Origin: a virus
Lineage: Duplodnaviria; Heunggongvirae; Uroviricota; Caudoviricetes
DNA: 64,000 bases
IMG/VR virus record: IMGVR_UViG_3300037400_001691
Coordinates: 1-64,000 of that record
Reading direction: 5' to 3' (one strand)
The position numbers and the translations under genes were made by a program. Shown piece after piece: positions 1-64,000 of this stretch. Each line of letters starts with the position of its first letter. The first letter of the stretch is position 1. The notes beneath the pieces are model-generated. The model saw only the letters and a list, made by a program, of their open reading frames with translations, searched no databases and was not told the DNA's origin.

Positions 1-102
1 GATTTAAAAGAATATATAAAAACTTTAAAATAATGGAAAAGAAAGTTTTTGAAATTTTCGGAAAAGTATTAATCTCAAATAAGCCAAAAGTATTTTTCAC
101 AA

Positions 103-447
103 TTGAAAGGTTCTATTATATTAGTTAGAGGTAATCACGATGAAATTCCTCTTGGTACATATGAATTTGCAAATAGTCTCGGTGCTAGATCTTTTGAAGT
201 ATATGATCAACTTATGTTTAATGTTGATGGTGTTGGAATGTTTGCATCACATTATCCAGCAACAGTATTTCCAGGTCTGTATCAAGTGTTTGGACATCTT
301 CATACATTAAAGGATGATACATCTTTCTTTATTAAAGGAAAGACAAGTGACGTACTTAAACCAACACAATATGACGTTGGTGTAGACCAAAATGATTTTC
401 GACCAATTTCATTTTGGGAACTTTGCAATATTTTTAAACAAAGATAA
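103..447 (+). CDS. metallophosphoesterase (calcineurin-like), C-terminal portion only; N-terminal motifs absent (window edge or frameshift)
   Basis: Translation contains motif III GNHDE and the GHLH motif. It has no ATG, and the ORF opens right after an in-frame TAA at 79-81. Confidence 0.45.
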   Translation: MKGSIILVRGNHDEIPLGTYEFANSLGARSFEVYDQLMFNVDGVGMFASHYPATVFPGLYQVFGHLHTLKDDTSFFIKGKTSDVLKPTQYDVGVDQNDFRPISFWELCNIFKQR

Positions 448-448
448 A

Positions 449-2146
449 ATGAAAAAACTCGAATCTCTTTATCCAACAAAGGCTCCTTCTACCAAAGATA
501 TGAACATCTTTGAGAAGGAGCTTTTTAAGAAGTCAGTACAAACTACTTCTGGTAATGGTAGTGTTAAGTATTCTATCAGCGGTAATGTCTTCTTAGATGA
601 CTATGCTGCAATTTCAAATTATCGTGAACCTAGAGAGTTAGACGATATTTTCTGTACTATGCAGAAACTTTGTAACGAGAATGTTCTTATTGCTCTTCGA
701 CTTACAGCATTTATAAGAATGATTACTCGTGCTCCATTCTTCAAAGATCAAACTCTTGGTGTTCATCGTGGTCAGGGTCTAAAGCATGAATACATTGGAA
801 GAATGTATTTCTTTGCTAAGAATTATCCAAAGATTTTCAAGCGTAACCTTGATGTATTTATCGCGATAGGTTCTTGGAATGATTTGTTTGAAATTCTCAG
901 AACAGATCTTTACTACAATGGTAAGAAGAGAAAGTCAAATTTCTTATTCAAAACTATTATTGATTATATCATTGCAAAAACATATGATAAGAATCAAGTA
1001 GAGTTGATTAAGAAGTATCTTCCACAAATTAAGCCTGCATCTAAGTGCTCAACTATTCGAAATCAGGCAAATAGTATTATCGCTAAGATAATTGCAACAC
1101 GTCTATTCCCTAGTGAGGATAAGAAGACAAGTTATGCAAGTTATCGTAGGTTTAAGAGTTCTGGTACAGCTCATATTTGGGAGCAAAAGATTTCTCAAGG
1201 TAAGTTCAATGAACTTGATTTTTCTCTCATTGCTGGTCGTGCACTTTCAAAACTCATAAACTCTAAGTTCCTAAAGAATCATGATCTTGAGGATGCTTAT
1301 TATGAGTGGATTGCTAAGCAGCCTGTAGCTAAGTTCACAGGATATCCATTTGAATTGTTTGCACCTTTTAATGAAGTGTACTTACAATACAATTATCTGC
1401 AAAACAGTAAGAATTTTAAACCTTATCAAATTGAAACATTAAATAAGCAATTTGAAGGTCTTATTGAAACTGCAAAGAAGGATATGAATCGTGAAACTTC
1501 ATTCATATGTTGTATTGATACTTCTGGTTCAATGACAGTACAAGCTAATGGTTTGAAAGTTTCTTCACTTACTGTTGCTCGTTCAATGGCTCTTTATTTT
1601 AGTAAACTCCTTATAGGTAAGTTTGCTAATACCTTCCTAGAGTTTGATAGACAGTGTAATTTCAATGTTTGGCAAGGACAAACTGCATATGAAAATTGGG
1701 TACAAACTCCAATCTCTGGATGGTGTAGAGATACTAATTTCATGAGTGTTGCAAACAAGTTTGTTGAACTCAAGCAGAAAGGATATGATGAATCTGAGTT
1801 TCCAACAGGAATAATTTGTATTTCAGATGGTGAATTTAATAGATATTCACATGATAAATCTGTATTTGAATCATTCTTGAATGCTCTTCGTCCTTGGTTC
1901 TCAAAAGAATTTGTTGATAATTTCAAACTTGTTCTTTGGGATTGTCCTAATGGTTGTTACGGTGAAGGAGTTAGACCTAAGTTCGAAAGTCTTGCTGATC
2001 GTCCAAACTTTTATTATATGTCTGGACTTGATCCTGCTGGAATTGCTTTCCTAACAGGTACTAAGTATTCACCTTCTATTCCTAAGACAGCTGAAGAACT
2101 CTTTGAAGCTGCTCTTGATCAAGAACTAATCAAAGCAATTAAGTAA
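449..2146 (+). CDS. vWA-domain protein, Ro60/TROVE-like (Rsr-like) candidate
   Basis: The protein is about 565 aa. A MIDAS-type motif (CC)IDTSGSM at about aa 360 is followed by vWA-like sequence, and size and domain order match Ro60 (toroid plus C-terminal vWA). The probable start is ATG 449, in frame directly after the upstream stop; the ORF track's 392 start overlaps the previous gene. Confidence 0.45.
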   Translation: MKKLESLYPTKAPSTKDMNIFEKELFKKSVQTTSGNGSVKYSISGNVFLDDYAAISNYREPRELDDIFCTMQKLCNENVLIALRLTAFIRMITRAPFFKDQTLGVHRGQGLKHEYIGRMYFFAKNYPKIFKRNLDVFIAIGSWNDLFEILRTDLYYNGKKRKSNFLFKTIIDYIIAKTYDKNQVELIKKYLPQIKPASKCSTIRNQANSIIAKIIATRLFPSEDKKTSYASYRRFKSSGTAHIWEQKISQGKFNELDFSLIAGRALSKLINSKFLKNHDLEDAYYEWIAKQPVAKFTGYPFELFAPFNEVYLQYNYLQNSKNFKPYQIETLNKQFEGLIETAKKDMNRETSFICCIDTSGSMTVQANGLKVSSLTVARSMALYFSKLLIGKFANTFLEFDRQCNFNVWQGQTAYENWVQTPISGWCRDTNFMSVANKFVELKQKGYDESEFPTGIICISDGEFNRYSHDKSVFESFLNALRPWFSKEFVDNFKLVLWDCPNGCYGEGVRPKFESLADRPNFYYMSGLDPAGIAFLTGTKYSPSIPKTAEELFEAALDQELIKAIK

Positions 2147-2149
2147 ATT

Positions 2150-2419
2150 ATGATAACAGCAGAAGAAGCAAAGAAAGCTTCAAATGAAGCTTTAGAAAAA
2201 AGAGAAAAACAAGAATTTGATGACATTCTTAACAAGTTCAAAGTAGAAGAAACAGTAAATAGTGCTATAAATTCAGGTCTTTATAGAGCTTATTTACAGG
2301 GTGTTAGCAATAAAGAGTTGGAAATTCTACGTAAATATCTCATGAACAAAGGTTTTCTTGTTGATAGGTCGCTTTCAACAAACGATGTTTACATAGATTG
2401 GAGCACTAGCAAAAAATAA
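2150..2419 (+). CDS. hypothetical protein (89 aa)
   Basis: ORF with ATG start 4 nt after the upstream stop. No recognisable motif. Confidence 0.55.
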   Translation: MITAEEAKKASNEALEKREKQEFDDILNKFKVEETVNSAINSGLYRAYLQGVSNKELEILRKYLMNKGFLVDRSLSTNDVYIDWSTSKK

Positions 2420-2465
2420 AAAAATTTTAAAAATTTTTTGAAATTTGAAAATTCTATAATATATT

Positions 2466-2502
2466 TGTACACATTCGCTTCAAAAAAAGTAAATGTGTAC
2501 AA
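2466..2502. promoter_or_regulatory. perfect 11-bp inverted repeat TTGTACACATT/AATGTGTACAA with 15-nt spacer, just downstream of a TATAAT hexamer (2453-2458)
   Basis: Read directly in the sequence. It lies immediately 5' of the tRNA-like gene at 2558. Confidence 0.3.
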
Positions 2503-2557
2503 AATATTGGGTTCATAGTTCAATGGTTAGAACAATTGATTAAAATTTATCATATTA

Positions 2558-2643
2558 GGGTGGTTGGCCGAGTGGACGATGGCAATAAACTGTTAATCTA
2601 TCTAGTGAAAGCTACACCGTGGGTTCGAATCCCTCACTGCCCG
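2558..2643 (+). tRNA. atypical class-II-like tRNA (long variable arm, acceptor GGGTGGT/ACTGCCC with 2 G-U pairs); anticodon loop CTGTTAA reads GUU
   Basis: Hand fold: Ser-like D-arm GCC-GAGTGGACGAT-GGC, anticodon stem ATAAA/TCTAT (one A-C mismatch), variable hairpin TAG-TGAAAG-CTA, T-arm GTGGG-TTCGAAT-CCCTC. Confidence 0.4.
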
Positions 2644-2648
2644 CTAAT

Positions 2649-2963
2649 ATGGCATAGAAAGAAATTCGTTATTGTGAAAAACATGGAAATACTGAGTTTG
2701 CTTTGTATAAAACTGGAAAAGATAGCACTAGATGGAGATGTCTAAAGTGCTAGACTGAAGCAACTTAGAAAAGAAGAGATAAAGTGAAATATATGGCAGT
2801 TGTTTATAAAGGAGGTAAATGTCAATGTTGTGGATACAATAAATATATAGGAGCTTTAGAATTTCACCATGTAGATCCAGAACAAAAAGATTTTGGAGTA
2901 TCATCATAGGGATATACCCATTCTTGGGATAAAGCTAAGAAAGATTTCGATGATAAATTTTAA
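2649..2963 (+). CDS. HNH homing endonuclease (C-terminally truncated) with four in-frame TAG codons
   Basis: Frame-0 translation reads ...YCEKHGNTEF...RWRCLKC*TEAT*KRRD...YKGGKCQCCGYNKYIGALEFHHVDPEQKDFGVSS*GYTHSWDKAKKDF. This is a classic Zn-finger plus HNH motif. The TAGs are at 2655, 2751, 2766 and 2907. There is no TAA or TGA inside and no frameshift. Confidence 0.6.
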
Positions 2964-3016
2964 CCTATTAATATCAGTTCGATTCTGTTTGGGCCCGCTA
3001 CTATAAAAATAATATC

Positions 3017-3769
3017 ATGAATACACTCGTTCATCATTTTGCAGGAATGAAATTAAGAGCACAACAATTTGTAAAATATTTTTACGATAATGTTGTTAAT
3101 GCTAAAATAAATTCAGATAATTTGACAGATTTTAATAATAATGTTACTTTAGTTTACGGATCAACAAATAATTATCCGTTTTCTCAAACATTACTTAAAT
3201 ATATAACTGAAAATAATATAAATTCTATAAATATATATGAGAATATTAATCAAGCTTTAAATATTGAGAAAATATCATATTTTAAAAAAGTTCTTGACGA
3301 AAAGTATGATTTATTAAACGATTATATATTATTTATAGATGCTGGAGATACAGTATTAAATATAGATATTTCTTTTAATGAAATTCTTGAAAGATTTAAA
3401 AGTTATAATTGTAATGTTTTATTTAATAAAGATATTACTGATTATCCTTTTAGTTTTAAAAAATATTTTAATCCGAAATCTCCAAGTTATATCAAAGAAT
3501 ATTTTGAAACTCCAAATGTTGAACAATTAAGTGATATAAAAAATGGACATTTTATAAATTCTGGTGTTTATTTTGGTAAAAAAGAAGACATTAAAGAATT
3601 AATAGATGTTTGTTTTAAAATTATAATAACTGATAACAATCCAAGATATTATTCTGATCAATTCATTTTTAAAAAGGCTGCAAAGTTTATTAATGAAAAA
3701 TATAATAAACATTTTGTAGAAGTTGATTATGAGAATAAATTATTTTCTTGTGTAAATTTTAATAAATGA
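3017..3769 (+). CDS. hypothetical protein, extremely AT-rich (possible nucleotide-sugar transferase-like, DAGD motif)
   Basis: 250-aa ORF with very low GC relative to its surroundings. No confident motif. Confidence 0.5.
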   Translation: MNTLVHHFAGMKLRAQQFVKYFYDNVVNAKINSDNLTDFNNNVTLVYGSTNNYPFSQTLLKYITENNINSINIYENINQALNIEKISYFKKVLDEKYDLLNDYILFIDAGDTVLNIDISFNEILERFKSYNCNVLFNKDITDYPFSFKKYFNPKSPSYIKEYFETPNVEQLSDIKNGHFINSGVYFGKKEDIKELIDVCFKIIITDNNPRYYSDQFIFKKAAKFINEKYNKHFVEVDYENKLFSCVNFNK

Positions 3770-4035
3770 AAAAATTACTAATTTTACTAATAATGATGCT
3801 TAGTATTGGTATATTCGGTAATGTAAATCATCAAGCAACTTATTCTGGAAAACACGTTGAAATATATAAAAAATCTAATAACAAGTTAATTTTTGAAACC
3901 GATTCAGCTAAAAAAGCTTATACCAATAAAGACACAATCATTGTAAAAATGATTAACGGAAAGATTAAAAAATATTATCCTGAAAGTGAATATATATTTA
4001 AGTATTCAATTTCAAGTGTAAGATATTACGAATGA
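3766..4035 (+). CDS. small secreted/lipoprotein-like protein
   Basis: N-terminal hydrophobic signal MKKLLILLIMMLSIGIFG. Start overlaps the previous stop (ATGA). Confidence 0.5.
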   Translation: MKKLLILLIMMLSIGIFGNVNHQATYSGKHVEIYKKSNNKLIFETDSAKKAYTNKDTIIVKMINGKIKKYYPESEYIFKYSISSVRYYE

Positions 4036-4055
4036 CATAGATACAACATATAAAA

Positions 4056-4144
4056 GGAATACATACAGCAAATGTTTTTGGTTAATAAATAATACTGATT
4101 ATATTGTTTTAAGTGGTTCAAATCCATTACTTTTTTGTATTCCG
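4056..4144 (+). ncRNA. IR-flanked structured element (GGAATACA...TGTATTCC) with ACAGCAA motif and a T-arm-like hairpin; degenerate Y-RNA/tRNA-like unit U1
   Basis: The 8-bp terminal inverted repeat encloses 73 nt that contain AGTGG-TTCAAAT-CCATT. No acceptor pairing was found. Confidence 0.35.
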
Positions 4145-4149
4145 AATTT

Positions 4150-4222
4150 GCATCGTTGGTGTTAGTGATTAGCATATTGGACTTCCACTCCAAAGGCGAG
4201 AGTTTGAATCTCTTACGATGCT
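4150..4222 (+). tRNA. tRNA-Gly(UCC)
   Basis: Acceptor GCATCGT/ACGATGC 7/7. Anticodon stem TTGGA/TCCAA with loop CTTCCAC. T-arm GAGAG-TTTGAAT-CTCTT. Confidence 0.65.
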
Positions 4223-4281
4223 CTCGAATCCCCATTAGTCCCTGAATTTTTAATTCAAACTAGTGGGTATTGTTATCTTAA

Positions 4282-4357
4282 GGAGGTATAGCGTAGGTGG
4301 TTGTTGCGCGTGGGTCTGAAAAACCCAAGGCTTGTGGTTCAACTCCCAATGCCTCCA
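4282..4357 (+). tRNA. tRNA-Phe(GAA)
   Basis: Acceptor GGAGGTA/TGCCTCC. D-arm GCGT...GCGC. Anticodon stem TGGGT/ACCCA with loop CTGAAAA. The T-stem is imperfect. Confidence 0.55.
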
Positions 4358-4380
4358 CTAATTTTTAAAATTATATTATT

Positions 4381-4563
4381 ATGAGTTTCGATAAAGCAAT
4401 AGAATCTGGTAAAGAACATCGTAAGCAATTTAAAGGAGCAAAGTCTGTTTCTTATAGTTGTAGAAATCATGGTGAATGTCCGTGGTGTAGAAGTAACAGA
4501 TTGTATGGTAATAGAAAAAGAGAAATAAGATCTTTAATGGAAATTAGAGATTTTCTGTCATAG
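4381..4563 (+). CDS. small Cys-rich zinc-ribbon protein (60 aa)
   Basis: Contains SCRNHGECPWCRSN. The ORF ends with TAG immediately followed by TAA. Confidence 0.5.
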   Translation: MSFDKAIESGKEHRKQFKGAKSVSYSCRNHGECPWCRSNRLYGNRKREIRSLMEIRDFLS

Positions 4564-4574
4564 TAAAGAATAAA

Positions 4575-4753
4575 GAAAGCGTACAGCAAATTTTTATATT
4601 TTACCATTAAATTTATAATCCGAAATGTTGTGCAATTCATATAAAAGACTGATTGAATTGTGTTTTATACTCGTATAGAAGTTAAGCTATACTAAGGTGT
4701 GAGTCACTGATTTAGAAGAATAAAAGTTAAATTAAACTTATATTTCGCTTTCT
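4575..4753 (+). ncRNA. IR-flanked structured element U2 (AGAAAGCG...CGCTTTCT) with ACAGCAAA motif, 179 nt, several internal hairpins
   Basis: The terminal 8-bp inverted repeat is preceded by the same leader motif as U1 and U3-U6. Internal hairpins include CAATTCA/TGAATTG and GTATAG/CTATAC. Confidence 0.35.
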
Positions 4754-4759
4754 GTAAAC

Positions 4760-4830
4760 AGGTCCTTAGTTTAACGGTAAAACATTAGTCTCCAAAACTA
4801 AAGTTATTGGTTCGATTCCATTAGGGTCTG
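4760..4830 (+). tRNA. tRNA-Trp(CCA)
   Basis: Acceptor AGGTCCT/AGGGTCT with 2 G-U pairs. D-arm GTTT-AACGGTA-AAAC. Anticodon stem TTAGT/ACTAA with loop CTCCAAA. T-loop TTCGATT. Confidence 0.6.
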
Positions 4831-5136
4831 CTAAAAAATGTTAAACTATTTTGTTTTCATAATAAAGATATGTATATTTGAAGTGTTAATTAGGAACACA
4901 TACAACAAAATTAATTCATTACTCTGCGTTTTAGAGTTCATTGTGTTCCGTTATTTTAATTATTGATTATGGCTTATAAAAAAGATACAAGACAAAGAGT
5001 AAAAGTACTCAATTGTGACATTCCTTATCTTAAAGGAATGGTTGGTCGAGTAGAAAAAGTAAATGGGGATATTTACAATGTAATGGTAGGACCGATTGTT
5101 ATAGCATTACATAAAAGTAAAATTCAAATATTAAAT

Positions 5137-5208
5137 TGAGGTATAGTATAACGGTTAGTACAGTAAACTGATAATTTACAAACCTAAGTTCAACTCTTAG
5201 TACTTCAA
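5137..5208 (+). tRNA. tRNA-Ile(GAU)
   Basis: Acceptor TGAGGTA/TACTTCA. D-arm GTAT-AACGGTTA-GTAC. Anticodon stem GTAAA/TTTAC with loop CTGATAA. T-arm CTAAG-TTCAACT-CTTAG. Confidence 0.6.
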
Positions 5209-5216
5209 CTAATATC

Positions 5217-5285
5217 GCGGATGCAGTGTGATGGTCGCATTTAAGGCTCATAACCTTAAGGAGTAGTTCGATTCTAACATTCGCA
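5217..5285 (+). tRNA. tRNA-Met-like (CAU) with truncated/imperfect T-stem (possible pseudo-tRNA)
   Basis: Acceptor GCGGATG/CATTCGC. Anticodon stem TAAGG/CCTTA with loop CTCATAA. The T-loop TTCGATT has only a 3-bp stem. Confidence 0.4.
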
Positions 5286-5306
5286 ACTTATCTTCATGTT
5301 TTTTAA

Positions 5307-5421
5307 AGGAAACTTCAGCAAACAATTCTCCCACAGAATGTCGTTAGTTCGAATCTAACTCCCTCTGATAGAGGGATAGCTCAATTGGTTCAGAGCGTCT
5401 GTTTTATAAAAAATGTTTCCT
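5307..5421 (+). ncRNA. permuted tRNA-like element U3 (Y-RNA/YrlA-like): 3' tRNA half then 5' tRNA half, enclosed by IR AGGAAAC/GTTTCCT
   Basis: At 5333-5367 lie ACAGA-ATGTC-GTTAG-TTCGAAT-CTAAC-TCCCTCT-G. After the linker AT, 5370-5402 hold AGAGGGA-TA-GCTC-AATTGGTTCA-GAGC-G-TCTGT. The acceptor pairs 7/7 and the anticodon stem 5/5 between the halves. The leader contains CAGCAAA. Confidence 0.6.
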
Positions 5422-5427
5422 GTTTAA

Positions 5428-5545
5428 AGAAAACTAACAGCAATATTTAAATCCGTATCCTGGTGGTAACATGGGTTCGATTCCCTTCTCTACTGTAACA
5501 GGTAGTGTCGTCTAGTGGTAGGACGCCTTTTTTGAATAGTTTTCT
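5428..5545 (+). ncRNA. permuted tRNA-like element U4 (Y-RNA/YrlA-like), IR AGAAAACTA/TAGTTTTCT
   Basis: Leader ACAGCAA, then T-arm ATGGG-TTCGATT-CCCTT, then an acceptor-like hairpin CTCTACTG-TAA-CAGGTAG, then a Glu-like D-arm TCGTCTAGTGGTAGGAC. The inverted-repeat arms show compensatory changes relative to U5 and U6. Confidence 0.55.
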
Positions 5546-5552
5546 GTAATAT

Positions 5553-5636
5553 CGCGGTATAGTCTAATGGTAAGATGCGAGGCTCATAACCTTGAGACAG
5601 TAAATGCTTGTGTGGGTTCGATTCCCACTACCGCAA
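5553..5636 (+). tRNA. atypical tRNA, anticodon CAU, C1-A72 mismatch, 17-nt variable region
   Basis: Acceptor CGCGGTA/TACCGCA. D-arm GTCT-AATGGTA-AGAT. Anticodon stem CGAGG/CCTTG with loop CTCATAA. T-arm GTGGG-TTCGATT-CCCAC. Confidence 0.45.
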
Positions 5637-5725
5637 GGACACATAATCAAAACCTCCACGTGGTGTGTCTGGGTAATGCTAATTTGATTATAATTTGTTT
5701 AATTTAATTTATTTAGAATTGAATC

Positions 5726-6376
5726 ATGGCTTATATTTATTGTATTACAAATTTAATTAATGGAAAATAGTATGTAGGTAAAACTACATATTCTATTACA
5801 AAAAGATTTAAAGAACATTGCAGAGATTGTTCAAAAGAATGTGAAGAAAAAAGACCTTTATATGCTGCTATGAATAAATACGGTATAGAAAATTTTGTTG
5901 CAAAAGAACTTATAGAATGTGAAATAGATGAACTTAGTTCTTATGAAATTATGTTTATAGAAAAACTTCAAACATATGGAAAAAATGGATATAATGCAAC
6001 AAAAGGAGGTGATGGTTCTATATTATTTGATTATAATGAAATAGTTAATTTATATAAACAAGGAAAATCTATGACAGAAGTAGCTAGTATAATACATTGT
6101 TGTATTGATACTGTTTCTAAAGTAGTTCATTTATATAATTTACCTATAAATAAAATTATATCAGGTAGTTGTAAACAACCAAAAATTGTAATACAATTAA
6201 ATAAAGAAACAAAAGAAGAAATACAAATTTTTAATTCAGTTGCAGACGCTTCTCATTGGTTAGTTGATAATGGATATGCTAAAACATATAACGGAGGTGT
6301 TAGACAAAAAATTTGTAATTGTTGTAATGGAAAATCAAAATCAGCTTATAATTTTAAATGGAAATATAAGGAATAA
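5726..6376 (+). CDS. GIY-YIG homing endonuclease (free-standing) with one in-frame TAG
   Basis: Translation MAYIYCITNLINGK*YVGKTTYSITKRFKEHCRD...AAMNKYGIENF... carries the GIY-YIG motif with a TAG at 5768-5770. The ORF is otherwise intact through to TAA at 6374-6376. Confidence 0.7.
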
Positions 6377-6394
6377 TTCCCACTACCGCAATAT

Positions 6395-6466
6395 GGGGCA
6401 TTAGTGTAGAGGTCAGCACGTCAGATTTTCATTCTGGAGACTCGAGTTCGAATCTCGGATGCCCTA
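6395..6466 (+). tRNA. tRNA-Glu(UUC)
   Basis: Acceptor GGGGCAT/ATGCCCT. D-arm GTGT-AGAGGTCA-GCAC. Anticodon stem TCAGA/TCTGG with loop TTTTCAT. T-arm TCGAG-TTCGAAT-CTCGG. Confidence 0.6.
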
Positions 6467-6588
6467 CAAAGGTTCTTGCTTTTTCATCCTATAACGAAAA
6501 AGCCGTAGCAATTCGTCAATGCCGTAGGAATCCGTTAACTCCAATAAACTAGTTTGTGTAACTACACTCTTTGAGTGCAGTTCTTTTT

Positions 6589-6659
6589 GAGTGCTTGTCC
6601 GAGCGGTTAGGTAACGCTCTGTAAAAGCGAATACATTGGTTCAAATCCAATAGCACTCT
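6589..6659 (+). tRNA. tRNA-Tyr(GUA), short class-I form
   Basis: Acceptor GAGTGCT/AGCACTC 7/7. Anticodon stem CGCT/AGCG with loop CTGTAAA. T-arm ATTGG-TTCAAAT-CCAAT. Confidence 0.5.
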
Positions 6660-6805
6660 CAACCTCAGCTGACAAGAGCTAGATCTTGTTGACTTTTAAA
6701 TTCCGGGGCAACATGAAACGGAATAGGTTGGCTTACCTTAAAAAAGTACACGCATCAAAGATGTAAGAGATCCTACTCAGTGAGGTTTTAGAGTAGGATT
6801 TACTT

Positions 6806-6888
6806 GCCGGAATGGGACAGCGGTCGACTCCACTTGATTTGTAATCATGCTCTGAAAAGACACGTCGGTTCGAATCCGACTTCCGGCT
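6806..6888 (+). tRNA. class-II-like tRNA (83 nt, long variable arm), anticodon loop TTTGTAA reads UGU
   Basis: Acceptor GCCGGAA/TTCCGGC 7/7. D-stem GGA/TCC with an 11-nt loop. Anticodon stem CTTGA/TCATG with one mismatch. Variable hairpin. T-arm GTCGG-TTCGAAT-CCGAC. Confidence 0.45.
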
Positions 6889-6909
6889 CAAACAATTAAT
6901 TTTAATAGT

Positions 6910-7458
6910 ATGGTAGATAATAACAAAATCATTCATTTGTTTATTACAAACAAATGTACACATAATTGTAAAAATTATTGTAATAAACAGTATGACATTG
7001 ACAAAATTTCTGTAATTACTGTAGATGAATTAAAATATGCAGATACAGTTTTACTAACAGGTGGTGAACCATTTATGTTAGTTGATTATCTTGAGGATTT
7101 TGCTAAGATGTTAAAGCATGGTTTCACAAATATTAAACAACTTTATGTTTATACTTATGGAGATTCTCTTTATAAATATTTACAGAAGGGTAAAACACTT
7201 GATGTATTTGATGGAGTAAATATAGCTCCTAAAAATAAATATGATGCAGAATGTACTAATAGCATTCTTAAATATAGAAAAGATGATATACTTTCTTTAG
7301 CATCAAGTCGTTTATATATCTTCCCAGAAATGAACGATTATATTCCTACTTACGATTTATATGGATATAGTAATTTTGAAGTTATTCATAGAAAATGGCA
7401 AGAGGAATTTGTACCAGATTCTGGAATATTTAGAAGACTTCCTATTTTATTTGAATAA
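6910..7458 (+). CDS. radical-SAM-like protein (CX3CX3C variant plus GGEP motif)
   Basis: Contains NKCTHNCKNYC and LLTGGEPF. Confidence 0.45.
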   Translation: MVDNNKIIHLFITNKCTHNCKNYCNKQYDIDKISVITVDELKYADTVLLTGGEPFMLVDYLEDFAKMLKHGFTNIKQLYVYTYGDSLYKYLQKGKTLDVFDGVNIAPKNKYDAECTNSILKYRKDDILSLASSRLYIFPEMNDYIPTYDLYGYSNFEVIHRKWQEEFVPDSGIFRRLPILFE

Positions 7459-7553
7459 GTGTTCATATTTGTATAATTAAAGGTTACATATAGCAAACTT
7501 ATTATCAGCAACAAACTTGTAATTTGTCACGCTTTACCTTGTAACCTGTATTT

Positions 7554-7626
7554 GTGACCTTAGCTCAGATGGTAGAGCTACGGATTTTTAATCCATCGGG
7601 CATGGGTTCAAGTCCCATAGGTCACA
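7554..7626 (+). tRNA. tRNA-Lys(UUU)
   Basis: Acceptor GTGACCT/AGGTCAC 7/7. D-arm GCTC-AGATGGTA-GAGC. Anticodon loop TTTTTAA. T-arm ATGGG-TTCAAGT-CCCAT. Confidence 0.65.
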
Positions 7627-7644
7627 CATTAAAACTATTAAAAT

Positions 7645-8685
7645 ATGAGTGAAAAGAATTGGACGTGTAAATATGCACATCATGGAAGACGTAATGGTGA
7701 AGGATTCCCACGTCATGCACTAAAGGATTTTGATGGTACTCATATTAGTATGGGTATGTTACGTTCTTATAAATCCAAATATTCTTGGGATTATCGAAAT
7801 TATCCAGCAATTACAAATAAGTATATTGTAGGTTTATTAGATAAATATGTTGGTAAATCTTATGATGATTTTAAACTTGCTTTTGATCAAAGGACTAAAA
7901 ATCTTTATAAGAAATATCCTATAGAATGGGGTAAGATTTCTGATTACTTACTTGATAAGCCACAAGAATATTATCGTCGTATTACATTTTATCTTGACAA
8001 AAACAATATAATTAGAAGATGCAAGAAATTAAAATATAGAACTTGGAAACTTCCAACTCTTAGTAAAACTCAAAAACATTTTAATGAAAGAGTTAAACTT
8101 CCAGAATGGGGACAAGTAAGAACTGATTCTCGATTTGACGTTGATCATGATTCTTTTTCTACTATGCCTGATAAGTTTAAAGAACCTTTATTACTTGGAA
8201 CATTTTATGTTATTGTAAATGATAAGATTTGTAAACTTCCTGTTTATACTTGTAATAAAGAAATATTTAAAACATATTCAACTTATCGTGATGAAAAATG
8301 GGATAGTAAAAAGAGACGTTATATTAAAACTCCATTTTGGAAATCAGATGCTTGGAATTGTAAACTTATAAATCCTGCTAAAAGAAAGAAAATAGCAGAA
8401 CAATGGATTCCTGTTGATGTTTACACATTACCAAAATTAAAACATGATTTTTGGTGTGAAGCTAAACATAAAGACAGATATAATCTGGAAGAACGTATTG
8501 AAAATCTTAATAATAAAATCAATATAACATTAAATTTTGATATTAGATTGGAATTAATTGGTGATAGAAATAAATTAATTCACCAACTTAATGAACTTCC
8601 AGAAACTGCTTGTTACAATCTTGGATATGGTCGATATTATCCATTTGTAAAAGTATCTGATTACGAAAAGTTTTGTAAAAAATAA
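7645..8685 (+). CDS. hypothetical protein (346 aa)
   Basis: Long ORF with no recognisable motif. Confidence 0.6.
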   Translation: MSEKNWTCKYAHHGRRNGEGFPRHALKDFDGTHISMGMLRSYKSKYSWDYRNYPAITNKYIVGLLDKYVGKSYDDFKLAFDQRTKNLYKKYPIEWGKISDYLLDKPQEYYRRITFYLDKNNIIRRCKKLKYRTWKLPTLSKTQKHFNERVKLPEWGQVRTDSRFDVDHDSFSTMPDKFKEPLLLGTFYVIVNDKICKLPVYTCNKEIFKTYSTYRDEKWDSKKRRYIKTPFWKSDAWNCKLINPAKRKKIAEQWIPVDVYTLPKLKHDFWCEAKHKDRYNLEERIENLNNKINITLNFDIRLELIGDRNKLIHQLNELPETACYNLGYGRYYPFVKVSDYEKFCKK

Positions 8686-8699
8686 TTTTAAGTGTTTAA

Positions 8700-8816
8700 A
8701 GAATACTAACAGCAACTTAATTAGCACTTGTAATGCCGTGTCGGAGGTTCGATTCCTCCTCTTACTTTTAATTGAGAAAGATAGTTTAGTGGCAAAACAC
8801 GTAATTATAGTATTCT
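8700..8816 (+). ncRNA. permuted tRNA-like element U5 (Y-RNA/YrlA-like), IR AGAATACTA/TAGTATTCT
   Basis: After the IR comes the ACAGCAAC bulge, then a second helix TTAATTA/TAATTA. The T-arm is GGAGG-TTCGATT-CCTCC. The 3' acceptor-like strand TCTTACT pairs 6/7 with the downstream AGAAAGA. A D-arm GTTT-AGTGGCA-AAAC follows. Confidence 0.55.
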
Positions 8817-8835
8817 GTTTTTAAAATTAATAAAA

Positions 8836-9030
8836 ATGAAAAAAGTAATTTTTTGGATTATTGTGAAAAATTGTATTATAGTTGTACTTGTTGCAATTAT
8901 TATTGGTTTAATGGTATATTATAATCATATGCGTGAGGAATATCAAAAGAAAGAAAATACATTAATAATGATGTATAATTCTAAATGTAATCACGCTCAA
9001 ATTGATTACAAACTATTAAGAAGTTATTAA
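8836..9030 (+). CDS. small membrane protein (1 TM)
   Basis: Hydrophobic segment IIVVLVAIIIGLMVYY. Confidence 0.45.
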   Translation: MKKVIFWIIVKNCIIVVLVAIIIGLMVYYNHMREEYQKKENTLIMMYNSKCNHAQIDYKLLRSY

Positions 9031-9032
9031 TA

Positions 9033-9206
9033 TGAAAAGTAATTTTGACGGATTATTAGCAATGATTATAATTGCTACAGCTTGTGTTTTAGTTACAATG
9101 AGTATTTTTTATAATAATATTGAGCAACGTATCGAAACACTTCAACAACAAAATGATTCTCTTAAACAAGAAATTGTTTTATTAAATAATTATTTATATG
9201 ATTAAA
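9033..9206 (+). CDS. small membrane/coiled-coil protein (57 aa)
   Basis: ORF MKSNFDGLLAMIIIATACVLVTMSIFYNN... with an ATG start. Confidence 0.4.
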
Positions 9207-9407
9207 TATGTTAAACCTGAAATACAATTAATAATATCAGATTCTGAAGATTTGATGATTAGTTCACAAGAACATTTACCAGATATTCAATCTGATGTTC
9301 ACGAATGTTGTCCTGCTTGTGATCCAAATGGTTATTGGCATTGCGATCATTCTAGAGCATGGGGTAACAAAGGATCACAATATGGAAAATGTGATAGATG
9401 TAATTAA
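9198..9407 (+). CDS. small Cys/His-rich protein
   Basis: Contains CCPACDPNGYWHCDH...CDRCN. Confidence 0.45.
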   Translation: MIKYVKPEIQLIISDSEDLMISSQEHLPDIQSDVHECCPACDPNGYWHCDHSRAWGNKGSQYGKCDRCN

Positions 9408-9411
9408 CATG

Positions 9412-9485
9412 GTGTCGTTAACTTAATTGGCTAAAGGCGGTGACTGTGAATCACTGAGATATCGGTTCGAATCCGTTGCGATACT
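9412..9485 (+). tRNA. tRNA-His(GUG)
   Basis: Acceptor GTGTCGT/GCGATAC with 2 G-U pairs, and a G at -1. Anticodon stem GGTGA/TCACT with loop CTGTGAA. T-loop TTCGAAT. Confidence 0.55.
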
Positions 9486-9503
9486 ACATCATATGTATTG
9501 TAA

Positions 9504-9643
9504 AGAATACTAACAGCAAAATTATTTAAAAACTGTTTTCTCCGTTGTGCGAAAGGCGCGTATAGGTTCGAATCCTATCATTAGGTAATTACTCCTAATG
9601 TGGTGGAATTGGTAGACACGATGGATTGTTTTAATAGTATTCT
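9504..9643 (+). ncRNA. permuted tRNA-like element U6 (Y-RNA/YrlA-like), IR AGAATACTA/TAGTATTCT
   Basis: Leader ACAGCAAA and a second helix TTTAAAAAC/GTTTTAA. T-arm TATAGG-TTCGAAT-CCTATC. Acceptor-like hairpin ATTAGG-TAATTACT-CCTAAT. D-arm GTG-GAATTGGTAGA-CAC. Confidence 0.55.
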
Positions 9644-9798
9644 GTTTTTGGAGGGTTGACAGAGTGATTTATTGCACCAGACTACTAATCTGGCAGTCGT
9701 CATTTTACAGGTTTACTTTGGCCATTTTTAGTAGTTATATTCCTACTTTGGCTTTGGGGTAAGTTTTGTACAAAAATTTCTAAAAAGATTTTGAAACA

Positions 9799-10017
9799 AT
9801 GATTATATTTTTTATATTTATCTATCTTTTAGGTTCAACAATTTTTGCTGGATATTTCTTCAGTAAATTTGAGCCAAATGATTTCATGGCTCAATCTTCT
9901 GCAATATTTTTAGGATTATTATGGATTTTTATAATTCCTTTAATAATAATGTGGTGTACATTATATTATCCTACAAAATATTTCGGTAATTTGTTTGATA
10001 AACTTAACAATAAATAA
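9799..10017 (+). CDS. small membrane protein (2 TM)
   Basis: Hydrophobic ORF. Confidence 0.45.
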   Translation: MIIFFIFIYLLGSTIFAGYFFSKFEPNDFMAQSSAIFLGLLWIFIIPLIIMWCTLYYPTKYFGNLFDKLNNK

Positions 10018-10023
10018 ATTTTA

Positions 10024-10108
10024 GGAGTTGCTGCTCGGATGGTGGACGGGCACCGGACTGTAAATCCGGCACATAGAAACACCGTAGGTTCGAATCCTAC
10101 CAACCCCA
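10024..10108 (+). tRNA. tRNA-Tyr(GUA), class II (bacterial type)
   Basis: Acceptor GGAGTTG/CAACCCC with one mismatch. Anticodon stem CCGGA/TCCGG with loop CTGTAAA. 14-nt variable arm. T-arm GTAGG-TTCGAAT-CCTAC. Confidence 0.6.
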
Positions 10109-10124
10109 CTAAAAATTTAACACT

Positions 10125-10691
10125 ATGAGTTATTATCATTATTTTAAATTAAAGGATGAAAGTAAATATCAGAAAGAAGATGCTTTAAGAGAACTTAAGT
10201 TTAAATATACATCTTCAGATAAAGATAAAATTCTATTAAAAGTAAGTATGATTAAAGCTTATTATGAAAATAAGATTGAAAATAATTATACTGATATTTT
10301 TTGTAGAGTTAAACTCTTAGCATCTGATATAGAAAAAAATTGTCTTCTTTCTTTAGTAAAAGAGATTAAAGAAAAAGGAGAAATAGAGAGAAATAGACCT
10401 CACGATGAATATGAAATGGAACAAATAGTAAATTCTTATGATGAAGATATAAATAGAATTATTGAAAATCTTCTTATATTATCTACTATTAGATTTGTTC
10501 CAGATAATGAATATTCAGACACTCCTAAAACGGAAATGGATTATTTGAGATATGAATATATTACTCAAATTAATTACGAATTAGAAACGTTAGAAGATAC
10601 AGTTCTCGATTACACTTTTTCTAAATTTGTATTAGAAGAATGTAATAGAGAAACAGAATCTGAAAGGAGTTCATCAGAAGACTTAGAATAA
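10125..10691 (+). CDS. hypothetical acidic protein (188 aa)
   Basis: ORF with no recognisable motif. Confidence 0.55.
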   Translation: MSYYHYFKLKDESKYQKEDALRELKFKYTSSDKDKILLKVSMIKAYYENKIENNYTDIFCRVKLLASDIEKNCLLSLVKEIKEKGEIERNRPHDEYEMEQIVNSYDEDINRIIENLLILSTIRFVPDNEYSDTPKTEMDYLRYEYITQINYELETLEDTVLDYTFSKFVLEECNRETESERSSSEDLE

Positions 10692-10705
10692 GTCTTCTGT
10701 AAATT

Positions 10706-10780
10706 AGGATCATAGTTCAGTTGGTCAAGAACATCTGGCTTACATCCAGAAGATCATCGGTTCGAATCCGATTGATCCTA
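10706..10780 (+). tRNA. tRNA-Val(UAC)
   Basis: Acceptor AGGATCA/TGATCCT 7/7. D-arm GTTC-AGTTGGTCAA-GAAC. Anticodon stem TCTGG/CCAGA with loop CTTACAT. T-arm ATCGG-TTCGAAT-CCGAT. Confidence 0.65.
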
Positions 10781-10787
10781 CAATTAT

Positions 10788-10874
10788 GCACCTATGGCGC
10801 AAATGGATGAGACGCACCACACTTAGAATGTGGAAACCGAAAGGTTTGTAAGAGTTCGACTCTCTTTAGGTGCA
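10788..10874 (+). tRNA. tRNA-Leu(UAG), class II
   Basis: Acceptor GCACCTA/TAGGTGC 7/7. Anticodon stem CCACA/TGTGG with loop CTTAGAA. Variable hairpin AAACC-GAAA-GGTTT. T-arm AAGAG-TTCGACT-CTCTT. Confidence 0.65.
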
Positions 10875-10876
10875 CT

Positions 10877-11098
10877 ATGAATATAATATATTGGAATCCT
10901 AAAGAACATAAAAGATATAAATTTTATACTTTATGTTTAAAGTTTCCATTTGGAAAGAAGTGGAAACAATATTGGTTTTGTAAAAGATGTAATTTTATAA
11001 ATAAACCTCTTTTAGACGCAATGAGAAATCTCCCATTAACAAAACCCAATTTTAAAGAAATTGAATTTGAAGATTTTACTTGGGAAATAATTAGATAA
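10877..11098 (+). CDS. hypothetical protein (73 aa)
   Basis: ORF with no recognisable motif. Confidence 0.45.
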   Translation: MNIIYWNPKEHKRYKFYTLCLKFPFGKKWKQYWFCKRCNFINKPLLDAMRNLPLTKPNFKEIEFEDFTWEIIR

Positions 11099-11100
11099 TT

Positions 11101-11514
11101 ATGAAGAAACTTATTTTATTATTGATGCTCTTATTATCTATAGGAGTATATGCACAGGTAACAACTCATGTTACACTTACATATTACCAACCTGTAGTGG
11201 AACAGTGTAATTCTGATCCATTAACAACTGCAGACGGTAGTAAAATAAATTTACATCATCTTAAACAAGGGAAAATTAAATGGTGTGCAATCAGCAGAGA
11301 TTTATTATATCTTTTCCCGAAAGATGAACCAAAACGTATTTACATTGAGGGATTTGGAGTTTATGAAGTTCGTGATGTAATGAATAAAAGATTTCATCAT
11401 CGAGTAGATATTCTCATTCATCCCAAAAATAGTGTAAGAGTTAAATTAGATAGAGTTAAAATTAAAATTTTGAGTAGTCACAGAAATGTGAATCGTAACC
11501 ACAAGAAACATTAG
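11101..11514 (+). CDS. secreted 3D-domain-like (cell-wall-binding/lytic transglycosylase-like) protein
   Basis: Signal peptide MKKLILLLMLLLSIGVYAQ. The TYYQ...QC...DPLTTADGS...IEGFGVYEVRD pattern resembles 3D-domain proteins. The ORF ends with TAG. Confidence 0.45.
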   Translation: MKKLILLLMLLLSIGVYAQVTTHVTLTYYQPVVEQCNSDPLTTADGSKINLHHLKQGKIKWCAISRDLLYLFPKDEPKRIYIEGFGVYEVRDVMNKRFHHRVDILIHPKNSVRVKLDRVKIKILSSHRNVNRNHKKH

Positions 11515-11796
11515 CACGTTTGCCCAAGACATTAATTATCTGCACAATCGTAGTTGATGGCTAACAGACTTGGAGACCATCGTATTGGTACAGAGTTATC
11601 CCACTCTCGGAGTATAAGGGAACCCAAGTTTACCACTACTTTATTAATATATGAAGCTAACATAGTATATTAAATAAAGGTGAAAGACTATAAAGGCGCA
11701 CTATTGTCACAATAGATGAAAATCTGGCGGTAAACTTATTAATTTTTATTTATAATTATATATAAAAGGTTGTACGATACCTTAAATCGTACATTT

Positions 11797-11870
11797 GGGC
11801 TTTGTGGTGTAACTGGCTAACACACCTCCCTTGCAAGGAGGAGTTTAGGGTTCAAATCCCTCATCGTCCA
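11797..11870 (+). tRNA. tRNA-Ala(UGC)-like with imperfect acceptor (G3-U70 present)
   Basis: Anticodon stem CCTCC/GGAGG is perfect, with loop CTTGCAA. T-loop TTCAAAT. The acceptor GGGCTTT/ATCGTCC has two mismatches. Confidence 0.45.
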
Positions 11871-11961
11871 CTTTTGTTTTTTTCATTTGCATATATTTTT
11901 CCCAATGACCTTTTAATAAGGTTGTTGGGGTTTTTGTTAAGTAACTAATAATTTTTACAAA

Positions 11962-12192
11962 ATGACTAAAAAAGATATATTAAGAGGAGCAGGAATACTC
12001 AGAAAGGAGCAACCTTGCTTAAGGAAAGGACAAGCAGTTTTTAATTATGTAGATATGCATCCAGAACTTTTCAAAAATGCTGCACGTATATCTCAGTTTA
12101 ATTATGGAATTGATTGTTTCTATAATGATGATATAATTGATCAATTTATTGATCAAGTTCTTGAAATATTAAACAATGATTTTATAGACTAA
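11962..12192 (+). CDS. hypothetical protein (76 aa)
   Basis: ORF with no recognisable motif. Confidence 0.45.
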   Translation: MTKKDILRGAGILRKEQPCLRKGQAVFNYVDMHPELFKNAARISQFNYGIDCFYNDDIIDQFIDQVLEILNNDFID

Positions 12193-12319
12193 TGTTATGA
12201 CCTTTGGACAAGCAATAGAAGAACTTATTCAAAACGAGAAATTTCGACATTTGTTTTCTCCTAAATTATATTATAATTATCTTATTGGTGATTGAAATAT
12301 ATTAAATAATTTTCAATAA

Positions 12320-12394
12320 AAGACGCATGATGACCAAGTGGCTATGGTGACAGGTAACGTTCCCAACGATGGTTCGAATCCATCCTTGCGTCTT
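12320..12394 (+). ncRNA. tRNA-like element: 8-bp terminal stem AAGACGCA/TGCGTCTT, D-arm-like CCA-AGTGGCTA-TGG and canonical T-arm GATGG-TTCGAAT-CCATC, but no canonical anticodon arm
   Basis: Hand fold. Confidence 0.35.
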
Positions 12395-12954
12395 AATTTG
12401 GGGGTATTTGGATTTGATTGCTAAGAGAAGCAAAGAAATCACGCAAAGGCAGTTGGAAAGACAACAAATAAAATTTAAACGGAAATAACACAGTTACATT
12501 CCGTATCGCTGCTTAATTGAATTAGATTAAGTACGATACCCGGGAAACACAGGATACTTACCGAGGAACAGAAATAGTATTCATCGCTGGCATCGGCAGT
12601 AATTAAACGAGCAAAAGTTTTATTAGTTTTCACAAAACTAATTGGTGGAGCTAACATTCAGTTAGCCTAAAGAAGAAAACTTTTAAAAATTGAAAAGCGT
12701 GTACAAATTTCGATGATATTTTAGTAAGACGAGGGTTTAATAGTTGGACCAGCTATAAAGTGATTTATAGTTAAAAACATCGGATGAATTCAGGGAACGC
12801 TAAAAAATAAAGCTCAAGATAAGCTTTATTTCATGCTAATCCTGAGCTAAACATAGAGTACACTCTATGAAAGTGCAACGACTATTGGAGAACTACAGTG
12901 TTCTTAATTACCAACTTGAGCGTCCGACATCTCATTAAGAGATGATGATATAGT

Positions 12955-13518
12955 CTAATCTTCTATGAAAGTAGAAGTATAGGAAGAAATCTGTTTTAAA
13001 AATTTTTTAGTTTCTAAATCAGACATTTGTTGTTTCATTAAATTAATAGGAGTTGATACAAATTGAACATTACCTTTTATGTAACCTTTAGATGAATCAA
13101 TTCTATCTAAAGATGCTCGATAAATTATATTTAAATCATTTATATTATTATCTTCTGGTAATGTTAATTTAAGATTAGTATAAGGACATATTCCATTTTG
13201 TTGTTCCCATATTAATTTTAAATATTCTAAATCTATATTTATTTCTTTAGATCTACGTTTTATACATCTCATTGTATATCTAAAAGGACTAAATTCATCT
13301 CTTCTATTTCCAGAATGTTGTGAAATATCATATTTATCATTTGATAATGATAAATTTTTATTAGATTTTCCAGAACAAATTCTAGAACAATAATTTTTTC
13401 TTCCTAATTTAACATTTCTATTATATTCGGAAAGTGGTTTTTGAAATTCTTTACCACAACAATCACAAATTAATGTGATTAATTTTCGATTTTTACAATA
13501 ATCTTTTAAAATTTCCAT
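12955..13518 (-). CDS. HNH homing endonuclease (Zn-finger N-terminus, SLDRIDSSKGYIKGNVQFV HNH motif)
   Basis: Minus-strand ORF of 187 aa with CxxC pairs and the HNH signature. Confidence 0.65.
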   Translation of the reverse strand: MEILKDYCKNRKLITLICDCCGKEFQKPLSEYNRNVKLGRKNYCSRICSGKSNKNLSLSNDKYDISQHSGNRRDEFSPFRYTMRCIKRRSKEINIDLEYLKLIWEQQNGICPYTNLKLTLPEDNNINDLNIIYRASLDRIDSSKGYIKGNVQFVSTPINLMKQQMSDLETKKFLKQISSYTSTFIED

Positions 13519-13737
13519 AATTTTTTATTTTATTTAATATATGTATATATAAGAAATTTATGTGGATACTTATAATTTTTATTGTTAATAAATGTTAATT
13601 TTGCGACTCCCTCTACCTCCACAAGAAAACGATAATTATCTATAATGTTTAATTTTTAATTACGGACGTAAGGAGCGTCCTTCTTAAATTACATATAATT
13701 ACCATCAAATTATCGTTTTCTTTTTAATTTAAAAATT

Positions 13738-13953
13738 ATGTTAGATATTTTATCATTTATCGCAATGGCATTATCATTGCTTGGAAACATTCTTTTAGTA
13801 AAGAAAATCATTTGGGTATTCCCAATTTGGATTATAGCGAATGTAACATGGATTGTTGTGAATTTTATGAGTACTCCTAATATTTCACAAATAATTATGT
13901 TTGTAGTTTATACCATACTTGCTATGATAAGTTGGTATCAATGGAAAAAATAA
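13738..13953 (+). CDS. small membrane protein (2 TM)
   Basis: Hydrophobic ORF. Confidence 0.45.
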   Translation: MLDILSFIAMALSLLGNILLVKKIIWVFPIWIIANVTWIVVNFMSTPNISQIIMFVVYTILAMISWYQWKK

Positions 13954-14035
13954 AAATAATGCTCCCATAGTCAATTAGATACTTATAAATCTAAAAATAA
14001 AAACGGAGATAAATCTTATTATCGTTATCACAAAT

Positions 14036-14119
14036 GGGAGGTGGGCAGGGTTGAATAATGCACCGGTCTTCTAAACCGGAGTCTTTTAGACATGATGGGT
14101 TTGAATCCCATACCTCCTA
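14036..14119 (+). tRNA. class-II (Ser-like) tRNA with anticodon loop CTTCTAA, reading UCU
   Basis: Acceptor GGGAGGT/ACCTCCT. Anticodon stem CCGGT/ACCGG is perfect and almost identical to the E. coli tRNA-Ser anticodon arm. Variable hairpin GTCT-TTT-AGAC. T-arm ATGGG-TTTGAAT-CCCAT. Confidence 0.5.
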
Positions 14120-14297
14120 CATTTTTATTGATGTAGGTTCGATTCCTACTGGGAGTACTATTTTAGGTAGTGATTTAACATTTATTAACAAATTTGTTGA
14201 TTTACATCAATTTAAATTTTTTTGAAAATAAAAATCAAATTATTATATTTGATTAGAAATTTTAGATAAACAGTTTATTAATTAAAAATTTAAAAAA

Positions 14298-14473
14298 ATG
14301 AAAAAGTTGTTATTTGCATTTGTTATGTGCATGAGTATTGTACTTGTAAGTTGCGGTTCTGGCGCAGTAACATCAGTAAGTGATAATGATTCTATCGACA
14401 CAGTATCTTATGATACTATTGATACCATTGTTCTTGATACAGTGGGTGTTGATACAACCATTTGTATTGATTA
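14298..14473 (+). CDS. small lipoprotein (58 aa)
   Basis: Signal peptide with lipobox MKKLLFAFVMCMSIVLVSCGSG. Confidence 0.45.
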
Positions 14474-14643
14474 ATTTATTAAAAGAAAGGATTTATTATG
14501 AAGAAATTGTGTAATCTAGTGAAAGCAGGAATTAAATTTTATGGAAGAAATCTCAAAAACTTTACGAAGTTAATCGTTATTCCTGAAGGAGCTTGCTATG
14601 CACAGTAATTCCTGTACAATGGTAGTTTAATACTACCAACAAT

Positions 14644-14712
14644 GTCCCATGGTGTAATGGTAGCACATCAGATTTTGGTTCTGACGGTCAAGGTTCGAAT
14701 CCTTGTGGGACA
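14644..14712 (+). tRNA. tRNA-Gln(UUG)
   Basis: Acceptor GTCCCAT/GTGGGAC. Anticodon stem TCAGA/TCTGA with loop TTTTGGT. T-arm AAGG-TTCGAAT-CCTT. Confidence 0.55.
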
Positions 14713-14862
14713 ACAATTAACTTTTAAAAAGAAAGGAGTTTAATTATGAAAAAAATCAAAGCTTTATTTATTAGTGCTATTACTATCGCTGCTTGCATGT
14801 ATTCATTTTACATCGTAGCATAGTAATGCTTTTTTAATCGAATTTTATTAACTTTAAATATA

Positions 14863-14890
14863 AACCGGGCATAAGCTCGGTTATTTTTTT
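14863..14890 (+). terminator. rho-independent terminator-like hairpin AACCGGGC-ATAA-GCTCGGTT followed by a T-run
   Basis: Seen directly. It follows a small ORF (14747-14824) that ends TAG-TAA. Confidence 0.4.
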
Positions 14891-15040
14891 ATATATGATT
14901 AGTATTATTTTATTGGAAACGAAACAAGAGGTCCAGAATTAATAAAGGCTCTTGAAGAAAAAGGTGGAATTAATTTTTATAATCATTCTGGTGAACGTGA
15001 TAATTTAATTTATTACTGTGATCCTATAAATAATCACATT

Positions 15041-15292
15041 ATGTCAAGTGATAATGATGGTCGTCTTGCTAAATTTATTATAGCTAATTATGAAGAAGTA
15101 AAACTTCCTCTTTTTGTGCGAGGTGATAAAGTTCTTGTAAGAACTTTTAAATCTGATGTTTGGAGAGAAGCTATTTATAGTTTTACAGAAGTACGCAATG
15201 AAAGGAAATTTTATTTTGTAGTAGGTGGATGTTACTTTTATTATTGTATTTTATTTGATATTAACAAATTAGGAAAAATAACCGATGAATAA
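15041..15292 (+). CDS. hypothetical protein (83 aa)
   Basis: ORF. Confidence 0.5.
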   Translation: MSSDNDGRLAKFIIANYEEVKLPLFVRGDKVLVRTFKSDVWREAIYSFTEVRNERKFYFVVGGCYFYYCILFDINKLGKITDE

Positions 15293-15638
15293 ATTAATAT
15301 TAAATAATGTTTCATATATAGTTGAAGTAGCTAGTGATACAGATGAAGGTTGTGCTAGATGTGCTCTTCGTAATTTAAATGGAGGATGTTGTTCACCTTG
15401 TGAAGTTTTTGATCATCATGGGAAAGGATTAACTGAAGGTAATTGTTATTTCATAGAAGAGACTGAAGAAACAGAAAAAGCAAAAGAAGCAATAGTTAAT
15501 AAGAAAGCAGAAGTTGCTAAGAAATTATATGATGTTCTCGATCCTTTAGAAAGTTGTTTTGATGAGTGTCCTTTAAATGAAATTTGTGGATCTCCAAATA
15601 CAATTTGTGATACATTAAAAGACACAGCTAAATATTAA
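15285..15638 (+). CDS. hypothetical Cys-rich protein (117 aa)
   Basis: Contains CARCALRNLNGGCCSPCEV. Confidence 0.5.
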   Translation: MNKLILNNVSYIVEVASDTDEGCARCALRNLNGGCCSPCEVFDHHGKGLTEGNCYFIEETEETEKAKEAIVNKKAEVAKKLYDVLDPLESCFDECPLNEICGSPNTICDTLKDTAKY

Positions 15639-15649
15639 ATATATAAACT

Positions 15650-16642
15650 ATGTTCAGAAAATATTCTCATATTCAAAATTCTTATCAAACTTCATATATT
15701 GAAAGAGTAAGAGAGTGGACAAATAAAGACACAAAATTTGTCGCACAAGAAAAAGTTGATGGAACTAATTTTCAATTCTTTATAAATCGTAATAAAGAAT
15801 CTAAAGAATTTGAAATTAATTGTGGTAAGCGTTCATCAGAAATTGCTCCTAATGAAAGTTTCTTTAATTATAAAGAACTTCTTGCTCAAATGACTCCTAA
15901 ACTTGAAGATCTTTATGACATAATGAGTTATTATCATTATGATATAAGTAAAGGTATCATTGTTTATGGAGAATATTTTGGTAAAGGTATTCAGTCAAGA
16001 ATATTTTATACAGAAAATCAAGATTTTTATGGATTTGATATTTATCTTCCATCTATAGGAGAAATTATAAATCCTATTGAAGTTATGGATTTATTTGATA
16101 GTGCTAAAATATTTCATGCTGAAAATCTTCATATTGGAACTCTTGATGAAATGCTTGCACTTGATGTAACATTTTTATCAACAATTCCAGAGCGTTTAGG
16201 TTATAAAAATCCTGAAAACAATTATGCTGAAGGATATGTTATTAAACCTGTAGATGCTCCTTATTTTGCTCCAAATGGAGATAGAATTATTATTAAACAT
16301 AAGAATTCTAAATTCATTGAAATTGGACAACATAAGAAAGAAAAGAAAGTAATTGAGCCAGGTAATCCTCTTAAGTATAGAGAACTTCTTGATGCTGTAA
16401 ATAATTATTTTACAGTAGCTCGTCTTGAGAATTGTAAATCACATCTTGGTGATATAGAACTTCCAAATGATTTTGGTAAGTTACTTAAGGAACTTTGTTG
16501 TGATGTACTTAATGAGTTCTTAGAAGATGAAAATTATAAAGCAATTTATAATTCATTAGAAAAGAACGATCAAAAGATGCTTAAGACTGAAATTAATAAG
16601 AAGTCAGTGGCTCTTATTAAAGAAACTTACATGAATGGATAA
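15650..16642 (+). CDS. rnlB: RNA ligase 2 (T4 Rnl2-like, ATP-dependent)
   Basis: The N-terminus MFRKYSHIQNSYQTSYIE...FVAQEKVDGTNFQFFI matches T4 Rnl2 MFKKYSSLENHYNSKFIE...WVAREKIHGTNFSLII, including the KxDGxN lysine-adenylation motif. Downstream, VYGEYFGKGIQ and IIKHKNSKF also match, and the size is 330 aa. Confidence 0.85.
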   Translation: MFRKYSHIQNSYQTSYIERVREWTNKDTKFVAQEKVDGTNFQFFINRNKESKEFEINCGKRSSEIAPNESFFNYKELLAQMTPKLEDLYDIMSYYHYDISKGIIVYGEYFGKGIQSRIFYTENQDFYGFDIYLPSIGEIINPIEVMDLFDSAKIFHAENLHIGTLDEMLALDVTFLSTIPERLGYKNPENNYAEGYVIKPVDAPYFAPNGDRIIIKHKNSKFIEIGQHKKEKKVIEPGNPLKYRELLDAVNNYFTVARLENCKSHLGDIELPNDFGKLLKELCCDVLNEFLEDENYKAIYNSLEKNDQKMLKTEINKKSVALIKETYMNG

Positions 16643-16922
16643 GCAAAAAGTAATTGATCTTGGAAATAAACTTTGTAACCCTAATGGTGCTAATCTTCAG
16701 TACAGTGAGGTTACAGAGTTTATTTATGAATATCTCCAAGATAAAATGCCAGAAAAAGCTGGAGAAATGATGAAAGCATTCATGAGTTTCCCAGACAATA
16801 TTAAATTCGAAGCACTTAAAACTGCTATCGAATATTATACTAAAAAATTCGGAATTTTTACATTAAGAAAAGTTGATCCTTTTATAGGAGGACAACAAAT
16901 TACAATTATTAAATATTATTAA
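16635..16922 (+). CDS. hypothetical protein (95 aa)
   Basis: ORF. Confidence 0.5.
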   Translation: MDKQKVIDLGNKLCNPNGANLQYSEVTEFIYEYLQDKMPEKAGEMMKAFMSFPDNIKFEALKTAIEYYTKKFGIFTLRKVDPFIGGQQITIIKYY

Positions 16923-18058
16923 TGCAAGCTTGGTATAAAGACGGAGAAACTTATTCACAAACTTCTCCAAGTGCGGAAATCTACAAGGGAGAGTTGCCTG
17001 TAGGTATTTACAAAATTGAACACACAATGATGGGATATCGTCTAGCTAAACTTAAAGAAAGATTTGAGTTTAACTATAAATTGTACGATATTGAAACTGA
17101 GTTCATCGATCATGTTCTTCAATGGTGGAGTGAAACAAATCGCAATCTTGGTGTTTTGCTTAGTGGAACAAAGGGTACAGGAAAATCAGTTACTGCAAAG
17201 ATTATTTCAAATGCAGTTAAGCTTCCTGTAATTCTTATTGACGATAACGATGAAGATCTTATTAGATTTTTGACAACATTTGATTTTCCATGTGTATTCT
17301 TCTTTGACGAATATGAAAAGTTATTTAAAGATGGAAATCAAATTCTTACGTTAATGGATGGAGCTTTCTCTGATTTTAATCGTAAGTTATTTATTCTTAC
17401 TACAAATAGTTTTAAGATTAATGAAAATCTAATTTCTCGTCCTTCTCGTATTCGTTATCATAAAGAGTTTTATAATCTTTCTATTAATGTAATTTCAAAT
17501 TACATTGATGATAATCTTAAACGTCCAGAAAAAAAGCATGACATTCTTAAATTCTTGAATGAACTTAGTGAATGTACTATTGACATTATAAAGGCTATTG
17601 TTCAGGAAATTAATATGTTCAATTCTTCTATTGAGGAAATTCAAGAGTATATGAATCTCGATACTCGAATGTTTGCATATCATTGTTATAAATTTGACAA
17701 TAGTTATCAAAGTAAAGAAGATCAAATTACAAACATTGATGATTTCATCGCTCTTTGTAAAAGAATTGGAACTTCTGGAAAAGATATTCAAGGTGTTCAA
17801 AAAGATTATTTGATGTATAATGATTTAGGTCTTACTACATCATATTCAGATTTTATTTATAAATTCTCTGATTTAGAAGTAGGAGATAATCCTTTCTCTA
17901 ATAATGATAATTGGGAAATTCTTGCAATTAAAGATAATGCTTTCTTAGTTGCACCTCATTATAATCCAGAGGATATAAATGATTGGCAATTCTATTATAT
18001 AAAAGATCCTAATGAAGATAAAGGTCTTTATAGTGGTAAATTAGATTTAATTCTCTAA
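16922..18058 (+). CDS. AAA+ ATPase (clamp-loader-like features)
   Basis: Walker A GTKGTGKS, Walker B FFFDEYEK, sensor-1 ILTTN and SRPSRIR resembling the SRC arginine-finger motif. Confidence 0.55.
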   Translation: MQAWYKDGETYSQTSPSAEIYKGELPVGIYKIEHTMMGYRLAKLKERFEFNYKLYDIETEFIDHVLQWWSETNRNLGVLLSGTKGTGKSVTAKIISNAVKLPVILIDDNDEDLIRFLTTFDFPCVFFFDEYEKLFKDGNQILTLMDGAFSDFNRKLFILTTNSFKINENLISRPSRIRYHKEFYNLSINVISNYIDDNLKRPEKKHDILKFLNELSECTIDIIKAIVQEINMFNSSIEEIQEYMNLDTRMFAYHCYKFDNSYQSKEDQITNIDDFIALCKRIGTSGKDIQGVQKDYLMYNDLGLTTSYSDFIYKFSDLEVGDNPFSNNDNWEILAIKDNAFLVAPHYNPEDINDWQFYYIKDPNEDKGLYSGKLDLIL

Positions 18059-18468
18059 TGAATCTTAAATTTTATACAGATGGTGCTTATTCTTCTGCTC
18101 GTAATGCAGGAGGTATAGGCATTGTTTGTTTACAAGACGACGAAGTAATACTAAAATATTCAAAAAAATATACGAATACTACTAATAATAGAATGGAAAT
18201 GAAAGCAGTAATTCTTTCATTAAAATCTATTCAACAAAAAGTAGATAGTATTACAATAGTTAGTGATTCTCAATATGTAATTGGTTGTGCCACAAAAGGT
18301 TGGAAAAGAAAAAAGAATGTAGACTTATGGGAAGAATATGATAAAGCTTTTAAATATGCTTCTCAGTTCTGTTCTGACATTAAATTTGAATGGGTACATG
18401 GTCATAACGGAGATAAATATAATGAAATAGTTGATAAATTAGCAGTAAGAGCAAGTCAATCGTTATGA
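18058..18468 (+). CDS. rnhA: ribonuclease HI
   Basis: FYTDGAYS...GGIGIV...NNRMEMKAV...WVHGHNG matches RNase H type 1 catalytic motifs. Confidence 0.75.
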   Translation: MNLKFYTDGAYSSARNAGGIGIVCLQDDEVILKYSKKYTNTTNNRMEMKAVILSLKSIQQKVDSITIVSDSQYVIGCATKGWKRKKNVDLWEEYDKAFKYASQFCSDIKFEWVHGHNGDKYNEIVDKLAVRASQSL

Positions 18469-18818
18469 AAAAATTTGATGAAATTAAACTAAAACTTCAA
18501 CAGAAAATTGATAATATTATAGATTGTTTCGATTTCAATAAAGTTCATGAAATAATGGAACACCTTAATTGGACATGGGCTACTACATCAGGTAGAGTTC
18601 CTGATGTTCTTGATCTTAAACAATGTGCTCGTAAGCTTCTTAATGATGTAGTAGATAATTACATCAATAATAGAATATATGGGGATGAAAAAATTCATGA
18701 ATTTGATGTTTCAACAGGCGGATTTAAAGCAGAACTTTATTATGAAATACTTGAACTTTCTTTTATATTAGAAAGTTGGGATGAAGAAAATATTTTGGAT
18801 AAACCAAAAAACGATTAA
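18465..18818 (+). CDS. hypothetical protein (117 aa)
   Basis: ORF. Confidence 0.5.
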   Translation: MKKFDEIKLKLQQKIDNIIDCFDFNKVHEIMEHLNWTWATTSGRVPDVLDLKQCARKLLNDVVDNYINNRIYGDEKIHEFDVSTGGFKAELYYEILELSFILESWDEENILDKPKND

Positions 18819-18922
18819 ACAATGAAGTACAAAAACAAATTGAAGAAGCTTGAAGCAAGAATTAAGTTTTACGAAGCAATTAAAAACAAAACTGGTTATA
18901 CAAAACCAGGAAGTCAAAAGAA

Positions 18923-19123
18923 ATGAATAGTAAAAATTTTCTTTTAATTGTAGTGTGGATTTTATGTACACTACTTATATTAGATGGAGCACTCTCACTA
19001 ATCAATTGTTCCAGCACTATTGCTAATATTGTTGGAGTTATTCTAACTGCTCTTTATGCAGTACTAACTCTCAAGTCAGAATTTTTTACATCAAATCCAT
19101 TTAAAGTAACAACAAAAAAGTAA
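18923..19123 (+). CDS. small membrane protein
   Basis: Hydrophobic ORF. Confidence 0.45.
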   Translation: MNSKNFLLIVVWILCTLLILDGALSLINCSSTIANIVGVILTALYAVLTLKSEFFTSNPFKVTTKK

Positions 19124-19130
19124 ATTAAAA

Positions 19131-19922
19131 ATGAAGAAGTTTGTAAAGTTTTTCGTAGTAGCTATTGTAGCAGTTCTTACCCTTTCATCTTGTTATGAGC
19201 GTGTTGATGCTGGTTATGAGGGAGTTCTTGTAAACCTTTATGGTGATAAGAAAGGTGTAGATGATGCAAATCTCTGCACAGGTGCAGTTTGGTATAACCC
19301 ATTTACTCAGCGAGTATTTGAGTATCCTGTTTATGTTCAAACAGTAGATTATCCTGCTTTTGAAGTAAACTCAAAGGATGGAACCAAATTTACTATTGAT
19401 CCAAGTATTCTTATTAAGATTGAGGATACTAAGTCACCTTATATTTATAAGAAGTATAGAACTGAACTATCGGATATTATTAATAAGACTCTTTATGTAT
19501 ATGTAAGAGATGCAGCAAGAAATGAATTTAATAAGTATAATGCTGATCAGATTATATCCAATAGATCTGCTGTCGATAAAAGTTTTGAAACTAATGTTCG
19601 TAAGGCTTTAAAGAAGGAGCATTTCATTCTTGAGCAGCTAACTCCTGGCATAAAGTATCCACAATCTTACGAAGATGCTATTAATGCAAAGAATAAGGCA
19701 GTTCAGGATAGTATGCGAGTTCGTAATGAGGTAGCTGTTGCAAAGGCTGATGCTGAGAGAAAGATTGTAGTAGCTCAAGCTGAAGCTAAGGCTAATGCTC
19801 TCAAGACACAGGCTCTTACTAATGCTATTCTAAAGGCTCGCTGGATTGAGAAATGGGATGGTCATCTTCCAACTGTTACTAGTGGTAACAATATGATTCT
19901 CAACTTAAAGGATTTTGAGTAA
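19131..19922 (+). CDS. SPFH/band-7 (HflK/C-stomatin-like) lipoprotein
   Basis: Lipoprotein signal ...LTLSSC. The C-terminal A/E/K-rich segment KADAERKIVVAQAEAKANALKTQA is typical of SPFH. Confidence 0.55.
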   Translation: MKKFVKFFVVAIVAVLTLSSCYERVDAGYEGVLVNLYGDKKGVDDANLCTGAVWYNPFTQRVFEYPVYVQTVDYPAFEVNSKDGTKFTIDPSILIKIEDTKSPYIYKKYRTELSDIINKTLYVYVRDAARNEFNKYNADQIISNRSAVDKSFETNVRKALKKEHFILEQLTPGIKYPQSYEDAINAKNKAVQDSMRVRNEVAVAKADAERKIVVAQAEAKANALKTQALTNAILKARWIEKWDGHLPTVTSGNNMILNLKDFE

Positions 19923-20227
19923 TGATTTTCATTTTAATAGGAATTGTGTTCACCATAATATTTTATATGGTGTACACAAAATTTCTTGAATATCGTGATG
20001 AAAGATATAATTGGGTTAGACCACCTCTTCCATTATGGGCATTTCTTTCTGTAGCCATAATCGAATTAATTCCTATTCTTAATTTAGTTGTTGCGGGATT
20101 AATTCTTTTTGGTTTATTTGGAATGATTAATATTGAAAAGAATGTTAGATTAAAATCTCATTCAAAATCTAAAATTCTTGACTTTTTTAATTACGATTTA
20201 AATGCTAACAGCCGAAAAAATAACTGA
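19922..20227 (+). CDS. membrane protein (2 TM), possible SPFH partner
   Basis: Overlaps the SPFH stop (ATGA) and is hydrophobic. Confidence 0.45.
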   Translation: MIFILIGIVFTIIFYMVYTKFLEYRDERYNWVRPPLPLWAFLSVAIIELIPILNLVVAGLILFGLFGMINIEKNVRLKSHSKSKILDFFNYDLNANSRKNN

Positions 20228-20498
20228 ATATTGCGGAGATATTAAGTTTTTACAACGTCTTGAACAGACTATAGCTGGATTATCTAAAGTAGTAAATCCT
20301 GTTAAAAATCTTGTAAGAAAAGATATTTGTAATGCTGATCTCTATATGCTTGAAGCAATTGCAATCTTAGGAAAAGTGTCTCGTCTTTCTAAATCAGAGC
20401 GAGATACTATTCTTAATGTAATAGAATTTACAATAGATTATTATGAAAAATGGAAATCTGGAACCAATACTGAAGAAACTCAACCAACTATGCAATGA
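20202..20498 (+). CDS. hypothetical protein (98 aa)
   Basis: ORF. Confidence 0.5.
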   Translation: MLTAEKITEYCGDIKFLQRLEQTIAGLSKVVNPVKNLVRKDICNADLYMLEAIAILGKVSRLSKSERDTILNVIEFTIDYYEKWKSGTNTEETQPTMQ

Positions 20499-20937
20499 TT
20501 TGGACAGCTGGTATGATATAAATAAAGGAGGTTGCTGTTATGTCGCATATTTAATTGCTACAAATTTATGGAATCTTAAAATCAAATACAAATTAGTAGT
20601 ATGTGATAGATGGAAAACTTGCAAGGCCCTTAAAATGCGTAGAGACATAAACAGTTTAAGACTTTCAAATTATTCATTTAATCACTATTTCATAGAAGTT
20701 GATGGATTTCCTATAAATATGGGATATTTTAGCAAAGATGTATGTTATCAATCTAAAGCATCTTATATAAATCCTTTTTGTATAAATAAAATATACACAT
20801 ACTTTAAAGAAAGAAATGAATGGAATGTAGTATATAAACCTCATTATAATCCTATTATAAGAGACACAATTAACAAATTTTTTGAAGAAAATGAAGAATG
20901 TATTAGACAAATCGTTAATGCCTGTAGATGTGCATAA
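20443..20937 (+). CDS. hypothetical protein (164 aa)
   Basis: ORF. Confidence 0.5.
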   Translation: MKNGNLEPILKKLNQLCNDLDSWYDINKGGCCYVAYLIATNLWNLKIKYKLVVCDRWKTCKALKMRRDINSLRLSNYSFNHYFIEVDGFPINMGYFSKDVCYQSKASYINPFCINKIYTYFKERNEWNVVYKPHYNPIIRDTINKFFEENEECIRQIVNACRCA

Positions 20938-21367
20938 CGACGCTGAAATGGTAGCTATTGGTATTCGTGTTCCACTTGCTAAACCTATTGATGAATCTGT
21001 TTGGACTAAGACAGATGCAGAAAAGAAAGAATTAGCTAAGAAGCGTGCGGTACTTAAACATTATTTTGATGGTACAAAAGGTATAAGCACTACAAGAAAG
21101 TGGAGTATTCCATTTAGAAGTAAGCTTATCATTACCATCCAAAATCATCCTAAGTTTAGGAAGATTAAAAAGAATAAGAAGGGCGAAATTGTAACCAATT
21201 ATAAGACTACCTTTTCTCATGTTTGTGGACAGTCAGAAATTAAGGATGTCCTAAAGATGTTCGATGTTTATGATAAGCAAACAAAGTCTAAAGTAAATCT
21301 TGTCAAAAAGTATTATTGGAATGGCAAAGAGTATGCCCCAGATGTGCTACCAGCATGGGGATGGTAG
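20882..21367 (+). CDS. hypothetical basic protein (161 aa), TAG-terminated with TAG and TAA again within 7 codons
   Basis: ORF. Confidence 0.5.
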   Translation: MKKMKNVLDKSLMPVDVHNDAEMVAIGIRVPLAKPIDESVWTKTDAEKKELAKKRAVLKHYFDGTKGISTTRKWSIPFRSKLIITIQNHPKFRKIKKNKKGEIVTNYKTTFSHVCGQSEIKDVLKMFDVYDKQTKSKVNLVKKYYWNGKEYAPDVLPAWGW

Positions 21368-21624
21368 AATTCTGTATAGAGCTAATAGTTTTATATACGA
21401 ATTAACAACTAATCTCTTTTTTAAAAATGAAGGGAGGATGGAACTTGAAGCGTGTCGATATATATCGTCTCAAGTTCCGCTAAAATTTAAAAAAACATAT
21501 GTAGTTGAAAAACTTTCTAAACAATTAACAAGAACGAAAGAAATAGAACTCGTATGTGCTCCAATGGATTATATTACAAAAAATAACTTTGTACTAACAG
21601 AATTAAAGAACAAAAAGACTAAAA

Positions 21625-22248
21625 ATGTATCATGAGTGTATAAATATATCTAAGTTGTGTTGTATTGGAGGTTTATGTGAATCTTTTATCTTTGCTGATA
21701 TGTTTCAAAAAAGATACAAGAGTCCAACTGATACAATGACAGCAAAAAATTTTAAATCATTATTGGATTTATTTAATGGAAATCTATTTGATGCAGTTTT
21801 AAACGATAAAATTATTGAAACTAAATTTAATCAATTTAGAAGTGGTTATTCAAATGATGAAGAGTTTTTAAAGACGCATGATGATTTTAGTATAAGAAGT
21901 TATTGTAATACTAATAATGGTTGGAGTTGGTATTCTGGACACATAGACTTTACGTTACAAAATCGAAAGGAAGAATTTAAAAGAAGAATAGATAATTTTA
22001 ACAATTTTACTGAATTAGTAAAAAAAGAAGGAAATTATTATCTATATTCAATTTCTCCTTTTGATTTTAAATTAACAAAAGATGATCTTGAATACACAAT
22101 TAATAATCTACCTAACTATGTAGTTGATAATCTAATTATTTTAGGAACAAATAGATATCCTATGTTAGATATTTTTAAACAATTTAAGAATATATCAATC
22201 AATTTATCATTAGGTAGTAAATCTAACAAATGGTTAAAAATTAATTAA
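21625..22248 (+). CDS. hypothetical protein (207 aa)
   Basis: ORF. Confidence 0.55.
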   Translation: MYHECINISKLCCIGGLCESFIFADMFQKRYKSPTDTMTAKNFKSLLDLFNGNLFDAVLNDKIIETKFNQFRSGYSNDEEFLKTHDDFSIRSYCNTNNGWSWYSGHIDFTLQNRKEEFKRRIDNFNNFTELVKKEGNYYLYSISPFDFKLTKDDLEYTINNLPNYVVDNLIILGTNRYPMLDIFKQFKNISINLSLGSKSNKWLKIN

Positions 22249-22259
22249 AGTAAGTAAAA

Positions 22260-22709
22260 ATGGATGTAACAAAAATTAAAATTAATCCACGTGTGATTAA
22301 GGCAGCAGTAACAAACTTTGTTGATTTCAAGGGTGATACACATAAGATTACAGCAGTAGCTTATGATTCTCTTACAGGTAACGAATTTTGGTATGATGAT
22401 GTAACAAGAAAGGCTGTAGCTTTTGGTATTTCTATTCAGAATCCTCAGGATGAGTATGTAGAAGCTATTGGTATTAATCGTGCAGCTAAAGGTATTGAGA
22501 AGAAAATTTCAGAAGGTCAGTTTGTTCCAGAAATCACATCTAATTACGTTGCTGGTATAGATGATGATGTACTTGAGTTCTATCTCACAAGAGAGCTTGA
22601 TTATGTAACCAATAACATCAACATCTTTATAAAGGGTTACAACCAGGAGAAGGCTAAGTATGAGAAGAAGCGTGCTAAGAAAGATGCTGAAATCATTGAT
22701 AAGGTATAA
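22260..22709 (+). CDS. hypothetical protein (149 aa)
   Basis: ORF with GC somewhat above the local background. Confidence 0.55.
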   Translation: MDVTKIKINPRVIKAAVTNFVDFKGDTHKITAVAYDSLTGNEFWYDDVTRKAVAFGISIQNPQDEYVEAIGINRAAKGIEKKISEGQFVPEITSNYVAGIDDDVLEFYLTRELDYVTNNINIFIKGYNQEKAKYEKKRAKKDAEIIDKV

Positions 22710-23025
22710 ATACCTTATTATAACTTTAATATTAATACTTGTTGGCATATTATGTGCTAACAAGTATTTGACACATGAACCTGAAACAGTATATCCACAA
22801 ATTCAAAAACTGGATTCTATTGCTGATACAATTCGTAAAAATAATGATAGTATTATTACTACCATTAAAAATAACGAAAAAGTTTTGTTAGAAATAAGAA
22901 CTAAATATGAAAAAGATAGTATTACTATTGTCAATCAGTCTGTTGATTCCGATTACGAGTATTTCACAAACTATCTTAAAGGATTCTTTGATAACAATAA
23001 CTCCGACTCAACTAAAACAAATTAA
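22660..23025 (+). CDS. membrane-anchored protein (121 aa)
   Basis: N-terminal TM segment. Confidence 0.45.
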   Translation: MRRSVLRKMLKSLIRYKYLIITLILILVGILCANKYLTHEPETVYPQIQKLDSIADTIRKNNDSIITTIKNNEKVLLEIRTKYEKDSITIVNQSVDSDYEYFTNYLKGFFDNNNSDSTKTN

Positions 23026-23293
23026 TCTTATTTTTAATGAACATTCTTCATTAAAGAAAGAAAAGGAAGTTTATTTAGAGCAAATTAACTCTTACGAAAG
23101 AGTAATTGACAATTATCAGCAGTTAGATTCTGTAAATATTGTTAAGTCAAAATTGTATAAGCAAGAATTACAAAATAAGGAAAACACAATCTCCGAACTT
23201 AATAAAGCAATAAAGACGTCAAAAACTAAACATCATATTAAGAATTGGATTATTGGGGTTCTTGGTGCAGTTGTTGGACTTTTAGCAATATGA
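22907..23293 (+). CDS. secreted/coiled-coil protein with C-terminal TM
   Basis: Signal-like N-terminus MKKIVLLLSISLLIPITSIS. Confidence 0.45.
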   Translation: MKKIVLLLSISLLIPITSISQTILKDSLITITPTQLKQINLIFNEHSSLKKEKEVYLEQINSYERVIDNYQQLDSVNIVKSKLYKQELQNKENTISELNKAIKTSKTKHHIKNWIIGVLGAVVGLLAI

Positions 23294-23454
23294 AGGATGA
23301 CTTAAATAAACTTTTAAAAGATAGTTCTGGGTTTAAATACAAGCATCCTAAAAGAGATTGTAAAGATTGTTTACATTATCCGTGTTTTATAAATATGGAT
23401 AAGTTAAAATGTAATTTTGCAAAGTATGGATGCTCAGACTACAAAGACTCCTAA
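23245..23454 (+). CDS. small Cys-rich protein
   Basis: ORF. Confidence 0.4.
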   Translation: MDYWGSWCSCWTFSNMKDDLNKLLKDSSGFKYKHPKRDCKDCLHYPCFINMDKLKCNFAKYGCSDYKDS

Positions 23455-23767
23455 AATAATGACTTTAGCAAAATTAGTTGACTTCTGTGAAGATATAAGT
23501 AATTATATAAATTATGTATTCCAACTTTTGGACAAAGATGATATTAATAGATTTAATACTAAATATCTGATTTGTACAAGATATCCAAATTGGGATCATA
23601 AAACATTACATATTGGAGACGAAGGATACTTAAGTTGCGAAGAAGTTTTAAGTGGAATAACAGAATGGTATGATGGAAAGAAATTTATCCATCATAATTA
23701 TGATCATTTTCATTTTATTAAATTTGTTCCTTTAAAGGAAGAAGTTAAAAATGAAATTGTACTCTAG
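23417..23767 (+). CDS. hypothetical protein (116 aa)
   Basis: ORF. Confidence 0.5.
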   Translation: MQSMDAQTTKTPKIMTLAKLVDFCEDISNYINYVFQLLDKDDINRFNTKYLICTRYPNWDHKTLHIGDEGYLSCEEVLSGITEWYDGKKFIHHNYDHFHFIKFVPLKEEVKNEIVL

Positions 23768-23802
23768 ATCATTTTATATTTATTTTATAGTTATGAAAAA
23801 TA

Positions 23803-24702
23803 ATGAGTATAATCGGAGATGCACTAACACAAGCAATCGACGCAAAGAGTAATGATGTAAATTCATACGTTTGGAAAGGTCCAAAGAAGGATATTAACGG
23901 ACGTAAAGTACAAGACGAAATTAAGTTAATGGACATGAGTGTAGAGCAGTTACAAGCTGCTTTTGACCATTGTGCTTCTATGCTTTATAGTAATGATAAG
24001 GAAAATCCAGGAAGATATGTCCTTCTCAAAATTATTAAGGAGCAGAGAATGAAATGCAACGCAGAACTCTTTATGCGTTATCAGGAGAATACCTATCATA
24101 CATCTGATAGAGCAAAGTATCCTAGATTTCATTATCAAGAGGATTTACGTAAGTTCCTTCGTGATAATGAAGTACAGCTTAAAGAAATGTATGGAGTAGA
24201 AAACTTAAAAGAACTTCCTATGGGAATACTTAACAATATCCCATCAGAGTTTTCTAATATTCCTATTAATACAGTAATTGATGCTTGCCTTGATTCACTT
24301 GGTACTTTCAATAAAAAGCATATTACTTTAAACTTTATTACTAAGCTTCCTCTTTGGTTTACACAGCAAGAAATGAAAGATCTTACTGAGAGAACTGCTG
24401 ATGGAAAAATACGTAATAGACTTGAGGTAATTAAAGAAAGACTCGGAATCCGTAACAACATTCGTCTTATTATAGATGATGAAAATGCAAAACTTAATTA
24501 CACTGAATTTCGTGCAGCAGTTCAGTTAAAGAATAAGAATTATTCTCAACTTACAACTGATCAGCTCGTACTTCTTCAAAATAAACTTTTATTTTATCTT
24601 GAGGATGAAGTAGACGTTCATATTAAACAATGGGAATCTCGAATCAAACAGATTAATGAAGTTTGTAAACTTAAAGGATACAGACTTCAGGTAAATGGCT
24701 GA
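23803..24702 (+). CDS. hypothetical protein (299 aa)
   Basis: ORF. Confidence 0.55.
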   Translation: MSIIGDALTQAIDAKSNDVNSYVWKGPKKDINGRKVQDEIKLMDMSVEQLQAAFDHCASMLYSNDKENPGRYVLLKIIKEQRMKCNAELFMRYQENTYHTSDRAKYPRFHYQEDLRKFLRDNEVQLKEMYGVENLKELPMGILNNIPSEFSNIPINTVIDACLDSLGTFNKKHITLNFITKLPLWFTQQEMKDLTERTADGKIRNRLEVIKERLGIRNNIRLIIDDENAKLNYTEFRAAVQLKNKNYSQLTTDQLVLLQNKLLFYLEDEVDVHIKQWESRIKQINEVCKLKGYRLQVNG

Positions 24703-24805
24703 TTTATTTGGTCCCATTTCAAGGGATGAACGTCAAGCACAATGTATTGAGAATTGGGTAAAGCATAAAGGAAAAGCTACTGTTGTTGGTGCAACAGGTT
24801 TTGGT
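24695..24805 (+). CDS. SF2 (DExH) helicase, exon 1 (ends inside Walker A ...GATGFG)
   Basis: Translation is MADLFGPISRDERQAQCIENWVKHKGKATVVGATGFG. Joined to exon 2 it gives GATGFG-KT, a complete Walker A. Confidence 0.7.
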
Positions 24806-25961
24806 TTCCAAAATAAAATTTTTGTTTGAAATTTTGAAACTTGTTAAATTAGTTATATTATTAATTTAACAGTTAAAATTATGGATATAGAAAAATTGGC
24901 ATTTGAATTTCAAACAACTAGTATTTCTCTTACTAAATTAGCAGAAAGAGAACATACAGCAAGACAAACTCTTGCAAAAAAATTTAAAGAATTAGGTATT
25001 GAGATAATTAATAAACAAAATAAAACTAAATTTAATGAACATATCTTTGATTCTATAGATACAGAGAAAAAAGCATACTGGTTAGGTTTTATTTTTGCTG
25101 ATGGAAGTATTAGAGAACAAATTGAAGGTAAAAAAGTTCCTTATACTTTTGAATTAAGTTTAAAAGGAGATGATATAGAACATCTTAAAAAATTTAATTC
25201 ATTTATGGAATATCAAGGAGATAATGTTAAATTAGGAAAAAGTAAATGCAAAAATAAAGAGTTTTCTAGATGTAGATGGACTATTACAAATAAACATTTA
25301 TGGACTATTCTTAACAATTTAGGTTGCACATCTAATAAATCTTTAACATTACAATTTCCTAATGAATCAATATTTAGTTCAAAAGATTTAATTCCACACT
25401 TTATTAAAGGTTATTTTGATGGTGATGGATGTTTTACACGTCATGTATATACACATATTGTTAGTCCTGTTATTTCTATATTAGGAACTCCAGAATTTTT
25501 AGATAAAATTGACGAATATTCTAATATAGAATCTATAAGACGACATGACAAAAGACATTCTGAAAAAACTTATATTTTAGAATTTAATAAAGAAAATGGA
25601 ATTAAATTTATTAATTATATTTATTCTAATTGTAATATATATTTAGATAGGAAATATAAATTATATAATTTTTTTAAAAACGGAAGCCGTTCTGTAGAGG
25701 AATTTACAGAATTACAATCGGGCAATATCGGGGAAAAGCTGAAGCTTGAGTCGAGAGACTATATGTATGAAAATCCCGAGATAAACTTAGAAACTAAAGA
25801 ATCTGAGTCATCGTACAGCGTAGGAGGTGAAACTGTATAACAGACTATAATCCTTCCAAGAGTGTCCGATACCCCAACTGAAATAAGTGGGTAAAAAGGT
25901 ACGCGGGGCTTACTTGTAATAAGTAAGAAATACGAATAAAAAATCGTATGATAACAATCCG
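24806..25961 (+). mobile_element. group I intron in helicase gene, carrying LAGLIDADG endonuclease ORF
   Basis: The exon ends in U and the intron ends in G. The in-frame read-through hits a stop. The host Walker A motif is split precisely. The 3' core shares blocks with the dut intron. Confidence 0.65.
24881..25840 (+). CDS. LAGLIDADG homing endonuclease (intron-encoded)
   Basis: Two LAGLIDADG motifs: YWLGFIFADGSI and KGYFDGDGCF. Confidence 0.75.
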   Translation: MDIEKLAFEFQTTSISLTKLAEREHTARQTLAKKFKELGIEIINKQNKTKFNEHIFDSIDTEKKAYWLGFIFADGSIREQIEGKKVPYTFELSLKGDDIEHLKKFNSFMEYQGDNVKLGKSKCKNKEFSRCRWTITNKHLWTILNNLGCTSNKSLTLQFPNESIFSSKDLIPHFIKGYFDGDGCFTRHVYTHIVSPVISILGTPEFLDKIDEYSNIESIRRHDKRHSEKTYILEFNKENGIKFINYIYSNCNIYLDRKYKLYNFFKNGSRSVEEFTELQSGNIGEKLKLESRDYMYENPEINLETKESESSYSVGGETV

Positions 25962-27131
25962 AAAACTCGAGTTGGAACAAACTTGATAGGTAAAATACTA
26001 AAGCGTAAACCCCAATATAGAATTTTAGTAGTTGTTCCTACCACTACTCTTAAAGAACAATGGGAAGAAATCCTTGATTCATTAGGATACGGATTCAACT
26101 GTTCTGTAGAAGTAATTAACACTATTGTATTAAAAGATACAAAATATATTTGTGATTTTTTAATTTTGGATGAAATTCATAGATTTGCGTCTGATTTATT
26201 TCAACAAGTGTTCAATAGAGTTAATTATTCTCTGATTTTAGGACTTACTGCAACTATTGAAAGACTTGACGGAAAAGAAATTATCATTAAACAATATTGT
26301 CCTGTATGTGATGAAATCACATTAGAGGAATGTATGATTAATGGTTGGATTTCCGATTATAAGGAATATCAAGTACTAATAGAAGTAGATAACATACAAG
26401 AATATAAAGATTTAAATAGACAATTTAATGAACATTTTGGATTCTTTAACTATGATTTTGGATTAGTTATGAATATGGTTGGTCCAAAAGGATATTTGGC
26501 TCGTATTGCATATCGAGATCAATTATGTCCAAATGGTACAAAAGAAGAAAAATCCGCAGTTCTTAAATCTATTATCTATCATTCGACTGCTTTCATGAGA
26601 GCATTACAAGGTAGAAAATCTTTTATTAATAATCATCCTAAGAAAATTGAAATTGCTAGAAAAATAATTGATGCACGTCCAGATGCTAAAATTATTACTT
26701 TTTCTAATAATATAAAGATGGCTGAGGCTATTGGAATTGGAAAAGTATATAGTGGTAAAGACACTAAAAAGAAAGGTCGTGCAACATTAGAAGAATTACA
26801 ATCTGGTGACATTCGTGTTATAAACACAATTGCTAAAGCAAATGAAGGTCTTAATATTCCAGATTTATCTATAGCAGTAATGCTTGGAATTGATTCTTCT
26901 AAAATAAAAGCAGTTCAAAGAGTAGGTAGAGTATGTAGAGCGCAAGAAAATAAACAGGCTGAAATCTTTAATCTTGTTATTAATGATACAGCGGAACTAG
27001 AATGGTTCAAAAGAGCTCACGCTAAATCTCAATATACAACAATTGACGAACAAGGTTTAGAAGCGGTTCTTAATTATGAAGAACCTAAACCGTATAAAAA
27101 GAAAATACCAAAATTAACTTTTAGATTTTAA
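25962..27131 (+). CDS. SF2 (DExH) helicase, exon 2
   Basis: Begins KTRVGTNLIGKILKRKPQYRILVVVPTTTLKEQW and contains the LDEIHR DExH box. Confidence 0.7.
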   Translation, partial: KTRVGTNLIGKILKRKPQYRILVVVPTTTLKEQWEEILDSLGYGFNCSVEVINTIVLKDTKYICDFLILDEIHRFASDLFQQVFNRVNYSLILGLTATIERLDGKEIIIKQYCPVCDEITLEECMINGWISDYKEYQVLIEVDNIQEYKDLNRQFNEHFGFFNYDFGLVMNMVGPKGYLARIAYRDQLCPNGTKEEKSAVLKSIIYHSTAFMRALQGRKSFINNHPKKIEIARKIIDARPDAKIITFSNNIKMAEAIGIGKVYSGKDTKKKGRATLEELQSGDIRVINTIAKANEGLNIPDLSIAVMLGIDSSKIKAVQRVGRVCRAQENKQAEIFNLVINDTAELEWFKRAHAKSQYTTIDEQGLEAVLNYEEPKPYKKKIPKLTFRF

Positions 27132-27134
27132 AAA

Positions 27135-27347
27135 ATGACAGTAGAAAGAATGCTTGAACTCGTATTGTTAAATCATTTCGATTCACATCTTAAAATGTTA
27201 TCATCTGATGAAGTGTATGAAATTGCACAACAATACGATTTACAAAAAATGGCAGAAAGAAGTAAAGAACTTTCTAATGATTTTTTAAAGGATTATATAA
27301 TTGATAACCCTTCGAAAGAAGTTGAACCGATTGTAGTGAAAGATTAG
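27135..27347 (+). CDS. hypothetical protein (70 aa)
   Basis: ORF. Confidence 0.45.
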   Translation: MTVERMLELVLLNHFDSHLKMLSSDEVYEIAQQYDLQKMAERSKELSNDFLKDYIIDNPSKEVEPIVVKD

Positions 27348-27995
27348 TTGTTTGAAACTAGTTTTAACTATATAGTGCAAAAACTTAATTTTAATATAGA
27401 CGATGAATTAGTTCTCATTGAAAAATATGAGATAACTCCAACTGAAATGTTTGTAGCAAGATTAATTCTCTTAGCGCAAGAGAGTGACGAAGAACAACAA
27501 TATCTTGCTAAATTTTTGAGTATCCCAGAAAATGTAAGGGGAGATTTTAGAGACATTTTATTATCACTACAAAATAAAGGGATTATATTAAAAAGTTATA
27601 ACATTCCAAAGAAAGGAGAAACACTTGATATTTACGAAATAGAGTTTAATAAGAATTTCTTAAAGAACTTTTATCGAGCATCTGGTGAAATGGGTGAAGA
27701 ATTATTTGAACATTATCCACAATTTGCAAATATAAATGGTAACATGGTTGGAATAAGAAATGTTTCAAAGAAGTTTGTAGACCTTGAAGATGCTTGGCGA
27801 AAATATGGTAAAATTATTAAGTGGAATCCTGATATTCATAACGAAATTATCAGTTTACTTGATTGGGCAGTAGAAAATGGTATTGACATAAATAAATCGT
27901 TAGCGAATTTTATTTGTGATCATAGTTGGTTAGATTTAAAGACTCTTCGTGATGGAGGGGCTGGATTTAACACGAATACTGTTAAAATGTTATGA
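27348..27995 (+). CDS. hypothetical protein (215 aa)
   Basis: ORF. Confidence 0.55.
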   Translation: MFETSFNYIVQKLNFNIDDELVLIEKYEITPTEMFVARLILLAQESDEEQQYLAKFLSIPENVRGDFRDILLSLQNKGIILKSYNIPKKGETLDIYEIEFNKNFLKNFYRASGEMGEELFEHYPQFANINGNMVGIRNVSKKFVDLEDAWRKYGKIIKWNPDIHNEIISLLDWAVENGIDINKSLANFICDHSWLDLKTLRDGGAGFNTNTVKML

Positions 27996-29071
27996 TTAGT
28001 AATTCCTTACTAACACAAATTACAAACGGTCGTGATGGTTCGAATTGGGGATATACTATGGGATTACCAAAACTTGAAAATATTGTAGATGGTGTATGTA
28101 AACAAACATATACACTATTATTTGCAGGTTCAGGTTGTGGTAAATCAAATCTCATGATGTATGCTTATATTTATAGACCATTAATGGAACATTTAGACGA
28201 TGATGATTTCTTTGTTTATTTATTCTCATTAGAGATGAAAGCAGAAATCATTCTTGCTAAACTTCTTTGTATTTACATATTTGAAAAATATCATATTGAA
28301 CTTTCTTTTAAAGAATTACTTTCTAAAAAGAGAAATTATAGACTTCCAGACGAATATTACAAAATAGTTTTGGAATGTGCTGATTGGCTAAAGAAAGTAG
28401 AATCCAAAATTAGGATTTATGATAAAGGAGCAAATGCTGATACAATTTATGCTAAATTAAAAGAAGATTTAGAGCAAAAAGGAAAAGTTGAAGAACAAGG
28501 TAATCGTAAAGTATATTACCCAAATAATCCAAATTTAACATATTTGGTTGTTGTTGATCATATGGGATTACTTCGTACTAAAGACGGAAGAAGTAAGAAA
28601 CAAGAAATTGATTTATTATCAAATTATTTTGTTTATTTACGTAATAGTTATGGCATTAGTCCATTAGCTATAATGCAATCTAATAGAGATCAATCTTCAT
28701 CTGCAAGAAGACAATTAGGTATGTATTTACCTCAAATGTCTGATGTTAAAGAAACTAATGTTCCGTATGAGGATTCCGATATCACCATTGCGATTTATAA
28801 TCCTAATGTTGATAAATTAAAAACTCATAATAAATACGACATAGTACAATTTGGCGATGCGTTTAGAAGCATTGTATGTATTAAGAATAGATACGGTGAA
28901 TCTAATGTAGAAGATAGTTGTGCGTTCTATGGTAAATCTAATATCTGGGTGGAATTACCTAAACCAGATGAGATTTATGATGTAGAAAGATATAAAACTC
29001 CAGATTGGCTTTGGAAAAAGCAAGAGATGCCAGATAAAGAAAAGAAAGAACAATTTAAATTTACAATGTAA
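27992..29071 (+). CDS. DnaB-family replicative DNA helicase
   Basis: Walker A GSGCGKS, Walker B LVVVDHMGL and the H4 motif QSNRDQSSSARRQLGMYLPQMSDVKETNVPYEDSDITIAIYNP, which matches the DnaB SDLRESGSIEQDAD block. Confidence 0.7.
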   Translation: MISNSLLTQITNGRDGSNWGYTMGLPKLENIVDGVCKQTYTLLFAGSGCGKSNLMMYAYIYRPLMEHLDDDDFFVYLFSLEMKAEIILAKLLCIYIFEKYHIELSFKELLSKKRNYRLPDEYYKIVLECADWLKKVESKIRIYDKGANADTIYAKLKEDLEQKGKVEEQGNRKVYYPNNPNLTYLVVVDHMGLLRTKDGRSKKQEIDLLSNYFVYLRNSYGISPLAIMQSNRDQSSSARRQLGMYLPQMSDVKETNVPYEDSDITIAIYNPNVDKLKTHNKYDIVQFGDAFRSIVCIKNRYGESNVEDSCAFYGKSNIWVELPKPDEIYDVERYKTPDWLWKKQEMPDKEKKEQFKFTM

Positions 29072-29106
29072 TGGCAGAATTAATCGCAGTCGTAGGAGAA
29101 AGTGGT
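29071..29106 (+). CDS. Sak4-like (AAA_24) P-loop ATPase, exon 1 (12 codons, MAELIAVVGESG)
   Basis: Overlaps the helicase stop (TAATG). Joined to exon 2 it gives the Walker A GESGSGKTT. Confidence 0.6.
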
Positions 29107-30496
29107 CTTTTAAGAAATTTTAACATTTAATTTTACCATTATTAAAATAAAATTCGTATATTTGTATTATTAATTATTAACTATTAACTATTAAAATAAT
29201 ACAAACATGAAACGAGTTTATAAAATTTTAACTAAATTACACAAAACTGCTGGAATTTATATTATTTCCTGCACAAAAACAGATAAAGTATATATTGGAG
29301 AAAGTTTAAATGTTAGTGGGAGAATTTTAAAACATTTTACTAATCTTAGAAAGAATATGCATCATAATCCTATACTTCAAGCTATATTTAATAAGTATGG
29401 AGAAGAAACAATGATAGTAGATGTTTTAGAATGGATTAATTCTGATGATATACATCAACTAGATTTTCTTTTAAGAAAGAAAGAAGTTGAATATCAAAAA
29501 AAGTTTGAACATTGTATCAATTTTGATAAAAATGGATACGCATGGAAATTAAATGCAACAGAAGAACAAAAAGAAGCAAATCGTAAACAATTAGACTCTA
29601 TTAGAGAAGCAGCGATGAATGCTTGCAAAACTCCTTTAGTTATATATAATATTAAAACTAAAGAAAAAATAGAAGTAGATAGTTTACAAGAAGCGGAAAA
29701 TTATATTGAGCAAAAACATATTTATCGAAATATAAAAGATAAAGTGTATTTACCATATAATAATTATGTAGCATTTCTTCCAGAAGAGTATAATCCTACA
29801 CTAATTTTAAACACATCTTGTATGTCTAATGCTAGTATATCTGAAGTATATAAGTTATATAATTTAAAAACTGGGGAAGCTTTAAGTTTTCCAAGTAAAT
29901 CTCAATTTGCCATATATTTAACAGGTAAAAGGAATGATAAATTATATGATAGATATACTACATTTATAGATGATAATTTTTTAACTGCAATGCAAATTAC
30001 TTCTATAGAAGATTTTTGGAATGCTCCTTTTGTATATAATAGAAATTCTAGAAGTATAAAAACTTGTATTCTAAAAGATTATTATCAGGCATTACTGAAT
30101 TACAAGACTGATATTGAATTATCTAATATTTTAGGTTGTGAAAGAAGATTAATTCCAGTTTTATTTAAAAATAAATCCTTAGCAGACAGGATTAATGAAA
30201 TTACAGAAACCGCAGGCCACTTTAACAAATCTGTTTAAAATTGGGAAGCTTTAATTCTAATTATTGTGAAATAATTATAAGGTAATCAATTACGAACTAT
30301 ATGAATAGCATAAAAGTAATATAGACGTTTAACGACTAGTAGATAAATAGCTAAATTGATTCTACCACGAAATACAGACATTTTATAAATTGTATGTGAA
30401 TATAAGATATAAAGTGAAGAGATAGTCTAAACTGCATATTAAAGAATATAAATTGCAGAGTTTAGGATAAAGAGCCTAGAGTTAATTACAAAAATG
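29107..30496 (+). mobile_element. group I intron in ATPase gene, carrying GIY-YIG endonuclease ORF
   Basis: Exon 1 ends in U (GGT) and the intron ends in G, the G of the ATG at 30494-6. The P-loop is split exactly. Confidence 0.6.
29207..30238 (+). CDS. GIY-YIG homing endonuclease (intron-encoded)
   Basis: Contains GIYIISCTKTDKVYIGESLNVSGRILKHF...NKYGEE. Confidence 0.75.
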   Translation: MKRVYKILTKLHKTAGIYIISCTKTDKVYIGESLNVSGRILKHFTNLRKNMHHNPILQAIFNKYGEETMIVDVLEWINSDDIHQLDFLLRKKEVEYQKKFEHCINFDKNGYAWKLNATEEQKEANRKQLDSIREAAMNACKTPLVIYNIKTKEKIEVDSLQEAENYIEQKHIYRNIKDKVYLPYNNYVAFLPEEYNPTLILNTSCMSNASISEVYKLYNLKTGEALSFPSKSQFAIYLTGKRNDKLYDRYTTFIDDNFLTAMQITSIEDFWNAPFVYNRNSRSIKTCILKDYYQALLNYKTDIELSNILGCERRLIPVLFKNKSLADRINEITETAGHFNKSV

Positions 30497-30943
30497 AGCG
30501 GTAAAACTACAAGTATAAGAAACCTTAATCCAGAAGAGACCTTCATAATCTCAACCACTGGAAAACGTCCTGGTACAAAGGGCGCAAAGAAGAAATATCC
30601 AACTTTTGGAGTTGATCCAGAAACAAAGGAACTTCACGGAAATTTCTTCACAGCATCTAACGTTGATAATATCGGTAAGATGCTAAAAGTAATTAATACT
30701 AAACTTCCTAATATCAAAACAGTCATTATTGACGATTATCAGTATGTAATGGGTTTTGAAGCAATGGATCGTGCAGGAGACAAAGGCTTTGACAAATTTA
30801 CTCAAATGGCTCAACATGCTTATCAGGTAATCAAAGATGCCATGAATCTCCGCGATGATTTATATGTTGTTATTCTTACTCATAGTGAAAATACTGGTGA
30901 CAAAATGAATCCATATTATAAGATTAAGACTCAAGGTAAATAA
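30497..30943 (+). CDS. Sak4-like P-loop ATPase, exon 2
   Basis: Begins SGKTTSIRNL. Walker B VIIDDYQY. Confidence 0.6.
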   Translation, partial: SGKTTSIRNLNPEETFIISTTGKRPGTKGAKKKYPTFGVDPETKELHGNFFTASNVDNIGKMLKVINTKLPNIKTVIIDDYQYVMGFEAMDRAGDKGFDKFTQMAQHAYQVIKDAMNLRDDLYVVILTHSENTGDKMNPYYKIKTQGK

Positions 30944-31327
30944 TATTTTGCCAGTATAACCCCTAATTCGGCGAAATCTGAAGCACAAGTCGTGAGATTA
31001 ACTGTATGACAATGCCGAGCCAAGCAAAAATAGAATTCTAGACTATTTTGGGCGCGTGTATCGACTAGTAGCGGATCGGCTACGTAAAAATTGAAGTAAT
31101 TAATCAATTTTGAAATGGGGATGTAAATTTTATATATTTTAATTTGAGGTAAATTTAAACAAAAATTAACTAGAAAACTTTTAATCATAAAATAAATGAT
31201 GTAAAAGGGTTTAAATTTATTAAATATAAAGAATTTGTGAATACATAGTCAGTTCCCGTAGAAATACGGTAGGCATAAATTTGATAGTAATTATATCAAA
31301 TAAAAAATTTATGTAATTTTAACGAAA

Positions 31328-31546
31328 ATGATTGATAATGTCATCACTCTTGAGGGTCTGTTTACTTATGTGTTCTTCACAGAAGTAAATCGTGATGACG
31401 ATGGTAATCCAAAGTATCAGTTTAAAACTAATTCTGATGGAACTTGTACTGCTAAGTCTCCAATGGGACTTTTCGATACACTTCTTATAGATAATGATCT
31501 TAATATGGTAATTTCTAAAATAAAGGAATATAATGGCGAAGACTAA
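31328..31546 (+). CDS. hypothetical protein (72 aa)
   Basis: ORF. Confidence 0.45.
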   Translation: MIDNVITLEGLFTYVFFTEVNRDDDGNPKYQFKTNSDGTCTAKSPMGLFDTLLIDNDLNMVISKIKEYNGED

Positions 31547-32138
31547 TCTTGTTAAAATGGAAGTTTATTTCGATCTCGATACTCAGAGCTTTATAGCTCT
31601 GGATCCTGAGACCGGAGAATTTAGAGACTTTTCAGTTTCTAAAAAGAGTGCAACACCTAAGAAAAAGGCTGTTACCTCTGATGATGCAACTCCTAAATTA
31701 ATTCTAGAAACAAGTAAATATACTTTAACTCAAGCAGCAGCCAATTTACTCGGTGTTGAGCCTGATGATCGTATTGATATTAAATATCAAAAGATAGGTA
31801 ATATACTTGTTCCTGTAATTGGGTCTAATACTGCTTTTGGTACTAAGGCAGGAAATAAACTTACTAAAAGTTTAACTGTTAGTTGTAGAGGTAAAGCTAA
31901 TGAAGAACTTAGTGAATATGGTTCTGAGTTTACACTTAAGCCTCATCCTAACAAAGAAGGTTTATTTATCCTTGAAGGAGATAAACCGTTACCAGAACCA
32001 AAAGAAAGTAAAGTTGTAAAAATAGATGATAAATCCGAACACGAGAAGGATATTGATGACGATCTTGCTGACCTTCTCGATTCCGATAGTAAAACAGATG
32101 ATTATTTAGAAATCAATAATGATATTTTTGAAATTTAA
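31533..32138 (+). CDS. hypothetical protein with acidic C-terminal tail (201 aa)
   Basis: C-terminus is DDDLADLLDSDSKTDDYLEINNDIFEI. Confidence 0.5.
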   Translation: MAKTNLVKMEVYFDLDTQSFIALDPETGEFRDFSVSKKSATPKKKAVTSDDATPKLILETSKYTLTQAAANLLGVEPDDRIDIKYQKIGNILVPVIGSNTAFGTKAGNKLTKSLTVSCRGKANEELSEYGSEFTLKPHPNKEGLFILEGDKPLPEPKESKVVKIDDKSEHEKDIDDDLADLLDSDSKTDDYLEINNDIFEI

Positions 32139-32140
32139 TT

Positions 32141-32839
32141 ATGAATAGTTTTAATTTCGGTGGATTTGCAGAGCAAAAAGTAAAGAATACTAATTATCTT
32201 AGAGCGTATAACATTTATGAGAATGTAAAGTTTACAGGTATTGATGAACCAAAGACAGGTACATCAAAGAATGGTAGAGCTTGGAAGTCTTGGGCTTTCC
32301 ATTTCGAGTGTCCTGATGGTGAGTTTGTAAAGTCTATCTTCGTTCCAGAAGATAACAAACGTCCTGTATTTAAGAATGCACAGGGTCACGATTATGAGAG
32401 ACCTTCTAACCATGAGAACAATCTTGCTTTCCTTTTCCTCGTTGGTCAGTATTTTGATCCAGAAGGACTTGAGAAGCTAAAGAAGAACATGGATAAGGTT
32501 GATGGTTATGACACTCTTATCGCTCTCTTCAAGAAAGTAATCGCTACAAATAAGAATACTACAAGTATGAAGCTTGTTGGTAGAAATGTAGAAGGTTCTG
32601 TTTATGCTGAGATGCCACAGTATTGTGGACTTAGTAAGGAACTCGATGAAGAGGGTAAAGCTAAGTGGTTCCCTGTAAGTAACAGTGTATTCGGAGATAA
32701 GGTAGGATTTACTGCTTATGAGCTTTCTAAGAAGAAGGAGCTCGAGTCTGCAAAGCCAACTGATATGTCTAAGAAGGAGAGTGCTCCTTCAGAATCATCT
32801 GAATCTAACGAAGTAGCGTTTGATGATCTTCTTGATTAA
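32141..32839 (+). CDS. possible ssDNA-binding protein (gp32-like acidic tail ...FDDLLD)
   Basis: The acidic C-terminal tail resembles the T4 gp32 C-terminus, and GC is above the local level, suggesting high expression. Confidence 0.35.
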   Translation: MNSFNFGGFAEQKVKNTNYLRAYNIYENVKFTGIDEPKTGTSKNGRAWKSWAFHFECPDGEFVKSIFVPEDNKRPVFKNAQGHDYERPSNHENNLAFLFLVGQYFDPEGLEKLKKNMDKVDGYDTLIALFKKVIATNKNTTSMKLVGRNVEGSVYAEMPQYCGLSKELDEEGKAKWFPVSNSVFGDKVGFTAYELSKKKELESAKPTDMSKKESAPSESSESNEVAFDDLLD

Positions 32840-32859
32840 TCAAAAGACTAATAAACTAT

Positions 32860-32890
32860 AAAACTTTCCGAGAGGAAAGTTTTATTTTAA
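32860..32890 (+). terminator. rho-independent terminator AAAACTTTCC-GAGA-GGAAAGTTTT followed by a T-run
   Basis: Seen directly. Confidence 0.55.
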
Positions 32891-32938
32891 TTTCTCATTA
32901 AAATAGTTTATATTAGTCAATATTAACTTATTTTAAAG

Positions 32939-33946
32939 ATGAAATTAAATTTTGAATTTGAACAAGACATTACAAAAGAATTTCTCTTATCTAAGTATAG
33001 CGAAGAAACCTATATGACCCATTATTTGGGTATTCCAGTTAAAAAAGGATTGTTTAAGTCTCCTTTGAGGGGTGACAAAACCCCAACGTGTTCTTTCTTT
33101 AGGAACAAATCTGGAGAACTTATTTTTAAAGACTTTAGTGGAGCTTTTTATGGTAATTTTATTAACGTTGTTATGACTAAATATCAATGTAATTATCATA
33201 AAGCTCTAAAAATAATAGCAACTGATTTTGGACTTGTTAAAGGTTCAGTTAAAAAAGAAGAAATTAAAATTGTAGAAGTGCCTAAGTTTAAGGATTCTGG
33301 TCAAGCAATTATCAATGTAGAAATACAAGATTTTACTGAAACAGAACTTAAATGGTGGGCTAAATACGGTATTACCGAAAAAATTCTAGCAAAATTTAAA
33401 GTTTATTCTTGTAAAAATATCTGGTTGAATGGTAATTATTTTGCTAATTCATCTAAAAATAATATGATATTTGGCTATTATGGAGGAATTAAAGATAAGG
33501 TTGAACTTTGGAGAATTTATTTTCCAAAACGTAAAGAATATAGGTTTTTAAGTAATTGGAATGCGAATAAAATACAAGGATTTGATCAGCTTCCAAAAAA
33601 TGGTAAAGCTCTCGTTATTACTAAATCTATGAAAGATGTAATGACATTGTATTCTGTTGGTATTCCAGCTATTGCTCCAAATTCAGAAAATCTATTTATA
33701 AGTGAATCAGTATTGTCTAAACTTAAAGAACGTTTCGAACATATTTATGTTTTATATGATAATGATTTACCAGGAATTACTAATATGAATAAAATTAAAA
33801 AGCAATTTCCTGATTTGAATTATATTTGGATTCCTCGTGAGACAGGAGCAAAAGATATTTCGGATCTTCGCAAACTTTTAGGTAAAGAGAAATTTATTTT
33901 GTATTTAAAAGAACAATTGTTATGGTTAAAAAATAGGTGGAATTAA
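32939..33946 (+). CDS. DNA primase (zinc-finger plus TOPRIM)
   Basis: CHC2-like finger GDKTPTCSF and TOPRIM acidic motifs LVITKSMKD and VLYDNDLPG. Confidence 0.6.
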   Translation: MKLNFEFEQDITKEFLLSKYSEETYMTHYLGIPVKKGLFKSPLRGDKTPTCSFFRNKSGELIFKDFSGAFYGNFINVVMTKYQCNYHKALKIIATDFGLVKGSVKKEEIKIVEVPKFKDSGQAIINVEIQDFTETELKWWAKYGITEKILAKFKVYSCKNIWLNGNYFANSSKNNMIFGYYGGIKDKVELWRIYFPKRKEYRFLSNWNANKIQGFDQLPKNGKALVITKSMKDVMTLYSVGIPAIAPNSENLFISESVLSKLKERFEHIYVLYDNDLPGITNMNKIKKQFPDLNYIWIPRETGAKDISDLRKLLGKEKFILYLKEQLLWLKNRWN

Positions 33947-34470
33947 ACACATCTTGTAGAGCAACATTTAAAGACGGACATACAGAAGAATATAATTCTG
34001 TAGAAGAAGCAGCAGAGGCAACAGGTCTTACTGTCAATTCCATAAAGATAAGATGTAACCGTAAAGGTGCAGGTGGTAAAGATAAAACTACATTCGAATG
34101 GTTAGATGATCATACTAAAAGACACTATCAAGCAAAGAAATCTAAAAATAAAGGTAGTGGTTTTGAGTCAGAAGTCGTTCATAAATTACAAGAAATAGGC
34201 TATTCTGGTTGTATTCGTTCAGCTGGAGAGTCTAAATGGACTGATAGTAATAAAATAGATATAATGGATATGGAAGGTGAACTTCCTATAAATATTCAGT
34301 GTAAATATACAATGAATACTCCATCTTATTTTAATATATCAGAAGAATGTTCAGATAAATCTAAACCATTTTGTTTATTATGGAAAAAGGCTCCAGAACC
34401 TGGCTCTATTAGTAGAGGTGCTGTTGCTATTATCCCTCTTGATTATTTCTACGATTTAATTAGAAAATGA
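33937..34470 (+). CDS. hypothetical protein, N-terminal HTH-like segment, possible nuclease fold C-terminus
   Basis: Weak D...E.K pattern DIMDMEGELPINIQCK. Confidence 0.35.
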   Translation: MELNTSCRATFKDGHTEEYNSVEEAAEATGLTVNSIKIRCNRKGAGGKDKTTFEWLDDHTKRHYQAKKSKNKGSGFESEVVHKLQEIGYSGCIRSAGESKWTDSNKIDIMDMEGELPINIQCKYTMNTPSYFNISEECSDKSKPFCLLWKKAPEPGSISRGAVAIIPLDYFYDLIRK

Positions 34471-34685
34471 ATACGTATTTGATTCCGATTGATGATGTGA
34501 ATATGGAAGGACCTTATATTATGAGTGTTCATGCCGATTCATTATCTGACGCTAAAGACGTAATTGAAGAACAACTTCGTTATGATTACGAAGTTAAAAA
34601 TACAGGTTCTTGGATGGATTTCGTTAAAGAAATGGCTGAAATAGAAGTGTATTTAGGTACTATTTATGACAAAGATGAATTTTAA
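34467..34685 (+). CDS. hypothetical protein (72 aa)
   Basis: ORF. Confidence 0.45.
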   Translation: MNTYLIPIDDVNMEGPYIMSVHADSLSDAKDVIEEQLRYDYEVKNTGSWMDFVKEMAEIEVYLGTIYDKDEF

Positions 34686-35187
34686 TAAAACATTAAGAAT
34701 AGGGTTAGATATAGATGATACCCTTGCTGGATTCTCTCAAGGATACCTTGAAAGATTTGGTAAATGGCCGAAGGTTGATTGGGCTATTACAAGAAATGTA
34801 AATAATATACTCATTAAGGAAAGAGAGTTTTGGTTAAGTCTTCCTGTTTTAAGAAAACCTGATTTTGAACCTCGTCTTTATTGTAGTTGTCGTATTAACA
34901 ATAAACGTTGGACTAAACGTTTCTTGCAAGACCACGGTTTTCCAAATAGTCCTCTTTATCAAATTCCTGGTTATCATCTAAGTAAAGCCGCTACTCTTAG
35001 AGGTAAAGTGGATGTGTTTATTGATGACTCTATAAGAATATTTGAAGAACTTAACAGTAAAGGTATTCCTTGTCTTCTTATAGATGCGCCACAAAACCAA
35101 AATTACAAAACTGAATATCGCATACATTCTCTACAATATTCAGAAATTGAGAACGCATATAATAGGCTTAAAAATGAAAGTAACTAG
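34666..35187 (+). CDS. HAD-superfamily phosphatase (5'(3')-deoxyribonucleotidase-like)
   Basis: Contains the LDIDDTLAGF DxDxT motif. Confidence 0.55.
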   Translation: MTKMNFNKTLRIGLDIDDTLAGFSQGYLERFGKWPKVDWAITRNVNNILIKEREFWLSLPVLRKPDFEPRLYCSCRINNKRWTKRFLQDHGFPNSPLYQIPGYHLSKAATLRGKVDVFIDDSIRIFEELNSKGIPCLLIDAPQNQNYKTEYRIHSLQYSEIENAYNRLKNESN

Positions 35188-35578
35188 AGTAAAAACAATA
35201 CGAAAAACTGTTGTTGAGGATATTACTCCTGAAGAAATAGTTGAAGAAATAGTTGATTCAGTAAATTTCTTTGACTATGATACAACAGACGACAAATGTT
35301 ACGAAGAAATGTTTGAAGATGGTTTGAATTATGTTCAAGATGAAGTAGAAATATCTGATGAAGATATTCCATTACTTAAATCTTTAACTATTGAAAAACT
35401 TAAAGAAACAAAAAAATCTAGAACTGACAACGAACTTAAACTTTTCTTAAAAAATCCTTATTATATAGCTCAATTAATGGAGTATTTAAATGAAGATCTT
35501 CAACGTGATTTTGAATTTATAAATTCTGATACTCCGGAAGTAAGAGAAACTATTATAAAATATTTACAGGAAAAATGA
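35174..35578 (+). CDS. hypothetical acidic protein
   Basis: ORF. An internal ATG was chosen to avoid a long overlap. Confidence 0.45.
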   Translation: MKVTRVKTIRKTVVEDITPEEIVEEIVDSVNFFDYDTTDDKCYEEMFEDGLNYVQDEVEISDEDIPLLKSLTIEKLKETKKSRTDNELKLFLKNPYYIAQLMEYLNEDLQRDFEFINSDTPEVRETIIKYLQEK

Positions 35579-36630
35579 ATTTATCTGAAATAAAGATAAC
35601 TCCATTGCTCGATACTCTTCGTCTGCAAAAAATATCAGATGAAGAGTATTTTTCTGAGGTGTATAAGGATTATATAAGTAATTCCAGACTTGGACTTATA
35701 GATCCGAGTAATGAAGGTTCACCTGAGAAATTCTTAGATGGTCTTAGAGCTAACAAAATTTTCAGTGATTCTTTAAGTTTGGGAACTGTAGTGCATGAGC
35801 AAACACTACAACCTGATTTATTTAATTTCCCACCATCTTTAAATCGTCCTACTGCGAAAGTAGGTTTTATTGCGGATGAACTTTGGAAAATTGCTAAAGA
35901 TCCACTTAATTTTACAAAGAGTGAATTTGAAACTGCTTGTTTAGTAGTTGATTATTACAAAGGAAATCCTTCAGACGAAAAACGTAAAGAAATTTATCCT
36001 AAGATTCAAAATTATTTTGTAAATCTTAAGAATTTCTGTGACAATAACGATTCTTCAAAAATTTCAACTTTTCTTGATGATAACACTTTAGTTAAAGCTA
36101 AGAATTGTGTAGAAGCTTTGAAGAATAATAAAAAGGTTCAGAACTTACTTCACCCTAAAGGATTAATTGATGATCCGATTTCTGAATGTGAGCAAGCAAT
36201 TTTGCTTGACGCTAAAGTAGAAGTTCCTGGACTTGATTCATTTATTGTAAGATTGAAATCTAAACTTGATAATTATACAATCGATAAGGAGAGTAATCTT
36301 ATTACAGTAAATGATGTAAAAACCATAGGTAGAACTTTAGATAAATGTGATGAACAAATAATGAAATATCATTACTATAGAGAAATGTATATGTATTGTT
36401 ATTTACTTATTTTATGTGCACAAAAGTTCTATAATATGGACAAATTTAAAGTTAGAAGTAACTTTTTATGGGTTTCTACTCTTCCTACTTGTTATACTAA
36501 AGTAACACCAATGACTCAAACGTTATTTGAAACAGGTAAGAAAGAATTTAAAGAATTATTAAGACGTGCTGCAATAGCATTGTATTTTAAAGATGCCGTA
36601 GAAGCAAGTACTTTTATTAATGGTCTATGA
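35575..36630 (+). CDS. hypothetical protein (351 aa)
   Basis: ORF. Confidence 0.55.
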   Translation: MNLSEIKITPLLDTLRLQKISDEEYFSEVYKDYISNSRLGLIDPSNEGSPEKFLDGLRANKIFSDSLSLGTVVHEQTLQPDLFNFPPSLNRPTAKVGFIADELWKIAKDPLNFTKSEFETACLVVDYYKGNPSDEKRKEIYPKIQNYFVNLKNFCDNNDSSKISTFLDDNTLVKAKNCVEALKNNKKVQNLLHPKGLIDDPISECEQAILLDAKVEVPGLDSFIVRLKSKLDNYTIDKESNLITVNDVKTIGRTLDKCDEQIMKYHYYREMYMYCYLLILCAQKFYNMDKFKVRSNFLWVSTLPTCYTKVTPMTQTLFETGKKEFKELLRRAAIALYFKDAVEASTFINGL

Positions 36631-36980
36631 GTGATATAGAAACTGAGGATTGGCTGTCTTATAAAGAAATGTTGAAAATTCATTCTAAATTGTTTTCGCT
36701 TGGATTTTTAGATGCTGATTTTAAAACTAAAATGGCACTAATCTCTCTAATTTGTTATATTACACATAAGGCGAAAATGAAAAAACCCGATGTAACACAT
36801 TACCAAATCGTCCAAAAATTAGCAGAAGGTAAAGGACTTCCCGACAAATATTTGAAGGCTCTGGCTGTGATTTGTGATGAATTTGGATATGGTTGCACTG
36901 AATTTCCAACTTTTGATTTGAAAGATGCAGATATTATCAAAACTGTGAAGAACATTTTTGATAATTACAAACCATTTTAA
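36627..36980 (+). CDS. hypothetical protein (117 aa)
   Basis: ORF. Confidence 0.5.
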   Translation: MSDIETEDWLSYKEMLKIHSKLFSLGFLDADFKTKMALISLICYITHKAKMKKPDVTHYQIVQKLAEGKGLPDKYLKALAVICDEFGYGCTEFPTFDLKDADIIKTVKNIFDNYKPF

Positions 36981-37177
36981 CAAAAATTAATACATAAATT
37001 TTTTGGAAAACTAAGATGACTGATATATATTTGTATCAGCTTTCGGATTAAGAGAGTCCGAAGAAAAAATAAAAAATTTATGTTAAATTACTTGTATGTG
37101 TAAAATTTAATACATATATTTGTAATAGAAATTTAGATCATGTTAATAAGAATTAATGTTTAAAAAATTTAAGAAAA

Positions 37178-37801
37178 ATGGCAACAAAAGAGTACGTAAA
37201 TTTTAAGAAAGTAGACATCGTAGCAGAAAGTTTTGAAGCAGCTAAGGCACAGGCTCCATTCGGTATTCAGGGTAACGCAACACAGGCTTATAAGAATTGG
37301 TTATCTAAGCAGACAGGTGTTGTAACAGACTCAATGAAGAAAGAGTTTATGATTGATTATCTCAACAAGAAGACTAAGAACGTTGAGGGTTCTGGTTTCA
37401 TTATTGTTGTTGAGGCTGCTGTAACTGACAAGCGTGAGCGTCCTTACAAGAAGATTAATATCAAGAACGAGGACGGTAAGCGTGATTGGGATACCACATT
37501 TGACATCGTTGGTGCAAGTGGTAAGGTTTATGCAACTGTAACATCTGAGGATGCTAAGAAGTTTGCTAAGGAAGTAGCTAAGAATGAGAATGGTACTGAG
37601 AAGGAAATCCGTGTTAAGAAATCTGATGCTGAGAAGGTTGTTAAGGATCTTTATGTAAACAAGGGTCTTACAGAGAACGTTGATGTTCTTTATAACAAGA
37701 CTCCACGTAAGGAATCTCAGCGTATTGCAATGCGTTTCGAGTATACTCCTTCTAAGGGAACAAAGCCTGGTCAGTATATTGCTTTCGGTATCGAGGCTTA
37801 A
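37178..37801 (+). CDS. hypothetical protein, GC-richer/likely highly expressed (207 aa)
   Basis: Codon usage differs from its neighbours and a strong terminator follows. Confidence 0.55.
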   Translation: MATKEYVNFKKVDIVAESFEAAKAQAPFGIQGNATQAYKNWLSKQTGVVTDSMKKEFMIDYLNKKTKNVEGSGFIIVVEAAVTDKRERPYKKINIKNEDGKRDWDTTFDIVGASGKVYATVTSEDAKKFAKEVAKNENGTEKEIRVKKSDAEKVVKDLYVNKGLTENVDVLYNKTPRKESQRIAMRFEYTPSKGTKPGQYIAFGIEA

Positions 37802-37823
37802 TTTTTCTATCAAATACTTTTTA

Positions 37824-37860
37824 AAGGCGGTGCTGAGTAATCAGTATCGCCTTATTTTTT
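37824..37860 (+). terminator. rho-independent terminator AAGGCGGTGCTGA...TCAGTATCGCCTT followed by TATTTTTT
   Basis: Seen directly. Confidence 0.55.
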
Positions 37861-37891
37861 ATTACAACACGAAAGTGATTTAAAAGCAGAG

Positions 37892-38479
37892 ATGCGACAA
37901 ATCAGTACTATAACACAAAATGTTACATTTATCCCTATAAAGGGTTCAGACTTTTACAATGACTTTTTTGATGAAAAAGGAAAGGTAGAAGTTGAAAGTG
38001 TAATAGAATCTGTTTATTGTAATTCCATGCTGAAGTCAACAAGCGGTAAAGTAGACGTGATTAAGAAAAGGTTTACTAAAGGAATTACAGATGGATTAAT
38101 TAGATTTAAATTTGAGGGAGAAGAGATCAAATTTTTCGGAATACAAGAATGTAAACGTAATATTAAAAGAAACAGTGCTGCTTATAAATATCAAATAAGT
38201 CAAGCATTACTTTATTTTATTCAAATGATAGAAGATTGTAAAGTATTGATTATTGATTCTGTTAATTATTTCGATTACATTTTAATTGATGAAAATATTG
38301 AGTTCCTTAATGAAATCAAATCCAATTTAAAACACACATTAATATTGGGTTCTCCAAGTCAATCTTGTAAGAAATGTAAATTTTTAGATTTATGTAAATT
38401 AAAGATTCATACTTGTGATGTTCCTGATGAAACAGAGATCAATAAAATAATGTTAAACATTTATAGAAATTGTATTTAA
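37892..38479 (+). CDS. hypothetical protein (195 aa)
   Basis: ORF. Confidence 0.5.
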   Translation: MRQISTITQNVTFIPIKGSDFYNDFFDEKGKVEVESVIESVYCNSMLKSTSGKVDVIKKRFTKGITDGLIRFKFEGEEIKFFGIQECKRNIKRNSAAYKYQISQALLYFIQMIEDCKVLIIDSVNYFDYILIDENIEFLNEIKSNLKHTLILGSPSQSCKKCKFLDLCKLKIHTCDVPDETEINKIMLNIYRNCI

Positions 38480-38877
38480 TTATGAACAAGTTTGAAAGTT
38501 TTTTCGGAAGAATGATGAAAAAGTCAGGTATTTTATCTCTTAAAGAAGCTCAGTCTCTTATTGATGATGCTTTTAGTTATGTAAAAGGTCTTATTCCAGA
38601 GGACCAGCTTTATAGAATCCCAAATAAATTTGAGTGGGATGCTGACAAGAGTATTGAAGCTAATCTCTTTGATGTTATTACTTATAACATTTATGAGTAT
38701 GTAGCAAAGAAGAACAATCTTCTTAAGAAGGGTTATAAGTTTGATTTTGTAACTACAGAGGGTGTTGGTATCCTTGATTCTCCAGAAGATTGTACTGATA
38801 CTGTAGAAGTTGCCGTTAGATTTGGCGAGCATGACTTTAAATTCATGTATTCTGTTTCTAACGCTAATAATGACTAA
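38470..38877 (+). CDS. hypothetical protein (135 aa)
   Basis: ORF. Confidence 0.5.
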   Translation: MYLIMNKFESFFGRMMKKSGILSLKEAQSLIDDAFSYVKGLIPEDQLYRIPNKFEWDADKSIEANLFDVITYNIYEYVAKKNNLLKKGYKFDFVTTEGVGILDSPEDCTDTVEVAVRFGEHDFKFMYSVSNANND

Positions 38878-38880
38878 TTT

Positions 38881-39660
38881 ATGGAATTAACACTCGAAGA
38901 AGTACTTAAGGGTAAAGCAACTCGTATAAAGGACAAAGATTATTTCCCAACCGCAGCTTATGTAGAACCATTTATTGAAAAAATGTCTAAGTATACATCT
39001 GATTTTAGAATACAAGCTAAACTTCCAGATCAGATTACTAAGACTTTTAATGGTGATATTAATTATGATGATATTACCTACAATCGCGTTTGGGTTCAGG
39101 CAGTAATGCCAGAAAGTTATAGATTTGATAATCATGACGAAGTAGTCGGTATGGTTTATGGACTTGATTGTCGTAAGCCTATTGTAAAGCTTTATCGTGG
39201 AGGACTTAATAGAGCTTGTACTAATTTATGTGTATTCGATCCATCTTTCCTTCATGTTCAAGAAATTGAAGCAGAAAAGGGATTTGATTATCGTTGTATT
39301 AAACAAATGATGGAGCAAACTTCTGACCTTAAAGCATGGTTAAATAAACTCCATAATACACCGTTTGATACAAGTTATGTTTCTATTAATGAAGCATTAG
39401 GAGAATGGATCAGAAATTCTATTTCTGCATCTTATGATAGCGGATTTGGAAAAGTTAAGATTGGTGCGACAAATGTAATTGATGCATATAAAGATCTTTT
39501 TGAGAAAAAAGACTCACCATATTATGTAGGTGAAGGAAACCCTACATCAATGTTCAATGTGTATAACGCATTTACTCAACAGATTACTGATGATAAAAGA
39601 GATATTATGAATAAAGTAGAGAAAACTCTTCTTATCAAAGATATTTTGGGTTCTATTTAA
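38881..39660 (+). CDS. hypothetical protein (259 aa)
   Basis: ORF. Confidence 0.55.
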   Translation: MELTLEEVLKGKATRIKDKDYFPTAAYVEPFIEKMSKYTSDFRIQAKLPDQITKTFNGDINYDDITYNRVWVQAVMPESYRFDNHDEVVGMVYGLDCRKPIVKLYRGGLNRACTNLCVFDPSFLHVQEIEAEKGFDYRCIKQMMEQTSDLKAWLNKLHNTPFDTSYVSINEALGEWIRNSISASYDSGFGKVKIGATNVIDAYKDLFEKKDSPYYVGEGNPTSMFNVYNAFTQQITDDKRDIMNKVEKTLLIKDILGSI

Positions 39661-39719
39661 AATAATTTGTTTAAATGGGAATTAATGTTTATATTAGTTC
39701 TCATTTAAACTTATAAATA

Positions 39720-40889
39720 ATGGAAATAAAAGTAATTAATAAATGCGGAATTTTAGAAGATTTTGATCCACAGCGTATTGCTGTAGCAATTAGAAAAAGT
39801 GCAAGTAGAGTATTTGTGGATCTCACCGACGAAGATTGTGAAAAAGTATCAGATTGGGTATATTCTCATTTAACTGAGAACATTCCAGTTAAAACTCTTC
39901 ATAATTTAGTCGAATGTGCATTAGATGAATGTAATTTTAAAAGAGTAGCAGAATCTTATCGTGCTTTCCGAAATTATAAATCTGACATTAAAGAAATTTG
40001 GGAAGCAGTACAATTAAAAGAAATTGAATTAGATTCTCAGCCAGATCATTCTAATGCTAATTGTAATTCACAGTTAGTATCTACTAAAGGTATTCTTACT
40101 TATGGAGAATTTCTTAAAGAATCTTATATGAGATTCTTTTTAACTCCAGAAGAAAGAAAAGCTGTTAAGGAAGGGTTTATTTATCCTCATGATATGAAGG
40201 ATAGATATAGAACATATAATTGTTGTCTATTAAATGTCGGTCGTATTATGAAAGGTGGATTTACCCTTGAAAATATGCCTTATACAGAACCTGGAAGTGT
40301 AGCTGCTGCGATAGCAGTTGCATCTGATATTATAAGTGTTACTGCTGGAAATCAATATGGTGGTCTTACTTGGCCTCAAGTTGATGAGGATTTATCTTAT
40401 TACTGTCAGAAATCATATAATTTCTATATTAAAGAATATAGTCATATTATAGAAGATGCTGGCTGTACTGTAGATCCTCGTAAAGCAGATGCTTATGCTT
40501 ATAGAAAAGTAAAACGTGAAATTCAACAAGGTTATCAAGGAATTGAACATACCTTTAATAGTGTATCATCTTGTAGAGGTGATTTTCCATTCATTTCATT
40601 TAGTTTTGGTAACGGAACTGATAGATGGTCTAAACTTGTAAGTACAACTATCTTAGAAACAAGAATGGGTGGTCAAGGAAAACCAGGTGGTAAAACTCCT
40701 GTATTATTCCCTAAACTTATCTTTACTTATAGAGATGAAATTCACGGAGAAGGTGGTATTTCCGAAGATTTATTTGACTTAGCTGCTAAGTGTTCTAAAG
40801 ATACTATGTATCCTGATTTCTTAAGTCTTGATGCTGGTTATGTAGGACAAATGTATAAGAAAACAGGTAAGATTATCACTATGATGGGT
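39720..40889 (+). CDS. nrdD: anaerobic ribonucleoside-triphosphate reductase NrdD, exon 1
   Basis: N-terminal ATP-cone. The exon ends ...KIITMMG, immediately before the conserved active-site CRA(C/F)LSP. Confidence 0.75.
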
Positions 40890-41732
40890 AAGCGTAAACT
40901 ATAGCTCATCTAAAACCTTTTGAACCGTTATTCGCGGGTGTCTAGAAATAGGCTAACGGTTAGGTCCTATAAATAATAGGATGAGACCGTGCTAAATTTA
41001 TTATATATGTTTTTAAAAATAATGTAATATGTGGATATATAAAATAGTAAATGATATTAATAATAAAATTTATATCGGGCAAAGTAAATATCCAATTGAG
41101 CAACGTTTTTAGAGACATAAAAATGATTGTTTATGATTAGATACACATCTTGCTCGTGCATTTAAAAAATATGGAATAGAGCATTTCAAAATAGAAATAG
41201 TAGAAGAAGGAATTGAAGATCCAAATTTATTAACAGAAAGGGAATCATATTGGATTAAACATTATGATTCAATAAAGAATGGATATAATGAAACTGATGC
41301 TGCTGTACGTTCTGGAGGAAATACTTATCAAAGTAAAACAGAAGAAGAAATGCTTATAATCAAAGATAAAATTAGATAGACTAAATTAGGAGGAAAAAAT
41401 CCTCATGCAAGAGCTGTTAAAATGATAAATATACAAACTGGAGAAGAAAAAATATTTGAAGCTATATCAGTTTGTGTAAAAGAATTAAATTTAGATCGAC
41501 ACGATCATGTATCTAAAAGATGTAGAGGAATTATTAAATCTCCTTATAAAGGGATTTATAAATTTGAATATGTAAATAATTAATAAACATATATAATAAA
41601 GAAGTGTATCGACTATCCCTGATGAATGTAAGGGAGTAGGCTTAGAGATGAATACTAAGTCGAAGCGGAAGGCTTTAAGTAATTACTTAAAGAAGATATA
41701 GTCAGTTCTTTTGGTAACAAAAGATTAAAACG
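40890..41732 (+). mobile_element. group I intron in nrdD with degenerate GIY-YIG ORF
   Basis: Exon 1 ends in U and the intron ends in G. The joined exons give ITMMG-CRACLSPDY...GVISLNLPMFYQK, matching T4 NrdD SPMGCRAFLSPWY...AISLHLPMIYQK. Confidence 0.7.
41040..41583 (+). pseudogene. GIY-YIG endonuclease (I-TevI-like) with in-frame TAG x2 and TGA x1
   Basis: Translation MWIYKIVNDINNKIYIGQS...QRF*RHKNDCL*LDTHLARAFKKYGIEHF...YWIKHYDSIKNGYN...KIR*TKLGG. Confidence 0.55.
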
Positions 41733-42716
41733 TGTAGAGCGTGTTTATCTCCTGATTATAATGAACAAGGTGAACTTCTTATTAATAGATGTAATATGGG
41801 TGTTATATCTCTTAACTTACCTATGTTCTATCAGAAAGCTAAGTTAGAAAACAAAACCTTCTATGAAGTATTTGATTATTACTTTGAATTAGCAAGACAA
41901 ATTAATCTTAGAACTATTGAATATTTAAAACGCAAACTTAAAGGAGCTAGTAGTCCACTTGCATTTATGGAAGGTGGATTTGACGATGGTTATCTTGGAC
42001 CAAATGATTCTGTAGCTCCTGTTCTTAAACATTCTACTATAAGTTTTGGTTATGGTGGACTTAGTGAACTACAAACTTTATATAATAAGGATCATAATAT
42101 TGAAACTCATTATTTTGAAGATTGTGATTTTGCTAAAGATGTTATGACTTACTTTAACGATAAAGTAGAAGAAATTAAGAAGGAAGACAATGTATTATAT
42201 GCGATATATGGTACTCCAGGTGAATCTTGGCTTCCAAAAGCTTGTGAACAATTTATTGCTAAATATGGAGAAGTTGACGGTGTAACCGATAAAGGTTTCT
42301 TCTCTAATTCATTCCATATTAATGTTGACGAAGACGTAACTCCAATTGAAAAAATTGATTTTGAAAATCAATTCTTCCCACTTTCTAAAGGTGGTTCAAT
42401 CTGTCACGTTAAGATTCCATCTATTGCTGATGAAATGATGCCAGGAGTTAAAGCAATAATTCGTCATGCTATGAAAATTGGTAACTATCAATCTGTAAAT
42501 CACGCATCTAATAGATGTACTGATTGTGGACACCATTGGATTGGTGATGATAGTATGCCTTATGAAGAAAATTATAGATGTCCAGTTTGTGGAAGTATGA
42601 ATACCGTAGGAACACGTAGAATGAATGGATATCTTGGATATTCTAAAACTATTCTAGGTGTAAATAAGTTCAATGATGGTAAGATTAAAGAATTTAAATT
42701 ACGTAAAAATCTATAA
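41733..42716 (+). CDS. nrdD: NrdD exon 2 (glycyl-radical domain, C-terminal Zn ribbon)
   Basis: CTDCGHHW...CPVCGS zinc ribbon and RRMNGYLGYS glycyl-radical motif. Confidence 0.75.
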   Translation, partial: CRACLSPDYNEQGELLINRCNMGVISLNLPMFYQKAKLENKTFYEVFDYYFELARQINLRTIEYLKRKLKGASSPLAFMEGGFDDGYLGPNDSVAPVLKHSTISFGYGGLSELQTLYNKDHNIETHYFEDCDFAKDVMTYFNDKVEEIKKEDNVLYAIYGTPGESWLPKACEQFIAKYGEVDGVTDKGFFSNSFHINVDEDVTPIEKIDFENQFFPLSKGGSICHVKIPSIADEMMPGVKAIIRHAMKIGNYQSVNHASNRCTDCGHHWIGDDSMPYEENYRCPVCGSMNTVGTRRMNGYLGYSKTILGVNKFNDGKIKEFKLRKNL

Positions 42717-42718
42717 TT

Positions 42719-42940
42719 ATGTTTTTAATAATAGCAGAAATTATGGGGTGGATAGCAACCATTTTCCGTGGTGCTGGTATGCTCGTTCACGGAATGATGG
42801 TTAAGTACCTTGTTAGTATCGGAAATCTTTTCTGGTTTATCAATGGTGCTATGACTAAAAATACTCCATTAATGGTATCTAATGGTTTTTGTCTTGTTGT
42901 AATGTTATATGAAATGATTAAAACACATTACAAAAAATGA
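42719..42940 (+). CDS. small membrane protein (73 aa)
   Basis: Hydrophobic ORF. Confidence 0.45.
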   Translation: MFLIIAEIMGWIATIFRGAGMLVHGMMVKYLVSIGNLFWFINGAMTKNTPLMVSNGFCLVVMLYEMIKTHYKK

Positions 42941-43605
42941 AAATAACTTTTATTAGCGATACACATACACAACATAAGAAAATAGAATTGCCAGAAGGAG
43001 ATATTCTTATCTTCTCCGGCGATTTTATGAGTTCTGGATATAGAGTTTATGAAGCACAAAGTTTTCTTAAATGGTTTTCAGAACAACCTTATAAATACAA
43101 AATATTTATAGCTGGAAACCATGATAGATATTGTGAAATCAATCCAGAAATATTCGAAACATTAGTTGATGATTATGTTGATAAAAATGTAATTTATCTA
43201 AAGGATGATATGATTGAAGTTGAAGGTCTTAAAATTTATGGTACTCCTTGGCAACCATATTTTTGTGATTGGGCTTTTAATATACCTGAACCTGATCGAC
43301 TTATATCACTTTATCAAAACATTCCTGAGGATTTAGACATTTTAATTACACATTGTCCACCTTATAATATATTGGATAAATCTCACGATTATCGTAATGG
43401 AGAAGAACCACTTGGAAGTAAAGAACTTGAAATTGTACTTTTTCAAATGGGAACACATCGTCCAAAAGTTCATTGTTTTGGACATATTCACGGTGATGGT
43501 GGTAATGTTTTAACAGACGGAACTTGTTATATAAACGCTAGTGTATGTGACGAAAATTATAATCCATTAAACAAAATTGTAACAATAGATTATGAAAAAG
43601 TATAA
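42937..43605 (+). CDS. metallophosphoesterase (calcineurin-like)
   Basis: Motifs ISDTHTQH, FSGDF, AGNHD and GHIHG. Confidence 0.65.
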   Translation: MKITFISDTHTQHKKIELPEGDILIFSGDFMSSGYRVYEAQSFLKWFSEQPYKYKIFIAGNHDRYCEINPEIFETLVDDYVDKNVIYLKDDMIEVEGLKIYGTPWQPYFCDWAFNIPEPDRLISLYQNIPEDLDILITHCPPYNILDKSHDYRNGEEPLGSKELEIVLFQMGTHRPKVHCFGHIHGDGGNVLTDGTCYINASVCDENYNPLNKIVTIDYEKV

Positions 43606-43608
43606 CAA

Positions 43609-43743
43609 ACCTACAATGAAAGTACATACTTGTGCTTTATCAAATGAAGTATTAAAATGTTGTTGTGGAAGTGGTTGTTGTTGTGGTAAAAATGCAAAAG
43701 CAACAACTACTGATTTTAACGATGTAAATTTTGAAGAAAATGA
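43609..43743 (+). CDS. very small Cys-rich protein (44 aa, CCCGSGCCCG)
   Basis: Short ORF not in the track. Low confidence. Confidence 0.3.
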
Positions 43744-43907
43744 GTAAAAATACAGAAAACGCAATTAAGGGAGCTATCGGTTTCTTAGGTACCGGTTTGA
43801 TTTGTGTAGGCTCAGCAGTTCCAACAACTTGGTATGGTATAACATCACTTGTTGTTGGTGTAGGCATATTAGGTTGGTTTGGTTATCACGTTTTATTTGA
43901 TGAATAA
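43737..43907 (+). CDS. small membrane protein (56 aa)
   Basis: Short hydrophobic ORF not in the track. Confidence 0.3.
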   Translation, partial: KMSKNTENAIKGAIGFLGTGLICVGSAVPTTWYGITSLVVGVGILGWFGYHVLFDE

Positions 43908-44401
43908 TGATTATTCATATTTACGATGATGATTTATTAAATGGAGATGGCATCCGTGAAGTAGTATTTCTTCAAGGGTGCCATCATCATTGTAAGGGAT
44001 GTTTTAATCAAGAAACTTGGGAATTTAAAAAACCAACTCCAGAATCTGAATTAAAAGATTCTGAATATTTAAAACATCTTGATGATAAACTTTCACAAGA
44101 TTACATTGATGGAGTTACTATAAGTGGAGGTGATCCATTAGCTCCAGAAAATTTGTATTTAACAAGGATTATTATAGATATAGCCAAACGTCATGAAAAG
44201 ACAATTTGGATATATTCTGGATATACTTACGAACATTTATCAATGGTTGCATATGATATATTAAAAGATATTGATGTACTATGTGATGGAAAGTTTGTAG
44301 AAGAATTAAAATCTCCAAATAAGCCTTGGGTTGGAAGTTCTAATCAAAGAGTAATAGATGTTCAAAAGTCATTAAAAAGTGGAACAATTCTATTAAAATG
44401 A
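43907..44401 (+). CDS. nrdG: anaerobic RNR activating protein NrdG (radical SAM)
   Basis: LLNGDGIREVVFLQGCHHHCKGCFNQETW is the NrdG N-terminal signature with CX3CX2C, and ISGGDPL follows. Confidence 0.75.
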   Translation: MIIHIYDDDLLNGDGIREVVFLQGCHHHCKGCFNQETWEFKKPTPESELKDSEYLKHLDDKLSQDYIDGVTISGGDPLAPENLYLTRIIIDIAKRHEKTIWIYSGYTYEHLSMVAYDILKDIDVLCDGKFVEELKSPNKPWVGSSNQRVIDVQKSLKSGTILLK

Positions 44402-44715
44402 AAGAAGAATCTTTAAGTAAAGAACTTGATCGTAAGAGAACTGAACTTTCTGATTATTTTAGAAGTTTAGATTTTGAAGATAGAACTATGATTTACACTA
44501 AAGCAAGAGAACTTTTTGATTCTGAAGAACTACAAGAAGCTTTTGTTAAAGGTTACGAATATTCTTCAGAACAACCTTCTGCTCGTGTAATTCATACAGT
44601 AGCAATGTATGTATTTGATTATATTAAGAGTAAAGCAAATTACATTAATATAATTAAAAAGATCTATCAATTATATAGAGAATATTTACCAACTTTGAAA
44701 AAAAATGAAAAATAA
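44398..44715 (+). CDS. hypothetical protein (105 aa)
   Basis: ORF. Confidence 0.5.
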   Translation: MKEESLSKELDRKRTELSDYFRSLDFEDRTMIYTKARELFDSEELQEAFVKGYEYSSEQPSARVIHTVAMYVFDYIKSKANYINIIKKIYQLYREYLPTLKKNEK

Positions 44716-44835
44716 ATACGGAACTTGTTGTTGTTGTGGTAAACCTCTTACAAGAGAGGATAAGTTTTATTATGATTTAGATAGTTATTGTATTGATTGC
44801 GCCATTCGTGATGGTATAAGAACATCTAAAGATTA

Positions 44836-45174
44836 ATGACACATAAATATAAAGGCAAAGAATACGAAATACAAACAGGTGCTAAAGGTGGACAATTTTT
44901 CGTAGATGATACAGGTAAGAAACATTATCTTAAATCTGCTACATCAAAGAAAACCACTAAAAAGAAATCAACTGAAGCTATTAAAAAAGAAGTAGAATCA
45001 ACTGATTTTATAAAGCGTTATGTTTGTTATTATTCCAGATATAAGGATGGCGAAATGATAGACGATTTTAAAGAATGGACTGATGCTAAATCTTATAATG
45101 AAGCAAAAGAATATTTTGAAAATGAATATCGCCATGATGAAAATGTGAAAATTGATTTAATTACAAGAGAATGA
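44836..45174 (+). CDS. hypothetical protein (112 aa)
   Basis: ORF. Confidence 0.5.
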   Translation: MTHKYKGKEYEIQTGAKGGQFFVDDTGKKHYLKSATSKKTTKKKSTEAIKKEVESTDFIKRYVCYYSRYKDGEMIDDFKEWTDAKSYNEAKEYFENEYRHDENVKIDLITRE

Positions 45175-45261
45175 TTATACTTTGTTGGATTTTATTCATT
45201 CTGTTGATGATTAGATTTCTATATAGCGGTTGTTATTTAATTGATAAATCAAATAAAATAA

Positions 45262-45510
45262 ATGAAATACGTAATCATCAATGGTCAAACAATTCCTTCT
45301 GAAATATTAGAACTATCTGATGTTCAAATAATTGATGAAGGAACATTAAAAGGTAAAAAGGAAGCTTACAAAATTAAAGGTAAGTTTGCTGCAAGAATGA
45401 CACCTTTTATAGGTATAATAGATGAAGATGGTAAAATTCAAAAAGGATTTTATTCTGAAGCAAGTACTAATGTATTTAAAGATTTTATAGATTATGAGAA
45501 ATGTAAATGA
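45262..45510 (+). CDS. hypothetical protein (82 aa)
   Basis: ORF. Confidence 0.45.
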   Translation: MKYVIINGQTIPSEILELSDVQIIDEGTLKGKKEAYKIKGKFAARMTPFIGIIDEDGKIQKGFYSEASTNVFKDFIDYEKCK

Positions 45511-45934
45511 GAAAATCCCAGGAATTACAAGTATGCCAATAAGGGTTTATGAACTTCTTAAACTCAAATTGACACCTGAGAATGAACTTGATGAAGATTT
45601 AGTTAAATATTCAAACATACTTGATGAAATTAAAAAGTCTAAATCTGGATGGATTAAGATTAAAAAAATTTCTGATAATGGTGGATATTTAACTAAAAAT
45701 GAATCAGAAAGTGGTTGGTTTGCAGTATTTGCAAAAGGAATGTCTTTATATATAGGAGATGGTTCACATTATTATTATACTTCTAATATTGTAGACATAG
45801 ATTGGGATAAAAAGTTATTTTTAACATTAAATTCTATTTATTCATTTGAAATAACAGAATATGATGCTAAAGATATGGTAGATGCTATCGACGAACTAAT
45901 CTCAAATAGAAATGTTAAACATCAAAATAATTAA
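45494..45934 (+). CDS. hypothetical protein (146 aa)
   Basis: ORF. Confidence 0.5.
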
Positions 45935-46163
45935 TAAATCTGAATACGAAGCTCCAAAATACGAAACAGAACAAAGTGCTGGAGTAGATCTTCGTGCTAA
46001 TATTGATAAAGAAATAATTCTTTATCCTATGGAAAGAAAATTAATTCCAACAGGAATTTTTATTGAACTTCCTAAAGGTTATGAAGCACAAATACGTCCT
46101 CGTAGTGGTCTTGCAGCAAAATATGGTATTACTGTTCTTAATTCTCCTGGCACTATAGACGCT
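45912..46163 (+). CDS. dut: dUTPase, exon 1
   Basis: Motifs [16 protein letters not shown] and NSPGTID(A). The in-frame read-through then leaves the dUTPase motif and hits a stop. Confidence 0.7.
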
Positions 46164-46385
46164 AGCCGAAATAATTGGCGTCTTTAAATCGGGCAATATC
46201 GGTGGAGGCTGTGATGTTAATACCGAGATAAATTCAGAGATTGCGCAAGGCTCTGAATCATCGTACAGCGTAGAGAGTGAATAAATATAATCTCTCCAAG
46301 AGTGTCCGACATTGAAAATGTACGCGGGACTTAAGTGAAAAAAAACTTAAGAAGTTAGGATAAAAAGCCTAATGATAACAAATCG
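46164..46385 (+). mobile_element. ORF-less small group I intron in dut (222 nt)
   Basis: Exon 1 ends in U and the intron ends in G. The joined exons give GTIDA-DYRGEI. The intron shares blocks (AATCGGGCAATATCGG, TCATCGTACAGCGTAG, TCCAAGAGTGTCCGA, GTACGCGGG, ATGATAACAA) with the helicase intron 3' region. Confidence 0.65.
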
Positions 46386-46571
46386 GATTATAGAGGAGAA
46401 ATTATGGTATTACTTATTAATCTTAATAATGAATATTTTTCAGTTAAACCAGGTATGCGTATAGCACAAATGATTATTGCACGTCATGAACAAGCTAATT
46501 TCTTAGATTTTGATGTTCTTAGTGAAACAGAACGTGGTGATGGAGGTTTTGGACATTCTGGTAATTTCTAA
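46386..46571 (+). CDS. dut: dUTPase, exon 2
   Basis: Translation [31 protein letters not shown]...[12 protein letters not shown] covers dUTPase motifs III-V. Confidence 0.7.
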
Positions 46572-47017
46572 TGAAAATATTTAAAAAATTATTATCTTAT
46601 ATTTCTTACGGAATCCGATATTTAAAAACATTCGGGTTTCGTAAGAAATTAAGATTCGTTTCTAGAGGCGAAAGACTTATTTATCATTATCTAAAAGATT
46701 GTGGTGATAATATTAAATTTAAACCTCAATATAAAATCTCAATACCTGAAGGAATTAATAAAACAAATCGTGCTTATATTGATTTTATGGTTTGGGTAGG
46801 AAATAAACGTTATGCTATTGAATATAATGGTATACAACATTATGAATTTATACCTTATTTTCATAGAACATATGACGATTTCTATTTTCAAACGAGAAGA
46901 GATTTAGCGGTAGAAAGTTATTGTTTTGATAAAGGAATAACTTTTGTAGAAATTCCTTATTATTGGTCTGATACACGAATAATTCATAAATTAAAAGAAA
47001 TAACACATGAAGCTTGA
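46571..47017 (+). CDS. hypothetical protein (148 aa)
   Basis: ORF. Confidence 0.5.
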   Translation: MKIFKKLLSYISYGIRYLKTFGFRKKLRFVSRGERLIYHYLKDCGDNIKFKPQYKISIPEGINKTNRAYIDFMVWVGNKRYAIEYNGIQHYEFIPYFHRTYDDFYFQTRRDLAVESYCFDKGITFVEIPYYWSDTRIIHKLKEITHEA

Positions 47018-47321
47018 AATTGTAAGAACAGTTAAAACTGTTTATGAAATTGACGAACATGAATTACAAGCATTCGCTAATACATGGGAAGACTGTTTTG
47101 ATCAATGTGAACTTACTACTATGGAAGAAGTAGTAGATGGTCATTTAGATTATATCAAAGAAGAATTTGAATGTTCAGTAGAAGGTTATGATAGTATATG
47201 TGGAGTTAATTCTCATATTCAAGTAAATGAAGAATATTCAATAGATGATGTAAAGATGTCTGAATCAGATGTTACAAAAGTAATTGCTAATAAAGTGAAA
47301 GATTATATTGATGAAAATTAA
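47007..47321 (+). CDS. hypothetical acidic protein (104 aa)
   Basis: ORF. Confidence 0.5.
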   Translation: MKLEIVRTVKTVYEIDEHELQAFANTWEDCFDQCELTTMEEVVDGHLDYIKEEFECSVEGYDSICGVNSHIQVNEEYSIDDVKMSESDVTKVIANKVKDYIDEN

Positions 47322-47333
47322 AATAATAATTAA

Positions 47334-47755
47334 ATGAATAAAACTCTCATTACTAAAGACGCAAAAGGTAAAATTCGTGTAGCTGAAATTAATTGTGAAC
47401 TTCTTGATTCTGGTATTTATCTTATAACAAGAGTAACTTATCAGTACGGAGGTAAAAGAACAAATCAACCTTCAATTGAAATTACAGAAGGAAAAGCTAA
47501 ACGAACAATTAAAGAACAAGCTGAATTAAAGTTTAATTCTTTAGTTAAAGAGAAATTAGATAAAGGATATAAGGAAATTGAAAATCCTGTTGATACTTAT
47601 ACTCATGAAGAACTCGAAAATATTGTTGGTCAAATTGTAACTGATGCTAATGGATTTGCTAAACATATGTTAGCAAAACAAGCTGATAAAGTTTCTGATA
47701 AAACAATAAATAAACTTGATTTCTGGTATGCTTCGAGAAAGATTGACGGTAGACT
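47334..47755 (+). CDS. ATP-dependent DNA ligase, exon 1 (through motif I KIDGRL)
   Basis: Contains ...FWYASRKIDGRL. The in-frame continuation runs into intron sequence. Confidence 0.65.
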
Positions 47756-48681
47756 TATGCCGTCGTTAAATTCGGCTAATTCAGGGAACCCTGAGACGGG
47801 AATCCTGAGCTAAATTGAATAGTAATATTCATAAATGCGCAGAGACTAGAAATTCGTCCTAAAATTTTTAGGATGTAATTTCCACGAACACCGAACTTTT
47901 TTCGATTCCATTTTGATAGTGTAAGAATTTTCATTATTTTTGTTTCATAGTATTAATTTAAAAAATTTTTATATGGAAACGAAAATTTGTAGAACTTGTA
48001 AAAAGGAAAAACCACTGTCTGAATTTAATAAAGACAGGAGACAAAAAGATGGATTTGCTACACAATGTAAAGAGTGTAAACACGCATATGATAAAGCTAG
48101 ATATGAAAGAATTAAAAATGATCCTGAATATCATACAAAAAAGCTTGAACATGGGGAAAAAATATAGGGAATCTCATAAAGAACAAATACAAGCTTATTC
48201 TGTAGAATATAATATGCGTCCAGAAGTTGTTCAAAGAAAAGCTGATTGGCATCAAAATAAAGTAGCTAATCAGTCTATAGAAGATAAGTTAAAAAGTATG
48301 GCACATAGAGCTCATGATAGAGCTAACTTAAAGAAAGTACCTTGTACAATTACCTGGAAGGATCTGGAATATGTAGAGTATTGTCCATTATTGGAGATAA
48401 AATTAAATTGGGGCAATACTACAAATGAGGGAGGAAGAAATATTGATACTCCATCTTTGGATAGAATAAATCCTGATTTAGGATACATTCCAGGAAATGT
48501 TAGGATAATTTCTAACTTAGCTAACATGATGAAAAGTTCTGCTACTTTAGAGCAACTTAAAACTTTTTACAAAAATATTTGGAATTATATGAAAAATGAA
48601 GATATAGTCCGAACTATAGAGAATAATGAATCTATAGAATCTGAGGATAAAGAGCCTCAGAGTTAACAAACTGGTAAGATG
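47756..48681 (+). mobile_element. group I intron in DNA ligase gene carrying frameshifted HNH endonuclease ORF
   Basis: Exon 1 ends in U and the intron ends in G. The joined exons give KIDGRL-SFYWKDGEIHTASRGGG, matching T4 ligase KYDGQRCFAHVDGGVVTMHSRNGN with no length change. Confidence 0.65.
47964..48666 (+). pseudogene. HNH homing endonuclease (intron-encoded) split by frameshift in an A6 run near 48150
   Basis: The N-terminal part METKICRTCKK...CKECKH (ORF 47940-48167) and the C-terminal part ...PSLDRINPDLGYIPGNVRIISNLAN (ORF 48049-48666) lie in different frames. The slip site is GGGGAAAAAATATAG. Confidence 0.55.
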
Positions 48682-49444
48682 TTCATTCTATTGGAAAGAT
48701 GGAGAAATTCATACAGCATCTCGTGGAGGTGGACATTATGATTATTCAACTTATCAATTAAGAACTAATCCAGAATTTATTGAGTTCTTTAAAAATAATC
48801 CAGACATTATACTTGATGGAGAACTTTACAAACATGGAAAATCCTTACAACAAATTTCGGGAGCAGCACGAATGGAGAAAACTGCTAATGGTTGTGACTG
48901 GCTCGAATATTATATATATGACGTCATGGAACCAAAACCTTTCTCTGAGCGACTTCAAACGCTCAATAGAATCAGCCTCGAACTCAATCTGGGATTTGAT
49001 CCAAACAGGGTCTGGTCCGATAACGATTTGCGCGTACAAATGGTGCCACAAGAAAAAGTTTCTGGTAAAGAGAATATTATCGCGCTCCATGATAAATATG
49101 TTGCGGAAGGTTGGGAAGGATGTGTCGTTCGAGATCCTAACGGATTATATAAAAATGGCGGACGTGGCTCTGAGATGATTAAGTTCAAAATGTATCAAGA
49201 TGCAGAGTTTGAAATCACAGGTATATCTGAAGGTCTTCGTGATGAAGATATGTGTTTTACATTAAAAACTGAAAATGGAATTGAATTTAAAGCTAAACCA
49301 ATGGGTTCCCGTGAACTCAAAGATCAGTATCGTCAAGATATTAATGAACTTATAGGTAAGATGGCTACTGTTAAATTCTTCTATTACAGTGATGATGGAA
49401 CACCATTACAACCTGTATTAAAAGCAATTAGAGACTATGAGTAA
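48682..49444 (+). CDS. ATP-dependent DNA ligase, exon 2
   Basis: Contains ...LDGELY..., WEGCVVRDPNGLYKNGGRGSEMIKFK (motifs IV-V) and a C-terminal OB-fold-like region. Confidence 0.65.
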
Positions 49445-49643
49445 ATATCAAGTTGAAGTACATCACATAATACATAGTTATGATTACTATGAAATAGAAG
49501 CAGAATCTCCAGAAGAAGCTTGTGATAGAGTAAATAAAGGTGATGGTGAATATATGTTTTCAAATACAGAACCAGATTGGAGAGACGATACAGAAACATA
49601 TGTTACAGGTGTTTTTAATGAAGAAGGAGATAGAATATTATGA
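49437..49643 (+). CDS. hypothetical protein (68 aa)
   Basis: ORF. Confidence 0.45.
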   Translation: MSKYQVEVHHIIHSYDYYEIEAESPEEACDRVNKGDGEYMFSNTEPDWRDDTETYVTGVFNEEGDRIL

Positions 49644-50032
49644 TTAATGTGGATGAATTTTTAAAGTCTTATAAAGAACATCTTTCTAATTTAAGAGAAA
49701 ATCTTAAAAAAGATGTCCAACAATTAATAGATGAAAAGAAAATAAATTATGAACAAGCTATTAGAATATTTGAAGATTCCAAACTATTTGAAATAAAAGG
49801 TCTTATAATATATAAAGGAATTTTTGATGTATATACTGATTATGCTGGTGATTGGGCTAATAGATGTGAAACAATTTATTTTTCACAAATTAGTGATTGG
49901 ATAAATGATGATTATGAAGGTTGTATAACAGAAATATGTGAGGAAAAAGGTGTTACTAAAGAAGATCTTCAAAAAGAAATATATGACACAATCATAAATG
50001 ATAATATTGTCGGATTTATATACGATTGGTAA
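49640..50032 (+). CDS. hypothetical protein (130 aa)
   Basis: ORF. Confidence 0.5.
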   Translation: MINVDEFLKSYKEHLSNLRENLKKDVQQLIDEKKINYEQAIRIFEDSKLFEIKGLIIYKGIFDVYTDYAGDWANRCETIYFSQISDWINDDYEGCITEICEEKGVTKEDLQKEIYDTIINDNIVGFIYDW

Positions 50033-50249
50033 AATTATGAAATATCAAATTTTATTTAATGCTACGGATAGAGTAACAAGTCTTATGACCGCTACAGTTG
50101 ATGCTGATTCTGTGAGAGAAGCAGAAAGCAAATTTTATTCTGGAGATTACTATAATGAAAGAATAATAAAAGAAGTAGATAGAGAATGGGAAGATGAAGA
50201 CGATCTTATTTCTATAACTGACTGTAGAGGTCGAACTGTTGAAATGTAA
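49998..50249 (+). CDS. hypothetical protein (83 aa)
   Basis: ORF. Confidence 0.45.
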   Translation: MIILSDLYTIGKIMKYQILFNATDRVTSLMTATVDADSVREAESKFYSGDYYNERIIKEVDREWEDEDDLISITDCRGRTVEM

Positions 50250-50251
50250 TT

Positions 50252-50533
50252 TTGTTTATGGAATTAAAAGAAATAAATGAAATTATAAATAAAGCTATTG
50301 AAACTTATGGTCAAGATCCTCAAATTTGGATGACTATAGAGGAAATGTCTGAATTAGGTAATGCTCTTGCTAAATATCGTAGAAATAGAGTAACTAAATC
50401 AGATATTTGTGAAGAAATAGCTGATGTTTTAATTATGTGTATCCAAATGTCTAAAATATTTGGAGAAGACCGTGTTAAACAAATGTTTGAAGACAAATTA
50501 ATAAGATTAAAAGAAAGACTTGGCTATGAATGA
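50252..50533 (+). CDS. mazG: MazG-like nucleoside triphosphate pyrophosphohydrolase
   Basis: The EEMSELGNAL...EEIADVLIMCIQ pattern is the all-alpha NTP-PPase fold. Confidence 0.65.
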   Translation: MFMELKEINEIINKAIETYGQDPQIWMTIEEMSELGNALAKYRRNRVTKSDICEEIADVLIMCIQMSKIFGEDRVKQMFEDKLIRLKERLGYE

Positions 50534-50825
50534 ATATTTATTTATAGTAGATGTTTATTACAATCATAATAAAATAGATGTTATAGATCGTTATGGAGTA
50601 TCATATAATTTAAATCCTAATACTCATTGGGCACTTGAAGATCAAATTCAAGATAAAATTTATAATAATGAGAGTTTGTGGGATGAATTATGTGATAATC
50701 TTAAAAGTCATTGGGATTTAGGTGAAGAACCTAAATATGATATAATAATGAGTGTAACATTAGTTAATCCTAATGATAATGAGATGATTGAAACTTATAA
50801 ATCATTAACAAAATTAGAACTATGA
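50520..50825 (+). CDS. hypothetical protein (101 aa)
   Basis: ORF. Confidence 0.5.
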   Translation: MAMNEYLFIVDVYYNHNKIDVIDRYGVSYNLNPNTHWALEDQIQDKIYNNESLWDELCDNLKSHWDLGEEPKYDIIMSVTLVNPNDNEMIETYKSLTKLEL

Positions 50826-51049
50826 AAAGTTTCCAAGTTGTTTACACAGAAGAAAGTGAATTAACACGTACCTTTGTTTATAGAGTACAAGCTGAATCTG
50901 CTGAGGAAGCAGAAGAAAAAGTAAGACACTCTGGATATCAAGACACTGATGATGTTGAATGTATTGACTCTTACGATGATGAAGCACTTCTTACTAGTTA
51001 TATAGATCCTGAATGTACTGAACTAATCGAGGAAGAAGACGAAGACTAA
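50822..51049 (+). CDS. hypothetical acidic protein (75 aa)
   Basis: ORF. Confidence 0.45.
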   Translation: MKSFQVVYTEESELTRTFVYRVQAESAEEAEEKVRHSGYQDTDDVECIDSYDDEALLTSYIDPECTELIEEEDED

Positions 51050-51969
51050 TGAAGTCTTTTAAGATCATTCAATCTATTACTAATAAGGATGATATATCCA
51101 TTAAAAATTATTTTAAAGATATAGCTAAAATTCCCTTATTAACGAAAGAAGAAGAAATTAAATTAGGAACTATTATTCAAACTAAATATAAAGAACTTGA
51201 GTCAGAAAATTTAACATTAGAAGAAAAGAAATCTATTGAAAATGAAATTAATAAAGCTGTTAATAAACTTGTTTCTTCTAATTTAAAATTCGTCATTTCT
51301 GTAGCAAAACAATATCGTAATCAAGGACTTCCATTTATTGATTTAGTAAATGAAGGTAATCTTGGTATGATACAAGCTGCTAAAAAATATGATCCTGAGA
51401 GAGGATTTAAATTTATAAGTTATGCTGTATGGTGGATTAGGCAATCTATCATACAAGCTTTAGCTCTTAAAAGTAAAACAATCAAAACTCCTGTAAATCA
51501 ATCTGCTTCATTAACAAGACTTAACAATGTCTCTGCTAAATATGAACAGTTAAATGGATTTAAACCATCTTATGATGAATTATCCAAACTTACAGGAATC
51601 CCTGTTGATAAAATAAGTAAAATTTATAGTTATAATTCTACTTGTGTATCAGTAGATACACCTTTTACAACAGAGGAAGATTCTGGTTGTTTACTTGATG
51701 TAGTCAAAAATCCTAATTGTGATGATTCGGATAAAGACTTAATGGATTCTTCTTTAAAACAAGATATTGAAAGAGTTTTGAATAAACTTACTCCAAGACA
51801 AAGAGTAATACTACAAATGTTTTTTGGTATAGGCTGTGACGCAATGCAATTAGATCAGATAGCACCAAAGTTTGGAGTAACGTCAGAACGTATAAGACAG
51901 ATTAAAGATGGTGCAATAAAAGAGATTATTACTAAATATAAATCAACTTTAAAAACTTATATAATATGA
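51049..51969 (+). CDS. sigma-70 family RNA polymerase sigma factor
   Basis: The region-2 block LVSSNLKFVISVAKQYRNQGLPFIDLVNEGNLGMIQAAKKYDPERGFKFISYAVWWIRQSI matches RpoD [41 protein letters not shown]...YATWWIRQAI. The C-terminus is region-4-like. Confidence 0.75.
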   Translation: MKSFKIIQSITNKDDISIKNYFKDIAKIPLLTKEEEIKLGTIIQTKYKELESENLTLEEKKSIENEINKAVNKLVSSNLKFVISVAKQYRNQGLPFIDLVNEGNLGMIQAAKKYDPERGFKFISYAVWWIRQSIIQALALKSKTIKTPVNQSASLTRLNNVSAKYEQLNGFKPSYDELSKLTGIPVDKISKIYSYNSTCVSVDTPFTTEEDSGCLLDVVKNPNCDDSDKDLMDSSLKQDIERVLNKLTPRQRVILQMFFGIGCDAMQLDQIAPKFGVTSERIRQIKDGAIKEIITKYKSTLKTYII

Positions 51970-52232
51970 CGGACAATGTAAATCACCCAGCTCATTATAC
52001 TTCACATCCATCTGGAATTGAATGTATTGAAGTCGTAAGACATTATTGTTTTTCAATAGGTAACGCTATAAAATATTTATGGAGAGCTGGTTTGAAGAAA
52101 GAACAAGGAATTGATGAAATTGATAAAGAGATTGAAGATCTTAAAAAAGCAATTTGGTATATTAATGACAGAATACATCAATTGGAAATGTCTCGTAAAC
52201 CAAAAACTAATATTGACGAACTTGACGACTAA
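51966..52232 (+). CDS. hypothetical protein (88 aa)
   Basis: ORF. Confidence 0.5.
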   Translation: MTDNVNHPAHYTSHPSGIECIEVVRHYCFSIGNAIKYLWRAGLKKEQGIDEIDKEIEDLKKAIWYINDRIHQLEMSRKPKTNIDELDD

Positions 52233-52726
52233 TGATATTAGAAGTATACGATTTAGAGTGTTTAATTAATATATTTACTTATACAGGATATTGTCCTAAA
52301 ACAAATACTTGGCATCAATTTGTAATTTGTGGTTGGAGAAATGATTATGATGCTTTAATGGAGCACCTTAAAAGAGATCAAATTATCCAAGTTGGATTTA
52401 ATAACGAGAGTTATGATTATCCATTGTTACATCACATTATAAGACATTATGACGAATACAAGAAACTAAGTGGAAGCATGGCTGCCCAAAAAATATATGC
52501 CAAATCACAAGAAATAATTGAACAGCAATTTAGTACTATTGCTGATAAAAATAAATTTATTAGACAAATTGATTTATATCGTATATGGCATTATAATAAT
52601 GATGCACGAAGAACTAGTTTAAAAGACCTCGAAATATGCATGAGAATGGAGAATGTCGAGGAAATGCCAATACACCATTCCACTTGGTGTAAGCAAGGTG
52701 ACGAAATACAAGTACTTGCGTATTGA
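52232..52726 (+). CDS. family-B DNA polymerase, N-terminal 3'-5' exonuclease portion (before intron)
   Basis: Exo I motif LEVYDLEC and Exo II motif GFNNESYDYPLL. The reading frame runs into a stop where intron-like sequence begins, so the exact exon end is uncertain. Confidence 0.55.
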   Translation: MILEVYDLECLINIFTYTGYCPKTNTWHQFVICGWRNDYDALMEHLKRDQIIQVGFNNESYDYPLLHHIIRHYDEYKKLSGSMAAQKIYAKSQEIIEQQFSTIADKNKFIRQIDLYRIWHYNNDARRTSLKDLEICMRMENVEEMPIHHSTWCKQGDEIQVLAY

Positions 52727-52989
52727 AATTATGCGCCATAGTTTTACAACTATGAAAATTGGGTGAATTGCTGGAAGACTAAGTTGTAAAATAAAAATAT
52801 TGATTTTATAATATGTTAATCAGCAGCCAAGTCTTTAGTATACTAAAGAAAGGTTCACAGACTACCTGAGCAGTACAATCTGCTTAATGACAGGGGAATT
52901 ATTAAAAATTCTTAAAAAAGCGCCCAATAATTTTGTTTATCTAAAAATAAATTATATATTAACATCGTTATATAAAAATTTAACGATGT

Positions 52990-53985
52990 ATGAGTAAATA
53001 TAATTTAAACAAAGAACAAATTTATGATTGGTATATTAATCAAAATTTGAATCAAGACGAAATTTGTGAAAAATTAGGCGGAATACCTAAAATTACGTTA
53101 CAGAGATTTTTAAGAAAAAATGAGATAAAGAAAATAGATAGAGTAAATTATGATTTATTAGTTCCTGAAATAAGATCAAGATTAGATTTAGGAATGATAC
53201 ATAAAGAAATTGCTGAAGATTTAGGTTTAACTATTGATAAAGTTAGAAAAATAATTTATCAAAAAATAAATCCTAATGATAATCCAAAGTATTCAAATAA
53301 ATTATTAGACGATTCGTGGATTAACGAAAATAATTTAATTTTTTGGTATATAGTTGGATTAATAAGTTCAGACGGTCATATTGATAAAAATAATTGTATT
53401 AATATATTTCAATCTAATTTTGAATATTTAAAAATGATCCAAAAAATAATAAATCATCCTGGAAAATTATACAAAAAAGAAGATTCTGATTGTTATACAC
53501 TAATTATTAATAGTGAAAAATTATATAAAATATTATCTGAAAAATATAATATTAATTGTGATAAAAGATATTCAGTTCCTTTTATAAATCCTCCTAAAGA
53601 ATTAATTAATCATTATATAAGAGGAATATTTGATGGAGATGGATGTTTATATTATAGATATATTTCAGGGATATTTGAAGGAAAACGTTGGCAAATAACT
53701 ACAGGATCTAAATTTATGGCAGAAGGTTTAAAAGAATGTATTAAAAAAGAATTGAATATAGATCTAACAATACATTGTAAAAAATCTATTGCTGATAATA
53801 ATTATTATGATATAATATGTAATGATACTGAATCATTATTAAAATTATGTCAATATATGTATAATAATTCAAATAAACTTTATTTAAATAGAAAATTTAA
53901 AAGCTATATTAAACTTAAAAATCTTATTAAATTAGATAAACAAATTAATGATATAGTCGATGCTTCTATGAAAATAGAAGAATAA
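52990..53985 (+). CDS. LAGLIDADG homing endonuclease (within polymerase-gene insertion)
   Basis: Two LAGLIDADG motifs: IVGLISSDGHI and RGIFDGDGCL. Confidence 0.75.
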   Translation: MSKYNLNKEQIYDWYINQNLNQDEICEKLGGIPKITLQRFLRKNEIKKIDRVNYDLLVPEIRSRLDLGMIHKEIAEDLGLTIDKVRKIIYQKINPNDNPKYSNKLLDDSWINENNLIFWYIVGLISSDGHIDKNNCINIFQSNFEYLKMIQKIINHPGKLYKKEDSDCYTLIINSEKLYKILSEKYNINCDKRYSVPFINPPKELINHYIRGIFDGDGCLYYRYISGIFEGKRWQITTGSKFMAEGLKECIKKELNIDLTIHCKKSIADNNYYDIICNDTESLLKLCQYMYNNSNKLYLNRKFKSYIKLKNLIKLDKQINDIVDASMKIEE

Positions 53986-54123
53986 CATGATAATAAAAAT
54001 GATGTTTGGGCAACTTATTTATTTTTAAGAACAACACTCGGTAAAACTGACTATTCAATTTATAAAGGAAAGAATAAAATTAAACTGAGAGAAAATCTTG
54101 GTAAGAAATTTCATGTTAATGTA

Positions 54124-55431
54124 ATGAATATGGGTGATGTTCCTATGGGAGAAGAGTTAATGCTTAACTTATATTCTCGAAAAGTAGGAATACCTCCCTA
54201 CGTTCTTAAGAAACGTGGAGGAACTCATAGACCAAATGGAATAAATTTAAAAGATTGTATTCCATATTGGTGTAAAATTGAATCTAAAGAATTTAATACT
54301 TTCCTTGATAAACTTAAAACTATGAAAATTACAGGAGCTAAAGGAGAATTTCAATATTCTGTAATATTTCATAATTATAAGTTTGATTTTGGATTAGGAG
54401 GTTCACATGGATGTTGTAACCCTAAAATATGGGAATCTAACGAAAATTGGGTAATCGTAGACTATGATATCGGGTCGCTATACCCCAGTATAAGTAAATC
54501 TCTTAAACTATATCCAGAACACCTTGGTCCTGTATTCAATGAACAATATATAGGTTTCATTGATACTCGATTAAATGAAAAACACAAACCAAAAGAACTT
54601 CGTGATAACGTCCTTATTGAAGGATATAAACTTATTCTTAATGGAACGTATGGTAAAAGTAAGGAGGAAACATCTTTCTTATATGATCCACTTTATACTT
54701 TCAAAACTACAGTAGCAGGACAATTATTTATTTGTATGTGGGCTGAACGTTGGGTTAAAGTATGTCCAGAATTAAAGTTTATCCAAACTAACACTGATGG
54801 TCAAACTATTTATATTCCACGTAAAGATATAGATAAGATACGTGCTGTTAATGAACAATTAACAAAAGAAACAGGTCTTACTATTGAAGAAGTTATCTAT
54901 AAAAAGATGATAGTGCGTGATGTAAATAACTACCTCGCAGTTTATGAGGATAACGAAAAAGAACACGAACACATTAAGCTAAAAGGTGATTATGAAGTAG
55001 ATAAGGAATATCATAAAGATCCATCTATGAGAATAGTTCCATTAGCTGTTAAAAATTATTTTGTATATGGAGTTCCTGTAGAAGAAACCATTCGAAATCA
55101 TACAGATATATTTGATTTTTGTATGAGATTGAAAACTAATTCCAAAAGTACACCTTATTTTAGACACTTCGATGATAATTATAATGTTGTAAATGATAAA
55201 CTCGATAGAACAACACGATATTATATTTCTAATAGAGGTGGAAACTTATATAAGGACTTTAATGGAAAACAAGTAGGTGTAAATATAGGATTTTCAGTTA
55301 CATTATTTAACAAATATGTTAAAAAAGATATGAAAGACTATGATATTAATTATAGATTTTATATCATTGAAGCTAAAAAGTTAATAACTTCAATAGAAAC
55401 AAAACAATTATCATTATTTGATTTATTTTAA
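54124..55431 (+). CDS. family-B DNA polymerase, C-terminal polymerase portion (the ORF is open upstream to about 53986, so the true exon start is upstream of the ATG)
   Basis: Motif A DYDIGSLYPSI, motif B KLILNGTYGKS and a motif-C-like IQTNTDGQTIY. The protein is compact, of phi29-like size. Confidence 0.6.
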   Translation: MNMGDVPMGEELMLNLYSRKVGIPPYVLKKRGGTHRPNGINLKDCIPYWCKIESKEFNTFLDKLKTMKITGAKGEFQYSVIFHNYKFDFGLGGSHGCCNPKIWESNENWVIVDYDIGSLYPSISKSLKLYPEHLGPVFNEQYIGFIDTRLNEKHKPKELRDNVLIEGYKLILNGTYGKSKEETSFLYDPLYTFKTTVAGQLFICMWAERWVKVCPELKFIQTNTDGQTIYIPRKDIDKIRAVNEQLTKETGLTIEEVIYKKMIVRDVNNYLAVYEDNEKEHEHIKLKGDYEVDKEYHKDPSMRIVPLAVKNYFVYGVPVEETIRNHTDIFDFCMRLKTNSKSTPYFRHFDDNYNVVNDKLDRTTRYYISNRGGNLYKDFNGKQVGVNIGFSVTLFNKYVKKDMKDYDINYRFYIIEAKKLITSIETKQLSLFDLF

Positions 55432-55433
55432 AT

Positions 55434-55883
55434 ATGTACGAGGATTATAAAAAATACACAATTGATCATTATTGCCAAGATTATGAAGATATAATATCTA
55501 CAATTAACGGGTTTAGTGATGAAGAACTTGAAATGGTAGCAAATAATCTTCCTGAGAATTATGAATATTTAGAATATGCTATTAAAGAACAAGTAGAAGC
55601 AAGAATTATTCAAATATTATACGATAATCTTATAAAAGATTTATCTGATAAAAACTTCTATGAGTGTTTTGAAGGAGATATTATAGATTATCTTACAGGA
55701 GAAGGATTATCATATGAATCATGTGGATATTATATCAATTTAGATTATTATACAGATTGGTTTATTTCAATACTTAATAATTCTGATCACATATATGATT
55801 TTGAAGTTAATTCAGAATTAAATAAATACGAACTTGTAAACAGTTTAAATCAAGTATTTACAAATATTAAATTTTATATATAA
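55434..55883 (+). CDS. hypothetical acidic protein (149 aa)
   Basis: ORF. Confidence 0.5.
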   Translation: MYEDYKKYTIDHYCQDYEDIISTINGFSDEELEMVANNLPENYEYLEYAIKEQVEARIIQILYDNLIKDLSDKNFYECFEGDIIDYLTGEGLSYESCGYYINLDYYTDWFISILNNSDHIYDFEVNSELNKYELVNSLNQVFTNIKFYI

Positions 55884-56117
55884 TTATGGCATTTTTTACA
55901 ATAGAAAAGAATTAAGTTTTGCAGAGAGAATTGATAATGTACAGTCGATGTTTACTAATGCTTATAATAAGGCTCAATCTATTAAAGAAGACCTTGTTAA
56001 AGATAATGAAAACAAGCAAGTTCAAATCAATACTCTCAATTAAGAAATTGAAAAGAACGCAACTCTTATTACTAAAACTACAAGTTTTATGAATAAACTT
56101 AAAGACATTATTGGATA

Positions 56118-57092
56118 ATGAAAATTGTAAATCAATCATATGAAATTTTGGAACAAGAGATTCCAGTTCATAAATTAGACGATTATTCTGGTTATCATTT
56201 CAGAGAACAATATCTTGAAAATATGTATAAACATATCGAAAGATGTGGAAGAACTTGTTATAAATCTGAAGATAGAATAACTCCAGATAGTTCTAAAAAG
56301 TTTGTAGATGGACTTATTAAATCTAAACATTTAAGTGTTCTTGAACATGGAACTATTTATTTAGAATATATTTTTAATCCATCAAAAGAAGATGAAAAAG
56401 AATTTTTCAAAAGATATACACTTAATCCGTATTCTAAGCTTAAAAGTAAAGCTTTAGAATATGAAGATAAATCTGTAGAAGAACAAGTAATTGGAGAAAA
56501 AATAAAAATTATTAAAGCAGCTATGTACGTAACTACTAATTTTAGAGTATTAGTAGAGAATAATTGGCTTGATGATTTACAATATCTTTGTCAACCAACT
56601 GAATATCATGATATTCGTCATACTGTACTTCTTCATTCTTGTATTCATGTTTATAAGGATTTAACTCGTCATAGACCAATGAGTTTTTCTATTGAATCTA
56701 CAAGATATTGTAATTATCTTAAAGGAAAATTTGGAAGCGAACTTAAATTTGTACGACTTCCTTGGACAAAAATTATTCCAGGTGATTACGATAGTTCTAT
56801 ACTTCAAAAACTATATGACGATGATGTAATGTCTATTGAAGACATTAATTTTATCGCATCTCTTTGTAGTATTGAAGAAACTTATATGTATCTTATTAAA
56901 GAAAAGTGGGAGCCTCAACAAGCAGCTGAAATTCTTCCACAATGTCTTGCTGCTGATGTTATAATGTCTGGATTTGAATCTGATTGGAGACACGTATTCA
57001 ATCTTCGTTCAGATATTGCAGCAACAGGCAAACCACATCCTCTTGTAGAACAATTAATGACTCCATTAAGAAAAGAAATGTTACATGAATAA
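56118..57092 (+). CDS. thyX: flavin-dependent thymidylate synthase ThyX
   Basis: Carries the ThyX signature DLTRHRPMSFSIESTRY (RHRxxSxxxxSxRY). Confidence 0.75.
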   Translation: MKIVNQSYEILEQEIPVHKLDDYSGYHFREQYLENMYKHIERCGRTCYKSEDRITPDSSKKFVDGLIKSKHLSVLEHGTIYLEYIFNPSKEDEKEFFKRYTLNPYSKLKSKALEYEDKSVEEQVIGEKIKIIKAAMYVTTNFRVLVENNWLDDLQYLCQPTEYHDIRHTVLLHSCIHVYKDLTRHRPMSFSIESTRYCNYLKGKFGSELKFVRLPWTKIIPGDYDSSILQKLYDDDVMSIEDINFIASLCSIEETYMYLIKEKWEPQQAAEILPQCLAADVIMSGFESDWRHVFNLRSDIAATGKPHPLVEQLMTPLRKEMLHE

Positions 57093-57444
57093 AGTAATTA
57101 TTTTGCTAATAAGTTTGTTTATTAGTTTAAACACTTTTAGCCAGAATGTTACTGTTTATGAAAATGTAGATCCTAAAACTATTGTTTCTAATATATATCT
57201 TTTATATAGTAAAGAAAAGCCTGTCAAAGTAATTGAAAGTTACTTTGGCGGCTATGTATATTATTGGAATAATAGTATTTTAGGATTTATAAATGAACAG
57301 TTTGTAGTAATAACTGAAGAAAAATCTTCTTTAGATAGTATTGAAACTCTTTTAAATATATCAAATAAAAAACATGAACTTATGTATTTTGATACTGATA
57401 ATAATTCTTCTTATTGCGATGTTCTTTATTTGGATTATTGTTGA
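57085..57444 (+). CDS. secreted protein (119 aa)
   Basis: Signal peptide MNKVIILLISLFISLNTFSQ. Confidence 0.5.
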   Translation: MNKVIILLISLFISLNTFSQNVTVYENVDPKTIVSNIYLLYSKEKPVKVIESYFGGYVYYWNNSILGFINEQFVVITEEKSSLDSIETLLNISNKKHELMYFDTDNNSSYCDVLYLDYC

Positions 57445-57545
57445 TAATAAAATTAAAACTTATTATTTAGACGATGAACATGAAGGAAAAAGCGATAATA
57501 AATGGAGCGTAGACTCGGATTGAAAAATTTATAAAGCGAACGAAA

Positions 57546-57830
57546 TGTCTAATATTAATAATAAACCCTTATCGAAAGATGAAATACGTGAATATTTAAA
57601 AAAGAAATCATTCAATTTTTCACCTTCTGATAAGGGTAAATTCGTTATTGTGCAAAAGCCAAGAAAAAAAAAGGTCTTGTTACAAGATTATATTTAGTAA
57701 ATAGAAATATTACTAAAGATTTTTGGTGGAGTCATGATGCTCAATATGCAATGAAATTTAATTCAAAAGATGATGCTAAACAAACATTATCTAAACTTAA
57801 ATATAATAATCCCGAAATAATTAAAATAAA
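57546..57830 (+). pseudogene. small gene interrupted by frameshift in an A9 homopolymer (57664-57672)
   Basis: Translation MSNINNKPLSKDEIREYLKK...VQKPRKKK then continues in another frame as ...FWWSHDAQYAMKFNSKDDAKQTLSKLKYNNPEIIKIK. Confidence 0.35.
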
Positions 57831-58265
57831 ATGAAAGCATATACAGATTTAGAACAATCTAAAAAGTTGTCTGAAATATTATCACTTGATAGTGCAGATA
57901 TGGCAAGGTGTGGTGGTGAAAATGTTATAATGACAGATTATATATCAGCAAAAAAGAAGTTTAGTAATGCAGGTGAAATTCCGATTGATCCTTGTTGGAG
58001 TCTTGCTGCATTATTAAATCTTCTTCCAAGTGAATTTACACAAAAAGGTAAATATTCTACAACAACATATAAAATTGACATCCGTAAATATAAGTTTACT
58101 GATAATGTAGATTTGCATCAAATAGCCTATGGTAGTATAAAATTTGATGTAGATGGACAGTATTCATTTAAGGATATGATTAATACTGGCGAAAAAGAAA
58201 ATTTAGTTGATGCGTGTGTACAAATGATAATTAAACTTAAAGAATTAAATATATTATATGTTTAG
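57831..58265 (+). CDS. hypothetical protein (144 aa)
   Basis: ORF. Confidence 0.5.
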   Translation: MKAYTDLEQSKKLSEILSLDSADMARCGGENVIMTDYISAKKKFSNAGEIPIDPCWSLAALLNLLPSEFTQKGKYSTTTYKIDIRKYKFTDNVDLHQIAYGSIKFDVDGQYSFKDMINTGEKENLVDACVQMIIKLKELNILYV

Positions 58266-58659
58266 TAGTAATCAAAAATTAGAAATATCTGGTGAGTATG
58301 ACCAATTGAAATCAGCATTAGAATTTGCAATAAAACTTGATGGTACAGACTTTGATGAACTCTGTTATCAAACAACTGAAGATGGAAAATTCTGTATAGG
58401 TTGGTTTAGTGGTAATGTCTTAGCATTAGGTTGGAAAAGATTTCAATTTGATTTTGATATAGAGATAGTATCAAGAATAATTATTCAGTTTTTATCAAAA
58501 CAAAAGCAAAAAGATATGTCAGGATTTGATGGTGATACAGAGAATGGATTTGTTATGAGAGCAATCCCAGAAACATTTTCAAATCTTGATAATGGAATCC
58601 AAAATCCATTTTATGGTATTGTTAGTTTTAAACCTTTTATTTGTTTTTATTCAAAATAA
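58258..58659 (+). CDS. hypothetical protein (133 aa)
   Basis: ORF. Confidence 0.5.
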   Translation: MFSSNQKLEISGEYDQLKSALEFAIKLDGTDFDELCYQTTEDGKFCIGWFSGNVLALGWKRFQFDFDIEIVSRIIIQFLSKQKQKDMSGFDGDTENGFVMRAIPETFSNLDNGIQNPFYGIVSFKPFICFYSK

Positions 58660-59140
58660 TATAAGAGAAAATAAAGATTTACTGTTAAGGTATCTGTGTA
58701 TAGCATTGCCTTATGAGGTTAAGGGTAGAGTGTATGCTGAGATTACAAATGGACAGTATGATATGAATGGGGATATGATATTTTTCGATTCTCCATTTGA
58801 CGTTATACTTGATGGTATTAATGTGTCAACCGAAGAAATTCATGTGGTTGCTATTGGTAATGAAGATACTGTTGAGTTTATAGAAATACAACAAACAGAT
58901 GGTATCCCTTATACTATAAAGGATATTAAACCCTATCTCCGTCCAATGTCAAGCATGACTGAGGAAGAAGATAAGAAATATGGTCTTTTGTGTTTTGACG
59001 TATCTTATTATGACAAAGATACCCCAAAGTGCAGTTTTAAGTTGATAAAATGGTTACTTGAAAAGCATTTTGACTTTATGAGTTTAATTCTAATGGGTCT
59101 TGCAATTGAAGTCACTGAAGAAAACAATCTTTATAAATAA
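58586..59140 (+). CDS. hypothetical protein, paralog of 62052-62468
   Basis: Shares IKPYLRPMSSMTEEE...LIKWLLEKHFDFMSLILMGLAIEVTEENNLYK with IKPYLRPLLSMTKAE...LIWLVRNHFDCFNLINQGLTIGVTKNNNPYEK in the paralog. Confidence 0.5.
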   Translation: MIMESKIHFMVLLVLNLLFVFIQNNIRENKDLLLRYLCIALPYEVKGRVYAEITNGQYDMNGDMIFFDSPFDVILDGINVSTEEIHVVAIGNEDTVEFIEIQQTDGIPYTIKDIKPYLRPMSSMTEEEDKKYGLLCFDVSYYDKDTPKCSFKLIKWLLEKHFDFMSLILMGLAIEVTEENNLYK

Positions 59141-59273
59141 TATGTCAAAAAAGATTCAAAATAAAAAAGAAAATAAATCTCAACAAATTTATTTAGGTAA
59201 TGGTCTTGCAACTATACTTAAAGAGGTTAAACCTTTGTTTGAAACAAGAGCAGATTATACTTAGCCATGTCCT

Positions 59274-59462
59274 TTGAAAAATCTTGTAGATGATGACATT
59301 ACAGCAGTATATATGTATAATGATGAGCTGTATGCAATTACTTGTGATTTGTTCGACACACCATTTGCAGAACTTTCAAGTAATATAAGAAACCAAATAA
59401 GGGAAGAGGCTATAAAGTGGTTGAAAGAACAACCTCAAACTCAAGGTAAATTTAGAGAATAA
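59274..59462 (+). CDS. hypothetical protein (62 aa)
   Basis: ORF. Confidence 0.45.
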   Translation: MKNLVDDDITAVYMYNDELYAITCDLFDTPFAELSSNIRNQIREEAIKWLKEQPQTQGKFRE

Positions 59463-59466
59463 AATT

Positions 59467-59799
59467 ATGATTGATTTTGAAACTCTTGGATATAAAAATA
59501 TAACAGAAGATAAACCAATTCGTTTTTCAGAATATCTTGGTGAATTTTTTGAGAGTGTTTATCCTTATGATAAAAGATATTATAGAAAAGATGGATGTAT
59601 AGAAATAGAATTAAAAGTAGGAAATCATTATGATTTATATTTTATTTCTGGCATTTGTTATTATCCTAAAGGATGGCAAAAATTTGAAATTATTAATTCA
59701 GAAAAACATATTGTTGAATATCTTAATAAAACTCTTATTGCAGTAAAAGATATAATAACAGAAAATTTAGAACGTTATGGACTACGAAAAGAGATATAA
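59467..59799 (+). CDS. hypothetical protein (110 aa)
   Basis: ORF. Confidence 0.5.
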   Translation: MIDFETLGYKNITEDKPIRFSEYLGEFFESVYPYDKRYYRKDGCIEIELKVGNHYDLYFISGICYYPKGWQKFEIINSEKHIVEYLNKTLIAVKDIITENLERYGLRKEI

Positions 59800-60793
59800 T
59801 GAAGCTCTTGATAGAGCAAAGAAATTAAAGGAAACTTGTGATAGCACTGCTGTCATAGGTTGGTGTGAATATATTTTTTCTGAACTCAAAGAATCAGATG
59901 AGGAAATAAAAAAAGCACTTATCGCACTTGTAAAATGTAATGAAAGAAGTGGATATACATTACTTAATAATGTTTCTACAAGTTCTATGATTAATTGGGT
60001 CGAAAAACAAGGTAAAGAAACTATTTCTCAATCGTATCTTGCACCAAAATCAGCAAGCCAAGCAATTAAAGAAATAATAACTGATAATGCTAATAAAGTT
60101 GAACCGAAGTTCAAAGTTGGTGATTGGGTTGTTTTTAATGGTCTCACCCTTTATATAAATGAAGTTCTAAAAGGGTATTATAGAACAATATCTAAAAGCG
60201 GTATACCTAATAGCTATGATTGGAATATTGATAATACAGCAAGACTTTGGACAATTCAAGATGCAAAAGACGGTGATGTGCTTGCAGAAGATTCTTGTAT
60301 TTTTATTATTCAAAAGTTTGGTGGTATTAATGCAGCAGCGAAAACATATTGTACATTATTTAATGATGGTGAATTTAATGACGGTACAATATTATATTTT
60401 GATATAGATAGTACAAAACCTGCCACCAAAGAACAGCGTGACCTGTTATTCCAGAAAATGAAAGAAGCAGGCTATGAGTGGGATGCTGATAAGAAGGAGT
60501 TGAAGAAGATTGAGCAGAAACCTGTCAAGAAAACATCCTGTGATAGATGTAAGAATGTGCAGTCTTCTCATTCATGTCAAAACATAGCAGAATTAGGAAG
60601 ATGTTATCTTGAGCACGAAAAGCAAGGTGAACAGAAGCCTACTTGGAGTAAAGAGGATGAAAAGAAAAGAACATTATTAATGAAAATTCTTGAAGTTAAT
60701 CATCCTCACGGATTATTTAAAGTTAATTTATCAGAAACAATGCGAACAGAAGAACTTGTTTCTTGGCTTAAATCTCTTAATTATAAAATTTAA
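59777..60793 (+). CDS. hypothetical protein (338 aa)
   Basis: ORF. Confidence 0.55.
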   Translation: MDYEKRYNEALDRAKKLKETCDSTAVIGWCEYIFSELKESDEEIKKALIALVKCNERSGYTLLNNVSTSSMINWVEKQGKETISQSYLAPKSASQAIKEIITDNANKVEPKFKVGDWVVFNGLTLYINEVLKGYYRTISKSGIPNSYDWNIDNTARLWTIQDAKDGDVLAEDSCIFIIQKFGGINAAAKTYCTLFNDGEFNDGTILYFDIDSTKPATKEQRDLLFQKMKEAGYEWDADKKELKKIEQKPVKKTSCDRCKNVQSSHSCQNIAELGRCYLEHEKQGEQKPTWSKEDEKKRTLLMKILEVNHPHGLFKVNLSETMRTEELVSWLKSLNYKI

Positions 60794-60799
60794 ATAAAT

Positions 60800-61207
60800 A
60801 TGTGTTTAGTTAGATCAAATATACATTGTGGTCCTAAATATGCAACTGAAGATATAATTTGTTATAAAGTATTATGCAAAAATAATCAAAATGAATATTT
60901 TTCTCCTTATAAATTCTTTAAATATGAATTAAATAAACAGGTATCATCTAATTTTAGTTTTACAGTTTCTTCACCGGTAAGTTTTTCTCCACAAAAAGAG
61001 TATGATTCCCTTAAAATTTTTAGAAATTTTAATTGTATAAGACAAGGTTTACATTCATGTAAATATTTATCAGGTGCTCTTAATTATAGTTCTCGTTTTA
61101 TAGGAGCGTGTGTTATGAAATGTACGATTCCAAAAGGAAGTTGGTATTATGAAGGAACAAACTATGAATTAGTTTCTGATAATATAATAATAAATAGAGA
61201 AATATGA
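60800..61207 (+). CDS. hypothetical Cys-rich protein (135 aa)
   Basis: ORF. Confidence 0.5.
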   Translation: MCLVRSNIHCGPKYATEDIICYKVLCKNNQNEYFSPYKFFKYELNKQVSSNFSFTVSSPVSFSPQKEYDSLKIFRNFNCIRQGLHSCKYLSGALNYSSRFIGACVMKCTIPKGSWYYEGTNYELVSDNIIINREI

Positions 61208-61419
61208 GTGTTTTTAAATTTGATCTTGAAAATGTTAAAGAATATTTGTATAATGAATTAAATTTTTCAAATAATCGTCAATCTAAATACCATCCAAAAG
61301 AAAATATAAATAAAGCATCAGATGTTTTTAATATTCTTAATGATTATTATATGATTAATAAGGATGAAGATTTTTATTTAGATTTGATACAATATTTGAG
61401 AGATAATAAAAAGTTATAA
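61204..61419 (+). CDS. hypothetical protein (71 aa)
   Basis: ORF. Confidence 0.45.
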   Translation: MSVFKFDLENVKEYLYNELNFSNNRQSKYHPKENINKASDVFNILNDYYMINKDEDFYLDLIQYLRDNKKL

Positions 61420-62055
61420 ATGACTGATAATTTTAACTTATATAGAAAATTTATTACAGAAGTATACGGAGGATTACCAAATACAAACGAAAAAGGTAAT
61501 CTTGATAAATATTTTGTAATAGAATTAATGAGACGTGGAAAGGATAATCCCGATATGTCTGCTGCAAATTATCATTTCAGAAATTATTATATTTATTCTT
61601 GGAAAGATTTAGATAAGTATAAAGAAGAAATAAAGAATGTATGTACTTTACTTAGACTTCGTGCTTATTGTTCAGTTAATTATAAAATGATGTCTCAAGT
61701 AGCATTAGATGCGTTAGCTGAATCTGCTCGTAGAATTGCAGCTCGTGATTATAAGAAATTTTACAATATATTTGAAAGTTGTTCTGGAAAATATTCCGAT
61801 AAAGGAAATTCTGTATGGGTTGTAGATATTGATAAAGAAAATCTTGATTCGATTAATGTAATTAAACATTATATTAATGAAGTTAAGCCAAAGAATACAG
61901 AAAAAATTCTATTTGAAATGCCAACTAAATCAGGAATACACCTGATAACAAAAGGATTTGATTTAAAAACTTTTAACGATAATTGTAAAAATGAATTGGG
62001 ATATAAAATCGATGTAAAGAAAAATCATTTAACATTATTATACGAGAATTTATGA
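61420..62055 (+). CDS. hypothetical protein (211 aa)
   Basis: ORF. Confidence 0.55.
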   Translation: MTDNFNLYRKFITEVYGGLPNTNEKGNLDKYFVIELMRRGKDNPDMSAANYHFRNYYIYSWKDLDKYKEEIKNVCTLLRLRAYCSVNYKMMSQVALDALAESARRIAARDYKKFYNIFESCSGKYSDKGNSVWVVDIDKENLDSINVIKHYINEVKPKNTEKILFEMPTKSGIHLITKGFDLKTFNDNCKNELGYKIDVKKNHLTLLYENL

Positions 62056-62468
62056 ATGATTTATTAAATTATATTTGTATATCAGTTCCATTTGAATTGA
62101 TAGTACAATATGAAGGTGTTGATTATTATCTTGACGGTATGACTAGTTGGAATGAAGTACAATTAGCTACTATGGATTATACATCACTTAATTATACAGT
62201 TCCTTTAAATGATATTAAACCATATTTACGTCCATTATTAAGTATGACTAAAGCTGAAAATGATGATCTTTATGAATTTGGATGGCAAGCTTGTTGGACA
62301 AATGGTTCAGAAATTAGGCTTAATGAATTTGCCGGATTCAAAGAAACATATCGAAGTTTAATTTGGCTAGTTCGAAATCATTTTGATTGCTTTAATTTGA
62401 TTAATCAAGGTTTAACTATCGGAGTAACTAAAAATAATAATCCTTATGAAAAAGATAATTGTGAATAG
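62052..62468 (+). CDS. hypothetical protein, paralog of 58586-59140
   Basis: See the paired feature 58586-59140. Confidence 0.5.
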   Translation: MNDLLNYICISVPFELIVQYEGVDYYLDGMTSWNEVQLATMDYTSLNYTVPLNDIKPYLRPLLSMTKAENDDLYEFGWQACWTNGSEIRLNEFAGFKETYRSLIWLVRNHFDCFNLINQGLTIGVTKNNNPYEKDNCE

Positions 62469-62640
62469 TGCTTTATTTATTGTAGCACTAATTGGTGCAT
62501 TTTTTGCACTAATCTTATCTGGAATAATATTTATATTTACTTCTATAATTCCAGATAATGATGAATGGAAAATTGATGAAGAAGAAACTTGGTATATAAC
62601 TAGTAAGTTATTAGATTTTATAGAATCAGTTTTTAAATAG
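62446..62640 (+). CDS. small membrane protein (64 aa)
   Basis: Hydrophobic ORF. Confidence 0.45.
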   Translation: MKKIIVNSALFIVALIGAFFALILSGIIFIFTSIIPDNDEWKIDEEETWYITSKLLDFIESVFK

Positions 62641-62641
62641 T

Positions 62642-63187
62642 ATGTCAAAGAAACGTTTTAAATTGGTGGGTTTGTTACTTGGTAGTTTCGACCCACCACA
62701 TATTGGGCACATAGATGCCGCATTACAATCAATCAATCTCTTGGATGAAGTTTGATTTGTTCCAGCTTGGCAAAATCCATAGAAAGAAAAATCATCTGAT
62801 TATTGGGATCGTTATCTAATGTTAAATACATTAGTAAAGAATTATAATTTAGATGATTCTTATAGGTTTTCTGTTAGAAATATAGAATATACAGTAAAAC
62901 CTAAATATACGTATGAATTAATTGAATATCTTGTCAAACAATATTCGGATACTCAATTTTTTATTATTGGAGGGCAAGATATAGAACAAGATATTAAAAA
63001 TTGGAAAAATACTGATTACATTTTAGAAAAATGTATATTACTTCCAATTGATAGACATAGGATTAATATTTCTTCAACAGAAATACGTGAATTAATTAAA
63101 AATCATAGTAATCCTATTCCTTATATAACTCCAGCTGTTTTAGAACTTATTAAAAACAAAAATTTATATAATGAAAATAACGAATAA
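62642..63187 (+). pseudogene. nicotinate/nicotinamide-nucleotide adenylyltransferase (NadD/NMNAT family) with 1-nt frameshift plus in-frame TGA and TAG
   Basis: Frame A reads MSKKRFKLVGLLLGSFDPP. After a 1-nt shift it reads (H)IGHIDAALQSINLLDEV*FVPAWQNP*KEKSSDYWDRY... then ...NISSTEIRELIKN...LY. The TGA sits at the conserved Trp (B. subtilis LDEIWFMPNQIPPHK). Confidence 0.55.
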
Positions 63188-63656
63188 ATTTATTTACTTT
63201 TGGGGCGATTGGACTTCCAATTTCTATCCTTGTCATTTCGTAACAAAAGACAAAAAGACATTCTTTTGTACTGAACAGTATTTCATGTATATGAAAGCTA
63301 TTACTTTTGAGGATTATGAAATAGCAGAGAAAATTCTATTAGAAACAAAACCTTCTAATTGTAAGAAACTCGGAAGACAAGTAAGAAATTACGACGATAA
63401 AGTTTGGAACGAAAAACGCTATCAAGTTATGCTTGATGCAAATATGATGAAATTTTCTCAAAATCTTGATTTAAAAGACTTACTTTTGAATGATGATTTT
63501 GAAGGTAAACATTTTGTTGAAGCTTCACCTTATGACGCAATTTGGGGAATTAAATGTTCCGTAAGAGACGCTAAAGATGATAAATCTAATTGGAAAGGAT
63601 TAAATCTTTTAGGTAAAGTTTTAGATGAAGTAAGGTTAAATTTAAAAAATAAATAA
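63171..63656 (+). CDS. NADAR-domain protein (YbiA-like)
   Basis: The pattern FYFWGDWTSNFYPCHF...EQYFMYMKA...KKLGRQVRNYDDKVW...KFSQN..LKDLLL...EASPYDAIWGI matches the NADAR family. Confidence 0.6.
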   Translation: MKITNKFIYFWGDWTSNFYPCHFVTKDKKTFFCTEQYFMYMKAITFEDYEIAEKILLETKPSNCKKLGRQVRNYDDKVWNEKRYQVMLDANMMKFSQNLDLKDLLLNDDFEGKHFVEASPYDAIWGIKCSVRDAKDDKSNWKGLNLLGKVLDEVRLNLKNK

Positions 63657-63667
63657 TTACGAATTCA

Positions 63668-64000
63668 ATTCTTGATACAGATCTTTACAAATTTACAACT
63701 TCATATGCATATATGAAGAAATTTCCTGACGCTGAATGTACATTCACATTTAAGGATAGAAATAAAGTTAAACGTACACCTGAGTTTTTAAATAAGTTTA
63801 AGAAACATCTTAAAGAATATTGTGAAAATATTTGTTTAACTATCAATGAACTTAATTGGCTTTTAACTTCTCATAAGATTGACTTTATTGCTCAGTATTA
63901 TTGGGAGTGGTTATATTCATTCCGTTTTGAATATGACAAGATTAATGTATATCTTGATAAGGATGGTGTACTTTGTATGGAAGTAACTGATAAGTGTTAT
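63668..64000 (+). CDS. nicotinate/nicotinamide phosphoribosyltransferase-like, N-terminal part (continues beyond window; start codon unclear, no in-frame ATG)
   Basis: The N-terminal signature ILDTDLYKFT(T)SYAY is characteristic of PncB/NAMPT-type phosphoribosyltransferases. Confidence 0.45.
   Translation, partial: MLDTDLYKFTTSYAYMKKFPDAECTFTFKDRNKVKRTPEFLNKFKKHLKEYCENICLTINELNWLLTSHKIDFIAQYYWEWLYSFRFEYDKINVYLDKDGVLCMEVTDKCY

Follow-up and report, generated by a model that had tools for sequence, protein, structure and literature searches.

A Caudoviricetes phage carries a gene for a protein that is Ro60-like by its predicted fold, close to eight small structured RNAs that share one conserved 'handle' and carry, in several cases, look-alikes of tRNA parts. 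The same protein-RNA pairing recurs in many phages, including Felix O1 and Listeria, Campylobacter and Enterococcus phages, and we found no description of the RNA family. The region analysed (hereafter the window) is a stretch of 64 000 nucleotides, positions 1 to 64 000 of the IMG/VR record IMGVR_UViG_3300037400_001691. We consider it probable, although there is no direct evidence that the RNAs are expressed, stable or bound by the protein, that the region encodes a ribonucleoprotein system of the Ro60/Y-RNA kind built from divergent parts. A first-pass annotation had proposed a Ro60-like protein and six Y-RNA/YrlA-like elements; both halves of this idea are supported, with the two qualifications given below (no TROVE match for the protein, and limited resemblance of the RNAs to YrlA), but its scope was underestimated.

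Organization of the locus

The features of the region, all on the + strand, are as follows.
103-447 (+): phosphoesterase-like ORF ending 2 nt before the Ro-like gene (PHROG 547 phosphoesterase, E 2e-16).
449-2146 (+): gene of the 565-aa protein with a predicted Ro60 fold, i.e. an N-terminal helical-repeat ring (Pfam DUF2828 in homologues) and a C-terminal vWA domain with a complete MIDAS signature (DUF7788/Ro60-type vWA).
4056-4144 (+): element 1; arms GGAAUACA 4056-4063 and UGUAUUCC 4136-4143, ACAGCAA 4065-4071, G 4144; the payload has a T-arm-like hairpin; ends 6 nt before tRNA-Gly (4150).
4574-4754 (+): element 2; arms AGAAAGCG 4574-4581 and CGCUUUCU 4746-4753, ACAGCAA 4583-4589; long (about 155 nt) unclassified payload; ends 6 nt before tRNA-Trp (4760).
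4893-4950 (+): element 3; arms GGAACACA 4893-4900 and UGUGUUCC 4942-4949, variant motif ACAACAA 4902-4908; simple hairpin payload.
5307-5422 (+): element 4; arms AGGAAAC 5307-5313 and GUUUCCU 5415-5421, motif UCAGCAA 5315-5321; permuted tRNA-like payload (T-arm, 7-bp acceptor-like hairpin, D-arm); ends 6 nt before element 5.
5428-5546 (+): element 5; arms AGAAAACUA 5428-5436 and UAGUUUUCU 5537-5545, ACAGCAA 5437-5443; permuted tRNA-like payload; ends 6 nt before tRNA-Met (5552).
7481-7548 (+): element 6; arms AGGUUACA 7481-7488 and UGUAACCU 7540-7547, mutated motif AUAGCAA 7490-7496; the payload hairpin CAAA-CUUGUAA-UUUG looks like an anticodon arm; ends 6 nt before tRNA-Lys (7554).
8700-8817 (+): element 7; arms AGAAUACUA 8700-8708 and UAGUAUUCU 8808-8816, ACAGCAA 8709-8715; permuted tRNA-like payload.
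9504-9644 (+): element 8; arms AGAAUACUA 9504-9512 and UAGUAUUCU 9635-9643, ACAGCAA 9513-9519; permuted tRNA-like payload with an extra arm, a 5-bp T-arm, a 7-bp acceptor-like hairpin and a D-arm; ends 6 nt before a truncated tRNA-Ser-like remnant.
10676-10700 (+): bare handle helix (10676-10699), AGAAGACUU/AAGUCUUCU, with a 5-nt loop and a following G, without ACAGCAA or a payload; 6 nt before tRNA-Val (10706); either a relic or a minimal form.
4150-7627 (+): tRNA genes that follow elements at a fixed 6-7 nt, namely Gly 4150-4223, Trp 4760-4831, Met 5552-5637 and Lys 7554-7627; they are part of an 18-tRNA array spanning 2558-14714 (ARAGORN and Rfam).
15650-16642 (+): Rnl2-type RNA ligase just after the tRNA array (Pfam RNA_ligase E 4e-20, T4_Rnl2_C E 2e-14).

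The six elements of the first-pass annotation are all where it had placed them, give or take one base (4056-4143, 4574-4753, 5307-5421, 5428-5545, 8700-8816 and 9504-9643), whereas elements 3 and 6 had been missed. In the close relative L001, the orthologue of element 3 (9124-9211) has ACAGCAA, the loop of the element 6 payload is CUUUUAA, the tRNA-Lys loop, and the gene (3704-4291) directly upstream of the homologue of the Ro-like protein is annotated Metallophos. Together with the Rnl2 ligase, the phosphoesterase provides an RNA-repair context; similarly, RtcB, an RNA ligase, HD and NADAR genes lie beside the Listeria homologue.

The protein has a predicted Ro60 fold but no TROVE match

The protein is not merely a generic vWA protein. 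Its AF2 model has a pLDDT of 85.8, and in a Foldseek search the top 8 hits were all Ro60/Rsr over about 575 columns, the whole length superposing best on Ro60 from Xenopus, a Thermus phage and Deinococcus. The residues of the MIDAS signature (D357, S359, S361, T429 and D460) are invariant, which confirms the motif reported previously, and the Ro60-type vWA model PF25045 matches 23 of 42 homologues. Ro60 is also the best PDB sequence hit for the family profile, but only at the MIDAS region and weakly (E 0.08). However, the protein gives no TROVE hit; it is thus Ro60-like by fold and not a TROVE family member by sequence, it belongs to the uncharacterized DUF2828/DUF7788 family, and its RNA specificity cannot be carried over from Ro60.

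A covarying handle

Each of the six elements first noted has terminal arms of 7-9 bp that differ between copies but stay complementary, followed on the 5' strand by ACAGCAA (UCAGCAA in element 4). The handle can be described as an 8-bp helix formed by the two ends, with conserved outer RGA/UCY pairs, an unpaired ACAGCAA on the 5' strand, an A-rich 3' strand and a nearly invariant flanking G. The second helix that had been proposed for some of the elements is not a family feature; the 3' strand before the helix is A-rich and cannot pair with ACAGCAA.

The arrangement is far beyond chance. In 1.43 Mb of window plus related loci, ACAGCAA occurs 681 times on the gene strand and 96 times on the other, and canonical elements number 327 against 1. 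Of 518 unique occurrences, 359 have the exact reverse complement of their own upstream 7-mer within 245 nt, against a mean of 10.9 (maximum 19) with swapped arms and 1 of 97 on the opposite strand. All 9 helix positions show two-sided changes, with a covariation score of 0.863 against 0.217 for shuffled and 0.10-0.16 for slid pairings; it should be kept in mind that the outer 7 pairs were selected for pairing, whereas the eighth pair was not, and is 66% paired. Within the window, model R1, built from other loci, finds element 6 (the best match, 49.5 bits, E 4e-9), element 1 (34.2 bits, E 2e-5) and element 3 (32.5 bits, E 5e-5), and more weakly the bare helix (20.6 bits, E 0.035).

These data make it very unlikely that the elements are DNA-level repeats, such as miniature transposable elements, homing-endonuclease target duplications or recombination sites, even though they have terminal inverted repeats, occur in many copies per genome and lie in a region rich in homing endonucleases. 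A transposase or nuclease site would keep its sequence, whereas 134 distinct arms were found, and the conserved motif is asymmetric and lies on one strand only, in an orientation that is strictly that of the transcription unit (327 to 1).

tRNA-like and other payloads

In four of the eight elements (4, 5, 7 and 8) the payload is a permuted tRNA-like domain corresponding to the tRNA 'elbow' (T-arm, closed acceptor stem and D-arm, without an anticodon arm); the others carry an anticodon-arm look-alike or other hairpins. For element 4, the order T-arm, acceptor-like hairpin, D-arm is confirmed by a full-length alignment to Rfam YrlA (38.8 bits, E 2e-7 locally). For elements 7 and 8 and for the L001 orthologue of element 5, it is confirmed by ARAGORN, which finds a tRNA across the junction of self-duplicated copies, as it does in 20 of 48 self-duplicated long elements overall. 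A simple arm parser also recovered the order in elements 4 and 8, but in element 7 it found the T-arm and acceptor-like hairpin and no D-arm. Element 5 itself failed both automated checks (no gene found by ARAGORN, no T-arm parsed), so that its domain rests on the L001 orthologue and on reading of the sequence. Acceptor-like hairpins are often 7 bp, abut the T-stem and differ in sequence between copies.

The RNAs have the Y-RNA/YrlA layout, with a terminal helix formed by the two ends, a conserved motif on the 5' strand and, in four of eight, the permuted tRNA-like domain. However, only element 4 resembles Rfam YrlA, no element reaches the threshold of 69 bits, and the handle motif differs from the published Ro-binding motif (GNCGAAN0-1G/GGUCCGA; PMC4201824).

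Since the order of the parts is that of a permuted tRNA, with acceptor-like stems often of exactly 7 bp, one could imagine that the long elements are circularly permuted tRNA genes, which would yield functional tRNAs after circularization or splicing at the terminal helix and opening of the acceptor loop. This is very doubtful: there is no consistent anticodon arm, the 'anticodons' called by ARAGORN being arbitrary and different between orthologues; acceptor loops range from 3 to 39 nt with no conserved cleavage context; about half of the family has no tRNA-like payload at all; and some payloads keep the normal order but replace the anticodon loop with a tetraloop. Nor does the handle, judging from its sequence, appear to be a bulge-helix-bulge motif.

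Linkage of the handle to the protein family

Of 93 loci encoding the protein, 89 carry strict elements, with a median of 5. The elements lie beside homologues of only about 20-24% identity in Felix O1, Listeria WIL-1, Campylobacter CP30A, Bacillus Tsamsa and Enterococcus PEf771, and beside a 40% homologue in Leptolyngbya phage Lbo-JY46. Co-occurrence was, however, measured mostly on loci chosen for the protein. In the reciprocal direction, a motif-first scan of IMG/VR returned 29 loci with the helix, 24 of which encode the protein on the same strand, against 2 of 120 in a wrong-register control; this test rests on those 29 loci and on one negative-control phage, T5, whose tRNA region has neither the protein nor the handle.

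A different possibility is that the handle is a punctuation or processing signal of the polycistronic tRNA precursor, read by a host RNase or another phage factor to set cleavage sites or protect ends, its link to the Ro-like gene reflecting only that both travel with tRNA arrays. Indeed, in this phage clade 137 of 327 elements (42%) end 5-8 nt (mode 6) before a tRNA, element 4 ends at the same distance from element 5, the bare helix with the same ends and spacing precedes tRNA-Val, and unrelated hairpins precede tRNA-Thr, tRNA-Ala and tRNA-Tyr, all of which would equally fit a role in processing. We nevertheless regard this as unlikely. In Listeria WIL-1, Campylobacter CP30A and the cyanophage, the elements are tandem and abut the Ro-like gene, not tRNAs, and in Felix O1 the spacing to tRNAs is 13-15 nt. 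Moreover, T5 has 25 annotated tRNA genes in the region examined but no DUF2828 gene and no handle, and a processing signal would not need elaborate tRNA-mimic payloads that are themselves conserved and covarying.

It is also improbable that the elements are cis-regulatory leaders, such as autoregulatory sites on the Ro-like mRNA, or self-cleaving ribozymes releasing neighbouring RNAs. In four cultured phages the elements do lie directly 5' of the gene on the same strand, ribozymes are common around phage tRNAs, and a weak HDV-like hit follows tRNA-Met at 5636-5691. But in the window copies are scattered between tRNAs and up to 7.4 kb downstream of the gene's end, only about a dozen nucleotides are conserved, and no Rfam ribozyme model matches the elements.

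Relation to known systems and possible function

The closest known systems are bacterial and phage Ro60 (Rsr) with YrlA-type Y RNAs (PMC4201824), including the Ro60 of Thermus phage phiLo with Yrl1/Yrl2 (PMC12135203); known phage Ro60 proteins bind Y-like RNAs encoded next to them. As here, a ring-plus-vWA protein is encoded next to small RNAs whose ends form a helix with a conserved motif on the 5' strand and whose body mimics a tRNA in the order T-arm, closed acceptor stem, D-arm, and phage examples and RNA-repair gene neighbours are known for both. In addition to the differences in protein family, motif and YrlA score given above, there are here 5-11 RNAs per genome rather than one or two, they are interleaved with real tRNA genes, and many carry non-YrlA payloads (anticodon-arm look-alikes or plain hairpins). 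Stable small RNAs of unknown function are found inside phage tRNA clusters, such as T5 RNA1, RNA2 and RNA3, annotated 'tRNA-like stable RNA'; these are non-tRNA, partly tRNA-like RNAs on the same strand as the tRNA genes, but the resemblance is in placement only. Circularly permuted tRNA genes, such as apparently exist in the red alga Cyanidioschyzon, likewise have the 3' half (T-arm, acceptor 3' strand) before the 5' half (acceptor 5' strand, D-arm); here, there is no anticodon arm, the acceptor stem is closed by a loop, and the same handle also carries payloads unrelated to tRNA.

Interestingly, gp130 of the Felixounavirus Bas63, which has a predicted Ro60-like structure and is encoded directly upstream of the tRNA genes, counters the Ppl defence system (PMC11482910). 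By its description it probably belongs to the same protein family; ORF42 of Felix O1 sits in that position and is a homologue of the window protein, although the correspondence of gp130 to ORF42 is only our inference. That work identified no partner RNA and only guessed that some annotated tRNAs might be Y RNAs, whereas the RNA family described here lies between the tRNAs and is not among the annotated tRNA genes. It should be noted that gp130 protects T7 from Ppl when expressed alone, without the phage's RNAs; at least that activity does not need them, or host RNAs substitute.

At this stage the functioning of the system can only be inferred. The RNAs may be transcribed with the tRNAs and released by tRNA-processing enzymes, in which case RNase P cutting at the downstream tRNA would leave a 6-nt tail, and the Ro-like protein may dock on the handle. 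The payloads would present tRNA-like surfaces to tRNA-binding enzymes or nucleases, so that the particle tethers, gates or decoys them during infection, probably in the service of RNA repair or counter-defence.

The tRNA array and its surroundings

Eighteen tRNA genes are found on the + strand of the window, and the ORF encoding the Ro-like protein sits at the head of this array. The first ATG of this ORF is at 392, but homologues of 565 aa and the upstream ORF, which ends at 447, fix the start at 449. Reading of the intergenic DNA confirmed the positions of the six structured elements that the first-pass annotation had proposed. A megablast search with the first 12 kb found no close relative among GenBank phages. 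The features of the array and of its surroundings are as follows.

449-2146, ORF of the Ro-like protein
2509-2545 (+), sequence just upstream of tRNA-Asn (GGGTTCATAGTTCAATGGTTAGAACA), which looks like the 5' third of a tRNA (acceptor strand plus D-arm) without a partner
2558-14714 (+), array of 18 tRNA genes
5636-5691 (+), weak match to an HDV-like ribozyme (Rfam HDV-F-prausnitzii, 24.5 bits against a threshold of 44), starting at the 3' end of tRNA-Met (5552-5637), where HDV-like ribozymes that trim phage tRNA 3' ends would sit
6910-7458 and 5870-6376 (+), a small radical-SAM-like ORF, conserved in the close relative L001, and a homing-endonuclease-like ORF with a helix-turn-helix, both inside the tRNA array
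9650-9712 (+), truncated tRNA-Ser(ACU)-like remnant, whose acceptor 5' strand, D-arm and anticodon arm align with an intact tRNA-Ser in the related locus L003, but whose T-arm and 3' acceptor strand are missing; neither ARAGORN nor Rfam calls it
10676-10700 (+), 9-bp hairpin overlapping the end of ORF 10125-10691, with the conserved ends of the handle (AGA...UCU, then G), but no ACAGCAA and no payload
12322-12977 (+), weak tmRNA-like and permuted-tmRNA-like Rfam hits (15-20 bits) running up to the start of a strong group I intron (12728-12977, 96 bits)
39720-40904 and 41796-42716 (+), anaerobic ribonucleotide reductase NrdD split into two ORFs about 890 nt apart, matching profile positions 2-265 and 279-560; an intron or intein with a homing endonuclease seems likely
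24881-25840, 29207-30238 and 52990-53985, LAGLIDADG and GIY-YIG endonuclease ORFs
51049-51969 (+), full-length sigma-70 family factor (regions 1.2, 2, 3 and 4)

The related loci L004, L005 and L092 have clear tmRNA genes. We asked whether the weak tmRNA-like hits beside the intron (12337-12734) could represent a tmRNA split by it, but neither ARAGORN on about 2000 spliced variants nor BLAST with the tmRNAs of related loci found anything. A sigma-70 promoter scan of the array was uninformative, with 100 sites against 86.6 +/- 10 expected; because the phage encodes its own sigma factor, host-type promoter scans may not apply to this genome. Related phages also carry tRNAs with a CUA anticodon (amber suppressor, called 'Pyl' by ARAGORN), at 2608-2681 (-) in L004 and at 18187-18260 (+) in L006, and L004 has in addition a RAGATH-1 hammerhead at 5050-5117; these hint at stop-codon recoding in this phage group.

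A DUF2828/DUF7788 protein with a predicted Ro60 fold

Sequence models do not place the protein in TROVE (Pfam PF05731): there is no hit for the window protein at E<=0.01, nor for any of 42 homologues at E<=1. A search of PDB sequences with the single protein found nothing, and the family profile finds Ro60 first but only at E 0.08, over the MIDAS stretch. In contrast, PHROGs places the whole protein in family 850, 'RNA-binding protein', at E 6e-31. More than 1300 homologues, mostly from metagenomic phage contigs of 100-200 kb, carry PF11443 (DUF2828) plus PF25043 (DUF7788), and often PF25045, the 'Ro60 vWA domain', which matches 23 of the 42 members scanned individually. The window protein itself falls just below the Pfam cut-offs (25.5 bits against 27.1 for DUF7788, at the C-terminus, and 15.3 against 29 for DUF2828), but its homologues at 44-55% identity pass, 42 of 42 for DUF7788 and 40 of 42 for DUF2828.

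The alignment shows invariant D357, S359, S361, T429 and D460, i.e. a complete MIDAS signature, and an AlphaFold2 model built on that alignment is confident (pLDDT 85.8, pTM 0.83). Foldseek against the PDB ranks eight Ro60/Rsr chains first, all aligned over about 575 columns (E 4e-7 to 2e-5). The protein therefore has the Ro60 architecture, a helical-repeat ring followed by a vWA domain with a MIDAS site, in spite of the absence of a TROVE match.

Structured RNAs sharing a handle

A scan for ACAGCAA-like motifs preceded by a segment whose reverse complement lies downstream found the six elements of the first-pass annotation and, in addition, one at 4893-4949 with the motif ACAACAA; comparison with L001 revealed another at 7481-7547, in which the motif is mutated to AUAGCAA. 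The same layout fills the related loci. The consensus begins with an A, followed by a helix of eight pairs starting RGA and ending UCY, zero or one base, ACAGCAA and then A or U, a payload of 25-155 nt, an A-rich stretch, the 3' arm and a G. In 1.43 Mb, ACAGCAA occurs 681 times on the gene strand and 96 times on the other, whereas canonical elements number 327 against 1. As an unbiased test, we took every ACAGCAA on the gene strand and asked whether the exact reverse complement of its own upstream 7-mer lies within 245 nt. This was so for 359 of 518 unique cases, against a mean of 10.9 (maximum 19 in 200 trials) when arms were swapped between elements and 1 of 97 on the opposite strand; 134 different arms were seen. 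On 119 distinct handles, all nine positions show two-sided changes, with a covariation score of 0.863 against 0.217 for shuffles and 0.10-0.16 for slid partners. It should be noted that the outer seven pairs were selected for pairing, but the eighth was not and is 66% paired; the ninth is at background, so the helix is eight pairs long.

A covariance model built only from short elements of other loci finds window elements at 7477-7553 (49.5 bits, E 4e-9), 4052-4149 (E 2e-5) and 4889-4955 (E 5e-5). Since long payloads defeat this model, which finds only these three at E<=1e-4, we relied on the motif-plus-pairing scan with its opposite-strand and swapped-arm controls. The arms vary while pairing is kept, the motif is asymmetric and the orientation is fixed; the selected object is therefore an RNA. 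Miniature inverted-repeat transposable elements or other DNA repeats would be expected to keep the sequence of their terminal repeats between copies and to occur in either orientation, and this reading was rejected. Rfam at curated thresholds, on the window and 13 loci, gave only tRNAs, tmRNA, a group I intron and a hammerhead, and no family covers the elements.

Payloads resembling parts of tRNAs

About a quarter of the unique elements contain a T-loop. U3, one of the six elements first proposed, aligns to the Rfam YrlA model (RF02553) over its whole length (T-arm, acceptor-like hairpin, D-arm), but at 38.8 bits against a threshold of 69; U4, its neighbour, gives a partial 14.3 bits, the others give nothing, and no hit reaches the threshold in 13 related loci. 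When each long element was duplicated head to tail and searched with ARAGORN with introns allowed, a tRNA was found across the junction in 20 of 48, including U5, U6 (two further elements of the six) and the L001 orthologue of U4, but not U4 itself. A simple parser finds a T-arm, an abutting hairpin that is often exactly 7 bp and differs in sequence between copies, and then a D-arm in 30 of 53, including the Felix O1 and Enterococcus phage copies, U3 and U6; it found no T-arm in U4 and no D-arm in U5. A tRNA-like domain closed by a helix of the 5' and 3' ends is present in four of the eight window elements, although for U4 this rests on its orthologue, and in about a quarter of the family, but not in the short elements. 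The GNCGAAN0-1G motif on the 5' strand of YrlA, the proposed Ro60 contact (PMC4201824), is not found: column counts show the invariant ACAGCAA instead, and the only CGAA in the elements is inside the T-loop.

The order of these parts raises the possibility of circularly permuted tRNA genes. However, the 'anticodons' called by ARAGORN on the duplicated copies are arbitrary and inconsistent, with 'introns' of 29-52 nt, and no conserved anticodon stem lies between the handle and the core, so this reading was also rejected. A minority of elements keep the normal order (D-arm, hairpin, T-arm), with the handle in place of the acceptor stem and without a real anticodon loop (L006 16203-16334, L018 13270-13391, L027 15415-15533 and L076 7781-7895, all in related loci). 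Rfam's tRNA model hits L006 16260-16315 at model positions 8-63, and in L027 the 'anticodon' hairpin is closed by a UUCG tetraloop.

Among 452 unique elements, the commonest 7-nt hairpin loop is CUUUUAA, the tRNA-Lys(UUU) anticodon loop, which occurs in 32 elements on 9 different stems. T-loops follow with 52 elements, and CUUGUAA and CUCUUAA also occur. The window element 7481-7547 belongs to this class.

Placement of the elements and linkage to the protein

In this clade, 137 of 327 elements end 5-8 nt (mode 6) before a tRNA. In the window this holds for Gly, Trp, Met and Lys; U3 ends 6 nt before U4, U6 ends 6 nt before the tRNA-Ser-like remnant, and the bare helix at 10676-10700 has the usual 6-nt spacing before tRNA-Val. 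This suggests, by inference only, co-transcription with the tRNAs and 3' ends set by RNase P. In many phages the elements are strictly tandem and separated by the 4-nt spacer GAUA (…UCU-GAUA-AGR…), as at 6923-7274 in locus L087 and in many IMG/VR loci (e.g. L275 8996-9305 and L282 1149-1413), which suggests a defined cleavage site between units.

Of 93 loci that encode the protein, 89 carry strict elements on its strand (median 5, maximum 11), and the four exceptions have truncated or short flanks. The elements directly abut the Ro-fold gene in loci L002-L005, L087 and L089-L092, and lie within the adjoining array in the window. A tblastn search of GenBank phages found 371 records, and the handle lies beside the gene in every cultured phage that we examined: Leptolyngbya phage Lbo-JY46, with five tandem copies right after the gene; Felix O1, with four copies between the first tRNAs, one of which has a permuted tRNA-like payload; Listeria WIL-1, with three copies; Campylobacter CP30A, with two; Bacillus Tsamsa, with three; and Enterococcus PEf771, with three. 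These proteins share only about 20-24% identity with the window protein (40% for the cyanophage), yet ACAGCAA is unchanged. Conversely, a scan of IMG/VR for two abutting handles (CTGATAAG, seven free bases, ACAGCAA) returned 29 loci with the helix, 24 of which encode the protein on the same strand within loci of at most 15 kb, whereas a pattern in the wrong register (eight free bases), used as a negative control, returned chance matches and gave 2 of 120. The tRNA region of T5 has neither the gene nor the handle.

The main rival explanation is that the handle is a signal for processing of the tRNA precursor. It would explain the fixed spacing in this clade, but not the tandem arrays beside the gene in phages where no tRNA follows, nor the elaborate payloads. 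Ribozyme or leader readings fit the data poorly.

A probable divergent Ro60/Y-RNA system

The best-supported reading is a divergent Ro60/Y-RNA system. It rests on the fold, the RNA helix and motif, the tRNA-mimic payloads and the conserved gene-RNA linkage, while transcription, processing, binding of the protein to the handle and the biological role remain inferences. Because defining features of TROVE and of YrlA were looked for and not found, we do not assign it to either family. The gene context is one of RNA repair: a phosphoesterase precedes the gene and an Rnl2-type RNA ligase follows the array, and in Listeria WIL-1 the gene is followed by HD, RtcB, NADAR, RNA ligase and phosphoesterase genes. 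Previous work described YrlA next to TROVE genes in bacteria and phages (PMC4201824), and a Thermus phage Ro60 that binds two adjacent Y-like RNAs (PMC12135203). A 2024 preprint reports that gp130 of the Felixounavirus Bas63, which from its description we infer to be the orthologue of Felix O1 ORF42, lies directly upstream of the tRNA genes, has a Ro60-like predicted structure and counters the Ppl defence system, even when expressed alone in T7 infections; its authors only guessed that some annotated tRNAs might be Y RNAs (PMC11482910). In the searchable literature we found nothing functional on DUF2828 and no description of this RNA family, for which Rfam 15 has no model.

As to function, one may speculate, although we consider this doubtful, that the array is a library of tRNA-part decoys or adaptors displayed on one protein-binding handle, in which 'elbow' mimics (T-arm, acceptor, D-arm) and anticodon-arm mimics are held by the Ro-like ring. 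The commonest anticodon-arm mimic carries the exact bacterial tRNA-Lys loop, on at least 9 different stems, and others carry loops with CUU, UGU and CGU in the anticodon position. The particle would intercept, sense or neutralise tRNA-targeting host defences such as anticodon nucleases, or recruit repair enzymes (Rnl2, RtcB, phosphoesterase) to damaged tRNAs. That would make DUF2828 proteins with these RNAs a widespread RNA-based counter-defence module in phages, including Felix O1.

Ro60 and its Y RNAs form a conserved particle that is still poorly understood, and bacterial and phage examples have so far been found by searching near TROVE genes with the YrlA model. Our finding adds a second, sequence-divergent branch: a large phage protein family filed as 'domain of unknown function' has the Ro60 fold and comes with its own RNA family, defined by a different handle. 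It is present in easily grown model phages, i.e. Felix O1 and its relatives, Listeria A511/P100-type phages, and Campylobacter, Enterococcus and Bacillus phages, so that the partner RNAs of a protein already reported to defeat a bacterial defence system are directly accessible to experiment. The modular design, one handle carrying many different tRNA-piece payloads, offers a natural experiment on what Y-RNA 'effector' modules do, and it also means that part of the unannotated space inside phage tRNA arrays is occupied by genes.

What the first reader, a model, noticed from the sequence alone, without database searches (positions are those of the whole stretch)
2649..6376. In-frame TAG (and one TGA) but never TAA inside otherwise intact homing-endonuclease genes: suppression/recoding versus decay
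HNH gene 2649-2963 has four in-frame TAGs. GIY-YIG 5726-6376 has one TAG inside the GIY-YIG motif (NGK*YVG). The intron-borne GIY-YIG 41040-41583 has two TAGs and one TGA. None of these has a frameshift. In a roughly 70% AT genome a random nonsense mutation should mostly give TAA, yet 8 of 8 in-frame stops in these HE genes are TAG or TGA. Several ordinary ORFs end in TAG followed directly by TAA (4561-4566, 14819-14824) or by a second TAG and a TAA (21365-21385). This is the pattern expected if TAG termination is leaky. A phage-encoded or host amber suppressor could gate HE expression. No tRNA with a CUA or UCA anticodon was found by eye in this window. The alternative is pseudogenisation by G>A and C>T transitions, as clearly happened in the NMNAT gene at 62642, which has a frameshift as well.
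Basis: partly seen in the sequence, partly recalled or inferred. Interest (0 to 1): 0.65.

Follow-up and report, generated by a model that had tools for sequence, protein, structure and literature searches.

The report
Amber codons read as glutamine
The seven TAG "stops" inside three selfish nuclease genes of this phage are inherited glutamine codons of a phage lineage that reassigns TAG. This is a known kind of code switch, so they are not decay, although two of the three gene copies are separately broken.

Summary
The core observation holds. HNH 2649-2963 has 4 in-frame TAG, GIY-YIG 5726-6376 has 1, and the nrdD-intron GIY-YIG (really 41029-41586) has 2 TAG plus 1 TGA. None has an in-frame TAA.

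All 7 TAGs sit at Gln positions. Diverged but full-length homologues keep TAG at the same codons or swap it with CAA/CAG. dN/dS downstream of the TAGs is 0.08-0.15 in the informative pairs. In these genes Gln is written CAA 12, CAG 0, TAG 7.

Relatives with the same early gene order are open only with TAG as sense in their late half, where TAG makes up 57-60% of Gln codons. The window is therefore most likely the standard-code early arm of a TAG-to-Gln (code 15) phage, with three of its five Pfam-identified homing-endonuclease genes written in the late code.

True decay also exists:
- The TGA is a private CGA>TGA change.
- The HNH copy lost 117 nt, including its catalytic core.
- NMNAT has TGG>TGA and TGG>TAG, and no frameshift.

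The "TAG then TAA" pattern is no more than chance. No suppressor tRNA or release factor was found. Stop-codon gating of an intron endonuclease was already proposed for Agate phages, so this is a new member of a known kind.

The parts
2649..2963 (+). HNH homing-endonuclease gene remnant. It has in-frame TAG at 2655, 2751, 2766 and 2907, all at Gln positions. It lacks 117 nt (39 aa) that encode the C-x-x-C-H-x-x-x-H catalytic core.
   Evidence: L001 and L083 (96% nt identity) have the same four TAGs in a full-length 143-aa ORF with CANCHREIH.
2535..2959 (+). Inserted cassette made of an 87-nt long-variable-arm tRNA with a GUU anticodon (2557-2644) plus the HNH gene. It sits in the anticodon stem-loop of a resident tRNA-Asn, whose halves remain at 2507-2534 and 2960-3000.
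   Evidence: L081 (96.7% identical) lacks the cassette and has an intact 73-nt tRNA-Asn(GUU) at that place.
5726..6376 (+). Free-standing GIY-YIG homing-endonuclease gene of 216 codons, the same length as its homologues. Its single TAG at 5768 is codon 15, inside the GIY-YIG motif.
   Evidence: Homologues at 89% and 83% nt identity keep this TAG and have further TAGs where the window has Gln. dN/dS is 0.13-0.15.
5622..6391 (+). Limits of the GIY-YIG cassette insertion at the 3' end of tRNA-Met. The 15-bp direct repeat TTCCCACTACCGCAA occurs at 5622-5636 and 6377-6391.
   Evidence: L083 (96-97% identical) has the empty site with one copy of the repeat.
41029..41586 (+). GIY-YIG homing-endonuclease gene inside the intervening sequence of nrdD. 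TAG 41110 (codon 28) and TAG 41377 (codon 117) are at Gln positions. TGA 41134 (codon 36) is a private CGA>TGA nonsense change.
   Evidence: Eight contigs, L064-L071 (97.8% nt identity), have TAG, CGA, TAG at these codons.
39720..42716 (+). Split anaerobic ribonucleotide reductase gene nrdD. Exon 1 is about 39720-40889 and exon 2 about 41733-42716, with an intervening sequence of about 843 nt. The boundaries are inferred.
   Evidence: Pfam NRDD positions 2-265 match exon 1 and 279-560 match exon 2; the junction reads ...MMG | CRACLSP. Rfam's group I model does not score here.
62642..63187 (+). NMNAT-type (CTP_transf_like) gene with two private Trp-codon transitions, TGG>TGA at 62753 and TGG>TAG at 62780. 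This is real decay and there is no frameshift.
   Evidence: L075-L078 have TGG at both codons and an intact gene of 181-183 aa.
59094..59462 (+). Small ORF with TGG>TAG at 59262. This is a non-endonuclease in-frame TAG that is not at a Gln position.
   Evidence: L077 (88.5% aa identity) has TGG.
24881..25840 (+). LAGLIDADG homing-endonuclease gene with no in-frame TAG (Gln: CAA 7, CAG 0). It lies between helicase-related ORFs 23803-24702 and 25983-27131.
   Evidence: The flanking ORFs are adjacent in L005.
29207..30238 (+). GIY-YIG + NUMOD1 homing-endonuclease gene with no in-frame TAG (Gln: CAA 9, CAG 1). It lies between the DnaB-like helicase gene and ORF 30494-30943.
   Evidence: The flanking genes are adjacent in L005 and L046.

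Best explanation
The window is most likely the early arm of a phage of about 170-190 kb and 29% G+C. This arm holds the tRNA cluster and the replication and nucleotide-metabolism genes, and it reads correctly in the standard code. The phage belongs to a lineage that decodes TAG as glutamine (genetic code 15 type).

Three of the five Pfam-identified homing-endonuclease genes in the window are written in that late code. Their seven TAGs are inherited Gln sense codons, not nonsense mutations.

Shown here:
- TAG corresponds to Gln at every one of the seven sites.
- The TAGs are conserved, or exchanged with CAA/CAG, across diverged homologues.
- The ORFs downstream of the TAGs are under purifying selection.
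- The endonuclease genes have late-type Gln codon usage.
- Nearly identical genomes differ by presence or absence of the cassettes.
- Relatives have late genes that are heavily TAG-recoded.

Inferred, not shown:
- In an infected cell these endonucleases would be translated beyond codon 3, 15 or 28 only once an amber decoder is active. That decoder is not identified and presumably lies outside the window.
- Their synthesis would thus be confined to the late, recoded phase. Whether this is an adaptive gate or simply a consequence of being late-expressed genes is open.

Independent decay sits on top of this in this particular genome. The HNH copy lost its catalytic core through a 117-nt deletion. 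The intron GIY-YIG gene acquired CGA>TGA. Only GIY-YIG 5726-6376 looks functional.
For: 1. All 4 HNH TAGs align with Gln. L001 and L083 (96% nt identity) carry the same 4 TAGs in a full-length ORF with an intact HNH motif. L002 carries TAGs at other codons, one of them at the same nearly invariant Gln.
2. The GIY-YIG 5768 TAG is kept in L072, L073 and L074. Extra TAGs there stand where the other sequences have Gln. The two TAGs of the intron GIY-YIG gene are identical in 8 contigs from 8 sequencing runs.
3. dN/dS is 0.146, 0.134 and 0.114 for the GIY-YIG 5726 family, 0.124 for HNH (L001 against L002), and 0.084 for the intron GIY-YIG gene. The window HNH against L001 gives 0.29 from only 7 differences.
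4. Chance is excluded. P(>=7 of 8 TAG) is 2e-5 to 6e-4, and P(7 of 7 at Gln) is below 1e-6. Gln usage in the three endonuclease genes is CAA 12, CAG 0, TAG 7, against CAA 342 and CAG 92 in the other long ORFs.
5. Clade context:
- L073 tail-fibre-like genes have 7-17 TAG each and no TGA or TAA.
- MT835492.1 (29% G+C, DnaB 42% identical, same early layout) is open in code 11 over 1-60 kb and open only with TAG as sense over 60-121 kb.
- TAG makes up 57-60% of Gln codons in late genes, 1.5-3% in early genes, and 37-43% in the endonuclease genes.
- Opposite 1441 TAGs in diverged homologues, the commonest codons are CAG and CAA, together 35%. No other amino acid exceeds 9%.
6. Recent mobility in this same lineage: L083 has the full HNH and an empty GIY-YIG site, and L081 has an empty HNH-cassette site.
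7. Gln-type in-frame TAG occurs in 3 of 5 endonuclease genes against 0 of 103 other ORFs (Fisher P = 5e-5).
8. Borges et al. (bioRxiv 10.1101/2021.08.26.457843) describe the same logic for an intron endonuclease in Agate phages.
Against: - No tRNA with a CUA anticodon, and no release-factor gene, was found in the window, in about 1.3 Mb of related loci, or in the 121.6-kb relative.
- The late genes of this phage itself were never seen. The nearest long contigs could be read only 10 kb beyond the window, and that stretch is standard code.
- TAG ends 10 of 108 window ORFs, and some of these TAG terminators are conserved in relatives.
- Two endonuclease genes have no TAG.
- Two of the three TAG-bearing copies are inactivated here, so in this genome they could be relics.
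Confidence: 0.8

Rival explanations
1. Foreign-code relics. The phage itself uses the standard code throughout. The three endonuclease genes invaded from co-infecting TAG-recoded phages and are untranslatable, hence dead on arrival, in this genome.
For: - The window has no Gln-type TAG outside the endonuclease genes.
- TAG is used as a terminator.
- There is no suppressor tRNA in the window.
- Two of the three copies carry inactivating lesions.
- The 10 kb beyond the window's end in close relatives are standard code.
Against: - Every relative whose late region could be read is TAG-recoded, yet has the same standard-code early arm.
- The same endonuclease alleles persist with an open frame in genomes 96-100% identical to the window, from several samples. 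They also show insertion polymorphism there.
- Purifying selection acts on the families.
Confidence: 0.1
2. Ordinary pseudogenisation. The in-frame stops are nonsense mutations (G>A and C>T transitions) in decaying selfish genes.
For: True for some sites. These are CGA>TGA at 41134, TGG>TGA at 62753 and TGG>TAG at 62780 in NMNAT, TGG>TAG at 59262, and the 117-nt deletion in the HNH gene.
Against: For the seven endonuclease TAGs:
- All are at Gln positions.
- They are shared with homologues as diverged as 83% nt identity, whose ORFs have no other stop.
- dN/dS is about 0.1.
- The chance probability is below 1e-6.
- The window-specific substitution spectrum is unremarkable: C>T 10, G>A 6, T>C 7, A>G 3.
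Confidence: 0.03
3. Leaky termination without a code change. Host near-cognate tRNAs read TAG at low efficiency, which gives small amounts of endonuclease.
For: No dedicated decoder was found. Low-level endonuclease would suffice for homing (general knowledge).
Against: - Relatives have up to 17 TAGs per structural gene, and TAG is the majority Gln codon in late genes. That requires efficient decoding.
- Four TAGs in a 143-codon HNH gene would give negligible product by read-through.
- There is no excess of back-up stops after TAG terminators.
Confidence: 0.05

Closest known systems
Recoded group I intron endonuclease in an early gene of Agate-clade phages (Borges et al., bioRxiv 10.1101/2021.08.26.457843; read)
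   Same: - A homing-endonuclease gene in an early gene of a large gut or rumen phage carries reassigned stop codons while its surroundings are standard code.
- The proposed consequence is the same: no endonuclease until the late code switch.
- The early arm in standard code and late genes in the alternative code match.
   Different: - In that case TGA is read as Trp. Here TAG is read as Gln.
- Here two free-standing endonuclease genes in the tRNA cluster carry TAGs too, while two other endonuclease genes do not.
- Membership of the Agate clade was not tested, because no Agate sequence was available.
TAG-to-Gln (code 15) phages such as crAss-like and Lak phages (metaproteomic proof in PMC9523058, listed)
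   Same: In-frame TAG at Gln positions, concentrated in late genes. The hosts are presumed to use the standard code.
   Different: - This is a different phage. There is no megablast match in INPHARED, and the best protein hit is 40% to Leptolyngbya phage Lbo-JY46.
- Those phages usually encode a detectable tRNA(CUA). None was found here or in relatives.
T4 SegB, a GIY-YIG homing endonuclease in the T4 tRNA gene cluster (PMC2330249)
   Same: A free-standing GIY-YIG endonuclease gene lies among phage tRNA genes. Related phages differ by presence or absence of the gene.
   Different: - T4 uses the standard code, and segB has no recoded codons.
- Here the cassette duplicates the 15-nt 3' end of tRNA-Met.
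- Cleavage activity and target were not tested.
Delayed expression of T4 intron endonucleases such as I-TevI, through late promoters and occlusion of the ribosome-binding site in early transcripts (own knowledge, not checked in a paper here)
   Same: The functional outcome is the same: an intron-borne GIY-YIG endonuclease in a nucleotide-metabolism gene is kept silent early and made late.
   Different: The mechanism differs. There it is transcriptional and RNA-structural. Here it would be the meaning of a codon.

Membership tests
Stop-codon-recoded phage, TAG to Gln (genetic code 15 type) | In-frame TAG in conserved ORFs at positions where homologues have Gln | tested here: met
   7 of 7 endonuclease TAGs are at Gln positions. 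TAG and Gln (CAA/CAG) interchange among the window, L072 and L073. In the clade, CAG and CAA are the commonest codons opposite TAG.
Stop-codon-recoded phage, TAG to Gln (genetic code 15 type) | Many genes, typically late ones, fragmented in code 11 and restored when TAG is sense | tested here: inconclusive
   The window is code-11 compatible: 16,002 aa against 16,937 aa in long + strand ORFs. The feature is met in relatives MT835492.1 and L073. The late region of this phage itself could not be obtained.
Stop-codon-recoded phage, TAG to Gln (genetic code 15 type) | Phage-encoded suppressor tRNA with a CUA anticodon | tested here: not met
   None is present in the window, even with introns allowed or at lowered thresholds. 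None is present in the fetched loci or in MT835492.1. There is one weak tRNA-like candidate with a 6-nt GUCUAA loop in L083, outside the window, and Rfam does not support it. The rest of the genome is unseen.
Stop-codon-recoded phage, TAG to Gln (genetic code 15 type) | Other code-change machinery, such as release factor 2 or GlnRS | tested here: not met
   No GGQ-motif protein occurs in six-frame translations of the window and all loci held at that call. GlnRS was not searched for.
GIY-YIG homing endonuclease | GIY-YIG catalytic domain (Pfam PF01541) in a full-length ORF | tested here: met
   Homologues of both genes carry PF01541. The window ORFs have the same length as their homologues (216 and 184 aa). 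The gene at 41029 has a premature TGA.
GIY-YIG homing endonuclease | Site-specific cleavage and homing | not testable with these tools
   Only indirect evidence exists: occupied and empty sites in genomes 96-97% identical.
HNH homing endonuclease | Beta-beta-alpha-metal core with the His...Asn...His motif and zinc-binding cysteines | tested here: not met
   The window copy lacks the 39 residues that hold C-x-x-C-H-R-E-I-H. These residues are present in L001 and L083.
Group I intron with an endonuclease ORF, in nrdD | Recognisable group I catalytic core flanked by exons that restore the gene | tested here: inconclusive
   The exons match consecutive parts of Pfam NRDD, and the junction reads MMG|CRACLSP. 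Rfam Intron_gpI gives no match in 40850-41850. No uninterrupted nrdD was found among the loci.

The most novel reading that the evidence does not exclude
In this clade TAG may be decoded by something other than a canonical suppressor tRNA. No tRNA(CUA) was found in the window, in a 121.6-kb heavily TAG-recoded relative, or in about 1.3 Mb of related loci. Possible decoders include an atypical tRNA such as the 6-nt-loop GUCUAA tRNA-like gene of L083. If so, selfish endonuclease genes embedded in the standard-code early arm would use that switch as a timer.
Probability: 0.12. Interest if true: 0.7.

Novelty: new member of a known kind. Interest (0 to 1): 0.4.

Why it matters
Annotation:
- In-frame TAGs confined to mobile endonuclease genes can be the only visible sign that a phage fragment which otherwise reads in the standard code belongs to a code-15 genome.
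- Standard gene callers would label these genes pseudogenes.

Biology:
- The window adds TAG-type examples, both free-standing and intron-borne, to the idea that a mid-infection code switch silences selfish nucleases early.
- It provides natural allele series that make the idea testable. These are the empty site, the full HNH and the deleted HNH, and the CGA and TGA alleles of the intron GIY-YIG gene.

The concept itself is already published, so the surprise for a specialist is moderate.

Tried and rejected
1. Genome-wide recoding inside the window. Code 15 adds only about 6% ORF length. The two apparent read-through joins are not Gln-type: 27345 separates two genes that lie in different frames in relatives, and 59262 is TGG>TAG.
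2. Tandem back-up stops as evidence of leaky TAG. There is no enrichment.
3. Hypermutation or DNA damage as the source of the transitions. The window-specific substitution spectrum is ordinary.
4. Suppressor tRNA hunts:
- ARAGORN with introns and at low thresholds.
- A motif scan.
- The 'tRNA-Pyl' call in MT835492.1 lies in coding sequence and has poor stems.
- An exact search for the L083 candidate found nothing.
- A Gln-like tRNA(CUA) pattern found 24 IMG/VR loci, but none is related to this clade.
- Flanks of a late gene in relatives of MT835492.1 hold no tRNA(CUA).
5. Reaching this phage's late genes. Exact-protein look-ups at the window's left end gave only a 6.7-kb contig. The metagenome scan gave contigs of 9-13 kb near the left end.
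6. My first reading of 5318-5400 as a circularly permuted tRNA gene. It fits the Rfam Y RNA-like (YrlA) model instead.
7. Release factor motif search. No hits.

Full report
**1. The observation**

Translation in the stated frames confirms the following:
- The HNH gene (2649-2963) has four in-frame TAGs, at 2655, 2751, 2766 and 2907.
- The GIY-YIG gene 5726-6376 has one TAG, at 5768, inside NGK*YVG.
- Both genes end in TAA.

Its real ORF is 41029-41586, with TAG 41110, TGA 41134 and TAG 41377, ending TAA TAA. It lies between the two halves of an anaerobic ribonucleotide reductase gene, nrdD. Pfam NRDD positions 2-265 match 39720-40904 and positions 279-560 match 41796-42716.

The tally is therefore 7 TAG, 1 TGA and 0 TAA. 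I modelled single-base nonsense mutation on the codon content of these genes or of the window. TAG is then expected for 16-27% of new stops, which gives P(>=7 of 8) of 2e-5 to 6e-4. The pattern is real and not chance.

**2. What the TAGs are**

- *HNH gene.* The protein search found close, full-length homologues. All four TAG positions align with Gln. The database had translated these homologues with TAG as Gln. Their DNA shows TAG at the same four codons in L001, in a 143-codon ORF with an intact C-A-N-C-H-R-E-I-H motif. L002, on a 170.6-kb contig, has TAGs at other codons, one of them at the same nearly invariant Gln. L083, 96% identical to the window, has the same full-length, four-TAG gene.
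- *GIY-YIG 5726-6376.* Codon 15 is TAG in L072 (89% nt identity) and in L073/L074 (83%). Those genes have further TAGs where the other sequences have Gln.
- *Intron GIY-YIG gene.* Eight contigs from eight sequencing runs (L064-L071, 97.8% nt identity) have TAG at both codons. They have CGA where the window has TGA.
- *Selection.* dN/dS, counting TAG as Gln, is 0.146, 0.134 and 0.114 in the GIY-YIG 5726 family. It is 0.124 for HNH (L001 against L002) and 0.084 for the intron GIY-YIG gene. The reading frames downstream of the TAGs are therefore under purifying selection.
- *Codon usage.* In the three window genes Gln is written CAA 12, CAG 0, TAG 7. The other long ORFs use CAA 342 and CAG 92. 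If TAGs arose by mutation, the chance that all seven hit Gln codons is below 1e-6.

**3. The lineage**

The phage is not in INPHARED at the DNA level. Relatives are common in rumen-type and gut metagenomes. The habitat is my inference from sample names.
- L073, a 172-kb contig that shares several early proteins at 30-38% identity, has tail-fibre-like genes with 7-17 in-frame TAGs each and no in-frame TGA or TAA.
- GenBank MT835492.1 is 121.6 kb with 29% G+C. Its DnaB is 42% identical to the window's, and a tRNA cluster lies upstream of dnaB as in the window. It is open in code 11 over its first 60 kb, and only with TAG as sense over 60-121 kb.
- TAG makes up 57-60% of Gln codons in late genes of these relatives and 1.5-3% in early genes. 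It makes up 37% in the window's three endonuclease genes and 43% in endonuclease genes of relatives.
- As a test independent of the database's own translations, I tallied the codons opposite 1441 in-frame TAGs of MT835492.1 in diverged homologues. They are CAG 29% and CAA 6%. No other amino acid exceeds 9%.
- In L002, three of the five TAG-bearing genes inside the tRNA cluster are HNH endonuclease genes.

The window has a tRNA cluster, helicases, nrdD, nrdG-like, thyX, dUTPase and NAD genes. All are on the + strand and almost all are open in code 11. This matches the standard-code early arm of such genomes.

**4. Mobility in this same lineage**

- L080 is 100% identical to window 1-5686.
- L083 (96-97% identical) has the full-length HNH gene and lacks the 5726-6376 cassette. 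The 15-bp repeat TTCCCACTACCGCAA is present once there.
- L081 (96.7% identical) lacks 2535-2959 entirely. It has an intact ordinary 73-nt tRNA-Asn(GUU) where the window has two tRNA halves.

The TAG-bearing endonuclease cassettes have therefore moved recently among nearly identical phages. That argues they are, or recently were, expressed in cells infected by this lineage.

**5. Real decay**

Separate lesions exist in this genome:
- A 117-nt in-frame deletion between short repeats removes the HNH catalytic core.
- CGA>TGA at 41134.
- TGG>TAG at 59262 in a small ORF.

The window-specific substitution spectrum is ordinary.

**6. What does not fit, or is missing**

- No tRNA(CUA) and no release factor was found in the window, in related loci, or in MT835492.1.
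- The only candidate is a tRNA-like gene in L083, about 650 nt upstream of the window-homologous DNA. It has a perfect acceptor stem, a canonical T-loop, an encoded CCA and a 6-nt GUCUAA loop. Rfam does not support it, and it is absent from L080, the contig identical to the window.
- TAG ends 10 of 108 window ORFs. Distances to the next stop are as after TAA or TGA.
- Two other endonuclease genes have no TAG: LAGLIDADG 24881-25840 and GIY-YIG/NUMOD1 29207-30238.
- Even so, Gln-type TAG is strongly associated with endonuclease genes: 3 of 5 against 0 of 103 other ORFs (P = 5e-5).

**7. Mechanism and comparison**

Most likely (about 0.8) the seven TAGs are Gln codons of a code-15-type phage. It follows that these endonucleases can be completed only when the amber decoder is active.

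Whether this is an adaptive early-off gate, or merely the codon usage expected of late-translated genes, cannot be decided here. I put the adaptive gate at about even odds.

The same idea, for TGA read as Trp in an intron endonuclease inside an early gene of Agate phages, is in Borges et al.. TAG-to-Gln decoding has proteomic support in crAss-like phages (PMC9523058). Endonuclease genes inside phage tRNA clusters are known from T4 SegB (PMC2330249).

This is therefore a new member of a known kind. Its useful natural allele series are the empty site, the full HNH and the deleted HNH, and the CGA and TGA alleles of the intron GIY-YIG gene.

Noticed in passing
window 2507-3000 (tRNA 2557-2644); L081 2119-2191; L084 7948-8037; MT835492.1 11783-11864: The HNH cassette destroys a canonical 73-nt tRNA-Asn(GUU) by inserting into its anticodon stem-loop. 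It also brings its own replacement, an 87-nt tRNA with a Ser/Leu-like D-arm, a long variable arm, discriminator G and a GUU anticodon. Over-long 'tRNA-Asn' genes recur in relatives. Which synthetase charges it (Asn or Ser) is unknown.
   Followed up: partly
window 5306-5425 (+); motif copies at 4053, 4572, 5305 and 5426; gene 392-2146: This stretch looks like a permuted tRNA: a T-arm, a closed acceptor-like hairpin, then a D-arm. It matches Rfam YrlA (Y RNA-like tRNA mimic) over the full model at 38.8 bits, below the gathering score of 69. The motif AAAG[GA]AA-N4-7-ACAGCAA occurs only four times, all within 4053-5445, which may mark several such modules. The first gene of the window is a DUF7788/DUF2828 protein annotated as RNA-binding in other phages, and could be a Ro60-like partner (not shown). 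Y RNAs next to Ro60 in phages are known (PMC4201824).
   Followed up: partly
window 12400-13623 (exons 12400-12736 and 13603-13623; intron 12737-13602; ORF 12955-13518 on the - strand): A phage tmRNA gene is split in its T-loop by a group I intron of about 866 nt (Rfam Intron_gpI, 96 bits). The intron carries an antisense ORF with an HNH-like SLDRID...GNVQFV motif. ARAGORN calls the tmRNA (tag GGANIQLA*) only after the insert is removed. At about 1224 bp it is longer than any tmRNA gene in the recent database paper, where no intron exceeded 700 bp (PMC11915505).
   Followed up: partly
window 6589-6660 vs L083 7066-7137: The 72-nt 'tRNA-Tyr(GTA)' of the window is called tRNA-Cys(GCA) at the same place in the 97%-identical relative. 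This points to a C>T change in the anticodon, producing a Cys-type body with a Tyr anticodon.
   Followed up: no
window 62642-63187 and 59094-59462: NMNAT has TGG>TGA and TGG>TAG within ten codons, and a small ORF has TGG>TAG. Together with CGA>TGA in the intron endonuclease gene, four private transitions create stops in accessory genes of this strain.
   Followed up: yes
window 24881-25840 and 29207-30238: Two further homing-endonuclease genes, LAGLIDADG and GIY-YIG+NUMOD1, are intact in the standard code. They sit as insertions relative to L005 and L046. The LAGLIDADG gene lies between two helicase-related ORFs, and the downstream ORF starts only at ResIII model position 127.
   Followed up: partly
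window 27135-27995: ORF 27135-27347 ends in TAG and is in frame with the next gene (27348-27995). Amber read-through would therefore fuse them. In relatives the two genes are in different frames, so they are separate genes. The downstream gene probably starts at a GTG or TTG codon.
   Followed up: partly
L083 463-535: A tRNA-like gene has a 7-bp acceptor stem, a GGTTCGAGTCC T-loop, an encoded CCA and a 6-nt anticodon loop GUCUAA, with CUA in the anticodon position. It lies just upstream of the window-homologous DNA in a 96% relative. It is absent from L080, the contig identical to the window, and Rfam does not support it as a tRNA.
   Followed up: partly
L137 3491-3563, L182 7029-7101, L188 4858-4930: Phages that share a late-gene homologue with MT835492.1 carry a tRNA with an 8-nt anticodon loop. 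ARAGORN reports a four-base anticodon, 'taaa'.
   Followed up: no
window 15650-16642; L075 16306-16812: An Rnl2-type RNA ligase gene follows the tRNA cluster in the window. A PNK3P-type polynucleotide kinase/phosphatase gene lies about 6 kb beyond the window's end in close relatives. Together they would form a tRNA-repair gene set.
   Followed up: no
window 5636-5691: A weak match to an HDV-like ribozyme family (24.5 bits, E = 0.5) lies exactly at the 5' edge of the GIY-YIG cassette. It is probably chance.
   Followed up: no

Follow-up and report, generated by a model that had tools for sequence, protein, structure and literature searches.

The stretch of phage DNA considered here (64,000 nt, termed the window) contains a unit, U3, in which the 3′ half of a tRNA lies upstream of its cognate 5′ half. 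Does this arrangement represent a circularly permuted tRNA gene, or does it encode an RNA that mimics a tRNA and does not decode? Both possibilities had been raised in a sequence-only reading, which leaned toward a Y RNA-like mimic with a closed acceptor hairpin. That preference is supported by a match to the YrlA model, a nearby gene with a Ro60 fold, six sibling units and a covarying family. U3 is best explained as a non-coding Y RNA of the YrlA type, and we put the probability of this at roughly 0.75. Ro60 and its Y RNAs make up a conserved particle for RNA surveillance, and little is understood of what it does in bacteria and viruses.

Fold of U3 and its likeness to YrlA

The two tRNA halves (5333–5367 and 5370–5402) agree base for base with the sequence-only assignment, and the sequence parse gives Watson–Crick pairing throughout, with 7/7 pairs in the acceptor, 5/5 in the anticodon stem and 7/7 in the outer repeat. 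The elements follow the order P1 5′ strand, T arm, closed acceptor-like stem-loop, D arm and P1 3′ strand (Table 1). Rejoined in the usual order, the halves are recognised as a tRNA by ARAGORN at essentially every junction tried, and thus the U3 body has all of a tRNA except a defined anticodon loop; the junction 5409/5333 gives tRNA-Ile(tat). The body is similar to Val/Ala tRNAs of related phages, and the termini consist of a plain 7-bp helix and the CAGCAA internal loop. The minimum free energy fold (−28.4 kcal/mol, vs. −26.8 for the permuted cloverleaf) has a local hairpin, ATTCT (5325–5329)/AGAAT (5335–5339), in place of the 5-bp anticodon stem, and with three orthologs only, covariation does not separate these two pairings. 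An Rfam tRNA match at 5370–5495 (27.8 bits) was rejected as chimeric: it joins the 5′ half of U3 to the 3′ half of U4, and acceptor pairs are mismatched.

Table 1. Positions of U3, its parts, the sibling units and associated genes in the window
Feature	Position	Strand	Basis and remarks
Ro60-like protein gene (DUF2828/DUF7788 family), proposed partner	392–2146	+	True start maybe ~19 codons downstream of 392
U1	4056–4143	+	CAGCAA handle and T-arm-like hairpin only; R1 23.1 bits; ends 6 nt before tRNA-Gly (4150)
U2	4574–4753	+	Long; stem AGAAAGCG/CGCTTTCT; ACAGCAA; without tRNA-like core; ends 6 nt before tRNA-Trp (4760)
Short unit	4893–4949	+	Variant motif ACAACAA; stem GGAACACA/TGTGTTCC; R1 24.9 bits, E 0.0026, handle only matched
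tRNA-Met(CAT) gene	5217–5285	+	ARAGORN; Rfam tRNA 36.7 bits; 21 nt upstream of U3
U3, complete Y RNA-like unit with circularly permuted tRNA-like core (YrlA topology)	5307–5421	+	Sequence, Rfam YrlA, model R1
U3 P1 closing stem, 5′ strand AGGAAAC	5307–5313	+	Pairs 7/7 with 5415–5421
U3 TT, between P1 5′ strand and CAGCAA		+	Sequence parse
U3 CAGCAA motif	5316–5321	+	Internal loop just 3′ of P1; proposed Ro60-like protein contact site
U3 ACAATTCTCCC, between CAGCAA and ACAGA		+	Sequence parse
U3 anticodon-stem-like 3′ strand ACAGA	5333–5337	+	Pairs 5/5 with TCTGT 5398–5402
U3 variable loop ATGTC and T arm GTTAG-TTCGAAT-CTAAC	5338–5359	+	T arm 5343–5359
U3 closed acceptor-like hairpin TCCCTCT-GAT-AGAGGGA	5360–5376	+	7 bp, 3-nt loop; strands 5360–5366 and 5370–5376
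U3 U8-A9 (TA), D arm GCTC-AATTGGTTCA-GAGC, G26, TCTGT	5377–5402	+	D arm 5379–5396; TCTGT 5398–5402
U3 TTTATAAAAAAT, between TCTGT and GTTTCCT		+	Sequence parse
U3 P1 3′ strand GTTTCCT, then conserved G	5415–5422	+	Sequence
U4, tRNA-like	5428–5545	+	Stem AGAAAACTA/TAGTTTTCT; ACAGCAA; T arm, hairpin CTACTG-TAA-CAGGTAG, Glu/Asp-like D arm; R1 87.1 bits (filters off), seed member; ends 6 nt before tRNA-Met (5552)
tRNA-Met(CAT) gene	5552–5637	+	ARAGORN and Rfam; immediately after U4
U5, tRNA-like	8700–8816	+	Stem AGAATACTA/TAGTATTCT; V hairpin GCA-CTTGTAA-TGC, T arm, acceptor-like hairpin, D arm; R1 89.1 bits, seed member
U6, tRNA-like	9504–9643	+	Class II (Leu-like) D arm, long variable arm; R1 53.4 bits, E 3e-10; outside seed
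Rnl2-type RNA ligase gene (‘rnlB’)	15650–16642	+	Pfam RNA_ligase E 3.9e-20, T4_Rnl2_C E 1.7e-14

YrlA RNAs (Rfam RF02553) are found in Salmonella, Mycobacterium smegmatis and mycobacteriophages; they are defined by the order T arm, closed acceptor-like stem and D arm inside a terminal stem, carry a 5′ motif, GNCGAAN0-1G, presumed to touch Ro60, are bound by Ro60 in vivo and bear tRNA modifications such as pseudouridine 55 and dihydrouridine (Chen et al., 2014; PMC4201824). Over model positions 1–114, closing stem included, U3 (5306–5425) matches the Rfam YrlA model with 38.8 bits (E 2.4e-7 when 281 nt were searched and 4.9e-6 when 5.7 kb were), a score to which generic T- and D-arm features contribute much, and which is below the Rfam gathering threshold of 69, such that a window scan at this threshold does not report U3. 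An E-value scan of 3990–9700 matched the other units to no Rfam family, and the short units are therefore absent from Rfam 15.

The likeness to YrlA extends to several properties. The two ends of U3 pair as a terminal stem, whose 5′ strand is followed by a short, conserved, unpaired motif and then, with the V hairpin being optional, by a T arm, a closed acceptor-like stem-loop and a D arm that keep the residues of tRNA tertiary interactions. There are several such RNAs per locus, and the 7-bp acceptor stem is also found in the M. smegmatis RNA. YrlA is encoded next to a Ro60 ortholog; the Ro60-fold gene on the strand of U3 lies nearby, but 3.2 kb away and not adjacent. Unlike YrlA, in addition to the sub-threshold score, U3 lacks GNCGAAN0-1G and has TTCAGCAA at that place ((A)CAGCAA in the family); it retains a full 5-bp remnant of the anticodon stem; the presumed partner is a DUF2828/DUF7788 protein outside Pfam TROVE; and there are seven or more units per genome, as against two, interleaved with tRNA genes and often 7–9 nt upstream of them.

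Two other systems invite comparison. The Ro60-bound Y RNA Yrn1 of Deinococcus radiodurans has a tRNA-like module with an orientation opposite to that of U3, in that a stem-loop lies between the D and T arms at the position of the anticodon arm. An unpermuted topology is seen in some units of the present family as well (e.g. 15416–15532 of related locus L029). The Thermus phage phiLo encodes Yrl1 and Yrl2 with phiRo60. Its protein is a canonical TROVE member, its motif is CGAA and its two RNAs lie upstream of the gene, all of which sets phiLo apart from the window; the paper reports no arrays inside a tRNA cluster and does not employ the name YrlA (PMC12135203).

A Ro60-like gene and a family of related units

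The putative partner gene is on the same strand as U3 and 3.2 kb upstream; the nearest unit in the window is 1.9 kb from the gene. The Ro60 fold of its product is seen by Foldseek, with moderate TM-scores (0.4–0.5). At the sequence level, Pfam finds DUF7788 only and no TROVE domain, phmmer finds no match among PDB sequences, and a profile built from 40 sequences gets to human Ro60 at no better than E 0.09, with the match at the co-linear start of the vWA domain. The search returned more than 1,300 homologs, mostly in phages of 100–200 kb, and DUF2828 is also present in cultured Klebsiella, Fusobacterium, cyanobacterial and Felix-O1-like phages, where the proteins of CHB7 and mistaenkt (both Felix-O1-like) have 24% identity to that of the window.

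Including U3, the window has seven + strand units with a common plan, i.e. an A, a stem of 7–9 bp, N-ACAGCAA, an interior, the second stem strand and a G. A stem scan gave 14 matches vs. 1.2 expected in shuffled sequence. Neither 4000–8000 nor 5286–5552 has DNA similarity to any of 50,697 deposited phage genomes, and the context of the units was taken from protein-anchored loci. Scans for signals are uninformative: 53 promoter-like sites were found in this AT-rich DNA vs. 49 expected, and most terminator-like matches are tRNA arms or tRNA-like arms. GIY-YIG, HNH and LAGLIDADG endonuclease genes are abundant in the region, which also has one group I intron. Two other candidate features were rejected. 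TAG recoding was considered because two homing-endonuclease reading frames have an in-frame TAG, but most long reading frames have none and the standard code fits; a CUA anticodon could not be supplied by U3. A split tRNA at 2509–2545/2960–2997 is not confirmed by ARAGORN in intron mode.

Base pairing in the tRNA-like subclass was followed with a covariance model, R1, which has 141 full-length matches (109 distinct) at E ≤ 1e-5, all on the gene strand and present in 67 of 87 sources. U3, itself in the R1 seed, scores 88.9 bits. Among the 109 distinct sequences the T stem is 98.5% paired, with covariation at 4/5 pairs; the acceptor-like helix is 95.7% paired and both sides change at 7/7 pairs; and the D stem is 96.5% paired. 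P1 is 98% paired with changes on both sides at 7/7 pairs, a figure that is partly circular since a perfect stem was a requirement when the units were first gathered, with CAGCAA as the anchor. The anticodon-like helix is the weakest at 70%, its inner two pairs being at ~90% and the outer three at ~55%. Each position of CAGCAA (family consensus ACAGCAA) is 94–100% conserved, as are the T-loop residues G, TTC, A, T and C (96–100%), U8, G10, A14, G18 and A21 (91–99%), the A on the 5′ side of P1 (99%) and the G immediately 3′ of it (98%). An unfitted MAFFT alignment of 29 sequences has 91.7% of pairs formed vs. 63% when shuffled and ~44% when slid, and both sides change at 26/28 pairs.

A census of 88 related loci and the window (1.68 Mb, all with a homolog of the Ro60-like protein) found 553 stem-plus-CAGCAA units on the gene strand vs. 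28 on the other. The first kilobase after the gene holds 103 of them, and in 38 of 85 loci the first unit is within 150 nt of the gene. By comparison, 13 tRNA-bearing viral loci without the gene have four units in 105 kb, counting both strands. The association of gene and units persists at 22–40% protein identity in cultured phages, i.e. across very distant relatives: Klebsiella phage KP2025 has units as well as the gene, the coliphage mistaenkt has a cluster of four CAGCAA units, one of them tRNA-like (L105, 8702–9980), and the Leptolyngbya phage Lbo-JY46 has five tandem units right after the gene.

Could the units instead be cis-acting 5′ leaders or spacers of phage tRNA precursors, independent of the Ro60-like protein? 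They might, for instance, steer RNase P/RNase E processing or set its timing, or shield the precursor, and the tRNA-like cores would then be incidental captures of tRNA pieces. The tight spacing fits such a role without any Ro60-like protein, in that 211 of the 553 units end 7–9 nt before a tRNA start and 135 start 13–30 nt downstream of a tRNA. The A ahead of P1 and the G behind it, both conserved, could mark processing sites, and many units are mere hairpins of 55–70 nt with AT-rich interiors. However, U3 precedes U4 and not a tRNA, ~60% of units do not lie immediately before a tRNA, and no tRNA lies between the five units of Lbo-JY46. It should also be kept in mind that units track the gene over great protein distance, that their density in the gene-less loci is at background, and that the tRNA-like core is under strong structural selection. 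A leader role that does without the protein is thus improbable, although a leader function is compatible with protein binding and does not exclude it.

The case for a permuted tRNA gene

Circularly permuted tRNA genes are present in Cyanidioschyzon merolae, some green algae and Thermofilum. They yield functional tRNAs with conserved anticodons by way of a bulge-helix-bulge motif, a splicing endonuclease, which is archaeal/eukaryotic in the known cases, and a circular intermediate. U3 resembles these genes in its upstream 3′ half, its complementary acceptor strands and the short sequence intervening at the acceptor junction. A decoding product might be tRNA-Ile(UAU), with TTTATAA as the anticodon loop: both linkers would be cut and the RNA circularised or ligated to form the loop, e.g. 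by the Rnl2-type ligase, and the acceptor junction would be opened by RNase P and a 3′ nuclease. This route has attractive points. The halves make a complete, Val/Ala-like tRNA with full acceptor and anticodon stems and canonical T and D loops, which ARAGORN accepts when rejoined; TTTATAA looks like an anticodon loop, with U33 and a purine at 37; and Ile(UAU) is missing from the window's tRNA set. The ligase gene pointed out in the sequence-only reading is real, as judged by Pfam, but has no demonstrated link to U3.

Comparison of orthologs speaks against decoding. There are three (window, L104 and L004), 87–93% identical, of which L104 was the one extra ortholog found by a metagenome scan with GAATGTCGTTAGTTCGAATCTAAC. 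The acceptor hairpin is 7/7 in all three with different sequences, TCCCTCT/AGAGGGA in the window, TTCCTCT/AGAGGAA in L104 and TCTCTCC/GGAGAGA in L004, and thus the pairing in U3 is more than chance. While the acceptor covaries in this way, the would-be anticodon loops, TTTATAAAAAAT, TTTGAAAAAT and TTTATAGAAAA (beginning TTTATAA, TTTGAAA and TTTATAG), differ by indels and read TAT, TGA and TAT; the anticodon is not conserved. L004 has only 4/5 pairs in the anticodon stem owing to TCTGC, which gives a C-A mismatch, and the weakness of this helix in the wider family has been described above. U4 likewise has orthologs in L004 (9696–9811) and in L104.

The ends of U3 are also unlike those of a permuted gene. 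They are locked in a conserved, protein-handle-like stem, and the motif in the 5′ linker is common to U1, U2 and the unit at 4893–4949, siblings without a tRNA-like core. No bulge-helix-bulge-type motif is evident at the U3 ends. Pfam/PHROG scans of neighbouring ORFs, which covered part of the ORFs in the window, revealed no splicing endonuclease homolog and no RtcB, PNPase or CCA-adding enzyme. Taken together, a genuine permuted tRNA gene is very unlikely, and its maturation with the help of rnlB is not supported.

It was also considered whether U3 consists of parts of two neighbouring tRNA genes, and this was rejected, as the missing halves are on neither flank. In IMG/VR, an exact-pattern search with the U3 T arm and TAGCTCA after it gave 13 loci, all of them ordinary adjacent tRNA pairs. 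That U3 is a functionless, decayed by-product of tandem tRNA duplication/deletion or of rearrangement by homing endonucleases would suit the endonuclease-rich, intron-bearing region and the T-arm-then-D-arm order that adjacent tRNAs naturally yield, but is strongly disfavoured by the cognate nature of the halves, the flanks, the compensatory changes that hold the acceptor at 7/7 in orthologs with no neutral decay, the retention of all helices in 109 distinct relatives and the strand bias.

Possible function and significance

As a Y RNA, U3 would have its 5′ and 3′ ends paired as P1 (AGGAAAC/GTTTCCT), with the CAGCAA internal loop adjoining, and the short anticodon-stem-like helix would carry a tRNA elbow made up of the variable loop, T arm, closed 7-bp acceptor helix and D arm. 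In known Y RNAs, Ro60 docks on the GNCGAA/GGUCCGA stem, and by analogy P1 and CAGCAA may be the docking site for the Ro60-like DUF2828 protein. The tRNA-shaped module might act as a stable handle, or as a decoy for factors that recognise tRNAs.

U3 is probably co-transcribed with the neighbouring tRNAs and U4, and may be freed by the tRNA-processing machinery. An RNase P cut at a downstream tRNA would leave a short single-stranded 3′ tail on units, and at tRNA-Met 5552 such a cut would fix the 3′ end of U4. The acceptor helix has 7 perfect base pairs, and for this reason U3 may also be nicked by RNase P at the 5369/5370 junction, a cut that M. smegmatis YrlA undergoes. The cellular role could be in RNA quality control or decay together with a host exonuclease, or in counter-defence.

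Counter-defence is brought to mind by phage Bas63. We take Bas63 to be Felix-O1-like, as are CHB7 and mistaenkt, and on this ground its gp130 is presumably a member of the same DUF2828 family. In independent work, gp130 is described as structurally Ro60-like, is encoded directly upstream of tRNA genes and counters the Ppl defence; the authors only speculated that some of the ‘tRNAs’ might be Y RNAs, and their work tested the protein and does not describe an RNA family, motif or structure (PhageMaP preprint, PMC11482910).

More tentatively, the units as a whole could constitute an abundant, previously undescribed class of phage Y RNAs for the DUF2828 branch, in which 5′ leaders of tRNA operons load the Ro60-like ring and U3-like members serve as decoys or adaptors. 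Loading might be by the precursor, or by a released leader with its RNase P-generated 3′ tail. The tRNA classes mimicked would be Val/Ala-like, Glu/Asp-like and Leu-like, the targets being host tRNA-directed enzymes or defence nucleases, and the anti-Ppl activity of gp130 could be linked to an RNA cofactor. We regard this extension as possible and well short of probable.

The protein partner, the motif, the multiplicity of units and their fixed spacing to downstream tRNA genes all go beyond what the sequence-only reading had proposed. For annotation, elements with a stem plus CAGCAA should not be named tRNAs, pseudo-tRNAs or permuted tRNA genes. Escherichia coli offers a tractable system, as mistaenkt has the units and, for Bas63, of the same group, a counter-defence phenotype is reported for a Ro60-like protein. 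If the Y RNA interpretation is correct, tRNA mimicry by circular permutation would be common in phage tRNA clusters, as the R1 matches suggest (141 copies, 67/87 sources), and the large DUF2828 family of ‘unknown function’ would gain a candidate RNA partner with a defined recognition element.

The permuted unit U3 and its likeness to YrlA

The window is a phage-like region with 18 tRNA genes, all on the plus strand between 2558 and 14714, and it also contains a group I intron and several homing-endonuclease genes. In the unit U3 (5307–5421, +), a tRNA 3′ half precedes its 5′ half, with only the dinucleotide AT between them. Pairing is complete in the acceptor (7/7), the anticodon stem (5/5) and the outer closing stem, P1 (7/7). 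The sequence, the permuted halves and their pairing are exactly as the sequence-only reading had described them.

A permissive Rfam scan of 5280–5560 gave one strong match, YrlA (RF02553, Y RNA-like), which aligns full length (model positions 1–114) to 5306–5425. The score of 38.8 bits (E 2.4e-7; E 4.9e-6 in a 5.7-kb scan) does not reach the curated 69-bit threshold, and the match is therefore taken as a lead, not as proof of membership. What defines YrlA RNAs is that their two ends pair in a stem, within which T arm, closed acceptor-like stem-loop and D arm follow in that order; bacteria and phages encode them beside a Ro60 ortholog (PMC4201824). The permuted order in U3 is exactly alike, whereas the U3 family has CAGCAA at the place of the GNCGAA of YrlA. 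We consider U3 to be a tRNA mimic of Y RNA (YrlA) type, with a probability of roughly three in four. A mimic was also the interpretation preferred from the sequence, and it holds in view of the YrlA match, the Ro60-fold gene, the sibling units and the covarying family that accompanies this gene in other phages. Chen et al. consider the 7-bp acceptor to be the determinant for in vivo RNase P cleavage of Mycobacterium smegmatis YrlA, with CCA added afterwards (PMC4201824). The acceptor helix of U3 is a perfect 7 bp, and therefore U3 is predicted to occur in a nicked form of two pieces.

The more exotic proposal was that U3 is a genuine, functional permuted tRNA gene. When its halves are put back in conventional order, ARAGORN calls a tRNA at any junction chosen, and the U3 body most resembles Val/Ala tRNAs. 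Three orthologs nevertheless make this proposal highly improbable: those of the window, of viral locus L004 (87% identical over the unit) and of locus L104 (region 93% identical to the window). In all three, pairing of the acceptor hairpin is 7/7 through differing sequences (TCCCTCT/AGAGGGA, TCTCTCC/GGAGAGA and TTCCTCT/AGAGGAA, respectively), and the hairpin is thus selected as a helix. The 3′ linker, the would-be source of the anticodon loop, differs in length (TTTATAAAAAAT in the window, TTTATAGAAAA in L004 and TTTGAAAAAT in L104); the would-be anticodons are TAT, TAT and TGA, and the anticodon stem of L004 contains a mismatch. The family-wide CAGCAA motif sits in the 5′ linker of U3, this handle is common to units without a tRNA core, and no element of the family is less conserved than the anticodon-like helix. 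The predicted minimum-energy fold of U3 keeps the P1, T, acceptor and D helices but replaces the anticodon stem by a local hairpin (−28.4 vs −26.8 kcal/mol with the anticodon stem; z-score −2.4). The Rnl2-type RNA ligase gene to which the sequence-only reading pointed is real (15650–16642), but nothing links it to U3.

It should be pointed out that 5370–5495 (+) matches the Rfam tRNA model at 27.8 bits, just below the threshold of 29. This match was rejected as chimeric: it joins the 5′ half of U3 to the 3′ half of the neighbouring unit U4, and its acceptor pairs are mismatched. Pipelines could annotate it as a pseudo-tRNA or an intron-containing tRNA.

Sibling units and conservation of the fold

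Comparison of loci having close homologs of the Ro60-like protein reveals a repeated architecture: A, a stem of 7–9 bp, one or two bases, (A)CAGCAA, a variable interior, the complementary strand and G. Scanning for CAGCAA after a 7-mer with its exact reverse complement 40–300 nt downstream gave 14 stem hits on the plus strand of the window, with 1.2 expected in shuffles, and picked out U1 to U6, U3 included. T arm, hairpin and D arm are present in U3, U4, U5 and U6, and U4 follows U3 after 6 nt.

Features of the window
Feature	Position	Strand	Remarks
Ro60-like ORF	392-2146	+	584 aa; 3.2 kb upstream of U3, same strand as U3
tRNA 5′-half-like segment	2509-2545	+	GGGTTCA-TA-GTTC-AATGGTTA-GAAC
'tRNA-Asn(GTT)'	2558-2644	+	unusually long, 87 nt; class II-like D arm, long variable arm
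tRNA 3′-half-like segment	2960-2997	+	…CAGTTCGATTCTG…TGGGCCC; ~420 nt downstream of 2509-2545
U1	4056-4143	+	unit scan; T-arm-like hairpin only
U2	4574-4753	+	unit scan; no tRNA feature
Seventh unit	4893-4949	+	covariance model; variant motif ACAACAA
U3 closing stem (P1)	5307-5313 / 5415-5421	+	AGGAAAC / GTTTCCT; encloses whole unit
U3 3′ half	5333-5367	+	ACAGA-ATGTC-GTTAG-TTCGAAT-CTAAC-TCCCTCT-G
U3 5′ half	5370-5402	+	AGAGGGA-TA-GCTC-AATTGGTTCA-GAGC-G-TCTGT
U4	5428-5545	+	unit scan; T arm, hairpin, Glu/Asp-like D arm
tRNA-Met(CAT)	5552-5637	+	unusually long, 86 nt; extended variable region
U5	8700-8816	+	unit scan; T arm, hairpin, D arm
U6	9504-9643	+	unit scan; T arm, hairpin, D arm; class II (Leu-like) tRNA imitation
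Group I intron	12728-12977	+	96.1 bits
187-aa ORF	12955-13518	opposite	overlaps 3′ end of group I intron; no Pfam match

A MAFFT alignment of 29 units, fitted to no structure, agrees with a five-helix model at 91.7% paired, vs 63% in column shuffles and ~44% with slid partners; both sides change at 26 of 28 pairs. The covariance model made from it, R1, yields 141 full-length matches (E ≤ 1e-5) in 1.66 Mb, from 67 of 87 sources and all on the gene strand. Among 109 distinct sequences, pairing is 98.2% in P1, 98.5% in the T arm, 95.7% in the acceptor-like hairpin, 96.5% in the D arm and 70.3% in the anticodon-like helix (inner two pairs ~90), figures that lean toward the structure because the alignment is model-fitted and P1 is a selection criterion. 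Cleaner evidence comes from the unfitted alignment and from the asymmetry between strands. Conserved unpaired positions in the 109 sequences are the A before P1 (99%), CAGCAA (94–100%) and the G after P1 (98%); others are T-loop residues, U8, A14, G18 and A21.

Many tRNA-like units have a small hairpin 5′ of the T arm (e.g. at 8724–8738 of the window, and in locus L016, 18184–18302). Its conserved 7-nt loop, CTTGTAA, is followed by CCGT and has an anticodon-loop shape reading TGT; U3 lacks this hairpin. Other CAGCAA units contain an unpermuted module of D arm, short anticodon-arm-like hairpin and T arm (L029 15416–15532, L017 18107–18224, L020 13271–13390 and others similar), which is the topology of Deinococcus Yrn1. 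Both topologies coexist within one phage lineage.

Co-occurrence with a Ro60-fold protein gene

The sole Pfam match of the Ro60-like ORF is DUF7788, its homologs have DUF2828 and DUF7788, and it matches PHROG 850, "RNA-binding protein" (E 6e-31). Its product has the Ro60 fold, yet without recognisable TROVE-family membership, because the ten best Foldseek PDB matches of its AlphaFold2 model (40 homologs; pLDDT 83, pTM 0.81) are all Ro60/Rsr, full length, whereas the Ro60 link is invisible to sequence search from the ORF and its profile reaches human Ro60 only marginally (E 0.09), co-linear at the start of the vWA domain.

With 80 further viral loci fetched by protein homology, the set comprises 88 loci and the window (1.68 Mb). 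It contains 553 units on the gene strand vs 28 on the opposite strand; 103 are within the first kilobase after the Ro60-like gene, and 38 of 85 loci have their first unit ≤150 nt from it. In thirteen viral loci that bear tRNAs but lack the gene, units are at the background rate, with four in 105 kb on both strands together. Units stay with the gene even in evolutionarily very distant phages. Five tandem units stand directly 3′ of it in Leptolyngbya phage Lbo-JY46 (40% protein identity). There are four in Klebsiella phage KP2025 (24%) and four in the Felix-O1-like coliphage mistaenkt (24%), in each case with one that is tRNA-like; that of mistaenkt scores 50.3 bits with R1 (E 9e-10). Units also accompany tRNAs, 211 of the 553 ending 7–9 nt ahead of an ARAGORN tRNA start; in the window these are U1 (tRNA-Gly), U2 (tRNA-Trp) and U4 (tRNA-Met).

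A strongly conserved unit of ~90–105 nt directly follows the gene in most IMG/VR loci (e.g. L002 1834–1924, L005 11752–11855 and L007 11767–11859), in many with the stem GATTAGG/CCTAATC; its core is not obviously tRNA-like. Small ORFs occupy this position in the window (ORF 2150–2419) and in L004. In L004, the closest relative of the window, a calcineurin-like phosphoesterase gene (Pfam Metallophos, 3704–4291) ends one base before the start of the Ro60-like gene, which suggests an operon. The window starts inside the region matching this gene, and its partial ORF there (103–447) has no Pfam match.

The tRNA region and possible roles of the units

The HDV-like ribozyme family HDV-F-prausnitzii matches weakly at 5636–5691 (+; E 0.23; 24.5 bits against a gathering score of 44), from the last base of tRNA-Met onward. 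HDV-type ribozymes cut at their own 5′ end, and so this putative ribozyme could in principle set the tRNA 3′ end. In-frame TAG codons at conserved positions are seen in a GIY-YIG homing-endonuclease ORF (5727–6376, +; …NGK*YVGKT…) and an HNH-like ORF (~2650–2950, +; …FGVSS*GY…); most long ORFs of the window have none. The search of the window for tRNAs gave none with a CUA anticodon; related phages do have one (L005 2608–2681; 'tRNA-Sup-CTA' of KP2025). The odd Asn tRNA gene is also present in L004 (6679–6765). Together with the HNH-like ORF, it occupies the gap between the two tRNA half-like segments, which ARAGORN in intron mode does not join.

Mimicry of tRNA by Y RNAs, phage examples included, has been known since 2014 (PMC4201824), and in 2024 a protein resembling Ro60 was noted next to the tRNA cluster of a phage (PMC11482910). 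A CAGCAA RNA family, YrlA having GNCGAA there, seems undescribed in the literature searched and is absent from Rfam 15. The same is true of the partnership with the DUF2828 branch, the multiplicity of units and their placement as tRNA leaders.

The analysis establishes the fold of the units, its conservation and its occurrence together with a Ro60-fold protein gene. By analogy with Ro60/Y RNA and YrlA, the Ro60-like protein would bind P1 and CAGCAA, and the unit may be excised from a polycistronic tRNA precursor. RNase P acting at the next tRNA would leave a short 3′ tail, of the kind threaded by Ro60 rings, and the tRNA-shaped module might stabilize the RNA or engage tRNA-binding factors. Relevant to a role in counter-defence, Bas63 gp130 is structurally Ro60-like and counters Ppl; the authors of that study only speculated on Y RNAs among annotated tRNAs (PMC11482910). 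Perhaps the units function in tethering a host exonuclease, for which the RYPER complex and the phiLo Ro60-Yrl-PNPase complex are precedents (PMC12135203), or in counter-defence.
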